The notes under the pieces were generated by a model, which saw only the letters and a list, made by a program, of their open reading frames with translations, was not told the DNA's origin and ran no database searches. A stretch of DNA of 44,830 nucleotides. It comes from a virus. Its lineage: Duplodnaviria; Caudoviricetes. The stretch spans positions 1-44,830 of the IMG/VR virus record IMGVR_UViG_3300029318_000015; one strand, given 5' to 3'. The first letter of the stretch is position 1. Each line of letters opens with the position of its first letter. Shown in pieces: positions 1 through 44,830 of this stretch. A program made the position numbers and the translations under genes.

Positions 1-2
1 AC

Positions 3-824
3 CTTCACATTTGCGGAGGTAATCGTTCGCTTGTCGATTTCGAGGAAGTTGAGAAAGTTCCTACTCCGCCTGTTGAGTACCGCAAGAAAGAAAATGCCAA
101 TGGCGAGCGAGCCGTTTCTTATCAACCAATCGCTCACCATGAGGTAGTTGATCGCACAAAGGGCTTTCTTAACCAAAATGGTTTCACCATTCAAGATGAG
201 GTTCATTCTCTCGCTAGGGGTAACCAACATTACTTTGGTTTGTTTGCCGTTGATCATCCTAATCGGGAAGCATCAGATCGCGGTTGCGTTGTGGGGATTC
301 GCAACTCTCACGACAAAACATTTCCTGCAGGGCTTTGTGCAGGTGACGCTCCCTTTGTTTGCGACAACTTGATTTTTACTAATACAATCAAGCTCGCTCG
401 CAGACATACTCGCAACATCTTGAACGATCTTGATACCACTATCAACCGAGCAATCGGTAAGCTTTTCAACTTTTGGCATGGTCAAGACCAAAGGATCGAG
501 GCTTATAAAAATCGTTCTATCGGTAATGTTCTCGCCCATGATCTTATCATCAAGGCAGTTCGTGCAGGTGCTTTGCCTAAGTCCAAAGTTTTAGATGTGG
601 CAGATCAGTGGGCATCTAGTGATCACCTTGAATTTCGTGATCGCAATGTAAATTCACTTTACAACGCATTCACAGAAGTTTACAAGGGTAACCTTGTAGC
701 GTTGCCAAATCGTTCAGACGCTCTTCATTCTGTTCTTGACAGCGTTGTCGATTTTGATATTGACAACCATGTCCCCAATGTCATAGATGTTGAGGTTGTC
801 GAAAACGAATTGGTATCAGTTTAA
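3..824 (+). CDS. DUF932-family phage protein, 5'-truncated at window edge
   Basis: Frame is open from position 3 (LHICGG...YQPIAHHEVV...HYFGLF), upstream of the track start at 240. Motifs GIRNSHDK and FVCDNL plus C-terminal SLYNAFTE are typical of DUF932. Confidence 0.75.
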   Translation, partial: LHICGGNRSLVDFEEVEKVPTPPVEYRKKENANGERAVSYQPIAHHEVVDRTKGFLNQNGFTIQDEVHSLARGNQHYFGLFAVDHPNREASDRGCVVGIRNSHDKTFPAGLCAGDAPFVCDNLIFTNTIKLARRHTRNILNDLDTTINRAIGKLFNFWHGQDQRIEAYKNRSIGNVLAHDLIIKAVRAGALPKSKVLDVADQWASSDHLEFRDRNVNSLYNAFTEVYKGNLVALPNRSDALHSVLDSVVDFDIDNHVPNVIDVEVVENELVSV

Positions 825-845
825 ATAGGGTTGTCGTTTGTCGTT

Positions 846-872
846 AGCCCCCCTCATTCGAGGGGGGTTTTT
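846..872 (+). terminator. Rho-independent terminator
   Basis: GCCCCCCTC-ATTC-GAGGGGGGT hairpin followed by a T tract, just after the 824 stop. Confidence 0.8.
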
Positions 873-891
873 AATGCCCCAAAAAATTTCC

Positions 892-969
892 TAAGTTACT
901 GATAATCAACGACTTATGGCACGGGCGGCGGGGCAGCTGTGCTGTAAATGCTTGTTATTCAATGACTTA
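892..969. repeat. 78-bp dispersed element, copy E1 (25-bp arm / 28-bp GC core / 25-bp arm)
   Basis: TAAGTTACTGATAATCAACGACTTA - TGGCACGGGCGGCGGGGCAGCTGTGCTG - TAAATGCTTGTTATTCAATGACTTA. Confidence 0.95.
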
Positions 970-999
970 CAACAAAATGAAATTTAATTCACTTTTTTC

Positions 1000-1028
1000 T
1001 TGCGTCGAATAGGTTTTTCTGTCAGTGT
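1000..1028 (+). promoter_or_regulatory. sigma70-like early promoter (leaderless geometry)
   Basis: TTGCGT-N17-CAGTGT-N6-ATG(1035). Confidence 0.6.
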
Positions 1029-1034
1029 ATAGGT

Positions 1035-1226
1035 ATGAAACGAATAATTGAAATCTTAATGACCCGCGACGGACTTTCCCGTGAAGAGGCGGAGGATCAA
1101 GTTACTGCATTTAATTCTGAAATGTGGATAGATGTTGGACAAGGCGGAGATCTCTTTGAATGGGAAGAAGCTTTCTCTAGTGAGTTCGGATTAGAGCCTG
1201 ACTTTTTTGAAGATTTAGTGCTTTAA
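1035..1226 (+). CDS. small acidic hypothetical phage protein
   Basis: 63 aa ORF starting 6 nt after a -10 box; motifs LMTRDGLSREEA and FGLEPDF. Confidence 0.8.
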   Translation: MKRIIEILMTRDGLSREEAEDQVTAFNSEMWIDVGQGGDLFEWEEAFSSEFGLEPDFFEDLVL

Positions 1227-1229
1227 TGC

Positions 1230-1258
1230 TTGCAATCGATAAAAAATTTGTTTAGTTT
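1230..1258 (+). promoter_or_regulatory. sigma70-like early promoter (leaderless geometry)
   Basis: TTGCAA-N17-TAGTTT-N6-ATG(1265). Confidence 0.75.
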
Positions 1259-1264
1259 TATATC

Positions 1265-1990
1265 ATGAACTTATTATCAAACCCATCAAAAATGCCTTGC
1301 TTAGGCTTTAACATTCCAGCTTTCAAGTATTGCCCAGCCGCTCAGCTTATGGCAAAAGTCAAGGACAAAGCAAAAAAGTTTATTTGCGATGCTTGTTATG
1401 CTTGCAAAGGTTTTTATATGTTTGCCAATGTCAAACAAAGCTTGCAAGACAAAGCCAATTTTGTTACCAAGTCTTTACATCAAGACAACGGGCAATCCTT
1501 TGTAGATGAGATTTCCAAGCAAATTACCAAAAAGTACTTTGACGCAAAAGGAAACAAAAAAGTTTTAAAGAATGTTAACACGGATCTTTTCAGGGTTCAT
1601 GATTCGGGCGACTTGTTTTCCCCAAAGTACATTGAGGCGTGGATTAAGATTTGCCAAAACTTTCCTTCAATTCGCTTTTGGTTTCCAACTCGTGAGTGGG
1701 CAAGGGATAGTCAATTGCCTTCATTAAAAAAGCTTGCAAGTTTAAAGAATGTATGCTTAAAGCCAAGTGCTTTGTATGTTGACGAACCCGCTCCACAAAT
1801 TGACGGACTCGACGCAGGCACTTCCGTTTATAGCTCAAAAGAGAAAGCCGAGCAAGACGGACATTTTGTTTGCCCCGCAACTTATGTTAAGGATCAAAAC
1901 GGCAAGATTTTAGCAACTTGTAATGCTCATAATTGCAACTTATGTTTTATCAAAGGGTGCAAAAAAGGTATTGCATATTTAGCACATTAA
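1265..1990 (+). CDS. GP88-like Cys-rich phage protein
   Basis: LSNPSKMP, CDACYACKG, FRVHDSGD, WFPTRE and a C-terminal CxxxxCxxC resemble the phage gene product 88 family. Confidence 0.7.
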   Translation: MNLLSNPSKMPCLGFNIPAFKYCPAAQLMAKVKDKAKKFICDACYACKGFYMFANVKQSLQDKANFVTKSLHQDNGQSFVDEISKQITKKYFDAKGNKKVLKNVNTDLFRVHDSGDLFSPKYIEAWIKICQNFPSIRFWFPTREWARDSQLPSLKKLASLKNVCLKPSALYVDEPAPQIDGLDAGTSVYSSKEKAEQDGHFVCPATYVKDQNGKILATCNAHNCNLCFIKGCKKGIAYLAH

Positions 1991-1998
1991 GTTATATT
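1971..1998 (+). promoter_or_regulatory. sigma70-like early promoter (leaderless geometry)
   Basis: TTGCAT-N16-TATATT-N6-ATG(2005). Confidence 0.6.
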
Positions 1999-2004
1999 AG
2001 AATT

Positions 2005-2175
2005 ATGAATTATTACGACTCAGCCGAAGAAATTACTATCACTCAAGATCGTGCCTTGCAAGAATTAGCAAAACACGGAATTACTTCTAATGAAGAGATT
2101 TTAGAATTTTTTGCCGATGTGGGCGAGCAAGAAGAGTACGACGCACAAAAAGTTTTGGTTTGGTTAGGCTACTAG
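2005..2175 (+). CDS. small acidic hypothetical protein (start revised from 1933)
   Basis: MNYYDSAEEI...VLVWLGY; ATG 2005 fits the promoter geometry and avoids overlap with the upstream gene. Confidence 0.75.
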   Translation: MNYYDSAEEITITQDRALQELAKHGITSNEEILEFFADVGEQEEYDAQKVLVWLGY

Positions 2176-2212
2176 CTTTAAACCCAAAATAACAAATAGA
2201 AACTTGCCAAAT

Positions 2213-2234
2213 ACCCCCGAACACCAGGGGGTTT
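2213..2234 (+). terminator. possible weak terminator
   Basis: ACCCCC-GAACACCA-GGGGGT with a short T run, at the same position relative to E2 as the terminators before E1 and E3. Confidence 0.4.
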
Positions 2235-2266
2235 CGGTGTTTGTAGTAAAAACCCCAAAAATTTCC

Positions 2267-2344
2267 TAAGTTGCTGATTATCAACGACTTATGGCACGGG
2301 CGGCGGGGCCGCCGTGCTGTAAATGCCTGATATTCAACAGGTTA
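2267..2344. repeat. 78-bp dispersed element, copy E2
   Basis: TAAGTTGCTGATTATCAACGACTTA - TGGCACGGGCGGCGGGGCCGCCGTGCTG - TAAATGCCTGATATTCAACAGGTTA. Confidence 0.95.
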
Positions 2345-2374
2345 CAACAAAGTGAAAAAAAGTTCACTTTTTTC

Positions 2375-2403
2375 TTGCATTAACTGACAAAAAGCTTTAG
2401 TGT
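2375..2403 (+). promoter_or_regulatory. sigma70-like early promoter (leaderless geometry)
   Basis: TTGCAT-N17-TAGTGT-N6-ATG(2410). Confidence 0.7.
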
Positions 2404-2409
2404 GTTTAT

Positions 2410-2595
2410 ATGACGACAACCAAAGAACTAATCGAACTAATCAATTCAACCGAAGATGGCGAGATGTGGCTATATGATAGTAGGCTTACCAATCATTTAT
2501 CATTAGTAGAGCAAGCACTCGAAGAAGATTTAATTTACTTTGTAAGATCAGCTGATGGTGGATCGGTAACAGAATATCTTCGAGTTTCTTTCTGA
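2410..2595 (+). CDS. hypothetical protein
   Basis: 61 aa ORF directly after promoter. Confidence 0.75.
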   Translation: MTTTKELIELINSTEDGEMWLYDSRLTNHLSLVEQALEEDLIYFVRSADGGSVTEYLRVSF

Positions 2596-2600
2596 TTAGC

Positions 2601-2629
2601 TTGACAAACAACAAAAATTAAACTAGATT
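2601..2629 (+). promoter_or_regulatory. sigma70-like early promoter
   Basis: TTGACA-N17-TAGATT-N9-ATG(2639). Confidence 0.75.
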
Positions 2630-2638
2630 TTATTTATT

Positions 2639-3034
2639 ATGATTAACTACGACATACCAAACTCAATCTCACAATTCAATCCAAAACCTTCTATGCTAGA
2701 TTTTGACGATCTAGATTTTCAACCACATCGTGGTACTGATGATGCAGTCCAAGCAACGCTTGATTTTGGCAACGGACTCTCTATTTCTGTCGTCGCAGGA
2801 TTTGATGGATGTAGAGGACTTTATGGTGATTTAGAGGAAGACCTTTACGAAGTTGCAATCTTTGACAAAAACGGCATGATTCCACTTTCTCCTAGTGACG
2901 ATGTTGTCGGTTGGCAATCTCCTGCTCAAGTATCTATCCTAATGGCAAAAGCTCAAGTCGAAGGAAGCGTTTGGGTTGACGAACTAATTGCAGACAAAGC
3001 AGAATTTAGAAGAGATTTAGGGCTTGACGACTAA
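2639..3034 (+). CDS. hypothetical phage protein
   Basis: 131 aa; FGNGLSISVV...GLYG...LYEVAI...DDVVGW pattern resembles small phage proteins. Confidence 0.8.
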   Translation: MINYDIPNSISQFNPKPSMLDFDDLDFQPHRGTDDAVQATLDFGNGLSISVVAGFDGCRGLYGDLEEDLYEVAIFDKNGMIPLSPSDDVVGWQSPAQVSILMAKAQVEGSVWVDELIADKAEFRRDLGLDD

Positions 3035-3052
3035 TTACAACTAAACTATATT
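3024..3052 (+). promoter_or_regulatory. sigma70-like early promoter (leaderless geometry)
   Basis: TTGACG-N17-TATATT-N6-ATG(3059). Confidence 0.75.
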
Positions 3053-3058
3053 AAACAC

Positions 3059-3256
3059 ATGAAGATAAAAATTGAAGATTACTACGGCAATGATATTTGT
3101 TCGTTTAAGGTTAACACTTTCGCAAGCAACAATAGCTTACAAGACATTGGAGAGTTTGAAGGTTGCAGTTATGCAGACATGGACATAGACGAATATTCTG
3201 AGCCATATATTCGCATACAATTAGAAAATGAAAACTTGACTTTATTACAAAACTAA
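3059..3256 (+). CDS. small acidic hypothetical protein
   Basis: 65 aa ORF directly after promoter. Confidence 0.75.
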   Translation: MKIKIEDYYGNDICSFKVNTFASNNSLQDIGEFEGCSYADMDIDEYSEPYIRIQLENENLTLLQN

Positions 3257-3264
3257 ACTAGATT
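3236..3264 (+). promoter_or_regulatory. sigma70-like early promoter (leaderless geometry)
   Basis: TTGACT-N17-TAGATT-N6-ATG(3271). Confidence 0.75.
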
Positions 3265-3270
3265 ACTATT

Positions 3271-3567
3271 ATGACAGACAACGAAAAAGCAATCCGTAAA
3301 GCTAACGCCCAATTTGGGGAAGAGTTCCTTAGTTCTAAAAAACAGGAATGGCTCGCAATCCGAAAAGATCATAGAATTGACCGAGACAACGCAATTCTTG
3401 ATTTAGTAAAAGCAGGTGTTGACATCCTTGAAGCAAGAGCTATTATTGACAGAGAAATCAAAGAAGAAGAAGACACTTTTAAATTCATTGCAGTAAATGA
3501 AATTCGCAGACAGAAAAGAGCATTAGAGAAAGAGTTAAAAGTTAAAACCCACAAAAATTCATTATGA
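3271..3567 (+). CDS. hypothetical helical protein
   Basis: 98 aa ORF directly after promoter. Confidence 0.75.
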   Translation: MTDNEKAIRKANAQFGEEFLSSKKQEWLAIRKDHRIDRDNAILDLVKAGVDILEARAIIDREIKEEEDTFKFIAVNEIRRQKRALEKELKVKTHKNSL

Positions 3568-3830
3568 CAGAAGAACAAAGAATCGCAATTATCGCCAACG
3601 CATATCGTGAGTCGAAAGGCTTGCCAAGCAACAATCTAGTTGAGGACTTCGTTTCAGAAGTCAAGACAGAAGAGTTTGTTACTGAACATGGATTATTTGA
3701 TGTCACAGACCAAGACATCGAAGATGAGGCTTCGCTTTTCGAGCATCACGAATCTGCCGAAGACATTGACGAAGAAGACGAAGACATGGGAGTGTCTGAC
3801 GAGATGAAAGGAGTTTATCATGATAGTTGA
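3564..3830 (+). CDS. highly acidic hypothetical protein
   Basis: 88 aa, ATGA overlap with the previous gene, D/E-rich C-terminal two thirds. Confidence 0.75.
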   Translation: MTEEQRIAIIANAYRESKGLPSNNLVEDFVSEVKTEEFVTEHGLFDVTDQDIEDEASLFEHHESAEDIDEEDEDMGVSDEMKGVYHDS

Positions 3831-3888
3831 GTTGTTAATGTTCTCGCCTTGGGTGCTTGTGTTTTGGATGATATGGGAAGGAATTTAG
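3820..3888 (+). CDS. 22-aa hydrophobic peptide (not in ORF track)
   Basis: AAGGAG at 3808-3813, then MIVELLMFSPWVLVFWMIWEGI*. Confidence 0.5.
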   Translation: MIVELLMFSPWVLVFWMIWEGI

Positions 3889-3907
3889 TTATAGAATAAG
3901 TCTATAA

Positions 3908-3997
3908 GCAGAGCCAAGGAGTTCTTTATATTATCTCCAAAGGGATAAATGCGAGTGGGGGCAACAAATCCCCATGATGACCACAAACCTGTTCTGC
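3908..3997 (+). ncRNA. candidate structured RNA (multibranch), unclassified
   Basis: Closing stem GCAGAGC/GTTCTGC encloses hairpins TTATCTC-CAAA-GGGATAA and TGGGGG-CAACAAA-TCCCCA; lies immediately upstream of a terminator. Confidence 0.3.
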
Positions 3998-4005
3998 ATA
4001 TAGTG

Positions 4006-4041
4006 AAGCCCTTCCGTTAAGCGTTGACGGAGGGGCTTTTT
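4006..4041 (+). terminator. Rho-independent terminator
   Basis: AAGCCCTTCCGTTAA-GCG-TTGACGGAGGGGCTT followed by TTT. Confidence 0.85.
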
Positions 4042-4060
4042 ATTGCCCTAAAAAATTTCG

Positions 4061-4138
4061 TAAGTTGCTGAATATCAACGACTTACAGCAGGCCGCGCGG
4101 GGCCGCCGTGCCATAAACCCCTCATATACAACACTTTA
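4061..4138. repeat. 78-bp dispersed element, copy E3
   Basis: TAAGTTGCTGAATATCAACGACTTA - CAGCAGGCCGCGCGGGGCCGCCGTGCCA - TAAACCCCTCATATACAACACTTTA. Confidence 0.95.
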
Positions 4139-4168
4139 CAACAAAATGAAAAAAACATTAAAAAAAGC

Positions 4169-4197
4169 TTGCAATTAGTTTTTATTTCGCTTAGTTT
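4169..4197 (+). promoter_or_regulatory. sigma70-like early promoter (leaderless geometry)
   Basis: TTGCAA-N17-TAGTTT-N6-ATG(4204). Confidence 0.75.
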
Positions 4198-4203
4198 ATT
4201 ATT

Positions 4204-4392
4204 ATGCAAAACATTAAATCACTACTCAAAAGAATCGACGAACTACAAGCCATTATTGACACCGAAACCCCTGACGCAGACGCAGGGTGCGATTGGTCAA
4301 AGTCGCTTGTTATTAACGCTGAGAACGAAAAGGACGAAGTGCAAGATCGCATTGATGCCCTTGCTCTTTTTGTCGCAGTAAGTAATCTATAA
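4204..4392 (+). CDS. hypothetical protein
   Basis: 62 aa ORF directly after promoter. Confidence 0.75.
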   Translation: MQNIKSLLKRIDELQAIIDTETPDADAGCDWSKSLVINAENEKDEVQDRIDALALFVAVSNL

Positions 4393-4404
4393 GAAAGGAA
4401 AATT

Positions 4405-4632
4405 ATGACAGACACAACATATAACGGATGGAAGAACTGGGCAACCTGGAATGTCGCCCTTTGGTTAGGAAACGACGAAGGCTTATATAGGCTTTCTCGT
4501 AGGTTCGTGAGTTACAAGGATCTTGCGAATGAACTTGAGGAACTTGGCACTTTTAGCACTCCTGACGGAGCGAGTTACAAGGATGATGACCTTGACACCT
4601 ACGCACTTGATGAGTGGCTTATGGACGAATAG
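4405..4632 (+). CDS. conserved-type small phage protein (YNGWxNWxTW motif)
   Basis: GAAAGGAA RBS; TYNGWKNWATWNVALWLGNDEGLY is a motif recognisable from small phage proteins. Confidence 0.85.
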   Translation: MTDTTYNGWKNWATWNVALWLGNDEGLYRLSRRFVSYKDLANELEELGTFSTPDGASYKDDDLDTYALDEWLMDE

Positions 4633-4636
4633 TCCA

Positions 4637-4714
4637 TAAGTTACTTATAATCAGCGACTTACAGCAAAGTCGCCGTGCGCGGTTTGCCATAAACCCTTGA
4701 TATTCAAGGATTTA
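4637..4714. repeat. 78-bp dispersed element, copy E4 (at the convergence point of the early genes)
   Basis: TAAGTTACTTATAATCAGCGACTTA - CAGCAAAGTCGCCGTGCGCGGTTTGCCA - TAAACCCTTGATATTCAAGGATTTA. Confidence 0.95.
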
Positions 4715-4733
4715 TAGAAACCATTTTTAAGTG

Positions 4734-5042
4734 TTAAAAAACGAGAAGATCAGGCAACTTTGTGTTACTTGCGAACCAATCGTTTGCGTTAATTACTTCC
4801 CCGTTTAACACAGGCTCAAATTGGAACTGAAAAACATTGGCATTGGCTATGCCGTTGACGCGTTCGCGTGTGGTGGGCGTATTCCATCCCGCGAGTGACC
4901 ACCTGACAAGTCCGTCAGGATCACGCTTGACAATTGCGTTGCCATGCAACCAAACGGTTTGCCCGTCTGTCTTGGTGTTGCCGACTTTTAAAGATCTGCC
5001 TTCTTCAAAGGCTTTTTTGATTTGTTGTGTGACTTTTCTCAT
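4734..5042 (-). CDS. hypothetical phage protein
   Basis: 102 aa; VWLHGNAI...SLAGWNTPTTRERVNG; start overlaps the stop of the upstream gene. Confidence 0.85.
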   Translation of the reverse strand: MRKVTQQIKKAFEEGRSLKVGNTKTDGQTVWLHGNAIVKRDPDGLVRWSLAGWNTPTTRERVNGIANANVFQFQFEPVLNGEVINANDWFASNTKLPDLLVF

Positions 5043-5215
5043 ATTTCTTCAGTGTTAATTATTAAAACTCTATTGCCTTTTTTTCTTTCTTCTTTTTTTA
5101 GTTCTTTTGCAATTTCCATCGCTTGAGCTTGTGATTTTGCGTTGTCTACGATTTTCCCAAAAAAGCGAATGTCAAACCAATTTGAGAAGTTAGTGTTTTT
5201 TCCTATTGTGATCAT
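5039..5215 (-). CDS. 58-aa hypothetical protein (not in ORF track)
   Basis: MITIGKNTNFSNWFDIRFFGKIVDNAKSQAQAMEIAKELKKEERKKGNRVLIINTEEI*; starts 6 nt after a -10 box; ATGA overlap with the next gene. Confidence 0.75.
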   Translation of the reverse strand: MITIGKNTNFSNWFDIRFFGKIVDNAKSQAQAMEIAKELKKEERKKGNRVLIINTEEI

Positions 5216-5221
5216 GATTAT

Positions 5222-5250
5222 AAACTAAAAGATTTTTTGTTGAATTGCAA
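5222..5250 (-). promoter_or_regulatory. sigma70-like early promoter (leaderless geometry)
   Basis: TTGCAA-N17-TAGTTT-N6-ATG(5215). Confidence 0.75.
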
Positions 5251-5253
5251 GCT

Positions 5254-5442
5254 TTATTTTGCAAAAAGTGGGTGAATTTTTACATCCTCAAAACGAATGC
5301 CAACTTGGCGATTAGTGAGGTATGGGCGAACCATTGCGATAGTGCCGAGATCTTCGTGCTCGGTAGCTTGGATAAACTGAAAGATTTTGCCATCCCTTGA
5401 GAGGAGAACATCACCTTTTTTGAATTTTGTTGTCTTTGTCAT
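5254..5442 (-). CDS. hypothetical protein, possibly a small SH3/KOW-like barrel (start revised from 5580)
   Basis: MTKTTKFKKGDVLLSRDGKIFQFI...; ATG 5442 fits the promoter. Confidence 0.7.
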   Translation of the reverse strand: MTKTTKFKKGDVLLSRDGKIFQFIQATEHEDLGTIAMVRPYLTNRQVGIRFEDVKIHPLFAK

Positions 5443-5450
5443 ATAAGTAT

Positions 5451-5479
5451 ACTCTAAGAAATTTTTTGTCGAATTGCAA
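5451..5479 (-). promoter_or_regulatory. sigma70-like early promoter
   Basis: TTGCAA-N17-TAGAGT-N8-ATG(5442). Confidence 0.75.
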
Positions 5480-5491
5480 GCAAAAAGCGTT

Positions 5492-5677
5492 TTATTTTGA
5501 ATTATTTTTATGAGTGAATTCGGCTTGATTGATCCAATGATCGAGCCAAGCTTGATTTTCTGCCAAAAGATTTTTGGCAATCTGAACCATTACAGCGTTG
5601 CTGTCGTGGGCAATGGTTTCCCGTAGGATCACCATTTCGGCTTTAACTTTTGAGAGGAGTCTCACTGATTTATCCAT
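5492..5677 (-). CDS. hypothetical protein
   Basis: 61 aa ORF directly after promoter. Confidence 0.75.
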   Translation of the reverse strand: MDKSVRLLSKVKAEMVILRETIAHDSNAVMVQIAKNLLAENQAWLDHWINQAEFTHKNNSK

Positions 5678-5683
5678 AATTAT

Positions 5684-5712
5684 AAACTAGCAGTTTAATG
5701 ATTTTATTGCAA
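5684..5712 (-). promoter_or_regulatory. sigma70-like early promoter (leaderless geometry)
   Basis: TTGCAA-N17-TAGTTT-N6-ATG(5677). Confidence 0.75.
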
Positions 5713-5728
5713 GAAAAAAGTTTGCGAA

Positions 5729-5902
5729 TTATAAACTTTTATTTGCGGCATCTTTTACCATTTGAATATTCCACAAGTGACCACCTGGGCATTCCCAAAG
5801 CATATGGTCAGCATGAAGGCAGACCACAAGTTTAAGTCCATTGTCTTTGATGAACTTGTCGATTCCTAACTTTGTGAGATGTGTTTGAATTTCGTTTGTC
5901 AT
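5729..5902 (-). CDS. 57-aa WECPGGHxW-motif protein (paralog A; start revised from 5920)
   Basis: MTNEIQ...FIKDNGL...MLWECPGGHLWNIQMVKDA. Confidence 0.75.
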   Translation of the reverse strand: MTNEIQTHLTKLGIDKFIKDNGLKLVVCLHADHMLWECPGGHLWNIQMVKDAANKSL

Positions 5903-5910
5903 ATAAGTAT

Positions 5911-5939
5911 AAACTAGCAAAGAAACAAGCTAATTGCAA
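5911..5939 (-). promoter_or_regulatory. sigma70-like early promoter
   Basis: TTGCAA-N17-TAGTTT-N8-ATG(5902). Confidence 0.75.
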
Positions 5940-6009
5940 GAAAAAAACAACAAAGTTATTCACAAAATGCAATTTAAAAGTTGGCACGGAATCTGTATCG
6001 AGTTTTATG

Positions 6010-6087
6010 TAAGTTATTGAATATCAATGACTTACAGCACAAACCGCGCGGGCGGCCTGCCATAAACCCTTGATATTCAAGGACTTA
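6010..6087. repeat. 78-bp dispersed element, copy E5
   Basis: TAAGTTATTGAATATCAATGACTTA - CAGCACAAACCGCGCGGGCGGCCTGCCA - TAAACCCTTGATATTCAAGGACTTA. Confidence 0.95.
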
Positions 6088-6101
6088 TGTAAACCGTTGT
6101 A

Positions 6102-6197
6102 TTATCCTGCTATTAGGTGGGCTAATCCAGCGACACCAAACAAGATGACTGATCCACCTAAACCTGTGACTAAAACTAATGTAACTAATTCTCTCAT
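6102..6197 (-). CDS. 31-aa single-TM peptide (not in ORF track)
   Basis: MRELVTLVLVTGLGGSVILFGVAGLAHLIAG*; ATGA overlap with the stop of 6194..6418. Confidence 0.6.
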   Translation of the reverse strand: MRELVTLVLVTGLGGSVILFGVAGLAHLIAG

Positions 6198-6418
6198 AAA
6201 CTTTCTATAAACTCTTTGAACGCAAAGATGTGATGTCCTTGCGTAAGATTGACTTTTTCTGATATGTCAACTATATTCCCACTTTTGTAATTTTTTTCGA
6301 AACATTCTTGCCCGATTTGAACATCGTATTGCTCACGCTTGTAATCGGGGTGAGCAGATGAGCAGATGATAGGGATGCCTGTCGAACCTAATTTTGTAAG
6401 TATCCAATGTGCTTGCAT
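6194..6418 (-). CDS. hypothetical protein
   Basis: 74 aa ORF in a tightly packed minus-strand unit. Confidence 0.7.
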   Translation of the reverse strand: MQAHWILTKLGSTGIPIICSSAHPDYKREQYDVQIGQECFEKNYKSGNIVDISEKVNLTQGHHIFAFKEFIESL

Positions 6419-6427
6419 GATACTAGA

Positions 6428-6655
6428 TTAGACTTTTCCGTTCTCCATGTCAATCAATTTTTGACGAGATTTTACGGCAAGTTCAACAGCGTGTAATGCG
6501 TCCAAGATTGCCATGCCTTGCGTAATGCTTAGAGTCGTGTCGCCTTCGGTATTCGTTGACTTGGCAAGGTAACGAAGGTTACCCAATGCTTTTGAGAGAG
6601 AAAGACCGAGATCCAACTCGGTGTCTAATTTTTTTCTTATTGCGTAGTCTATCAT
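6428..6655 (-). CDS. hypothetical helical protein (start revised from 6799)
   Basis: MIDYAIRKKLDTELDLG...; starts 4 nt after the stop of 6660..6836. Confidence 0.7.
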   Translation of the reverse strand: MIDYAIRKKLDTELDLGLSLSKALGNLRYLAKSTNTEGDTTLSITQGMAILDALHAVELAVKSRQKLIDMENGKV

Positions 6656-6659
6656 ATTA

Positions 6660-6836
6660 TTATGCTCCGTCCATGTAATGAGATTTATGCTCTTCCCAAG
6701 CTTCTTCGATTTGTTTAAGAGTCCAAACATTGCCCCCAACATCTTCGTACATATGAGTGCCCGTTTCGACATCAAAAAAAATGTGGTCAAAGATTGCAAG
6801 TTCTTCTTCCATGAATTCTATTAGTTCTAATTTCAT
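6660..6836 (-). CDS. 58-aa protein, divergent paralog B of the WECPGGHxW family (not in ORF track)
   Basis: MKLELIEFMEEELAIFDHIFFDVETGTHMYEDVGGNVWTLKQIEEAWEEHKSHYMDGA*; AGAAAGG upstream. Confidence 0.7.
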   Translation of the reverse strand: MKLELIEFMEEELAIFDHIFFDVETGTHMYEDVGGNVWTLKQIEEAWEEHKSHYMDGA

Positions 6837-6844
6837 ATTTTACC

Positions 6845-6873
6845 TTTCTAATCTATTTTAAAAACTTTGTCAA
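6845..6873 (-). promoter_or_regulatory. possible sigma70-like early promoter
   Basis: TTGACA-N17-TAGAAA-N8-ATG(6836). Confidence 0.5.
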
Positions 6874-7091
6874 GCATTTCTCTCAACTGATCTCCAACCA
6901 AAAGCACGAACTTGATCCTCGTGGCGAGCTTGTGGCAAGAGGCTTTTAAGCGTCTCGATGCGAGCAAGAATCCACTTGCGAGTGTCGCCTGTGGCAGGTA
7001 CAAACTCACGCAGATCGTGGTCGAAGTGGTCGCAATCAAGGCGACGCTCGAGGCTTTCAATGTCGAATTTAATTTCTTCTGTTTTACTCAT
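6870..7091 (-). CDS. hypothetical protein
   Basis: 73 aa ORF directly after promoter. Confidence 0.75.
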   Translation of the reverse strand: MSKTEEIKFDIESLERRLDCDHFDHDLREFVPATGDTRKWILARIETLKSLLPQARHEDQVRAFGWRSVERNA

Positions 7092-7097
7092 ATTATT

Positions 7098-7126
7098 ACT
7101 CTAAGAAAATTTTTGTTGAATTGCAA
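7098..7126 (-). promoter_or_regulatory. sigma70-like early promoter (leaderless geometry)
   Basis: TTGCAA-N17-TAGAGT-N6-ATG(7091). Confidence 0.75.
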
Positions 7127-7138
7127 GAAAAAAGATAA

Positions 7139-7315
7139 TTATTTTTCTAAAGAACATAAAAAATTTTTTAATTCCACTGCTTGTTTAATCATTTCCCAAT
7201 TCCAAACATGACCACCTGGACATTCCCAAAGGTCGGAAGTCTCGGACATCGGACTTGCTTGGATACGGACAAGATCGTTATCTTGAATGAATTGTTGTAT
7301 TTCTTTATCTAACAT
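7139..7315 (-). CDS. 58-aa WECPGGHxW-motif protein (paralog C; not in ORF track)
   Basis: MLDKEIQQFIQDNDLVRIQASPMSETSDLWECPGGHVWNWEMIKQAVELKNFLCSLEK*. Confidence 0.75.
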   Translation of the reverse strand: MLDKEIQQFIQDNDLVRIQASPMSETSDLWECPGGHVWNWEMIKQAVELKNFLCSLEK

Positions 7316-7321
7316 ATTTAT

Positions 7322-7350
7322 ACTCTCTCATATAAATTAACAAAAGTCAA
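7322..7350 (-). promoter_or_regulatory. possible sigma70-like early promoter (leaderless geometry)
   Basis: TTGACT-N17-GAGAGT-N6-ATG(7315). Confidence 0.55.
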
Positions 7351-7608
7351 ATTTTTTTTCAATTATTTCGCAACTATTTTCCTGCACGATCCCCCTACCC
7401 GTTTTATGAATCGAAAAGGTCAACTTTATTTCAGAATAGGGCGGGGGGTGGTAATTTTCAAAATCAAAATATAAATTCATAATTTACAATAATTAGTAAA
7501 GTCAAAAAAAATCGGCGCCTATTTTCAAAAACAAGCATTATATCTTATAAAAAAAGGAAAAAAAGAAAAATTAATAGAAATTGCCCCGAATCCCTAATAA
7601 TATTAGAT

Positions 7609-7878
7609 ATGGATAAAAACGAAGTTGTTTTAGAAATCGCCAATGACATACTAAATAGTTTGAACATTGGACAAATTGTTAACGTTTTGCGTGATCACTC
7701 ACTCAATCAAGCGAATGCTTATTACGACGGCTTGAGCGACGAGCAAAGATCCGAAATTGAAGAGAAAATTCTCGAAAATCGCAAGAAAGCTGAAGCGGCC
7801 CAGAAAGAGGCTGAAGAAGCAGCTAGCCAAAAAGAAGAAGAAGAAAAACCAGCAGAAGATCTAGAAGTAGTTTCTTAA
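7609..7878 (+). CDS. hypothetical protein with charged C-terminal tail
   Basis: 89 aa ORF. Confidence 0.75.
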   Translation: MDKNEVVLEIANDILNSLNIGQIVNVLRDHSLNQANAYYDGLSDEQRSEIEEKILENRKKAEAAQKEAEEAASQKEEEEKPAEDLEVVS

Positions 7879-8105
7879 GCCTGGACATGATAGTTGGTTT
7901 TTCTAAACCTGGCTATCACAGATTCTTTACCGTGTAACTGAAGAGATACACAACTAAAGCCCGCTATATCTAAGCGGGTTTTTAGTATCGGCAGGAATTT
8001 AACGGGCAAGTTCATTATAAAGAATTCCCGATTATCGCTTTTAGGATCTGCGATCAAGATTTCGTAGCAAAATTCCCAGCAAAAGTTATAGATCGAATTT
8101 TCCAT
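7875..8105 (-). CDS. hypothetical protein
   Basis: 76 aa ORF overlapping the end of 8086..8334. Confidence 0.6.
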   Translation of the reverse strand: MENSIYNFCWEFCYEILIADPKSDNREFFIMNLPVKFLPILKTRLDIAGFSCVSLQLHGKESVIARFRKTNYHVQA

Positions 8106-8334
8106 TTGATTTTTGGATTAATTCATAAACTAATTTAGTTTCTCCATCAATCATCAATTCAGCGGGCGTTCTTCCATTCTCGGATGCAATTGGCGTATTG
8201 AGCCAAATCGTTGATCCATATATGGAATATTTTTTTGCTATCAACTTCATGATATCATATTTCGTTGGCTGCGTTTCCCCTATCGATAGCTCGACGTTTT
8301 TGTCTGTCTTTTTGACTTTTGGTTTTTTGCTCAC
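8086..8334 (-). CDS. antitoxin Xre/MbcA/ParS C-terminal (DUF2384-like) domain protein
   Basis: WLNTPIASENGRTPAELMIDGETKLVYELI matches the WLxxPxxxLxGxxPxxL pattern; GTG start 9 nt after a GTGTA motif. Confidence 0.7.
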   Translation of the reverse strand: MSKKPKVKKTDKNVELSIGETQPTKYDIMKLIAKKYSIYGSTIWLNTPIASENGRTPAELMIDGETKLVYELIQKSNGKFDL

Positions 8335-8343
8335 AATAATATT

Positions 8344-8348
8344 TACAC
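8344..8348 (-). promoter_or_regulatory. GTGTA late-promoter-like motif
   Basis: GTGTA-N9-GTG(8334); divergent from a + strand copy at 8396-8400. Confidence 0.5.
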
Positions 8349-8429
8349 TAATTAATTTATTTTACTAAAAAGATTTGATTAATTCAATAAATGGCGTGTA
8401 TTATATTGAAAATACTTTTATATAATAAC

Positions 8430-9137
8430 ATGTCAAAAAAAGACAAGGTAGAAATACCACAACTAAAACTAACGTTCAAGGTTAACAACCTTCGATTAAC
8501 TGAGAAGCAAAAAATATTTTTAGCTTTAGCATTACAAGAGGAAACTAATATCATGTTTGTGAGTGGACCAGCTGGTTCAACCAAAACATATATGGCAGTT
8601 TATGCGGCATTAAGGCATTTAAGCGCAGATGATGATTTAGATATGTTTTACGTCCGTACAGTGATTGAAAGTGCAGATAAAGGTCTTGGAGCGCTTCCAG
8701 GAAGCGTGGAAGAAAAAATCAATCCATACATGGCACCTCTTGAAGACAAGTTAATGGAAATGTTGCCACAAAACAAAACAGTCCGCAGAGAATTGATTGA
8801 CAGTGGAAGAATCCAAGCTATGCCAATTAACTTTTTGCGCGGGGCGAGTTGGAAGGACAAAGTTGTTGTTGCAGACGAGGCTCAAAACTTTACTTTTAAA
8901 GAATTAACGACATTAATTACAAGATTGGGGCATAACAGTAAATTATTTATTTGCGGCGATTTTATGCAGAGTGATATTAATGGAAAAAGCGGCTATGCCG
9001 ATATGTTTAATTTATTCAAAGACCAAGAAAGTCAAGACAATGGAATTCACTGTTTTAGTTTTAATAAAAATGACATTTTAAGAAGTGAGTTGCAAAAGTA
9101 TATCATAGGTAAATTAGAGGATAATTATAAAAAATAG
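8430..9137 (+). CDS. phoH: PhoH-family ATPase (start probably 8430)
   Basis: GPAGSTKT (variant Walker A), LGALPGSVEEKINPY, FLRGAS, DEAQN, LITRLG, GDFMQSD. Confidence 0.92.
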   Translation: MSKKDKVEIPQLKLTFKVNNLRLTEKQKIFLALALQEETNIMFVSGPAGSTKTYMAVYAALRHLSADDDLDMFYVRTVIESADKGLGALPGSVEEKINPYMAPLEDKLMEMLPQNKTVRRELIDSGRIQAMPINFLRGASWKDKVVVADEAQNFTFKELTTLITRLGHNSKLFICGDFMQSDINGKSGYADMFNLFKDQESQDNGIHCFSFNKNDILRSELQKYIIGKLEDNYKK

Positions 9138-9151
9138 TGTATCATTAATTA

Positions 9152-9742
9152 ATGATAGATTTAACGCCAATACTCGCAGCGGTAATTACCGCCTTCGCTA
9201 CAGTCGCTAGTGTTCTTATGGGTCAAAGACTCATGAATCGAAAACAAAAGGACTGCGTTATTCGCGAAACTTCCCAAAACGCGAATGTATATACAGCTCT
9301 TCAATATATCATGGAGCAAATGAAAGCAGATCGCGGTTATATTTTAGAATTTCACAATGGAGAGATATATTTTTCGGGGCGTGGACAACAAAAATTTAGT
9401 TGCACACATGAAATAGTAGAAGAAGGAATTAGTCCTGAATCTCATAATTCTCAAAATCATAGAGTATCTAATTATCATAGTTATGTTAATGAAATTGTCA
9501 CAAATGGCTATTTTGTATATGACGACATTAGAAATATAAAAGACCAAGGCTTTTATCAAATGATCAAAAGAAAAGGTATACAAAGTATTTATAATGTACC
9601 AATCAAAACATTAGATGGTAAAATTATAGGAATTTTGGGCGTTGATTATGTAAAAGGTCCAATGCCAGAGCAAGCTCACGATGACGAAATAAATAGTTTC
9701 ATGCGTCGCCAAGCTCGTACAATTGCTGGTTATTTAATTTAA
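9152..9742 (+). CDS. N-terminal TM + GAF-domain protein, possible T4 holin T-like
   Basis: One hydrophobic helix (aa 5-24), then ADRGYILEFHNG...VPIKTLDGKIIGILGVDY, a GAF-like signature. Confidence 0.6.
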   Translation: MIDLTPILAAVITAFATVASVLMGQRLMNRKQKDCVIRETSQNANVYTALQYIMEQMKADRGYILEFHNGEIYFSGRGQQKFSCTHEIVEEGISPESHNSQNHRVSNYHSYVNEIVTNGYFVYDDIRNIKDQGFYQMIKRKGIQSIYNVPIKTLDGKIIGILGVDYVKGPMPEQAHDDEINSFMRRQARTIAGYLI

Positions 9743-9781
9743 TTCATTAGAAAATATAGTGCAATAATCATATCATAAAGT

Positions 9782-10156
9782 ATGATTACCGAATTCTGCA
9801 TGAACTGTGGCGCTAAGATTCAATATGCGTTAAAAAAACCTAATTTCTGCTCATCTTGTGGTACTCCGTTAAATAAAACCGAAGAGTCAAATGTGGAAGC
9901 ACAAGCTCAGGAAGAGATTGAGCCAGAACCTGAAGAAAAAGTTTCGAAGATATCAAAATTAGATTATTCAATTAGCACAGATCAAAATAAATTAACATTT
10001 GGGGATCTTGTTTCTCAAGCTTCTCAAGATTCAAAAACTGAATATCAAAAAGGCTCTATTCGCCCAAAAGCGGATTACGACCCAAAAGAAGATGTCGTAA
10101 AGTCAACCATGCAGCAATGTCGATCACGAAAAGATCCAGAAGACATCAGTGGCTAA
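9782..10156 (+). CDS. zinc-ribbon protein
   Basis: FCMNCG...NFCSSCGTPL. Confidence 0.8.
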   Translation: MITEFCMNCGAKIQYALKKPNFCSSCGTPLNKTEESNVEAQAQEEIEPEPEEKVSKISKLDYSISTDQNKLTFGDLVSQASQDSKTEYQKGSIRPKADYDPKEDVVKSTMQQCRSRKDPEDISG

Positions 10157-10859
10157 AAAAACGACATACGAAGACCATCAGGAGACTATAGAAGAAGAAT
10201 TAAACAAGAGACAGAGTAAGTGGTTTTTAAAATCTTTGTCTTGGATTGATTTTGATGATGTAAAGCAGATTATTCGCGTTCATCTGCATAAAAAATGGGA
10301 TTTATGGGATCAATCGCGCCCACTTAAACCTTGGTTAAATAGAATCATATCTAACCAGTTAAAAAACATTCTCAGGAATTATTATAGTAATTTTGCGAAG
10401 CCATGCCTTAATTGTCCTTTTAATCAAAGTGGAGTGACTGAAGAAGATGCAGTAGGACTTTGCGGTTTTACAGAAAGTAAAACTCAATGCAATGAGTGTC
10501 CATTATATGCAAAATGGGAAAAAACAAAAAAATCCGCATACCAAATAAAAATACCATTAGCATTAGAATCCCATGACCACGAGATAAAGCATAAAAATAA
10601 TCTTTTTGAGTTAGAGCTTGCTGAGAAAAGACTTCACGCAGAAATGAAAAAAAAGCTCTCTGAAAAGCACTACAAGATTTACGAAATGCTTTTTATAGAA
10701 AACATGACAGATGAAGAGGTAGCAAAGGAATTGGGGTATAAAACATCAGAGAAAAATAGAAAAGCGGGCTATAAACAAATAAAGAATTTAAAAAAGCAAT
10801 TCAAAGACAAAGCAGAAAGAATCTTAAAAACAAAGGATATTTTTTATGGACAAGATTAA
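10149..10859 (+). CDS. phage sigma70-like factor with Cys-rich insertion (candidate late sigma)
   Basis: Region 2-like DDVKQ...WDQSRPLKPWLNRIISNQLKN; region 4 HTH LSEKHYKIYEMLFIENMTDEEVAKELGY; CLNC and CNEC insert. Confidence 0.7.
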   Translation: MAKKTTYEDHQETIEEELNKRQSKWFLKSLSWIDFDDVKQIIRVHLHKKWDLWDQSRPLKPWLNRIISNQLKNILRNYYSNFAKPCLNCPFNQSGVTEEDAVGLCGFTESKTQCNECPLYAKWEKTKKSAYQIKIPLALESHDHEIKHKNNLFELELAEKRLHAEMKKKLSEKHYKIYEMLFIENMTDEEVAKELGYKTSEKNRKAGYKQIKNLKKQFKDKAERILKTKDIFYGQD

Positions 10860-11907
10860 ATTAACTGAAGAACATAAGAAATTTATTGATGATAATTACA
10901 AAAGAATCAATAACCTAAATGAATTAACAAATGCAGTCTTTATGGGAGAAAACCTAGATGGTCGTACAAAAGAAGGCCGTGCAGTTCGTGAATACATGGC
11001 ATCGAAGGATTACAAATATAAAACTCGAAAAATAACTGCCAAGCTGCCTCCAGTGGTTTTGACTCAAGATCAGTGTGAATTTATATTAGCAAATGCAGAT
11101 GGAAAGATGAAAGCCTTAGATATGGCTAAGATTCTTTATCCTGACAAAAACATAGCACCACTCAGCAAGGAAACTCAAGCAATTAGTGATTTCTTGAAAT
11201 CTAATGCTCCTCAAAAAATAAATCCAAGAGAGAGTGCTGTTAGCGAGAAATATAAACCCATCAAAACATTTTCCGAGGCATTAAAGCTTGTAAATGAATC
11301 CACCACTCAAAACCTGGAACAGGGCAAATTGCAGGCCCAGGTAAAAAAGGGTATAGAGGCATTGATTGGATTCTTACAAGCGCCTCGACTCATACAAACC
11401 ATCAGTAATTATACAGACAAACAAGATCGGGCGTTATTTCAGGCAGAATTTATTCGCGCAACATGGGACAAGCCAGATCTCACATCAGACGAAGTCAATT
11501 TATATATCAATGTATGTATTGACTATATTAATCTTATGAATATACAAAAAGCTATAGATAAGCTTAATCATATGTTTGAAGAGTGTGAAGATCAAAGAGA
11601 TATGACTGTAAGATTGGCTGAATTGTTAAAAACAAAGAGTGATGAATATAATCAATGTGAGAAAAGAATGGAAAGCTTGATCACTAGATTAAATGGTGAC
11701 AGAGCAAAACGCGTACAAAACAAACAAAGTCAAAACGCATCAATATTAAATCTTGTACAATTATTTCAAGAGGAAGAAGAAAGAGAAGTAATGATAAAAA
11801 TAGCTGAGATGCAAAAAGCGCTTGTTGAAGAAGAAATCGCTAACATAGAGTCTATGCCTGACTGGAAGGCTAGAGTATTAGGATTAAGAAAAGGCGATGT
11901 CGCATGA
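10846..11907 (+). CDS. hypothetical protein (helical; possible packaging/terminase small subunit-related)
   Basis: 353 aa, coiled-coil C-terminus, located upstream of the terminase; function inferred from position only. Confidence 0.5.
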   Translation: MDKIKLTEEHKKFIDDNYKRINNLNELTNAVFMGENLDGRTKEGRAVREYMASKDYKYKTRKITAKLPPVVLTQDQCEFILANADGKMKALDMAKILYPDKNIAPLSKETQAISDFLKSNAPQKINPRESAVSEKYKPIKTFSEALKLVNESTTQNLEQGKLQAQVKKGIEALIGFLQAPRLIQTISNYTDKQDRALFQAEFIRATWDKPDLTSDEVNLYINVCIDYINLMNIQKAIDKLNHMFEECEDQRDMTVRLAELLKTKSDEYNQCEKRMESLITRLNGDRAKRVQNKQSQNASILNLVQLFQEEEEREVMIKIAEMQKALVEEEIANIESMPDWKARVLGLRKGDVA

Positions 11908-12526
11908 TATTACAATCCAGGATCGATCTTTCATCGGTCAACCAAATTTAGAGCGCAAGCATGATAATAGCGCTTTAGGTTTTTCATGGAGACCTGGAAG
12001 AAAGAAACAGTCGATTCTCATTAAAAACTGTAAAATCGATGCTAATGGCGCATCAGAAGGATTAAAGCTTTCTTGGTGCAGGGATGTGTTAGTGGAAAAC
12101 TGTACAATCATCGGGGGCTATGAAGATTGCGTTGATATAGTAAAAGGGCGGGATATTACATTCAGAAACTGTAAGTTCATAGCAAAAAACACAAAACATC
12201 ATTTTACAATTAAATGCATGGCGTCAAACATAATAATAAAAGATTGTGAATTTATTAATAATTTCAATCATGTATATGATGGAGCATGTGTTGATATGGG
12301 AAACTGGAGCTTATACGATACTGAAGACTTAAAAAAGACACAAGGCGTAATTATACAAAATTGCTCACTTAAAAACATGTCTTGGTATAAAAAAATACTA
12401 ACAAGAAGAATATATGCAAAATCTGCAATAATAAAACAAACATCTGGGTTTAATTTAAAAATACCTAGATTATTTGTTAAAATATTTTGGGCCTTTAAAA
12501 GATGTCAAGCGAAAAAGAAAACGTAA
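11897..12526 (+). CDS. right-handed beta-helix (pectin lyase-like) protein
   Basis: Repeated IKNCKI / VENCTI / FRNCKF / IKDCEF / IQNCSL rungs; EDCVDI. Confidence 0.75.
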   Translation: MSHDITIQDRSFIGQPNLERKHDNSALGFSWRPGRKKQSILIKNCKIDANGASEGLKLSWCRDVLVENCTIIGGYEDCVDIVKGRDITFRNCKFIAKNTKHHFTIKCMASNIIIKDCEFINNFNHVYDGACVDMGNWSLYDTEDLKKTQGVIIQNCSLKNMSWYKKILTRRIYAKSAIIKQTSGFNLKIPRLFVKIFWAFKRCQAKKKT

Positions 12527-13458
12527 CCTGTATGATATGCAAGAAAACCTTCAAAACAGAAGGGGCTCTACATAAACACCTAAAAGTCCACGATATGGAT
12601 ATGGCACAGTACTATACAACCTTTTATCCTCGTAAGAATAAACTTACTCAGGAATTACTCCCTTTCAAGAATAAACTAGACTATTTCAATACTGACTTTT
12701 CTACAAGAGCACAAATGATCAAATGGTGTGATATAAACAAAGGTAATACAGAAGTAAAAGAATATATAATACAACAACTAAAGAATAGAGTAGATAATAA
12801 AGAATTAAAGTATGCACCTAATCATTTAGAAATAGAAATAAATAATCTACCGCCAATTGATGTATATAAGGATAACTTCGGCGGTTATGGACAAGCTTGT
12901 CAACAGCTTGGCCTTGAACCAATATACAGTTCAGGAATAAAACAAAATATTCTCAAATCAGAATCAAAGATCGAAGAAATACAAATATACATTGACACCC
13001 GTGAGCAAAAGCCTCTTTCTTTTAAAAACAGTAAAAACCATAAATTGGACTTTGGAGACTATACAATGGGTGGAGAGCATTATAACTATACCTATGTTGA
13101 CCGAAAGAGCGAAAGCGACTTTAAGGGCACTCTAGGGGTCGGATTTGACCGTTTCACCAAGGAACTGGAAAGAGCAAAACAATTTAATGCTTATTTGTTT
13201 ATTGTTATAGAGCAATCTCTACCCCAATTAATTAAAAACAATAAATATTTAAAATACAAAGGTTTCAAGAGTGCTTCGAATTTAAATTATATATTTCACC
13301 GAATGAGATTATTAACTCACCAATTTAAGGGGCATTGCCAATTTGTTTTTTCTGGCAGCCGCGAAAACTCTGAATTATTAATTCCTAATTTATTATATTA
13401 TGGTAAAAATTTATGGAATGTAGATATACAATACTTTTTAGATAAATATGAAAAATGA
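12502..13458 (+). CDS. C2H2 zinc finger + ERCC4-family nuclease
   Basis: CMICKKTFKTEGALHKHLKVH; IDTREQKP, LDFGDY, VDRKSESDF. Confidence 0.85.
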   Translation: MSSEKENVTCMICKKTFKTEGALHKHLKVHDMDMAQYYTTFYPRKNKLTQELLPFKNKLDYFNTDFSTRAQMIKWCDINKGNTEVKEYIIQQLKNRVDNKELKYAPNHLEIEINNLPPIDVYKDNFGGYGQACQQLGLEPIYSSGIKQNILKSESKIEEIQIYIDTREQKPLSFKNSKNHKLDFGDYTMGGEHYNYTYVDRKSESDFKGTLGVGFDRFTKELERAKQFNAYLFIVIEQSLPQLIKNNKYLKYKGFKSASNLNYIFHRMRLLTHQFKGHCQFVFSGSRENSELLIPNLLYYGKNLWNVDIQYFLDKYEK

Positions 13459-14506
13459 ACAAGTAAACCTCCCTGACTTCGCAGTTGACGAAGTATATTC
13501 AACTCTTTCTCAATCAATGGATTGGAGTTTAAAATATTCAAACATACCTGAAACTTGGAAAACAACCAAGGGAGAAGGTATCACTATTGCTGTGATTGAT
13601 ACAGGTTTACCTGATCATCCAGATATTGGAGACAACGCAGTAGAAGGTAAAAATTGTATTACTAATGAAGATATTTATGATTATAATGGCCACCAAACAC
13701 ATTGTGTTGGTATTATTTCTGCAAAAGATAATCAACAAGGATTTGTTGGCGTAGCCCCAAATTCTAAATGCATTTGCATTAAGGCATTAGGCAAAAATGG
13801 ATCTGGAAGCAGTCTAAGTATAATTGGCGCATTAGATTATGCTATTAAAATGAAGCCCGACATCGTATCGATGTCTTTGGGTTTTCCTACAAGCAACCCT
13901 GTTATACATAATAAAATTAAAACATTATATTCTATGAATATTCCAGTTGTTTGCGCAGCTGGCAACTCAGGCAAAGCAGGAGTAAATTACCCAGCCGCGT
14001 TTCCCGAAACTATTGCAGTTGGAGCATTTGATAAATTCGGCAACATTGCTGGATTCTCTTCGCGTGGGTCTGAAGTTGACTGGGCTGCCCCAGGCGCTAA
14101 TATTATTAGTACATATTTAAACAAAGGTTATGCATCATTGAGCGGAACCTCGATGGCTTGCCCATTTATCGCTGGGATTATTGCTCTTATGCTTGCAAAG
14201 CATAACAAGCAGGAGCAAGAAACTGGCAAGAACGATTGTAAAACCGTTGCTGATATTCGACATCACTTGATTAAGTATACTAACGATAAAGGCACAGTTG
14301 GCAAAGATGAGGATTGGGGCTATGGAGTGATCGACATAGAATCCATGTTTAAAGAAGAGCAGGTTGATAGCCCAATAGAAGCTGACGAACCTGAAATTCA
14401 GCCGATTGCACCGCCAGAACCCAAAAAGAAAAAGATTAGTAAATCTTTGATGGCTTTTGGTGGAGGAATTATCGTAGCCATTATATCTTACTTTTTAAAC
14501 AAATGA
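13448..14506 (+). CDS. subtilisin-like S8 serine protease with C-terminal membrane anchor
   Basis: VIDTG, GHQTHCVGII, AAGNSG, SGTSMACP; hydrophobic C-terminus LMAFGGGIIVAIISYFL. Confidence 0.92.
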   Translation: MKNEQVNLPDFAVDEVYSTLSQSMDWSLKYSNIPETWKTTKGEGITIAVIDTGLPDHPDIGDNAVEGKNCITNEDIYDYNGHQTHCVGIISAKDNQQGFVGVAPNSKCICIKALGKNGSGSSLSIIGALDYAIKMKPDIVSMSLGFPTSNPVIHNKIKTLYSMNIPVVCAAGNSGKAGVNYPAAFPETIAVGAFDKFGNIAGFSSRGSEVDWAAPGANIISTYLNKGYASLSGTSMACPFIAGIIALMLAKHNKQEQETGKNDCKTVADIRHHLIKYTNDKGTVGKDEDWGYGVIDIESMFKEEQVDSPIEADEPEIQPIAPPEPKKKKISKSLMAFGGGIIVAIISYFLNK

Positions 14507-16374
14507 CTTGGATAGCAGGCAAGCAACAGCCGAGAGACAAGTACTCTACTGAGATCAATCAAAAGATTCTAGAGAAGAAAGGCTTCCTCGAAGAAAAAGA
14601 AGCGAAGCTTCTGTTATATGAATTTATGCGAGGTAATGTCACTTTTACAGTTGATATGCTTAGTGGTATTAAATTATTTCCATTTCAGCATATGGCTATC
14701 AAAGCCATGCTTGAATCAGACTACTTTATGGGAGTCTGGTCTCGTGGTATGTCAAAATCATTCACTACAGGCGTTTTCGCCTTTCTTGATGCAATCATGA
14801 ACCAAGGAGTTGAAATTGGTATCGTGTCAAAGTCTTTTCGACAAGCGAAGATGATATTCAAGAAAATCGAGGATATTTTAAATAAACCCGAAGCCGCAAT
14901 GCTAGCGCAGTGCGTTACCCGAAAATCCAAAGCTAATGACCAATGGACTTTGGAGCTTGGTGAGAGCAAAATCCACGCATTGCCGTTAGGCGATGGTGAG
15001 AAACTTCGTGGTTTTAGATTTCATCGTATTATTATTGATGAGTTTCTTCTTATGCCAGAAAGGATTTATAACGAAGTTATAGTCCCTTTCCTTTCTGTTG
15101 TTGAGAACCCGACTGAACGGGAAGAGCTTTACAACATGGAAACCCAAATGATTAAAGACGGAAAAATGAAAGAGGAGGACAGACATGTCTGGCCGAACAA
15201 TAAGTTGATTATGCTTTCTTCCGCTTCTTATAAGTTTGAGTACATGTATAAATTATATCAGAAATTTGAATCATTAATAAATGGAGAGATTGTTGAAGAT
15301 GGCAACGCTCATCGCACAATTATGCATTTTAGTTATGATTGCGCGCCCAAACAATTATATGATCAAAATCTTATTAATCAGGCTAAGGCCAGTATGAGCC
15401 AAAGCCAGTTTGATCGTGAGTTTGGTGCTGTGTTTACAGACGATAGTTCTGGATACTTTAAAATTTCAAAAATGGCAGCTTGTACGGTTCCAGATGGACA
15501 AAGTCCATGTGTTGAGGTTGCTGGTGAACCTTCTGATAAATATCTTCTTTCTTTTGACCCCAGCTGGGCTGAGAGCGAAAGTTCTGACGATTTTGCCATG
15601 CAAGTATTTAAATTGAACGATGATAACCGTACAGGTACTCTCGTTCATAATTACGCCATGTCTGGCGCCCGCCTGAAGGATCATATATTCTATTTTCATT
15701 ATTTATTAAATAATTTTAATATTGTTGCTATCGTTGGCGACTATAACGGTGGAGTTCAGTTCCTGAATGCCTGCAATGAAAGTAGCCTCTTCAAGCAAAA
15801 CAATTTAAAGATTGACACGATTGGATCAGATCTTGATAATTTGGATAATTATCAACAGGCATTGCGAGATGCTAAGTTAGAATATAATTTAGAAAGTAAA
15901 AAAATTTGTATATTGCGCAAGCCAACATCCCAATGGATTAGAATTGCAAATGAATTACTACAATCTAATTTCGACCACAAGAGAATCTTTTTCGGCTCAA
16001 GAGCCGTCAATGATGATTACCAGAAACAAAGAGCTAAGCGTATTCCCATTAATGAGTTAAAATTCTTGAAAAACACTGAAGATGACAAGCAAAGTTCGGC
16101 GGCAAGAATGATTGACTTAGTGGAACATCAAGTTGATTTAATGGAAATGACCAAGGCGGAATGCGCGCTGATACAAATAAAAACTACAGCTCAAGGAACT
16201 CAAACTTTTGACTTACCAGACAACCTTAAACGACAAAGCGGTCCAGAGAAAGCAAGAAAGGACTCGTACTCGGCATTAGTCTTAGGGAACTGGATGATTA
16301 AAATATATTACGACATGATGAATGTGGAAAGCCAAAATGTTCAAGCTACATTCACTCCAATGTTTGTTGCGTAA
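14503..16374 (+). CDS. terL: terminase large subunit
   Basis: LFPFQ, SRGMSKS (Walker A), RIIIDE (Walker B), LSSAS coupling motif, SFDPS and KDSYSA nuclease acidic residues. Confidence 0.88.
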   Translation: MTWIAGKQQPRDKYSTEINQKILEKKGFLEEKEAKLLLYEFMRGNVTFTVDMLSGIKLFPFQHMAIKAMLESDYFMGVWSRGMSKSFTTGVFAFLDAIMNQGVEIGIVSKSFRQAKMIFKKIEDILNKPEAAMLAQCVTRKSKANDQWTLELGESKIHALPLGDGEKLRGFRFHRIIIDEFLLMPERIYNEVIVPFLSVVENPTEREELYNMETQMIKDGKMKEEDRHVWPNNKLIMLSSASYKFEYMYKLYQKFESLINGEIVEDGNAHRTIMHFSYDCAPKQLYDQNLINQAKASMSQSQFDREFGAVFTDDSSGYFKISKMAACTVPDGQSPCVEVAGEPSDKYLLSFDPSWAESESSDDFAMQVFKLNDDNRTGTLVHNYAMSGARLKDHIFYFHYLLNNFNIVAIVGDYNGGVQFLNACNESSLFKQNNLKIDTIGSDLDNLDNYQQALRDAKLEYNLESKKICILRKPTSQWIRIANELLQSNFDHKRIFFGSRAVNDDYQKQRAKRIPINELKFLKNTEDDKQSSAARMIDLVEHQVDLMEMTKAECALIQIKTTAQGTQTFDLPDNLKRQSGPEKARKDSYSALVLGNWMIKIYYDMMNVESQNVQATFTPMFVA

Positions 16375-16426
16375 AGTTAAAAGTTAACTTTTGACTTTTA
16401 TTGGACTTTTGCTAGACTTTCGTGTA
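16373..16426 (+). promoter_or_regulatory. palindrome + phased GACTTT repeats + GTGTA motif upstream of portal
   Basis: AAAGTTAAAAGTT/AACTTTTGACTTT; GACTTT at 16393, 16404, 16415; GTGTA 16422-16426, N9, ATG. Confidence 0.5.
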
Positions 16427-16435
16427 TCATAAAAT

Positions 16436-18460
16436 ATGTCCAAGCGCAAATATACAAAAAAATCAGATTACTGGGATAAATTCAACAAAAAAGACCTCAA
16501 CGAATTAATCCAGGAAACAAATAATCAATCTCCCAATTGGGAACCTATTATTGCTGGAGATGCTTACTATACGCAAAGCGCAAAAGCAAATTATCAAAGG
16601 ACAGGGGAGTCCGCGAGTGGTGCAAACTGCAGAACTAATACTCGTAAAAATGCGGCGTTCAATAGCAAGAAATCTTGGAAGTACGCAAACATTAGAGAAG
16701 GCGAGCTTCCATATTATTATGGAAAATCTGGCGTGGATATTAGAGATGCAATTATGTTATGTCAAAAAGCATATGCTAACATTCCAATCTTTAGAAATGT
16801 TATTGATATAATGTCTGAGTTTGCTAATACTGAATTAGTATTAGAAGGAGGAACTGAAAAGTCTAAAAACTTTATTGATAAATGGATGCAGAAAATAAAG
16901 CTCTGGAATATTAAAGATCAATATTTTAGAGAGTATTATCGTAGTGGTAATGTATTTATGTATCGTTTAGATAGTAAATTTACTATTGAAGATTTTAATA
17001 GAATGTCAACAATTTATGGTTCTGATTTAATTAAGCCTGGTGATATACCAATTAAATATATTGTTCTAAACCCATATGATATTGCAACGATTAAATCGTC
17101 AAACTTTGATGGTAATGTTTATAGAAAAGTATTATCAGAATATGAATTAGAAAGATTAAAAGATCCTAAGTCTGATTATGATAAAGAAGTATTTAAAAGC
17201 TTAAATCCGAAAGATCAAAAAGCAATCAAAGAAGGAAGATATGGAACTGATGGAATTCACATTGGATTAGACCCAAGCAAGTTAGTTTATTCTTTTTATA
17301 AAAAACAAGATTATGAACCTTTTGCTATTCCTTTTGGTTATCCTGTATTAGATGATTTAAATTGGAAGCTTGAACTTAAAAAGGTTGATCAGGCTGTTAC
17401 TCGTACAATCGAGAATGTTATTTTGTTAATTACCATGGGAAATACTCCTGACAAGGGAGGTATTAATCCTCACAATTTACAAGCCATGCAATCTTTGTTT
17501 AAGAATGAAAGTATTGGTAGAGTATTGGTTAGTGATTATACAACAAAAGCAGAATTTATTATTCCTGATTTGAATAGAGTATTAGGCCCCGAAAAGTATC
17601 AGATTGTCGATCAAGACATCAAGGAAGCTTTACAGAATGTTGTGGTCGGAAGTGAAAGATATAGTAATACTCAAGTCAAGGCTCAAATATTTCTTGAAAG
17701 ATTAAAAGAAGCTCGTAATGCTTTTATCAATGATTTTCTTCAGCCACAAATTAAATTAGTTTGTAAAAACCTTGGCTTTAGAAAGTATCCTATTGTTAAA
17801 TTTCAAGAGATCGATCTTAAAGACGAAGTGCAATTACAAAGAGTTACTACCCGTCTTATGGAACTTGGCATTCTTACTCCAGAGCAAGGTATACAAACAA
17901 TCAAAACTGGACTTTATCCTGAAAACCAAAAAATTGGAGAAGGTCAAGAGCAATATGTTGAGGATCGACAAAAAGGACATTATACTCCTTTGGTTGGTGG
18001 TCAACCGCTACCGCTAGACGAAGAACAGGCAGCAGCTCAAGCCCCACAACAGCAACCAAATAATCAACAGCAACCTCCAAGTACGCCACAGCAACCAGGA
18101 AGACCATCTGGAACAAACAAAGAAGGACGTACTGCACTTGCTGACAGAAAAAGTATTCAAGCTACCATTTATAAAACAGAAGAATTGTTTAAGTTTGCTC
18201 AGGCTGAGATGAAAAAAGCCAACAGCATAAAAAGACTATCCAAGGATAAAAAATCTTTATTAGAAGAACTATGTAAAACTGTTATTATTTCTTCGGAAAA
18301 AGAAAATTGGGAGCAGGAAATTAAATCTTGTATTTCAGATTTTAATAATATAGAAAAGCTTTCTCCATTAAAAGAAATTCTTGATGTTTCGAATGAAAAT
18401 GAAATGGAGCTTTATCCATCTGCATTATATTATCATAGCAGAGAAGATTCACAAGAATAA
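16436..18460 (+). CDS. portal protein
   Basis: Follows terL; YANIPIFRNVIDIMSEF and FREYYRSGNVF helices are portal-like; Q/P-rich linker near the C-terminus. Confidence 0.8.
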   Translation: MSKRKYTKKSDYWDKFNKKDLNELIQETNNQSPNWEPIIAGDAYYTQSAKANYQRTGESASGANCRTNTRKNAAFNSKKSWKYANIREGELPYYYGKSGVDIRDAIMLCQKAYANIPIFRNVIDIMSEFANTELVLEGGTEKSKNFIDKWMQKIKLWNIKDQYFREYYRSGNVFMYRLDSKFTIEDFNRMSTIYGSDLIKPGDIPIKYIVLNPYDIATIKSSNFDGNVYRKVLSEYELERLKDPKSDYDKEVFKSLNPKDQKAIKEGRYGTDGIHIGLDPSKLVYSFYKKQDYEPFAIPFGYPVLDDLNWKLELKKVDQAVTRTIENVILLITMGNTPDKGGINPHNLQAMQSLFKNESIGRVLVSDYTTKAEFIIPDLNRVLGPEKYQIVDQDIKEALQNVVVGSERYSNTQVKAQIFLERLKEARNAFINDFLQPQIKLVCKNLGFRKYPIVKFQEIDLKDEVQLQRVTTRLMELGILTPEQGIQTIKTGLYPENQKIGEGQEQYVEDRQKGHYTPLVGGQPLPLDEEQAAAQAPQQQPNNQQQPPSTPQQPGRPSGTNKEGRTALADRKSIQATIYKTEELFKFAQAEMKKANSIKRLSKDKKSLLEELCKTVIISSEKENWEQEIKSCISDFNNIEKLSPLKEILDVSNENEMELYPSALYYHSREDSQE

Positions 18461-18484
18461 CGTTTTTGTGTATTTAAATAAAAT

Positions 18485-20101
18485 ATGAAAAACAATCCTT
18501 TTAAATTTACAAGTCATTTTGAGAGTGAGATTCAAGCTTCTTGCGTTGATGGAACTTGCAAAATGTTTAATGTAAGTGAGGCATCATTAGAAAGTCTTAA
18601 AACATTAATACCTGAAGATGTTGATCTTGATCAGAATATTGATTTATTAGCTGTTGCATTTAATGCCGCCGTTGTTAATAGATTTAACAAGAATGGTGAC
18701 GGTATTGATACCGAGACTGCTCTTGCGATTAAAGATTACTTTATTCATAAACCAACAAACATTGAACATCAGAAAAATAAAGTTGTTGGACATATTATTT
18801 CTTCCTCTTTTAGTGAATATGGCACTAATAAAATATTAGAAGCTTCAGAATTAATGGATGAGACTGGACCTTTTAATATAGCATTGGGCGCATTGGTTTA
18901 TAAAATTGTTAATCCAACATTTGCTAGCTTAATCGAACAAAGCCAAGAAGAAGGTGAATATAAGAATGTTATCTCTGCGAGCTGGGAAATCGGATTTAAT
19001 GATTATGTAATTGCAGTAGGCAGCGATAATTTAAATGACGCCGAAATAATTTCTGACGAAAATAAAATTCAAGAATTTAATAAATATTTAAAAGCCTATG
19101 ACGGTGAGGGACAAATGGATGACGGAACTCCCGTTTTTCGATTGGTGGTCGGAGACATCTACCCACTTGGAATCGGCTTTACCACTAACCCTGCGGCTGA
19201 TGTGAAGGGAGTTATCATGGATAAGAAAAATTCAGAAAACCAAACTGAACAAAATACCGCAAACGAAAAAATACACATACAAAACAAAAGTTTTTATAAA
19301 AAAAATGAAAATAATTGTTCCCTTTCAAAAGAAAATTCTGTAAACAACACAAACGAAATAACTATGGATAATCAAGATCTACTTAAACAAATCGAAGGCA
19401 TGCTTTCGGAAAAGATTGGCGACAGCCAACAATTCGAAGAGGCCGTTGCTAGCGTTTCTAAGGTTATGATGGAAGCTATTCGTGAGAAAGACGCATCTTG
19501 GCAAGAAGAAAAAGAGCAAAAAGAAAAAGCTCTTGCTGAAGCTACTGAGCGTCAAGAAGCCCTCTCCAAAGAAATGGAAGAGCTTAAAGAAAAACTCACA
19601 GCATCCGAAGAACAATGGAAAGAGCTATCTGAAGAAAAACGTCTTCGCGAAGCAAAGGATCTTTTCAATTCAAGAATGGCTTCTGTTACTGAAGCTTTCG
19701 ATTTGAATGAAGAGGATCTTAAAATTGTCGCTTCCGAAGTTTCCGAGCTCGAATCTACCGAAGAAGCTTTCGCATCTTACGAAGATAAGCTTAAAGTAAT
19801 GTGGGAACACAAAACTAAAGCTTACATCGAAGAACAAGAAAAGCTTTTCCAAGAAAAGCTCGAAGCAGAAATCAAAAAACGCGTTGAAGACCTTTCAGAA
19901 AGCACTGCTTCTGAAGAGGTTTCTGAAGAATCATCTGAAGAAGCTTCCGAAGAGGTTGCAGAAGAAGTATTGGAAGACGTTGAAGAAGAATCTGCAGCAA
20001 GCATTTCAAATAACAATGAAGCAGCTTCTAGCGAAGAGCAATCTCTTCGTGAGAAATTTAATTCTGCTTTTACAAAAGAAAACATTCAAATTAAATATTA
20101 A
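18485..20101 (+). CDS. prohead protease / scaffold fusion
   Basis: NKNGDGI, PTNIEH..VVGHI, SASWEIGF, GIGFTTNPAA, followed by a long acidic coiled coil; lies between portal and capsid; GTGTA at 18468. Confidence 0.75.
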   Translation: MKNNPFKFTSHFESEIQASCVDGTCKMFNVSEASLESLKTLIPEDVDLDQNIDLLAVAFNAAVVNRFNKNGDGIDTETALAIKDYFIHKPTNIEHQKNKVVGHIISSSFSEYGTNKILEASELMDETGPFNIALGALVYKIVNPTFASLIEQSQEEGEYKNVISASWEIGFNDYVIAVGSDNLNDAEIISDENKIQEFNKYLKAYDGEGQMDDGTPVFRLVVGDIYPLGIGFTTNPAADVKGVIMDKKNSENQTEQNTANEKIHIQNKSFYKKNENNCSLSKENSVNNTNEITMDNQDLLKQIEGMLSEKIGDSQQFEEAVASVSKVMMEAIREKDASWQEEKEQKEKALAEATERQEALSKEMEELKEKLTASEEQWKELSEEKRLREAKDLFNSRMASVTEAFDLNEEDLKIVASEVSELESTEEAFASYEDKLKVMWEHKTKAYIEEQEKLFQEKLEAEIKKRVEDLSESTASEEVSEESSEEASEEVAEEVLEDVEEESAASISNNNEAASSEEQSLREKFNSAFTKENIQIKY

Positions 20102-20106
20102 TAATC

Positions 20107-20775
20107 ATGGCTATTAGATTACTACCATTCCGTCAGTACGCTGAAGAAGATGTTGTAAATCTCTTTGCAAATGATTCGGCTAACGATAAAGTTACCGATT
20201 CAGGAGCTGGAGACGCAGGTATCTTTGTAACAGTAAGTGCTGGGGACTTCAGTGCTGATCCCGTTGGATATGTTGATAATTCTTACCTCGGTAAGACTGA
20301 CTATCCTTTTATCGGACGCAATCAGTATCCAACTGTCCCATTGAAAGTTACAGCTGCATCAGGTGGGCAATCCTGCGTTGGAGTGACCTTGTTACAGACT
20401 GCATTGAAGGATGAAAACGACGAAAAACTTCTTTACTATCCACAAAAGAAGCTTGAAACTCAATCTGTATTGAGCGGCGAAGCAGTACCAGTTCTTGGAA
20501 AAGGTATTGTTTCCTTAACCGACGATGCATTTGAGGGAGGAAGCATTCCTGCCGTTGGAAACTTTGTAGAAGTAAGTGCTTCAGAACTTGGAAAAATCAC
20601 CGACGCTGGTGCAACCATGCCTGGAGTCGTTGGTAAAACTATCGTTGGTCAAATTTTGGCTAAAGGACAGCGCGTAAATCGCGGTGTTTCTGACGATCAG
20701 TTCGCTGGAGCTTCTGTTGGAACAGGTGCTGCTGGATCAGACGGCAATTACGCCGTTGTTCGTATTAACTGCTAA
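20107..20775 (+). CDS. head decoration / minor capsid protein (putative)
   Basis: Gly-rich beta-type protein between scaffold and major capsid. Confidence 0.6.
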   Translation: MAIRLLPFRQYAEEDVVNLFANDSANDKVTDSGAGDAGIFVTVSAGDFSADPVGYVDNSYLGKTDYPFIGRNQYPTVPLKVTAASGGQSCVGVTLLQTALKDENDEKLLYYPQKKLETQSVLSGEAVPVLGKGIVSLTDDAFEGGSIPAVGNFVEVSASELGKITDAGATMPGVVGKTIVGQILAKGQRVNRGVSDDQFAGASVGTGAAGSDGNYAVVRINC

Positions 20776-20793
20776 TTTTAAGGACTTAAGAAA

Positions 20794-21900
20794 ATGAATA
20801 TTACTCTTAAACGTACAGATGAGCAAGTCGAGCTTGTAAAAGCTATGGCTTCTCGCAATCGTGACGTTGCTTATGAAGCTCAAGCTGCTTTGGCTGAGTT
20901 CATGGGTCCCGTTCTTGCTGAAGTAGTTAATCAAGCTCCTACTTTGAGCAACATGTTTAGCTCTTTCTCATTTAACGCTGATAGCAACCCAAGTCTTCCA
21001 CTTGATCTCTATTATGACATCAATGCTGACGATTACATCAAGGTTTACAGCACCACGGTTCCTGGAGGTCTTCCTACCAACCAAGTGCTTCCTACAGCTA
21101 GCGAAATGAAGTTCACTACTTATCGCCTTGATAGTGCGATTAGTTTTGATCGTCGTTATGCAGCTCAATCACGTCTTGATGTTGTTGGTAAATCATTCAC
21201 AAGAATCGCTCAAGAAGTTCTTCTTAAGCAAGAAGCTACTTCTGCTAACTTGCTTCTTGGTTCTTTGGCTGACGCTGTTACTAATCAAAAAGATCACGTT
21301 AAGGCTCAAGCTAATGCTGCTCTTGGATTTACCTTGGCTGACTTCAATGAGTTGATCACCCTTGCAAAGCGTATCAATACTGCTTGGACTGGTGGAACTC
21401 CTGAAGGTGCTGTTAAAGGCATTACTGATCTTCTTGTATCTCCTGAGATCATGGAAGATCTTCGTGCAATGGCTTACAATCCAGTAAATGTCAAAAGTAA
21501 CAATGCTGCTGCTAATAATGACATTGCTGCTCCTGAAGCTTATCGTTCTAGCGTATTCACCAACGGTGGAGTACCTGAGCTTTACGGCATCGGACTTATG
21601 GAGCTTAATGAACTTGGACCAAACCGCAAATTCTGTCGTGTATTCGAACAGTTTGCTAGTGCTGGTAGTACAACCGCTCAAACTTTCGCTGCAGGCGACG
21701 ATCTTGTTATCGGTCTTGATCGCACACGTGAATCTTTGATTCGTGCGATTGCTACTGACGCAGAAAGCGGTTCTGAGTTTACTCTTGCTGCTGATGACCA
21801 ATACAGCGTACGTCAACAAAAGATCGGTTACTACGGATCTCTTGAAGAAGGACGCATGGTTATCGACAATCGTGTTTTGACTGGTATTATCATCAAGTAA
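20794..21900 (+). CDS. major capsid protein
   Basis: 368 aa, strong codon bias, ITDLLVSPE motif, position after scaffold/decoration, followed by a strong terminator. Confidence 0.85.
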   Translation: MNITLKRTDEQVELVKAMASRNRDVAYEAQAALAEFMGPVLAEVVNQAPTLSNMFSSFSFNADSNPSLPLDLYYDINADDYIKVYSTTVPGGLPTNQVLPTASEMKFTTYRLDSAISFDRRYAAQSRLDVVGKSFTRIAQEVLLKQEATSANLLLGSLADAVTNQKDHVKAQANAALGFTLADFNELITLAKRINTAWTGGTPEGAVKGITDLLVSPEIMEDLRAMAYNPVNVKSNNAAANNDIAAPEAYRSSVFTNGGVPELYGIGLMELNELGPNRKFCRVFEQFASAGSTTAQTFAAGDDLVIGLDRTRESLIRAIATDAESGSEFTLAADDQYSVRQQKIGYYGSLEEGRMVIDNRVLTGIIIK

Positions 21901-21927
21901 GACCAAAGGTCAAAAAATCTTATAAAG

Positions 21928-21954
21928 AAACCCGCCCATGTGGCGGGTTTTTTT
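21928..21954 (+). terminator. Rho-independent terminator
   Basis: AAACCCGCC-CATGT-GGCGGGTTT-TTTT. Confidence 0.9.
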
Positions 21955-22022
21955 ATTTCTACAATGATTGATTTTAGTGTATAACGAATATATAATATAT
22001 CTACAAACCTTAATATATTATT

Positions 22023-22424
22023 ATGCCAAGAAAAAAGAACAGTACAGTTAAAAAAACTAAAAAATCCACTGCCAAGAAAGTGGAAGATTTAAAAGTTGTA
22101 GATGGAAAAAGTGACAAGGAAAAGGTTAAAGACCTTGAACAGATCCTTGGAGTAAAAAATGCAAACCCATTTGGAACACATAGTGAAGAAGAATTGGTCG
22201 AACGTATGAACGGTATGACCATTACAGATTTACAAACATTCGGAATCAAAGTTGGCATTCTGCCAAGCGGAAACAAAATGATTCTCAAGAATAAAATCCT
22301 AAAAGCATTTAAAACTCATGAAGGTGCGGGCATGGGTCATAACATTGGGTATATTACTCCAATGATGGATCCTAATAGTGAAGCCGCAAAAAATATACTT
22401 AAGATTTCACAAGAAGGGTTTTAA
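22023..22424 (+). CDS. hypothetical virion-module protein
   Basis: 133 aa, basic N-terminus; GTGTA at 21977. Confidence 0.7.
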   Translation: MPRKKNSTVKKTKKSTAKKVEDLKVVDGKSDKEKVKDLEQILGVKNANPFGTHSEEELVERMNGMTITDLQTFGIKVGILPSGNKMILKNKILKAFKTHEGAGMGHNIGYITPMMDPNSEAAKNILKISQEGF

Positions 22425-22426
22425 AA

Positions 22427-22915
22427 ATGTCAAGCATAGGTGAGATTGCAACGCGAATATATGAGACTCAATTTGATGATGCGCCTACTCAATTGGAGAG
22501 AGAATTTAAAATTGAGGCAATCTCTGGATGGTTAGAGGCAAATATAGGCCAGTTTAATAATTTAACTTATCAAAGCTTTGGTACGGGAGATAGTTTTCTT
22601 TTAGAAGAGGAAAATATATTAACCCAATTATACCTCAAGGATTATTACAATAAACAAGCCCGAGCTGTTTTAATTGGAGCTACTACTGGAGCATTAGAAT
22701 GGACAAGGCTTACAGAAGGCGATACCACTATTGTGAGAAATAATAATATTGATTTTGCCAGAGAGTATAAAAATTTATCCAAAAACGCTGCAGAAGAATT
22801 AACAAGCTTAGTATATTCATACAACTCATACCAAGCCATGCCGAGGCAAACCGCTGGTTTTGATGGTGGTTTGGAAGCTACAGGAAATTGTAACACCACA
22901 GGCTCTTCTAATTAA
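22427..22915 (+). CDS. putative head-tail adaptor
   Basis: Position after capsid genes; WTRLTEGDTTIVR beta-hairpin. Confidence 0.5.
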   Translation: MSSIGEIATRIYETQFDDAPTQLEREFKIEAISGWLEANIGQFNNLTYQSFGTGDSFLLEEENILTQLYLKDYYNKQARAVLIGATTGALEWTRLTEGDTTIVRNNNIDFAREYKNLSKNAAEELTSLVYSYNSYQAMPRQTAGFDGGLEATGNCNTTGSSN

Positions 22916-22920
22916 AAGGC

Positions 22921-23364
22921 ATGACATCATTCCTTTCAGGCCCTGAAAAAAATGCAATTGGAGATGTATTCAATCATATGCATGATACATTTGCTAGGGA
23001 TATTACTGTATTCCAAAGAGAGAATGAAATATTTGTTGCCACTAATGGAACATATAATGCATTATATGCTAGAATTAAAAATGCCCCAACTACCCGCGCT
23101 AAAGTTACAGAAACAAAGGTAAAGGCTAGAATTTTATACGCTCAACAGCAAAAAGAGATGAGCTTGCCTGGAAATGCTCAAGTTAATGTTGAAATGAGCG
23201 AAGGTTCTGTCAGGGTTAAAATTGATGAAGCAGGATATAAATTATTTACAAAAGCATCTAAGATAGAAATTGATGGAGAGGTTTTTCGTATTGTTAGTGA
23301 TCCAGCTAAAGCAGGCCCATTTGATGTAAAGTTTTATATTCTATATTTAAGAAGGACTGACTAA
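22921..23364 (+). CDS. putative head closure protein
   Basis: Beta-rich, KIEIDGEVFRIVSD; synteny. Confidence 0.5.
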   Translation: MTSFLSGPEKNAIGDVFNHMHDTFARDITVFQRENEIFVATNGTYNALYARIKNAPTTRAKVTETKVKARILYAQQQKEMSLPGNAQVNVEMSEGSVRVKIDEAGYKLFTKASKIEIDGEVFRIVSDPAKAGPFDVKFYILYLRRTD

Positions 23365-23975
23365 TGGCTAAGATAAACATGAGGGGTCTCAAAGCTGAAA
23401 TAGCTCAAAAAGGCTATAAAATAGTCAAGCCTGTTGTTGAGGCTAGAGTGAGATCTGAATTAGAAAAATCAAAAAAGGAGCTTCTTCAAGACTTTGATAA
23501 CCATGCGGTCACCAAAGAGATACAAAATGGAAATAATTCTTCAAATATATCAAATACATTAGGTGGATATGGAAATCTTTTTACTTTTATTGGATTTGAT
23601 AGTTCAGCTGATCCGATTTCTCCAATTAGAAGTTTACTTGCTAGGTCAATAAAAATACAAAGTCTACGAAAGAAAACAAACGAGTTAGCTTTTGTATTAA
23701 GATTTACAATACCGACAAAAGAAGAAATTGCCGCTGTATCTCCAACCCCATGGTCTACAGAGAGCTGGGTTGATGCAGTAGAAAAAGGCATGAGTGGACT
23801 TGGTAGATATTTATATTCAAACGATAAAAATAGATTCAGCACCAGTAGATCAAGGGGAGGTATTGAAGCTAAATTTGATGTACGACCAGGACAAACATCT
23901 AAGCCTATAGATTACATGTCTGGAATCTTCACTAGAATGTTAAAAAATATAGAGCAAAACCTTAAAAGAATATGA
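23364..23975 (+). CDS. putative neck / tail completion protein
   Basis: Basic 203 aa protein; synteny. Confidence 0.45.
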   Translation: MAKINMRGLKAEIAQKGYKIVKPVVEARVRSELEKSKKELLQDFDNHAVTKEIQNGNNSSNISNTLGGYGNLFTFIGFDSSADPISPIRSLLARSIKIQSLRKKTNELAFVLRFTIPTKEEIAAVSPTPWSTESWVDAVEKGMSGLGRYLYSNDKNRFSTSRSRGGIEAKFDVRPGQTSKPIDYMSGIFTRMLKNIEQNLKRI

Positions 23976-24874
23976 AGCCCCAGTTTGATCATAAAGTATT
24001 AAGTAGTTTTTATCTATGGTTTGATGATAAAGTTACCAGAGTTGCTGAAGCTCAGGAGTCTGGAATAAGTCAGCAATTTTATTACTCAGATGAAGCTGTT
24101 GATGTTCCAGCTAATCAAGTGGCATACTATAGTCCAGACAGGCAATTTGTATCTAACGGAAGCACTGTACCGAGTGGAGTTTATGCAAAAGGAGGCCCAT
24201 TTGGGCCAAACTATGTATTTATAGATCAACAACCTAATAGCTCTGTTGGCTTAATGATTGATCATGATCAAGGAAGAGTAATATTTAATTCTGGTGTTGG
24301 TAGAGATTTAGAAGTAAGCGGTAATTTCTCAAGAAAAACTTTAAATACATATATTACTAATGAAAGTGAAGAAGAGCTTTTATTAAATACTGATTTTTTA
24401 TTAGCTACTCAAGATGATTCTACATTCTTACAATCAATAAATGGATTAGGATCATTGAATTATACATTGCCCGCCGCATTTTTAAGTTATAATTCTAGCG
24501 TTAATAAGCCGTTTGCTCTTGGCGGCATGCAAGATACCAAAAGTAATATTAGAGTTGTGGTTATTGCAAATGATAATTTTTCATTAGATGCGACTTTATC
24601 TTTATTTAGAGATTCTACCGAAAGTTGCGTACCGATTGTTGAATTTGAAGATTTTCCATTCGGTGAATATTTTCACATAAAAAATCCACCATATGATTAT
24701 GAAACCCTCTATAATAATAGGCTGGGGGATGGTAATCATATATTCATAGAACGAGTGAATTGCAGTAAATTACTAGACACTGCGAGCTCAGCAATGAACA
24801 TAGCAAAAAACATGAGAATTGGGTTTATAGACTTTTATTTAAGCACACCCAGATTCCCTAAATTAGAAACTTAA
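23972..24874 (+). CDS. putative tail terminator / neck protein
   Basis: LPAAFLS...PFALGG motif; directly before the tail tube gene. Confidence 0.45.
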   Translation: MKPQFDHKVLSSFYLWFDDKVTRVAEAQESGISQQFYYSDEAVDVPANQVAYYSPDRQFVSNGSTVPSGVYAKGGPFGPNYVFIDQQPNSSVGLMIDHDQGRVIFNSGVGRDLEVSGNFSRKTLNTYITNESEEELLLNTDFLLATQDDSTFLQSINGLGSLNYTLPAAFLSYNSSVNKPFALGGMQDTKSNIRVVVIANDNFSLDATLSLFRDSTESCVPIVEFEDFPFGEYFHIKNPPYDYETLYNNRLGDGNHIFIERVNCSKLLDTASSAMNIAKNMRIGFIDFYLSTPRFPKLET

Positions 24875-24930
24875 AAAAATGTTCTCTTTTAGTTCTTTTT
24901 GCTGTATATAGTTAAAAACATTTATTTATT

Positions 24931-26016
24931 ATGGCTAGAAAACGTATTATCTATCAAAGCGAGGCCCTTTATGCAGGGTCGACTGGAGAAGCAAACCCTA
25001 CACAAATCCATCGCGTACAAGACGTATCTCATTCTGTTGAGGTTGCACGTACTGATGTTAATGAATTTGGTAAGTTAGCAGCTCTTAGTCGTGAAGTAAT
25101 TGAAACCCCGACTGTATCATTGGATTTTTCATATTATACTGTCGATGGTAAAAACGAAAATACCCTTGGTTTCAACACAGACGGAAATATAAATTGTATC
25201 TCTGGAATTATGAGTGATGTGGGCGCTGAAAAAAATTATTACATTTTAACTGTACCCGAAGGTCAAGACGCAACTCAAGACAATGCTTACAGTGCAGCTC
25301 AACATGGTAACAATGGAGTTATTGGCGTGGGTAACGGGTTTATTACTAGTTATACATTAGATGCTTCCGTAGGAGAAATACCTAGCGCAAGTATCTCTGT
25401 AGAAGCTTCTAATCTTCGTTTCGACACAAGCAGTTCAGGGTTCGCTAATCCTGCCATTGATTTTTCTGATGGATCTGCAATAGACAACGATGTAACTATT
25501 ACTGGATCCTCAACTGGAACTTTAAGTGCAGCTGCAATTCGCCCTGGCGATATCACAGTTGATTTTGGAACTGAGTTGCTTGAACAAGGTGGTGCATTAC
25601 TTCCTGGCATGAGTACTTCTGATGGAGTGGCTTGCGTACAAAGTATTAGTATCGACCTTCCTCTTTCAAGAACTCCCTTGCAATGCTTAGGTAGTCTTTT
25701 CCCGAAATCTCGTGAACTTGACTTGCCTATCAATGCATCCTTGACTGTTAGTGCAAATCTTTCTGATATTGCATCTGGTACATTGAGCGATCTTCTTTGT
25801 TCAGAAGGACGCGCAAGAGACATCTCTGTAACAATGAAAAATCGTTGTGGAGAAGGAACCAGCGTAGTTTACACCCTTAAAGGTGCTCAATTGGATTCCC
25901 AAGCAATGAGTTCCAGTATCGGAGATAACAAAACAGTAGACCTTACATTTAGCGCTCAGCTTGGTGGACCACAAGATACCACTAACGGAGTGTTCATTTC
26001 AGGATCTGCTTCTTAA
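24931..26016 (+). CDS. major tail tube protein
   Basis: Ser/Gly/Thr-rich beta protein with strong codon bias and a following terminator; paralogous to 26972..28912. Confidence 0.7.
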   Translation: MARKRIIYQSEALYAGSTGEANPTQIHRVQDVSHSVEVARTDVNEFGKLAALSREVIETPTVSLDFSYYTVDGKNENTLGFNTDGNINCISGIMSDVGAEKNYYILTVPEGQDATQDNAYSAAQHGNNGVIGVGNGFITSYTLDASVGEIPSASISVEASNLRFDTSSSGFANPAIDFSDGSAIDNDVTITGSSTGTLSAAAIRPGDITVDFGTELLEQGGALLPGMSTSDGVACVQSISIDLPLSRTPLQCLGSLFPKSRELDLPINASLTVSANLSDIASGTLSDLLCSEGRARDISVTMKNRCGEGTSVVYTLKGAQLDSQAMSSSIGDNKTVDLTFSAQLGGPQDTTNGVFISGSAS

Positions 26017-26043
26017 TCAATCGTTTCTATCTAGTTTAACATT

Positions 26044-26072
26044 AAAGCTCTTGGGCAACCAAGAGCTTTTTT
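26044..26072 (+). terminator. Rho-independent terminator
   Basis: AAAGCTCTTGG-GCAA-CCAAGAGCTTT-TTT. Confidence 0.9.
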
Positions 26073-26087
26073 GTGTATATATTTATT

Positions 26088-26936
26088 ATGGCTTACGGTA
26101 GGAATATTTACTACGATCAATCGGTTTATATCAATGGTAGTGAAATAAAAGGGGTTCAATCTTTTGATGGAAATTGGAGCGTCCCGAATACTCCGATGTT
26201 AGCAGCTGGATATGAATTTGTTGGTACAGAAATAGAAGGAGAATTGGTTGGGGAGGTTTCAGTTTCGAGACAGATTGTATCAAGCAGCGACCCAATACCA
26301 AACTTGATTGGTTCGCCAATAAATGGATATTTATTGTATGGCCCTAATCACTCAAGAAATAAATCTTTTAATTTTAATCAAGGATATATTACTTCTTTTC
26401 AATCTTCTTGTGCTGTAGGTGAAGTTGCAACCTCAGACTTCTCATTAACTGCGTATGGCGGGATTGGAAGCGGAAATATCACAAATACATCTTATACGCC
26501 AATAACTCCAACAGTTGCGCTGGCAAATTCGATGACATTAAATACATCATTTGGATCAACTAATGCAATACAATCATATGATTTTGATTTATCATTAAAT
26601 GTAAGACCTATTTATAAAATGGGTGATATGTTTGTTCCTAGTGATTTTGAAATTGAGAGTCCGTTAGCTTCAAAAGTAAACTTTACAATAACTGCGGATG
26701 AATACGAAATTAAGAATTTATTTAATAGTATTTGTTCAACTGATTTCATTGAAAATTTATCGATAACATTGAATGAAAAATGTGATGGCCCCGAAATCAC
26801 ATCATTTAGTTTTAATGGCGCAAAACTTGTTGATTCGAGCATATCTGCGGACATTGGTAATAATTTAACTATAAATTTAGGATATGAAAAATATTATAGT
26901 AATGCAAGTGATGCAAAAAACAGTATATTTTCATGA
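26088..26936 (+). CDS. tail-tube-like protein (start revised from 26073)
   Basis: GYITSFQSSCAVGEVATSDFSL resembles GFITSYTLDASVGEIPSASISV of the major tube; GTGTA-N10-ATG. Confidence 0.6.
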   Translation: MAYGRNIYYDQSVYINGSEIKGVQSFDGNWSVPNTPMLAAGYEFVGTEIEGELVGEVSVSRQIVSSSDPIPNLIGSPINGYLLYGPNHSRNKSFNFNQGYITSFQSSCAVGEVATSDFSLTAYGGIGSGNITNTSYTPITPTVALANSMTLNTSFGSTNAIQSYDFDLSLNVRPIYKMGDMFVPSDFEIESPLASKVNFTITADEYEIKNLFNSICSTDFIENLSITLNEKCDGPEITSFSFNGAKLVDSSISADIGNNLTINLGYEKYYSNASDAKNSIFS

Positions 26937-26971
26937 TTCCCTTGTGTATTAAAAAAGTGTAATTTCATAAA

Positions 26972-28912
26972 ATGGCCCGTTCTAGAATAACATATCAAAG
27001 TCAAGCATTGTATGCAGGAAACATTCTGCAGCATGAACCCCAGCAATTATACAGAATACAAACAGCTGGGCATTCTGTCGACGTCCAATACGTTGATATA
27101 CAAGAATTAGGAATATTAAAGTCTTTAGATAGGGAGGTTATTGAAGCTCCAGTAGTTAATCTTGATTTTACATATTTTATCCTAGATGGAAAAAATGAAA
27201 GAAGTTTGGGCTTAACTGTAGAGCATCGAGATGGAATTAGTTCTCCTACAAATTTTTTATATGGATTATTAGATCATTCAACTGACGAAAAGAATTATTA
27301 TTTATTAATAGCCCCAGAAAATAAAGATGCAGCAGATGGAACAAGCAGTTATCCTATTAATGAAAATGGAGTTTTAGGAATAGGTAATGGTTATATAACT
27401 AATTATAATATTTCCGCCGCGATTGGTGAGATACCAACCGCCAGCGTTACCATCGAAGCGGCTAATATAAGATTTGATACTAATAGCGTAAATATAGATA
27501 ATCCAGCAATAGATGTAGAAACTGGAGACGAAGTTAATTACCCAATTGATATACCAGTTGCAACCGATGGTTGGACAGAGCTTTCTGCTTATATATTAAA
27601 GCCTGGTGATATTAGATTAAATTTTGGAAACGAACAGTTTCTTGAGGGTGGTGTGTTATTGCATGGAATGGATAACGCAAATGATAATGAAGCATGCGTT
27701 CAAAGTTTTGAAATAGACATCCCAATAAGCAGAAATCCTAAACTTTGTTTAGATAGATTTCATCCAGTAGATCGGGAGATACAATTTCCGATAAACGCGA
27801 CTTTATCAGTAACCGCAAACGTCTTAAGCACGTCCGCTGGAACACTAAGAAATGTAATATGTAATCCTCAGCAAGAAAGAGAGATATCTATTAAGTTTAA
27901 GCGGGAATGCAGCGAAGAAGACAACATGGTTTATACCTTCAAGGGTGCTATTTTGGAGTCTCAGGGCATGAGTTCTCAATTCGCTGATTCTCAAACCGTT
28001 GATTTAGTTTTTTCTACACAAATAGAGTCTTATTCAACAACAACCAAAGGTGTATTTTTGGCGGCTCCTACTACAACAACTACATTGCCTCCATTTAGTG
28101 CTCCAACATCTCCTAACTCCCCAGGAACTCCTTGCGAAACAGATTACGATGGAGAATATTTTTATGTTTGTACTGCTACTAACACATGGGAAAGAATTGC
28201 AATCGCAAGAATAGATCATGGATTAGGCGAACAAGGAGATACAGACTACGACGATAATTACTTTTATATTTGCATATACAATGGAATCATGGACCCCAGA
28301 AAAGGAAGGATCAGTATCTGGGGAAGATTTCCTTTATCGGCGACCACATTTTCTATGCCTGGTTCAGAAGGAGACACTCATTGTGCGCCTAGTTATTATT
28401 ATGTCAATACAAGCGCTGGATGGAAAGAAGCGGCTTTAGCAACGTGGGTAGGTTACACAACCACTAGTACTACTGGCATTCCTACAACAACGACAACTAC
28501 AACATCTGGCCCCACAACAACGAGCACGACAACAACATCTAGCCCTACAACAACGACTACTACGACATCTGGCCCTACAACAACCAGCACGACAACATTT
28601 GGGCCTACAACATCGACGACTAGCACGACAACAACGACAACATCTGGTCCTACTACCACAACTAGTACGACAGCTGCACCTGGAACGACAACTAGTACAA
28701 CAACCAGTACAACCAGCTCGACCAGCACAAGTACCAGCACAAGTACCAGCACAAGTAGTACAACAAGCACAACTAGTACAACGCCTGGAGGTTTCACGAC
28801 TACTACACCTTCGCCTGGAACAACGTCGACTACTTCAACAAGCACAAGCACCAGTACAAGTAGTACAAGCACAAGCACCAGCACCAGCACTAGTACGACA
28901 ACTAGTCCCTAG
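26972..28912 (+). CDS. tail-tube paralog with three short YxYxC/W repeats and a Thr/Ser-rich mucin-like tail
   Basis: MARSRITYQSQALYAG vs MARKRIIYQSEALYAG; collinear with the major tube over ~365 aa; C-terminal ~150 aa almost entirely T/S/P/G. Confidence 0.75.
   Translation: MARSRITYQSQALYAGNILQHEPQQLYRIQTAGHSVDVQYVDIQELGILKSLDREVIEAPVVNLDFTYFILDGKNERSLGLTVEHRDGISSPTNFLYGLLDHSTDEKNYYLLIAPENKDAADGTSSYPINENGVLGIGNGYITNYNISAAIGEIPTASVTIEAANIRFDTNSVNIDNPAIDVETGDEVNYPIDIPVATDGWTELSAYILKPGDIRLNFGNEQFLEGGVLLHGMDNANDNEACVQSFEIDIPISRNPKLCLDRFHPVDREIQFPINATLSVTANVLSTSAGTLRNVICNPQQEREISIKFKRECSEEDNMVYTFKGAILESQGMSSQFADSQTVDLVFSTQIESYSTTTKGVFLAAPTTTTTLPPFSAPTSPNSPGTPCETDYDGEYFYVCTATNTWERIAIARIDHGLGEQGDTDYDDNYFYICIYNGIMDPRKGRISIWGRFPLSATTFSMPGSEGDTHCAPSYYYVNTSAGWKEAALATWVGYTTTSTTGIPTTTTTTTSGPTTTSTTTTSSPTTTTTTTSGPTTTSTTTFGPTTSTTSTTTTTTSGPTTTTSTTAAPGTTTSTTTSTTSSTSTSTSTSTSTSSTTSTTSTTPGGFTTTTPSPGTTSTTSTSTSTSTSSTSTSTSTSTSTTTSP
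28456..28909 (+). repeat. low-complexity coding repeat (ACN/AGY codons; TTTTSGP and TS units)
   Basis: Degenerate ACAACA/ACCAGCACAAGT tandem units. Confidence 0.9.
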
Positions 28913-28925
28913 CGACTAATTTATT

Positions 28926-29747
28926 ATGTCAGTGCGTTTCGAAAATATGCTGGCATCAATTGATGGCCAGGACTATTACGCTGAATCTATAGACATTTCA
29001 GAAAGTATTAGTATCCAAGAGTTTTCTGCATTGGGGACAAAAAACGCTAGTGCTTTTCCAACGAATAGACCAGAAGGAACAATCAACATTAATTTTTATA
29101 TAACTTCTGGAGTTGAAATATCTAATATAGAAGATCAATATGCAGAAACTGGGTTTGTTCAAGTTCAAGCTGGGCCATTCACACTTAGAAATGCAATATT
29201 AAATTCATTCTCAATACAGGGCGACGCCACAAGCCTAATTAAAGGCTCTGCTTCATATAATTATTATGGACAGATGGAGTCTGGATCCACCCCCTCTAAG
29301 GGGACGGCTGAAATAGTTCCTGCTCATGGAGCGTCTTCTTATGGAGCGTTAACAAATTTTGGCGCTCATGAATTACTTGATTTTGATTATAGCTTTAATC
29401 AATCCATGGAAGTTCAATATGTATTAGGAAATAATGACCCAGCAAAAGTAATATTTAATGATGCAACACAAGAATTTAATCTTTCAAATTTAATATCCGA
29501 TATGAATTTCACAAAAACTAATCTAACTGGCGTTGATGGTTTGTGTGATGGGTCTGCAAGTGGAGAAGGGTTTTATGAGAGAAGTGGAAGTCTTTATATT
29601 AAAAACTTATGTAATGAAAGCGTTTATAATCTTACAGTTAGTGGTTTTATACAAGAAAGAAGTTTAAGTAGTCAGCCAGGAGGAGAAGTTATAGAATCAA
29701 TAAAAATAACAAAAAAGTTTGTTGCAAACAAAGGATGTGATGAGTAA
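28926..29747 (+). CDS. tail-tube-like / tail tip protein
   Basis: Beta-rich; similar architecture to 29740..30516 (VQAGPF / LQFGPY; YNYYG / FNYFG; YSFNQS..QYVLG / WTFSQS..YYLLG). Confidence 0.55.
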   Translation: MSVRFENMLASIDGQDYYAESIDISESISIQEFSALGTKNASAFPTNRPEGTININFYITSGVEISNIEDQYAETGFVQVQAGPFTLRNAILNSFSIQGDATSLIKGSASYNYYGQMESGSTPSKGTAEIVPAHGASSYGALTNFGAHELLDFDYSFNQSMEVQYVLGNNDPAKVIFNDATQEFNLSNLISDMNFTKTNLTGVDGLCDGSASGEGFYERSGSLYIKNLCNESVYNLTVSGFIQERSLSSQPGGEVIESIKITKKFVANKGCDE

Positions 29748-30516
29748 TTGTTATAAAAATTTTCCTGTAATCGTGAATTACAGTAATAGCACAACTGATA
29801 CTATATATTCTAATTCAGCCAGTTTATCAGAGAATTTAAATATTGAACACGCCAAATCATTAGGCATAAAAGGTTCAAACGCTGTTTTTATTAAAACATT
29901 AACACAAGGAGAATTAAGTGTTGATTCTTATTTGTTTGATGACTTGGGAATATTTCACAATTTAAAAGGACTTAATGATCAAGAAATCACATTGCAATTC
30001 GGTCCGTATTCATGCCCTGCGCCTTGTGTGTTATCATCTATGTCTGTTAATATTAGCGTAGAAGAGCCGATAACGGTGAGTAGATCTTTTAATTATTTTG
30101 GTGGCGTTACAGGTACTACATCACCAACACCAACCAATCCAACGCTTAGTCCTGTGATACCTGAAAATATTGTTTTAAATGGATTTGATAATTTAGGTGC
30201 ATTAGATAATATAACATCAATAACTTGGACATTTTCTCAATCATATCAAGAATATTATTTATTAGGAGAATCGGTTCCCAAAATAGCCTTTACTGATGGT
30301 CAAATTACAATGAATATTGATGGCGAGGGAATTGCTGATCCATTGATCACTGAAAATTGCATATCTGAACCAAATGATTATGAAATTGAAGTTTATGGTT
30401 GTGGCGGCGATAACTTAGGTTCGCTATCGATCACAGGACATTTACAAGCAAGAACATCTTCTGTTGCGTCGGATGATGACGAACAAAATTCTGTATCTAT
30501 TATTCAGTATTTATAA
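29740..30516 (+). CDS. tail-tube-like / tail tip protein (start revised from 29719)
   Basis: Paralogous to the previous gene; ATG at 29740. Confidence 0.55.
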   Translation: MSNCYKNFPVIVNYSNSTTDTIYSNSASLSENLNIEHAKSLGIKGSNAVFIKTLTQGELSVDSYLFDDLGIFHNLKGLNDQEITLQFGPYSCPAPCVLSSMSVNISVEEPITVSRSFNYFGGVTGTTSPTPTNPTLSPVIPENIVLNGFDNLGALDNITSITWTFSQSYQEYYLLGESVPKIAFTDGQITMNIDGEGIADPLITENCISEPNDYEIEVYGCGGDNLGSLSITGHLQARTSSVASDDDEQNSVSIIQYL

Positions 30517-30550
30517 TTGAAAAAATATTATATTATAATTAATATAATAT

Positions 30551-30838
30551 ATGGATCAAGGTCAATTAAAGGAATTATTGGAGTTTCAAGTAAACAGAAA
30601 CATTACAAGATTATATAAATCATTTTTAACAATTATTGAAGATATACAAGATCAGCATGATAATCATTTTCATAAATTGAAATTAGCTCTACCAAATGAT
30701 ACAGAGTTGATTAATCAGGCTGATTATCTTGATGAATCAAGAATGGAATTTTTGAGAAAACAAGTGTTGGACCAAGGCAATGATGTTCGCCGCGAAATAG
30801 TTGGACAATTAGAAAAATTTAATTTAACAATCAATTAA
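30551..30838 (+). CDS. hypothetical protein
   Basis: 95 aa helical ORF. Confidence 0.75.
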   Translation: MDQGQLKELLEFQVNRNITRLYKSFLTIIEDIQDQHDNHFHKLKLALPNDTELINQADYLDESRMEFLRKQVLDQGNDVRREIVGQLEKFNLTIN

Positions 30839-30850
30839 GGAATAAGGATT

Positions 30851-31816
30851 ATGGCAAAAGTAAAAAAACGTGAACTGTACAACTTCACTATCGATATCGA
30901 AGAAGAGACCGAGAGAGAAGTTACAAAGGAAATCGAACGCAAGAATGACGAAGGCGAAAAAGAGATAGTTAAACAAGTCTCTAAGGAAAAAGTCATTGAG
31001 CAAGTACCTGTAAAGGTATTCTTAAAAAAGCCTACGAGAAGTCAAGTTGAAGATGGCGATATGTTTTACAGTATTTGGCTGAATAAATTTATTAAGATGG
31101 GCCTGCTTACCAGAGCAATGCTTGCAAAAAAGCAGCTTGATGTTGGCGGAACTTTAAACGAAGAAGATAAGTTAAACTACGCAAAGCTTTACCTTAAGCT
31201 ATTCGAAAAACAGCAAAACGTTATTCGTTACAGCGCTATGGATGCTGATAAGATGAGTAACGACGAAAAAGAAAGATTAGATAAAGCTGTTTCAGAGCTT
31301 TCTGTAATCAGAAAAGATCTTGCGGATTTTGAAGCAGCTCAAGCTTCAATTTTTGATCATACTGCTGACGTTAAGGCTCGTAATAAGACAATTACTTGGT
31401 TTTTGCTTCACATGGCATATTATGTTAAAGGTGATAAAGATGATGCAGAAGAACTGCCTTTGTTTCCAGGAACTGATTATGAAGAAAAATACGATAGTTA
31501 TCAAGAGTTGGATGAAGATCAAGATCCAATTTTTACAAAAACTATTGACAAGCTAAGTACAATTGCCACTATTTGGTACATGAGCGGACTTCAAGAACAA
31601 AAAGAATTTGATGACGTTCTTAATCAAATGAATAAAGATTCCGAACAAAATTTAAATGTTGAAGAAGTTTTGAATGAAGCGGTTGAAGATCAGGTAAAAA
31701 AAGATCAGCCTAAGAAGGCGCAACCCAAAAAAGAACAACCAAAACAAGAGCAACCTCAAAAACAGCAGCCAAAGCAAGGGAAAGCTAAGGAGCAGCAAGC
31801 CGAGGCTGAATCTTAA
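30851..31816 (+). CDS. putative tail assembly chaperone
   Basis: Position before the tape measure; VFLKKPTR motif; C-terminal (K/Q)(K/Q)xQP pentapeptide repeats. Confidence 0.5.
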   Translation: MAKVKKRELYNFTIDIEEETEREVTKEIERKNDEGEKEIVKQVSKEKVIEQVPVKVFLKKPTRSQVEDGDMFYSIWLNKFIKMGLLTRAMLAKKQLDVGGTLNEEDKLNYAKLYLKLFEKQQNVIRYSAMDADKMSNDEKERLDKAVSELSVIRKDLADFEAAQASIFDHTADVKARNKTITWFLLHMAYYVKGDKDDAEELPLFPGTDYEEKYDSYQELDEDQDPIFTKTIDKLSTIATIWYMSGLQEQKEFDDVLNQMNKDSEQNLNVEEVLNEAVEDQVKKDQPKKAQPKKEQPKQEQPQKQQPKQGKAKEQQAEAES

Positions 31817-31834
31817 AGTTAAAAAGGGGCCTAT

Positions 31835-32824
31835 ATGGCAGATGAGCCCCCAGAGGAAAAAACATTAAGAAAAGTACTTTCTGATGTGATTAATGGTTAT
31901 ACCTTCGTAGATAACGAAGGCGAAGAAGCTTATGTTAAACACTTTGGAAGCAGAGAACAACAAGAGCTTGAAGAGCACTATGATCGAATTTTTAAAAAAG
32001 CTCAAAAGAATGGATTACCCACAGAAAAAGAAAGCATGGAGTTTCTTAAGGAACAGGACTTGTGGACTGAACAAGACGAAGTCGAATATGTTGATGTCCA
32101 GAAATATATAGAAAACCTAGAGGAGACTAAAAAGAATCTAATCATTCCAAGCCAAATTAAAGAGATAGAAAAAGATATAGAAGAATCCCAAACAAAACTT
32201 GCAGAAAAACAATCAAAAAGAGATTCTCTATTGACTGAAACATGCGAAACTTACGCGCGGAACAAAAGCAATGATTACAGTATATTTATATCTTTTTATA
32301 AAAATAAATCTTTAACTGAAAAATTATTTACTGAACAGGAATTTGATGAATTAAGTAAAACTGAAATGTCTGAGTGGTTTGGGTTTTATATGAAAGAAAG
32401 TGTTCATTTATCGATTGAAAATATTAAATATTTAGCAATCAGTAATATTTTTACAATGTATTATAATATATTGGGCTCCAAAAACTTATATAAAATTATT
32501 CCAAAGACCCCTTTTGATTTTTCATTTTATCAATTAAATTTATTGAATTATGCTAAGATTTTAAATTCTATTATAGAAAATCACCCCAAAATGCCTGATA
32601 AAGTTAAAAAAGATCCTGACAGGTTATTGGCCTATGCAGAGGCAAAAAGCAAGAATCAAGCTATTGTTGACAAAGGAAAGAATAAACAAGGGTTTAGTGT
32701 TATGGGGGCAAGCAAGCAAGATATGGGAGAAATGGGTGTATCTGATGAGCTATCTATTAGTCCGTTTGAATTAGCCAAGAAAAAAGGTTCTTTAACAATG
32801 GAAGATTTTCAAAACTTTAGCTAA
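31835..32824 (+). CDS. putative tail assembly chaperone 2
   Basis: Helical 329 aa protein immediately before the tape measure. Confidence 0.45.
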   Translation: MADEPPEEKTLRKVLSDVINGYTFVDNEGEEAYVKHFGSREQQELEEHYDRIFKKAQKNGLPTEKESMEFLKEQDLWTEQDEVEYVDVQKYIENLEETKKNLIIPSQIKEIEKDIEESQTKLAEKQSKRDSLLTETCETYARNKSNDYSIFISFYKNKSLTEKLFTEQEFDELSKTEMSEWFGFYMKESVHLSIENIKYLAISNIFTMYYNILGSKNLYKIIPKTPFDFSFYQLNLLNYAKILNSIIENHPKMPDKVKKDPDRLLAYAEAKSKNQAIVDKGKNKQGFSVMGASKQDMGEMGVSDELSISPFELAKKKGSLTMEDFQNFS

Positions 32825-32852
32825 AAAATAGTGTATATAGAGTCAAGGAATT

Positions 32853-35800
32853 ATGGCTTTAGGTAGAGGAAATATAGAAATTGATATTCGCGGTAACGTA
32901 GATACCGCAGGTATCGCGCGTCAAATCACCGCTGCCGAAAAGAAGATTCGTCCTTTAAGCATATCATTAGATGAGAAAGGATTTAGGCAGCCATTAGGTA
33001 AAATTAGTGGAGATCTAGCTGAATTCCAAAAATCTCTTGATGCTTCTGTAGCTCGTACTCTTGCATTTGGTGCTGCAGTAGGAGTTATAAACTCTGTTTC
33101 TGATGCGTTTAAAGGCTTGATTAATAGCGCGGTTGAAGTTGAAAAAGCATTAACCGACATAAATGTTATACTTAATTTAAATGGACAAGCATTACAGCAA
33201 TTCTCTGATCAATTATTTGATGTAGCAAAAAATACTGGACAAAGCTTCCAGAGTGTTTCTGACGCTGCAGTAGAACTTTCTCGTCAAGGTCTTGGAGCAG
33301 AAGAGACATTAAAGAGGATAAATGATGCAATGATTTTAACAAGATTGTCTGGCATGGATGCCGCAAAATCTGTTGAAACATTAACTGCTGCAGTTAATAG
33401 CTTTGGAGATACAGCTTTAACAACAACTGACTTGGTTAATAAGTTGGCTACGGTTGATGCAGCTTTTGCTGTTAGTACTGAAGATTTATCTAATGCTTTA
33501 GCTAGATCTGGAGCTAGTGCTCAAGCCGCTAAGGTTGATCTTAATGAATTGCTTGCTGCTGTTACCAGTGTTCAACAAACTACAGCTCGTGGTGGTTCAG
33601 TTATTGGTAATGCATTTAAAAGTATTTTTACTCGTATTCAGAGATCAGGCGTTAGAGAAGCTTTAGAAGAAATCGGCGTTTCCACTACAGATGCCGCAGG
33701 TAACATTCGTGGAGCATTAGACATCCTGCAAGATTATGCTGGGGTATATGGTACTTTGACAGATGCTCAACGTGCTTATACCGATGAATTGGTTGCTGGT
33801 GTATTTCAAATCAATAATTTACGAGCTCTAGTAAAAGATTTAGGCAGTGACTATAGCATTTATAATAGAGCTCTAGATCAATCAAATAGCGCGACTGATG
33901 AAGCCATCCGAAGAAATGAGAAATTACAAGGCACTCTTTCTAGTTTAATTAATGAAGCTTCCGTTAACGCCAAAGAATTGGCCGCAACACTGGGCGATTT
34001 AATAGCTACGCCTGCAATTGAGAATTTGTTAAATATTTTTAACTCAATTTCTGGAGCATTAAAAACTGCATTAGATCCAGAAGAAGGAAGTCGTTTAATA
34101 CAAGGCTTAGTGACTGGAATAGGAAAATTTTTATCTGGACCAGGTTTAATTATTATTGGCGCAGCCTTTATAAAACTTTTTAAATTTATTACCCAGCAAA
34201 GTTTAAAAGCTGTTGGTGAGATATTTAAAATTGGTAGTGCCGCAAATGAGGTTGCTGATGCAGAAGCAAAAATTGGATTTTTATTAAAAAATAATCGGGC
34301 CTTGTACGAAGCAATTAGTAATGAAGCTTTAACACATGAACAAAGAGAAGAATTAGTTCTTCAAACAATCAAACAACAAAATCAAGCATACAGTCAACAA
34401 CAAAAATTAATCTCAAGGCTTGCGTCATCAAGAGGTATACAGTCAAGCATATCTACGAGAGCTCAAGGTTTTGTACCTAACGCTTCTCAAGGACATATAC
34501 CTAAACGAGCTAAGAGTCAAAAAATCTCTAATTTTGCCAACGGATTACAGGGAGCTATTCAAGCAGAAAAAGAAGCTGTATCATCACGTGTTGGTGGAGC
34601 ATCAAAATCAGCGAAACCAAAAGTTATAAAGAACTTCCCAATGGGCGGAGGTAAAAGAGAAACAGTTGTTGCTAATACCGATGAAGTAGTTGTACCTAAA
34701 TTTGGTGGAGGAACGGGCTCTGCAATATTTAATCAAGATATGATTAAAAAATTTGGAATGCCAAAAGGGGCAATACCTGTTTCTCGTGGCTACGTTCCGA
34801 ACTTTGCTGAATCCAAACTTCAAAAAGATAAGCAATTTCAAAACATATTAAGCGACTTTAGAGGTATTAACATTGACGTCCAAAGAGATATGTCTGGGTT
34901 TGGAATGCTTTCTGCAAAAGGAGCTAGAGGCAATTTAAGCGTTAAACAAAAACCTGGCTTTACTCGCGAACAAAAGCTAGACATCATAAATACAATTGGC
35001 GGTTCTAAATTAAATAAAGATGATAAAAATTATTTATTAACCACAATTGGAAGTAAGAAGAAAACTACTTTTTCAAATATACCATCGCAAACAATTGAAT
35101 CTGCTGACCCAAAACAAATAAGAGGGAAAGTTGGCGCCTTGGATAACATGATAAATCCATACATAGCCGATGCAGTGGCAAATGTAGCAACAAATGTATA
35201 TACAAGGGTTTTGGGTGACGAGGTTAGTGCTCAAAATTTAGTAAAAACTGTTAGAAGTTCAGCCAATGCAGATCAAGGGATAATATCAGTAGGGGCTCAA
35301 GGAGATATTTTTGAATCAGCAATTCGATTAGGTTCGAAGCAATCTGCAAAAGGATTAGCAAAAGATGATCGCACGGCTATATGGGACTTTGAAGAATCTG
35401 GTTCAATAACACCCGATCTTAAGAGCTTATTTTTTCCTGGGTCAAATATTTCTAAGGCAGATGCAAAAAGAAGTGGCGATCAAACTTCCGCAGGGGAAGT
35501 CGTAACAAAAGCATACAAAAATACATTTGATGATCAACTACGACAAATTTACGCAAGGAGCTGGGCCCCAATTGTTAATGCAGCAGTGAAAGCAGCTCCA
35601 TCAAAACAGAAGACAGAAAGAAAAAGAACAGGCGTAAATTTAGCAGGCGGTTTCGTTCCTAATTTTATTACCAGTATTCCTGATGATATAATAAGGCCAT
35701 TTCAGCCCGAAAATTACACTAACAGAATAATTGTCCCGCCAAAAGAAGATGATCGAACTATAGAAAAAAAAGTATCAGAAATAAAACCGACACAAGCTTT

Positions 35801-38800
35801 TCTTAAAAATCCTAAGAGGCAAAGAGCTGATAGTTTTGATTCATTTAAGGCATTGATTGATATTGAATATGACAGAAGGAATATTGCGCAATTCGAAAAA
35901 ATATCCAATCCTATCGCTAATAAATTAATCAGTGGAAATACTCAATGGTTAAACTCAATTGAATCAGCATCAGCCAAATTAGTCAAAAAGAGTTTAGCTG
36001 ATCCATCAGCAATCAAGGGTATAAAAACTCAAATAGAAAATTACAATTTAACAAAAGAAGCTCAATCAAAAGGAATCAAAGCTCAAGATGTAGTCGCGGG
36101 AAAAAGTGCAAAAGGAACCGCAAAGCAAAAAGAATATTGGAAAAAATACCGAACAACCATAAAGGATGGAAAATTCAAAAGTTTAAAAAATTTAGAGCAA
36201 GGAATTAGAGACAAAACAAAAGGCGTTATAGGAGAGTATGTAGCGGCAATAAAACAAGGTACAACAGTTAATACTAAAAATTCTTATTTTGACTTAGTAA
36301 ATGGTAAAGAAGTAAAAACAGTAAGGTCTATTGATGCTTCAAACTTATTAAAGAAAGGGGCTAATGAATACTTAAAAACAAGCAATATCTTTAATGAAAA
36401 AGCTGAGCGTAAAAATTTAAATAAGGTTACTGTGATTATGCCGCGAGACAGCAAGGTTAATTTCGCAGACGGATTCGTACCAAACTTTGTTGGCGACAAA
36501 ATCGGTTGGAAAATCGACAAGTCTAAAGGTGATTACTCTATCACAGGAAGCAGTCTTAAATTAGGTGGTTTTAGTGGATATTTAAATCAAGTATCAGAAA
36601 AAAATCCAAAAATGGTTAGCCCTGCAGCTGCCGCAAAATTCGCAAAAAGAGTTAAAGAAGCTAATGCGCAAACATTAAAAGATCGCGAAGAGGCATCGCG
36701 CAAAAACCCAATTGGCTTTGGCAGACAAGGAGCAAAACATTACAGTGCGATGAGTATGGCTGCGAACCAGGAAAGGGAGATAAGTACAAAAGGTTTATTT
36801 ATTAAAGACCTCGGCAAACATGTCAAACAATACAATAAGCACAGTATTTTTGCGGCAGATAAGTTTGGTTCGTATGATTCATTTTTTAGCCAAGGGTATA
36901 TTCCTAATCTCATCAACAAACCATTATCTAATAAAAAGCCAATTCAAAAAAGAGCGTTAGATCTTCATTGGATTAGCTCAGTTGAAAGTAGTGGAACATC
37001 AGAATTAAGAAGAATATACAAAGATATAGAGCAGTCTGCAAAAGCAGGAAAGCCTTATACTCAAATTGATGCTGGTTTTGTGGTTGGGCCTAGAATTCCA
37101 AAAATTTTAGTAGAAGGTCAAAAGCTTTTAAATAAAAAAAGGGCTAGCGGAAAAAACATTCCAAGAATGAAGCTGAATGGAGTGATGACTCCAGGTGACA
37201 TAACCAAGTATATTTATCAGAATAAAGAAAAGTTAGCCGCTGGTAGTAAATTCATTACAAAGGCAGATTACATGCCAGGAGAAGAAAAAGAGGTTGAGAA
37301 ATATCTCAGAATTATGGGTTTAGATCCATCATCTTTGAATAGCGTAGATTTAGATGAAATACGAATGTTCAGAAATGGATTTGCTAATGGATACATACCA
37401 AGCTTTGCTAATCAAGTATATGATAAAGATAAAATTCCACCACAAATAGCAGGGGAAATTTTACAAAACATTTTATCCGACAAGAAAAAGAAAGATTTGT
37501 TTATTGGCCCATCTGGCGTTGGTAAATCAACATTAGCCGCCAAATACGGAGAGTTCATTAAGAGTCTTGAGGATGCTCAAGAAGCAACTTCTTATACAAT
37601 ACTTTCTGGGGCTGGACAAACTAAAGCTGGAGGCATGTCGCCAGCATTGCAAAAAATTATCAATTCTGTAAACAAATCTGGCGGAAGAGTTTCTTATCTT
37701 TCCGCAAGCGACAAAACAATCGAAGAAAGAAGACAGAAAAGAATAGGCAGTCCATTAAAAGGAGATTTACGTTCTGAAGGACAATTAAAGGGAACGAAAC
37801 ACGCTCCGAAAAATCAACCTGATTTTATTGATACAATTAAACGGGCGGCTAATAGATTTCAAATCATTAATGCGGCTGAAGGGATCATTCCTAATTTCGC
37901 ACTTAGTAATTCTATGATAGAAGGTTTGCGCGCAAAGCTTCGTCCAGGAAGTGGAGCTACAGAAGCAGAAAAGAAGAACGCAAGAAGAATACTAGATAAA
38001 GAAGAAAGCTCAACATCATTTATTAAAGATGCAGCAATTATTGATAATCTTAAATTTTCTAAGAAGCAAGTTGAAGGCGCAATCTCAGATGTTGCAGACA
38101 AAAGAAATTCACTTGATCTTGATCCACAACCAATTGTCATTGATCAAAGAGACGCAATAAGATTTGCAGAAGAATATATCAAAAAAGTAAATAAAGCAAA
38201 ACGCGCATTTACTAATGAAAAATTATTCGGGACTCCTTTGAGCACGAGTGAAATCAGCCTAGCCTTAAAAGGTCAAGGTGGATATCAAAGAGGGAAGTAC
38301 ATACCAAAAAGATTCGAAAATATGGCTGATGGATATATTCCAAATTTTGCCAATGAACTATCTGAGGTCATCGAAAGACAAGGTTTTGTTCCTAACTATG
38401 TTATGTCGCAAAAAGATTTTGCGAAATTTAGCGTAGCTATCGCTAAGTTCAATAGGAAGAATTCAATAACACCACCATTAAAAGCTTTGGATTCAAGAGA
38501 GTTAATAAAAATTCCGAAACGCAATCCAGAAGTAGCTAGAGAAACGGTTGAAAATGTTAGACAATTTATCAGCTCTGACGAATACCGAGCTTTAAATCCA
38601 GGAATCAAAAAAGAAGTTCAAAAGCACTACAATAAAATTGCCATTAGAACTGGAGTTGCTGATGCAAGTCGTCCATTTACTCGATATTCAGATCCAAATT
38701 TTGAAGGTAGAATTGCTGCGGCTAAAGGTCTGATTCCTAATTTTGCAAATGTACTTCAAGACGCTATCGAAAGAGAAAAGTCTGCACTAAAAGAACAAGG

Positions 38801-41800
38801 CTCTTCAGCCAAGATATATGTTGATAAAGATAACAGATTGAAGAGTCCTAAGAACCCAATGGGCTTATTGGTTGCTAATCGTAGAGATGAGCCAGGTGGC
38901 GGATTCCAAGGTGTCAATCGTGCGATATCTACAGGGCTTGATCCCAAGATGCATGGAATGGCAAGTGGGTATATTCCTAATTTCGCAAGGGTTCCGACTA
39001 AAAATACTGTAGCTATGGTTGACAGCATGATAGGGAAAACGAGAGAAGTTATTGCAAGCATGGGTGCTAGTGGCAAAGCATCAGAACAAGCTAAACAGCA
39101 TTTAGAAAATCTAATAACAACATTACAAAAATTAATGACATCTGCAGATGGTACAGATCGCCAGCTCAACGAAGTCTTTTTTGCATTAGAGGACGCTACA
39201 GATACTCTGGAACAAGCGGGGAAGAACCTCACCACAGGTGATGTGAAACAGATAAAAAAAATGCAGACAGGAACACTAAAAGAACATGGTGTTGATATAG
39301 TAGATACTAAAAAAATTTCCAAAACATCAAACGATGCTACTGTAAGCTTAAAGAAACAATCACAAGCAAACAAGGAAGTTGAAAAAACTGCTGAAAGCAG
39401 TTTAGGTAAAATGATTGGTATTCAAATAGGCTTAACTACATTAGAAACAGCTTTAACGCAAACTGGAATTGTCGCCCAAGATTTTTCTCTAACAATGACT
39501 CAACTTGGTTTTGCACTTGGAGAAGGAGTTGATAGCATTGGTGATTCATTGCAGGGAACAAAATTTGAAGCTTTTGGAAATAAAATAAAAGGAGCCTCTG
39601 GAAAAATAGCTATTGCTTCGGTTGCTGCAGGTTTACTTGCAGATACCTATAATAACTTTCTTGACCCTCAAAAGAAATTAATACGCCAATTAGATAAAGA
39701 AGTAAAAGCTAGAGAAGAAGCTTTAAATGTAATCTCTCAAAACATAGAAAAAATTGATAAATTTGCGACAGCAACCGCAAGATTTTCTCAGGCTGCGGAA
39801 GCTGGAAAAGTAGAGACTGCTGGTAAGTTCATGCAGGAGCTCTTTAATCAAGCAAAAGATTTAGGCTCGTTAGATTCAAAAGCATTTGAAAATGTTATAA
39901 ACAGCATAGGAGATACAGAAAAATTAAACAAAGCAATTGCAGAGTTCAAACAAGCAGCTGCAGCTGGAAAGGATTTAAAGGTTGTTGAAAAAGATTTTGC
40001 AGAATTGATTAAAACAGTAACTCAAAAAGTTGATTCAGAGCAATTTCTTGGTATTTTTGGAGATATCGAAGATATCGATTTTAGCGAATTCGAAAATGAC
40101 ATCAAAGCTCTTGGAACGACTTTGACAAAAAATTTATCTGACCAACAGGTTTTACAATTATCTGATGCATTAAAAGGTTTTAATACTCAATCTGGAAATT
40201 CTGGAGAAAAAATGCTTCAGCTTCAATCAATATTCGGAAAATTCAGTGGTTCGACGCAAAAATTATTTTCTGAAAATGAAAAAGTTACTTCATCTACGCT
40301 TGAGCAGATTAAACAACAAGCAGAATATGCAGCAGCGGTCATTAAGGCCAAAGAGGCATTTGAAATTGCACAAAAACCAATTGAAAAACTTAATTCTAAA
40401 TTAAGCGAACTTGGCAATCAGTTAATTGCTACAGCGCAAAATACCTCGAGTGCAATAGATCTTCTTTCACAAACAGGAAAAATAGAAGCAGCATCAAATT
40501 TACAAACACTTCAAGCTACTGGAACTGTTACTCAAGAAGGTCTTGCAGCAGGGCAAGCAGCTGCCGATATAAAAAATACAATAGCTAGGTCAGCTAAAGA
40601 ACAAGAAGCTGCCTTGCAAAGTTTTGCGGGTGAAGTGATCAAAAGTGCTCAAGATGGAACAACGAAATTAGATGATGGAGTTAAAAATTTAATAGCAGGA
40701 ATAGATAAAGGGAATATTTCAAATGAGGCAGCAATTAAGGGGTTAATAGAAGTACAAAAAACTGGGAGCCCTGAGCAAAAAGATGCCGCCACAAAAACTA
40801 TAGAAGAACTTAGGAAAATTAATCAGAGCACTATCAAAGACACTGCCGTAACAAACGCAAACCTTCGTTCTCAATTAAATGCAATAAAAGCTCAGGCCAT
40901 CGATTTTCAAAGAAATACACAGTTATCAGAAGGTCAACTAGCAAGCCTTGGAAACATAAATAACACTTTCAAAAATAATAAAGGATTGCTTGAAGGTCAA
41001 TTAACTAAACTGACCGAAGTAAAAGCTTCTATAGAACTAATGGAAAAGCTTGGTGCTGATTCTGAAATTTTAGCTGAGCTTAAAGAGCAAAATAGAAGAT
41101 CGTCTCAGTTCGAAAATTTACAATCTGCTTTTGAGCAACTCACTGGTCAAACATCAGAATCCCTAGATTTACAACAGTTAAATAATGAAATATATAATTT
41201 CGATTTGTCTCAAGTCGAAAATGAAACAGCCCAATTTATTCAAGCCTTAAACGAAGCAGTAGCAGAAGCAGTAATTGCATCAAAAGATGGAGGAGTAAAA
41301 GGGCAAGAAGATGTTGAAAAAGCTAGCTTGGTAACATTTAGTAGTGACGAAATTAGTGCTTTGTCAACGGCCATGGGACAAGCCGTTTCAGACTCTTTAG
41401 CTTCTGCTTTGGGTATTGGCCCAGAACTAGCATCAGAAATCAATAAAGCAGTTGATGTAAATTTAGTAGCACGAGCAATCGAAGAATTAGCCACTAAAAA
41501 TGCAGCAAATGCCCTAAGTAATGCAGAGACCATGAAAGAGCTTAACCAAGCTCTAGTAAACTCTCTCCAAGAGGCAGATTTTGGTGCATCTTCAAATTCA
41601 TTAGAAAAGGCTGCTGCTTCATTAGAAAGAGCAGCAAAAACAATTGAAAGTAAATTTGGATCTGCTGCAGAAGGATTTGTTCCAAATTATGCACCTACAA
41701 ACGGCGTACAAAAAGCTTTACAAACCGAAAGAAAAATGGGTGCAAAGAAACCTGTTGTGGATAGCCATCCAAGTATCGGAACTTATGTAAGAGACGCCGC

Positions 41801-44800
41801 TACTCAACCAAATTTTGCTGCAGTAAAACGAGATCATCCAGAAGGGCTTAATAAAGCATCCAGAAACTCAAGAGCTATACAGGAGTTTACAAAAGCCAGA
41901 GGTTTTGTGCCGAACTTTGTATCAATAGAAGATGCTTCAACGGGATCTACCATTGCAGATACGGGTCTTGGAGCTATAGCCGCAAAAGGAATTACTAAAG
42001 CAGGCAAGAAAACAATAGACAAAATAAAAAGCATCCCAAAATCAGAATTAGCAAAAAGAACCTTAAGCAATGCTGGAAGAGTACTAAAAGGTGGTTCAGC
42101 TTTAAGCCTTGGAGGTAAAGTCATGTCTGAATTAACAGAATATTTTGTTGGAGATATCAGCGTTCCAAGTGATGCTAGGCTTGTTGAGTCTATGTATTAT
42201 GGATCTCAAAAAGGAAGAGATGTGCCTCGCTTTGTTGATGGAAACGGTTTAAGTACAGCTATGTATTGGCTGGATAAAAATAAAATAGCAGAAATAGCTG
42301 ATAGTAGGATTCCGTCAACCAAAGCTTACCTTCCAAATGATTTAGATTCGCAAGCTATTGAATTATCAAAAAAGATATTTGACCCAAGAAAAGAAGAATT
42401 GTTTGATCTTTCAAGATCAAGAATACCAGAATTAAAAGCATGGGGCAGTAAATATGCTAGAGAGGAATGGATCACAAATCTCTTATCAGACATATCTAAA
42501 TGGAGTAAAGTAACTGGAGATTGGCTTAGCATTGGGTCGGCTTTAACATTAACTGTAGCTCCAGCAACTGGCCCAGCCGCACCAATTACAGCTGGAGTGG
42601 GTTTAGCAGGAAGCGGATTATCCATTGCGTCTTATGGACTTGGTTCTGCCGCAGATATATTAAATTATTATTTAGATACAGGCATGACGACAGATCAAAT
42701 TGAAGGGTTATCCGAATCAACATTGACTCCAAAGCTTGAGCAAGCGATGCCTACAATTTTTAAGAAGAGAGCCCCTAATTCAGATTTGTTTCCTGTTTCT
42801 GCGCAAGATGCTTCAGCTCGAGTTTTAAAATCTGAACCTACTAATGTTTCGATATCAAAAGCACTGGAAGAAATTACAAAAGGTGGTTACTTTACATTAG
42901 ATGCTAATCAATTTTTAAATGGTAAAACAGGCGGTGGACCAAGATTAAAGATAGACAGCAAAGACAAACAAGCAGACTCTATAATCTCAAAATTTGCAAA
43001 AGAATATAAAGCAATAAAAGAAAATGGAGGTTTTTATGATTTTTCAAAAAGGCTCGTCGAAGAAAACGTTAATGGTAGCCCAAACTTTTTTGCAAACCTG
43101 AGTAAAATAAAAGGTTTTGAGGACGCTTTGGGGGGCGATTTTAAATTAAAGTTGCCTTTAAGTTTTGGTACAGAGATTACCGATGCTCCCACCTTATGGA
43201 GTAGCGAAGACTTAGGAAAAGCCCGTCAGGATCTTACTGAAAAAATTAAATCGCAAGAGCAGCAAAAATTAACATTAGGGCAAACGATTGAAAACTTAAA
43301 ATCTGACCAAACAGATCCTAATAGAGAAGTTAAACTCGAAGACGCTCAGAAAGAGATGGAAGTTTTAAATTCATTTATCAATCAAAATAAATCAGCCGAA
43401 AACAGAGTAAAAAATTTAAAAGCTAAATTTGATGTCTCGAAAGATTATTTTAATAAAAATAAAGGAAATTATGATAGGTTTGATGGATCCTCGTTGTTAG
43501 TTTTTCCATCACCAATCAATCAAGAAGATGTACTTAAGCTAAGGCTTCCAGAACCTCCCGCGATTAGCGATGCAGATCTGCCAAAAGATTTTTCAATCAA
43601 TGGTTACAGTCGATTAAGTTCTGGCGCTGCAGAAGCAATAACCCAAATAAATAACAAACAAACCGACTCAATCAACAAGATAAAAGAATTGTTGGCATTA
43701 GATTTTTCTGACTACCTACAAAACACTGCTCTTCTCAGGCCACAGGGGGTATCAAAAGGAATTGATGAAGCGACAAAATTTCTATCTAAACAAAAAGAAG
43801 ATACAACAATACTAGGTTTAAAAGTTGGCGAAAAAGAAGTGTTTGGAGCAGAAATCGCTCAACTGAAAGAAGAGAAAAGAGTTATTGATAAATTTGACAA
43901 AGGAGAAGATCTTGGTGGTAAAGATGCCGAAATAGCACAAAATATTTTTGGTAACGAAGGTCTTGACGCTGCAGATAAAATTAAACAGCAGGAGAAAGAA
44001 CTCAAAAACAAACAAAATAACATTCGGGACGCATTATATTTGCAAACCCTAGGCAAAAGAGCCGAAGGCTTTATGGGAGAAAATGCAATACTCGAGGCTA
44101 GATCAAGAATTGATAGAATTAATGATAAAAAGGCTGGTCTTATATCAGCATTAGATGGCATCATCGCAGAAAGAGAAAGAAGGCTTAAAATCATAAGTAA
44201 TCGCCCTCAAAGATCGGGAGATGATAAAATGATTGAAAGATTTAGTACAGAAAAACAAGCCGCACAGCAAAGAAAAGAACTTTACAATTCACCACAAGGA
44301 ACTCCATTTTTATATTTCACGAATGGAATCCCACAAGAGATTAATGGAATTAGAATGCCTGCGCCAATATGGGAATCTGATGAAAACCATAATGAAAAAT
44401 TCAAAAAGATTCAGCAGGTAATAAAAATGCAAGAACAGGGAGTGGGCTTAGGAAAATTTGTTGGAGATATGACGAATATTGATTTGCTCGCAATGATGAG
44501 AGACCAGCCTTTAAATAATGGCGCTCTTTTAGGTGCAGAATTCGAGGATAATTTTGGCCAAGCAAATGTTGAGCAAAGAAGAGCAGTGCTTGAAAGATTA
44601 GGTTTAGTTTCTCAAAAAATGAATCAAAATCAATTAGAGAATTTATTTGCAGATCCAGCAAGTTTTGGAGACGCTCAAAAGCTTGGGCAGGTAATGAGTA
44701 CTATCAGAGAGAATTTAAAATCTTTATCTGGTGGAGATAACGCTTTCGGGTTTTTAGTAGATGAAGTTTTATTTCATAGTAAAGAAGCAGAGCAAAAAGC

Positions 44801-44830
44801 TATGTTTGCTAAGGCTTTGCAATCATTGGG
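32853..44830 (+). CDS. giant tape measure protein (TP901-type core) with internal cargo modules; runs off window end
   Basis: AAGGAA RBS, ATG 32853, MALGRGNIEIDIRG...; core VEKALTDINVIL...FDVAKNTGQSFQSVSDAAVELSRQG...GSVIGNAFKSIFTRI; frame open at all spot checks up to 44830 (3992 codons); absent from the track, consistent with no stop codon in the window. Confidence 0.9.
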   Translation, partial: MALGRGNIEIDIRGNVDTAGIARQITAAEKKIRPLSISLDEKGFRQPLGKISGDLAEFQKSLDASVARTLAFGAAVGVINSVSDAFKGLINSAVEVEKALTDINVILNLNGQALQQFSDQLFDVAKNTGQSFQSVSDAAVELSRQGLGAEETLKRINDAMILTRLSGMDAAKSVETLTAAVNSFGDTALTTTDLVNKLATVDAAFAVSTEDLSNALARSGASAQAAKVDLNELLAAVTSVQQTTARGGSVIGNAFKSIFTRIQRSGVREALEEIGVSTTDAAGNIRGALDILQDYAGVYGTLTDAQRAYTDELVAGVFQINNLRALVKDLGSDYSIYNRALDQSNSATDEAIRRNEKLQGTLSSLINEASVNAKELAATLGDLIATPAIENLLNIFNSISGALKTALDPEEGSRLIQGLVTGIGKFLSGPGLIIIGAAFIKLFKFITQQSLKAVGEIFKIGSAANEVADAEAKIGFLLKNNRALYEAISNEALTHEQREELVLQTIKQQNQAYSQQQKLISRLASSRGIQSSISTRAQGFVPNASQGHIPKRAKSQKISNFANGLQGAIQAEKEAVSSRVGGASKSAKPKVIKNFPMGGGKRETVVANTDEVVVPKFGGGTGSAIFNQDMIKKFGMPKGAIPVSRGYVPNFAESKLQKDKQFQNILSDFRGINIDVQRDMSGFGMLSAKGARGNLSVKQKPGFTREQKLDIINTIGGSKLNKDDKNYLLTTIGSKKKTTFSNIPSQTIESADPKQIRGKVGALDNMINPYIADAVANVATNVYTRVLGDEVSAQNLVKTVRSSANADQGIISVGAQGDIFESAIRLGSKQSAKGLAKDDRTAIWDFEESGSITPDLKSLFFPGSNISKADAKRSGDQTSAGEVVTKAYKNTFDDQLRQIYARSWAPIVNAAVKAAPSKQKTERKRTGVNLAGGFVPNFITSIPDDIIRPFQPENYTNRIIVPPKEDDRTIEKKVSEIKPTQAFLKNPKRQRADSFDSFKALIDIEYDRRNIAQFEKISNPIANKLISGNTQWLNSIESASAKLVKKSLADPSAIKGIKTQIENYNLTKEAQSKGIKAQDVVAGKSAKGTAKQKEYWKKYRTTIKDGKFKSLKNLEQGIRDKTKGVIGEYVAAIKQGTTVNTKNSYFDLVNGKEVKTVRSIDASNLLKKGANEYLKTSNIFNEKAERKNLNKVTVIMPRDSKVNFADGFVPNFVGDKIGWKIDKSKGDYSITGSSLKLGGFSGYLNQVSEKNPKMVSPAAAAKFAKRVKEANAQTLKDREEASRKNPIGFGRQGAKHYSAMSMAANQEREISTKGLFIKDLGKHVKQYNKHSIFAADKFGSYDSFFSQGYIPNLINKPLSNKKPIQKRALDLHWISSVESSGTSELRRIYKDIEQSAKAGKPYTQIDAGFVVGPRIPKILVEGQKLLNKKRASGKNIPRMKLNGVMTPGDITKYIYQNKEKLAAGSKFITKADYMPGEEKEVEKYLRIMGLDPSSLNSVDLDEIRMFRNGFANGYIPSFANQVYDKDKIPPQIAGEILQNILSDKKKKDLFIGPSGVGKSTLAAKYGEFIKSLEDAQEATSYTILSGAGQTKAGGMSPALQKIINSVNKSGGRVSYLSASDKTIEERRQKRIGSPLKGDLRSEGQLKGTKHAPKNQPDFIDTIKRAANRFQIINAAEGIIPNFALSNSMIEGLRAKLRPGSGATEAEKKNARRILDKEESSTSFIKDAAIIDNLKFSKKQVEGAISDVADKRNSLDLDPQPIVIDQRDAIRFAEEYIKKVNKAKRAFTNEKLFGTPLSTSEISLALKGQGGYQRGKYIPKRFENMADGYIPNFANELSEVIERQGFVPNYVMSQKDFAKFSVAIAKFNRKNSITPPLKALDSRELIKIPKRNPEVARETVENVRQFISSDEYRALNPGIKKEVQKHYNKIAIRTGVADASRPFTRYSDPNFEGRIAAAKGLIPNFANVLQDAIEREKSALKEQGSSAKIYVDKDNRLKSPKNPMGLLVANRRDEPGGGFQGVNRAISTGLDPKMHGMASGYIPNFARVPTKNTVAMVDSMIGKTREVIASMGASGKASEQAKQHLENLITTLQKLMTSADGTDRQLNEVFFALEDATDTLEQAGKNLTTGDVKQIKKMQTGTLKEHGVDIVDTKKISKTSNDATVSLKKQSQANKEVEKTAESSLGKMIGIQIGLTTLETALTQTGIVAQDFSLTMTQLGFALGEGVDSIGDSLQGTKFEAFGNKIKGASGKIAIASVAAGLLADTYNNFLDPQKKLIRQLDKEVKAREEALNVISQNIEKIDKFATATARFSQAAEAGKVETAGKFMQELFNQAKDLGSLDSKAFENVINSIGDTEKLNKAIAEFKQAAAAGKDLKVVEKDFAELIKTVTQKVDSEQFLGIFGDIEDIDFSEFENDIKALGTTLTKNLSDQQVLQLSDALKGFNTQSGNSGEKMLQLQSIFGKFSGSTQKLFSENEKVTSSTLEQIKQQAEYAAAVIKAKEAFEIAQKPIEKLNSKLSELGNQLIATAQNTSSAIDLLSQTGKIEAASNLQTLQATGTVTQEGLAAGQAAADIKNTIARSAKEQEAALQSFAGEVIKSAQDGTTKLDDGVKNLIAGIDKGNISNEAAIKGLIEVQKTGSPEQKDAATKTIEELRKINQSTIKDTAVTNANLRSQLNAIKAQAIDFQRNTQLSEGQLASLGNINNTFKNNKGLLEGQLTKLTEVKASIELMEKLGADSEILAELKEQNRRSSQFENLQSAFEQLTGQTSESLDLQQLNNEIYNFDLSQVENETAQFIQALNEAVAEAVIASKDGGVKGQEDVEKASLVTFSSDEISALSTAMGQAVSDSLASALGIGPELASEINKAVDVNLVARAIEELATKNAANALSNAETMKELNQALVNSLQEADFGASSNSLEKAAASLERAAKTIESKFGSAAEGFVPNYAPTNGVQKALQTERKMGAKKPVVDSHPSIGTYVRDAATQPNFAAVKRDHPEGLNKASRNSRAIQEFTKARGFVPNFVSIEDASTGSTIADTGLGAIAAKGITKAGKKTIDKIKSIPKSELAKRTLSNAGRVLKGGSALSLGGKVMSELTEYFVGDISVPSDARLVESMYYGSQKGRDVPRFVDGNGLSTAMYWLDKNKIAEIADSRIPSTKAYLPNDLDSQAIELSKKIFDPRKEELFDLSRSRIPELKAWGSKYAREEWITNLLSDISKWSKVTGDWLSIGSALTLTVAPATGPAAPITAGVGLAGSGLSIASYGLGSAADILNYYLDTGMTTDQIEGLSESTLTPKLEQAMPTIFKKRAPNSDLFPVSAQDASARVLKSEPTNVSISKALEEITKGGYFTLDANQFLNGKTGGGPRLKIDSKDKQADSIISKFAKEYKAIKENGGFYDFSKRLVEENVNGSPNFFANLSKIKGFEDALGGDFKLKLPLSFGTEITDAPTLWSSEDLGKARQDLTEKIKSQEQQKLTLGQTIENLKSDQTDPNREVKLEDAQKEMEVLNSFINQNKSAENRVKNLKAKFDVSKDYFNKNKGNYDRFDGSSLLVFPSPINQEDVLKLRLPEPPAISDADLPKDFSINGYSRLSSGAAEAITQINNKQTDSINKIKELLALDFSDYLQNTALLRPQGVSKGIDEATKFLSKQKEDTTILGLKVGEKEVFGAEIAQLKEEKRVIDKFDKGEDLGGKDAEIAQNIFGNEGLDAADKIKQQEKELKNKQNNIRDALYLQTLGKRAEGFMGENAILEARSRIDRINDKKAGLISALDGIIAERERRLKIISNRPQRSGDDKMIERFSTEKQAAQQRKELYNSPQGTPFLYFTNGIPQEINGIRMPAPIWESDENHNEKFKKIQQVIKMQEQGVGLGKFVGDMTNIDLLAMMRDQPLNNGALLGAEFEDNFGQANVEQRRAVLERLGLVSQKMNQNQLENLFADPASFGDAQKLGQVMSTIRENLKSLSGGDNAFGFLVDEVLFHSKEAEQKAMFAKALQSL
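34461..41918 (+). repeat. 13 dispersed peptide-level repeats xxG(F/Y/I/L)(V/I)P(N/S)(F/Y/L) within the tape measure
   Basis: Copies start at 34461, 34782, 35643, 36465, 36888, 37383, 37875, 38325, 38376, 38721, 38961, 41667 and 41895. Confidence 0.92.

Follow-up and report, generated by a model that had tools for sequence, protein, structure and literature searches.

Twin IHF-consensus sites around a GC-rich core: candidate host-protein boundary modules in the likely early island of an uncultured marine phage

Introduction

IHF is an abundant nucleoid protein. The accessible part of bioRxiv 10.1101/382655 gives the E. coli IHF consensus, WATCAR-N4-TTR, and a 9-bp spacing of the two kinks. According to the available text of PMC8501957, IHF relieves H-NS repression at the early promoter Pe of phage Mu. 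The IHF site of IS10 reaches bp +42 (PMC3159471, in the portion available), and IHF sites that occur in pairs in I-F CRISPR leaders are described as folding DNA in excerpts of bioRxiv 10.1101/2023.05.26.542337. In T4-type phages, PeSL cassettes feature repeated terminator/promoter junctions in a variable region of small genes, and genes are gained and lost there through recombination between repeats, with no dedicated recombinase (available text of PMC2839356 and PMC4122927). The term IHF does not occur in the accessible text of PMC2839356.

A first-pass annotation had pointed out five 78-bp elements in the early region of an uncultured marine phage (IMGVR_UViG_3300029318_000015). Here, these elements were analysed in the whole stretch of 44,830 nt, referred to as the window, and in related records. 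Our best reading is that they are host-protein boundary modules which would regulate early transcription, PeSL-like shuffling being a side effect.

Results

Five elements of constant geometry in a small-gene island

The elements (E1 to E5) and their surroundings are as follows.

1..7315: likely early region, an island of small genes that are mostly unknown and run on the + strand up to 4632 and on the - strand from 4734
Window start (5' end cut), + strand: DUF932, island gene
846..873, + strand: terminator-like hairpin with T run, upstream of E1 (pattern match)
892..969, no strand: element E1; arm 892-916, 28-bp GC core 917-944, arm 945-969
970..1037, + strand: 30-bp A/T tract, then predicted leaderless sigma-70-type promoter; -35 box at 1000, 17-bp spacer, -10 box, 6 nt, ATG at 1035
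1265..1990, + strand: GP88, island gene
2211..2238, + strand: terminator-like hairpin with short T tail, upstream of E2 (pattern match)
2267..2344, no strand: element E2; arm 2267-2291, core 2292-2319, arm 2320-2344
2345..2412, + strand: 30-bp A/T tract, then predicted leaderless promoter; -35 box at 2375, ATG at 2410
4005..4041, + strand: terminator-like hairpin with T run, upstream of E3 (pattern match)
4061..4138, no strand: element E3; arm 4061-4085, core 4086-4113, degenerate arm 4114-4138
4139..4206, + strand: 30-bp A/T tract, then predicted leaderless promoter; -35 box at 4169, ATG at 4204
4405..4632, + strand: DUF7249, island gene
4637..4714, no strand: element E4, where the + and - gene blocks converge; the DUF7249 stop lies 4 bp before it
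4734..5042, - strand: Kyano_Gp96, island gene
5900..5939, - strand: predicted leaderless promoter pointing away from E5; -35 box starts at 5939, 70 bp from the element; ATG at 5902
5981..5997, + strand: sigma-54-type -24/-12 box facing E5; TGGCAC starts 28 bp before the arm
6010..6087, no strand: element E5; arm 6010-6034, core 6035-6062, arm 6063-6087

Pattern matching against shuffled sequences confirmed the five copies, each of 25 + 28 + 25 bp, and the window holds no sixth copy, in line with the first-pass annotation, which had noticed none. The arm consensus TAA-N5-TGA-W3-TCA-N5-TTA is exact in 7 of the 10 arms, with one mismatch in two arms and two mismatches in the right arm of E3. When at most one mismatch was allowed, the single-arm pattern matched 9 times in the window versus 0.15 ± 0.39 times in shuffles, and a minimal two-arm pattern gave 9 strand matches, all at E1-E5, versus 0.03 expected. 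The cores of E1-E5 have a GC content of 0.64-0.86, and their ends are polar (TGGCA...TGCTG in E1 and E2, CAGCA...TGCCA in E3-E5).

Record G001 (194,521 bases, about 194.5 kb) differs from window positions 1-9000 by 10 mismatches. Before the start of the window it carries two further elements, at window-equivalent positions of about -2890 and -578, and the array is therefore truncated in the window. The whole-genome profile scan proposed in the first-pass annotation found exactly 14 arms in G001, belonging to seven elements, all inside one 9-kb island. In each of four large records, all arms lie in a single 9-16 kb island whose genes are likely the first to be expressed, often close to a contig end; the copy number per genome ranges from 7 to at least 17 elements, with about 14-28 arms. 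PADLOC gave no match for 19 island proteins. Isolated phages included no relative by capsid, and the elements matched them only through a chance 30-mer; plasmids gave short chance matches only. A host search using GMP-reductase homologues and a protein atlas yielded no usable host.

Phage T5 has an injection-stop signal for staged DNA entry. A similar entry signal, or a mark of the genome terminus, would suit arms that are confined to a single island of likely first-expressed genes, often by a contig end. However, G070, which is rated 100% complete, has the same island genes and no arms, and the copy number varies between genomes. In addition, the genes at both ends of G001 adjoin each other in relatives, so that the end of its contig need not be a physical one. 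The DNA-entry role offered by the first-pass annotation is disfavoured by these results and appears quite improbable.

Core length is fixed within a phage and differs between phages

Core length is constant within a phage and ranges from 16 to 33 bp across phages. It is modal in 313 of 327 elements, and core identity within a locus is mostly 0.56-0.85 on average. The arm centres in relatives are 41, 42, 45, 48, 50, 51, 52, 53 or 58 bp apart, corresponding to 3.9-5.5 helical turns. Of the earlier proposal that a fixed spacing places both arms on one DNA face, the constancy within a phage holds. A universal 5-turn phasing was rejected, because core length varies among phages and integral helical spacing is not kept across relatives. 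A restriction-decoy idea was also rejected: G001, cores included, has no CCGG at all, and cores in general are depleted of it, so that they are no store of the avoided site.

The arms resemble IHF sites

Each 25-bp arm can be described as two back-to-back IHF consensus halves (WATCAR-N4-TTR) and is mirror-symmetric. Of the 351 distinct arms, 277 have the strict motif in one half or both, and 53 have it in both, the consensus being that of E. coli; in the window, 8 of 10 arms contain it. Positions A2, A3, T9, A17, T23 and T24 are invariant or nearly so. As far as the E. coli site (lambda H') is described in the available text, an arm half has the consensus at identical spacing, and the conserved TT and AA steps of the arm are 9 bp apart, like the two kinks of IHF. 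Unlike the E. coli site, the phage arm is symmetric, with TTR on both sides replacing the A-tract, and the arms, which are candidate sites read from sequence, are paired at a fixed spacing.

No positive pairing covariation was detected across the 351 distinct arms, the highest z being 1.9 within arms (12 position pairs) and 1.6 between arms (25 position pairs). Because the halves do not covary, the arms are read as protein sites rather than hairpins. As had been observed earlier, the N5 halves of the right arm of E2 do not pair, and the preference for recognition by a dimeric protein is supported by these data and by folds that vary from copy to copy. A role as RNA or ssDNA structure (bidirectional terminators, small RNAs started from the sigma-54 box or REPIN-like hairpins) would explain why fold z is below -3 in 6 of 10 strand folds and why genes often end right at an element with no other terminator. 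It is also consistent with a hairpin core in the 33-bp lineage (mean z -2.0) and with a sigma-54 start that would fall at the arm edge. However, the folds of E1 and E3 are no better than those of shuffles, most loci show a weak core fold z, and an Rfam search of window positions 1-8500 found no family above the gathering score. A hairpin model was rejected on the lack of covariation and the copy-to-copy fold differences, and structural roles of this kind are very unlikely.

The HU/IHF family (PF00216) was found in none of 20 phage records. In a tblastn comparison, whose sensitivity and possibly incomplete genomes set its limits, no G001 protein (274 ORFs) was present in at least three of the four two-arm genomes and missing from the armless G070.

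The same arm occurs in Bacteroidota DNA

The same arm pair adjoins the terminal inverted repeat of a Bacteroidota DDE_Tnp_1 element, at about bp 19-43 from the end. The arm thus holds a place in Bacteroidota DDE elements equivalent to that of the outside-end IHF site of IS10, as given in the available portion of PMC3159471. The arm was also present in one CRISPR leader; a targeted pattern matched 3 of 201 genomes, of which that one alone was inspected. Paired sites are likewise a feature of I-F leaders in the excerpted description (bioRxiv 10.1101/2023.05.26.542337). The arm therefore occurs where IHF sites are known to act, namely at an IS outer end and in a CRISPR leader. Unlike in those systems as described there, the phage elements have no linked transposase, Cas1 or terminal repeat.

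Across a sample of 60 Bacteroidota genomes, there were 33 solo arms versus 8 matches of a reversed-pattern control, a modest excess. The 19 inspected were mostly beside ordinary genes, with one tRNA association. In a genome scan covering 35 of 64 parts, 128 of 129 loci were Bacteroidota by title.

Predicted promoters, terminator-like hairpins and sigma-54-type boxes near the elements

E1-E3 each lie between a terminator-like hairpin and a predicted promoter; neither was found in the flanks of E4. The gap from arm to -35 box is 30 bp in 5 of the 7 G001 elements and 29-31 bp in 43 of 169 element sides bearing a promoter, and this offset of about 30 bp to the next -35 box is fixed in the lineages with 16-, 17- and 28-bp cores. 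Terminator-like hairpins directed inward were found at 82 of 656 element sides versus 10 of 504 control positions. An element lies within 124 bp for 166 of 419 island promoters, most promoters being without one. The 95 distinct distances from arm to promoter show weak helical phasing, with a Rayleigh Z of 6.4 at 10.5 bp but also of about 5 at 12.5-13 bp.

In 47 of 647 flanks (19 loci, E5 included), a sigma-54-type box lies 27-28 bp from the element and points towards it, versus 7 scattered outward matches. In a selection by TGGCAY only, all matches at 27-28 bp carry TG at the -12 place, followed by C in 34% of the 47. The putative box has the sigma-54 form, with GG at -24, TG(C) at -12 and the correct spacing, and shares at E5 the variant form of the ChIP-mapped pspA and hydN sites (PMC3844500, in the available text). 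It points into the IHF-type sites, which is the reverse of the classical layout; unlike classical sigma-54 promoters as described in that text, the box by E5 faces away from the gene, with no enhancer or activator identified.

The available text of PMC3844500 states that sigma-54 polymerase makes stable closed complexes without an activator. This would suit a function as decoys or parking sites, in which host IHF and sigma-54 polymerase are captured and host functions such as CRISPR adaptation or sigma-54 stress responses are thereby disturbed. The symmetric, near-consensus sites, the boxes pointing away from the neighbouring gene, the lack of a sigma-54 gene in 5 records and the location of the G001 activator-profile match in a ClpB-like ORF are in line with this idea. 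However, about 14-28 arms per genome are few relative to so abundant a protein, and a sink needs neither a fixed 30-bp promoter offset nor a fixed core length. A decoy function is decidedly unlikely.

Gene exchange at and away from the elements

Clean gene indels lie at elements in 3 of 11 cases and elsewhere in 8, several of the latter at repeated promoter/start regions. Compared with the focal genome, element-bounded insertions were found in L074 (335 bp at E4) and L014 (377 bp and 457 bp, the latter occurring twice), and there is another case in L018. E4 is a clean left/right hybrid of two elements of L074, with a crossover inside 4 shared bases (arm positions 14-17), and an inversion has one end at E4. 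Two exchanges between L061 and L263 map past the element, at the adjoining terminator. Mapped crossovers are thus scattered (left arm 14-17, core about 31-39, terminator), and three other cases are ambiguous. The sequencing runs listed as containing the sequence are all assembled contigs, with no RNA run among them.

The PeSL hallmark, repeats in a variable region that join a terminator-like stem-loop to a strong promoter of sigma-70 type, is present here at E1-E3, and genes are likewise gained and lost, in some cases at the repeats. Unlike in PeSL cassettes as described in the available sources, a 78-bp twin protein-type site with a GC core separates terminator from promoter, and most indels are at promoters without elements. 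PeSL-like exchange as the main role, in which the elements would supply homology at unit borders for safe cassette swaps and IHF bending would aid synapsis, is consistent with the three element-bounded insertions and the L018 case, the E4 hybrid, the inversion and the RecA encoded in G001. However, the 3 of 11 indels at elements are near the share of G001 junctions holding an element (7 of about 33), the two L061/L263 crossovers lie beyond the element, and homology alone needs no invariant IHF bases amid 30-40% core drift. This role is unlikely.

Variable arm spacing in relatives, breakpoints away from the elements and a match to a known host-factor site, which the first-pass annotation had itself set against its proposals, were all found at least in part. 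Its view of the elements as cassette-shuffling sites holds for the insertions and the hybrid. As an account of the main function, it is not supported, given the variable spacing, the 8 of 11 indels off elements and the fit of the arm to the IHF consensus.

Sites of a dedicated recombinase, integron attC-like or invertase-like, would account for the rigid geometry, the polar core ends and the narrow E4 crossover. However, tyrosine (PF00589) and serine (PF00239) recombinases were found in none of 20 records, several of them incomplete, and the earlier statement that the window encodes no recombinase holds for its 49 ORFs searched against Pfam. The crossovers are scattered, the arm is an odd-length dyad and a conserved single-strand fold is absent. 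With no cognate recombinase in those records and neither a conserved covarying hairpin nor a fixed crossover point, an integron attC-type role is disfavoured, and a dedicated recombinase is extremely improbable.

Discussion

Each element consists of two symmetric IHF-consensus sites around a fixed-length GC spacer and lies where small gene blocks join. The sequence patterns make it rather probable that a protein of the IHF/HU family, supplied by the host, binds the element, and it would bend the DNA there and regulate or insulate nearby early promoters. Since the arms match the IHF consensus, the phage likely borrows host IHF to fold and regulate the borders of gene blocks. A host IHF-like dimer, whose presence is assumed, would bind each arm on DNA entry, and two bound arms would make two sharp turns in the DNA. 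The bent arms and the GC block, in some copies with a parked sigma-54 polymerase, may form a roadblock separating transcription units, which could keep AT-binding silencers, if such are present, off the A/T-rich promoter. A simple roadblock does not explain why core length is fixed within lineages and free between them.

Phage Mu offers a parallel, a site for a host bending protein that lies upstream of Pe, its early promoter (PMC8501957, in the available text). Unlike at Mu Pe, there are two symmetric sites per module and 7 or more modules, some promoterless; unlike Mu, this is a lytic-type large phage, in which no integrase was found. Because the elements are repeats, they may, like the neighbouring repeated promoters and terminators, sometimes act as crossover points for homology-driven cassette gain and loss, probably via the phage RecA, and cassette exchange would be a by-product rather than the reason for the design.

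A wider proposal is tentative. The elements could be clade-wide host-protein insulators on first-entering DNA, in which two IHF sites, a GC block and often a parked sigma-54 polymerase would yield independent, silencer-proof and exchangeable cassettes. Such a phage chromatin-boundary element would have no described counterpart. Literature searches, including a full-text search for six arm 12-mers whose matches included primers, found no paper on the elements, although motif lists in supplements to phage-genome papers could bear on this.

If host-protein insulation is correct, a large clade of uncultured phages, whose marker gene is encoded by about 1,600 viral stretches, would programme its early DNA with cis sites for host architectural proteins rather than with regulators of its own. 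Anti-silencing or insulation encoded in DNA would thereby gain a model that can be tested directly, the recombinase-free shuffling of accessory gene islands would come into sharper view, and the natural symmetric IHF-type site would help to identify the IHF-like protein and the host.

Elements and source genome

Five 78-bp elements, E1 to E5 (window 892-969, 2267-2344, 4061-4138, 4637-4714 and 6010-6087), had been described in the first-pass annotation. The coordinates and the geometry of two 25-bp arms around a 28-bp core were confirmed, and the cores were 64-86% GC. The arm pattern, TAA-N5-TGA-W3-TCA-N5-TTA, gave 9 matches against 0.15 expected, and the two-arm pattern gave 9 strand matches against 0.03 expected. 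Therefore, chance does not explain the elements. In G001, a near-identical record with 10 differing positions relative to window 1-9000, the full array comprises seven elements, and a profile search of its 194,521 bases found 14 arms and none outside the island, the small-gene, likely early region. Each core (window 917-944, 2292-2319, 4086-4113, 4662-4689 and 6035-6062) has TGGCA at its start on one strand, a −24 half of a sigma-54 box that lacks its −12 half; this start is shared by 29 cores of the 28-bp class. Head-to-tail amplified elements occurred as 96-bp units (L001:5375-5650) and with 170-bp spacing plus extra arms (L024:2685-3100).

The window is a 44.8-kb tailed-phage piece with PhoH, sigma-like, ERCC4 nuclease, terminase and tail-tube matches. 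Its presumed capsid protein clusters with viral groups; no isolated relative was found. The DNA was present in marine metagenome runs (7 of 24 rows held at least half its words, two of these being possible sources). A manA RNA (Rfam RF01745, 92.9 bits, above the gathering score) lies at the island head, upstream of the window start in G001 (L099:15403-15615, minus strand), and is conserved in the phage relative L014. In whole G001 and in window 1-44830, CCGG was absent (123 expected) and ACGT, TAAG/CTTA and GGCC were likewise depleted, suggesting host restriction pressure. Also present were a 646-aa protein with a Thr/Ser repeat tail (window 28450-28910), a tape-measure-like ORF (window 32853-44830; 4,557 aa in G001) and, in G001, a large glycosyltransferase/sulfotransferase/sugar-nucleotide gene block (L093-L096).

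Recognition of the arm

In a motif-selected set of 351 distinct arms (198 distinct elements; 31 loci chosen from pattern scans), positions A2, A3, T9, A17, T23 and T24 were essentially invariant. Pairing within or between arms never exceeded the base-frequency expectation (highest z, 1.9), and the predicted folds of the five window copies were unlike one another. These results argue that a symmetric protein recognises the arm in its double-stranded form, bearing out the earlier preference for a dimeric protein over a hairpin. Counted from the central base, each arm half fits WATCAR-N4-TTR, which is given as the IHF consensus in bioRxiv 10.1101/382655; its strict form was found in at least one half of 277 of the 351 arms. 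The same source (bioRxiv 10.1101/382655) places two kinks 9 bp apart in the IHF site. The TT (8-9) and AA (17-18) steps of the arm are separated by 9 bp. Since we take a kink of the IHF site to be located at the AA step, we infer that the IHF kinks are centred on the TT and AA steps of the arm. An IHF-type protein is predicted with good confidence to be the arm binder.

When 49 ORFs of the window and 216 others of G001 were scanned against Pfam, exclusive of seven fetch-border ORFs and the tape-measure-like ORF, the matches included RecA, SSB, a RuvB-like ATPase and a PD-(D/E)XK nuclease, and neither an HU-like protein nor an integrase. The earlier statement that the window encodes no recombinase thus holds for its 49 ORFs. 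The HU/IHF family PF00216 was found in none of 20 records of the clade, eight of which were rated at least 90% complete. Furthermore, none of 274 G001 ORFs was present in at least three of four two-arm genomes yet missing from the armless relative G070. A host protein would be the simplest arm binder.

The same arm in bacterial genomes

A bacterial genome scan covering 35 of 64 parts yielded 129 loci, 128 with Bacteroidota titles and nearly all with AT-rich cores. Ninety came from a single Microscillaceae MAG, Prado074 (L112-L238), in which about 90 loci carry a twin-arm repeat, mostly with a 21-bp AT-rich core; this is a REP/MITE-like chromosomal family made from the same arm. At several other Bacteroidota loci, the arm pair adjoins a DDE_Tnp_1 terminal inverted repeat at about bp 19-43 from the end, close to where IS10 carries its IHF site, which is reported to reach bp +42 (PMC3159471). 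Two arms 18-19 bp apart lay beside one terminal repeat, upstream of the transposase, at L143:1124-1212, L154, L148, L140 and L113. In one case, a single arm was found between cas2 and the first CRISPR repeat, and the region between cas genes and the first repeat is described as an IHF-site location (bioRxiv 10.1101/2023.05.26.542337). These settings appear to agree with the IHF reading independently of the phage. Solo arms numbered 33 in 60 sampled Bacteroidota against 8 in controls, and the 19 inspected were mostly beside ordinary genes, which cautions against over-reading the bacterial matches. The Bacteroidota loci do not identify the phage host. A contig binned as Saccharibacteria (L182; G009:C1, 127-139 kb) carries an element with a 32-bp GC core that resembles the 33-bp phage lineage, and is probably a mis-binned phage. 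In other viral contigs (L008, L009, L072, L076, L078, L080 and many of L259-L321), either one or two arm pairs enclose AT-rich cores or, as in L080, the arms form dense arrays; the layout differs from that of the window elements.

Core length, promoters and a sigma-54-type box

The modal core length was found in 313 of 327 elements at 46 loci (42 with at least three elements). Only two off-mode elements differ by one base; the rest are gaps to third arms or belong to a two-class locus. Because length is fixed while the core sequence drifts (within-locus identity averages mostly 0.56-0.85), core length appears to be selected within a phage. Different phages have cores of 16, 17, 20, 21, 23, 25, 26, 27, 28 or 33 bp, which puts the arm centres 3.9-5.5 helical turns apart. 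The proposal that both arms lie on the same DNA face, about five turns apart, is therefore restricted to some lineages.

Each of E1-E3 has a terminator-like hairpin on one side and, on the other, a predicted leaderless promoter; the −35 box of this promoter begins exactly 30 bp past the arm, an offset also found in 16-, 17- and 28-bp lineages. E4 lies at the convergence of two gene blocks, with neither hairpin nor promoter. Helical periodicity of the arm-promoter offset was weak, and the majority of promoters lacked an element (166 of 419 had one). Many island genes (window 1000-7126) look leaderless, with the −10 box 6-8 nt before ATG.

A component missed by the first-pass annotation is the box TTGGCAYR-N4-YTG, which starts 27-28 bp outside the arm and faces it at 47 of 647 flanks (19 loci, five core lengths). 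Hits at 27-28 bp chosen by TGGCAY alone all had TG at the −12 place. On box-bearing sides, the outward promoter was shifted to 56-117 bp. No sigma-54 gene was found in five records. Sigma-54 and IHF are classical partners, and the layout of box and IHF-type sites here is reversed relative to the classical arrangement. The window contains one such box:

Window 5981-5997: sigma-54-type box beside E5, facing it (pattern match)

Between this box and a predicted minus-strand promoter, window 5956-5964 reads TTATTCACA, which resembles a DnaA box; this single match may be due to chance. In its form, the box beside E5 matches Salmonella sigma-54 sites that were mapped by ChIP, pspA and hydN among them (PMC3844500).

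Gene exchange and possible loss of arms

The elements had been proposed as cassette boundaries. Comparison of the focal island with the relatives L074, L108 and L014, leaving aside five two-sided replacements and one inversion ending at E4, gave 11 clean one-sided indels, some of which may be shared losses. Three were element-bounded and eight lay elsewhere, several at repeated promoter/start regions. With elements at 7 of about 33 island junctions, this is not a clear enrichment, and the proposal fits only a minority of the indels. Two L074 elements are cleanly joined in E4, which changes from one to the other at arm positions 14-17; another three comparisons with G001 were ambiguous. In other lineages, one crossover lay in the core and two in the adjoining terminator. 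Together with the phage RecA, these scattered crossovers point to homologous recombination, as described for the PeSL cassettes of T4-type phages (PMC2839356; PMC4122927), rather than to an integron-like enzyme. An integron attC-like array, also suggested earlier, is disfavoured by this scatter and by the lack of tyrosine and serine recombinases in all 20 clade records (eight rated at least 90% complete).

An unbiased set of loci, retrieved through their sigma-like gene, included 49 with at least 5 kb upstream; arm pairs were present in 11, and many of the armless loci may stop short of the island. No arm was found downstream in the structural block of this set. The same island genes and GC blocks recur in G070, a genome rated complete, but it has no arms, and a ATTGTGCAA-type motif lies 21 bp ahead of its −35 box. 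In a 23-row tree, from which four loci without one marker were dropped, G070 falls among 27-bp lineages, and this suggests that its arms were lost. The relatives G072 and G071 have degenerate arms and half-arms, respectively. Some lineages can thus do without the arms, and this argues against an essential role in packaging or, as had been suggested, DNA entry. The armless or half-armed relatives L448:5737-14450 (G070), L450 and L453 retain a GC block, after which ATTGTGCAA lies 21 or 31 bp ahead of the −35 box; this is a second undescribed promoter-upstream motif.

Proposed function

No published description of the element was found in the literature searched, supplements aside. The element most likely works like an IHF site within a PeSL-like junction, and not as an integron member. 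Most probably, a host IHF-type dimer would bind both arms, and the bound arms and GC block, sometimes with a parked sigma-54 polymerase, would form a bent boundary. The precedent is the relief of H-NS by IHF reported at Mu Pe (PMC8501957). The model as a whole, which we consider somewhat more likely than not, is that this bent boundary would regulate or shield the early promoters of the phage.
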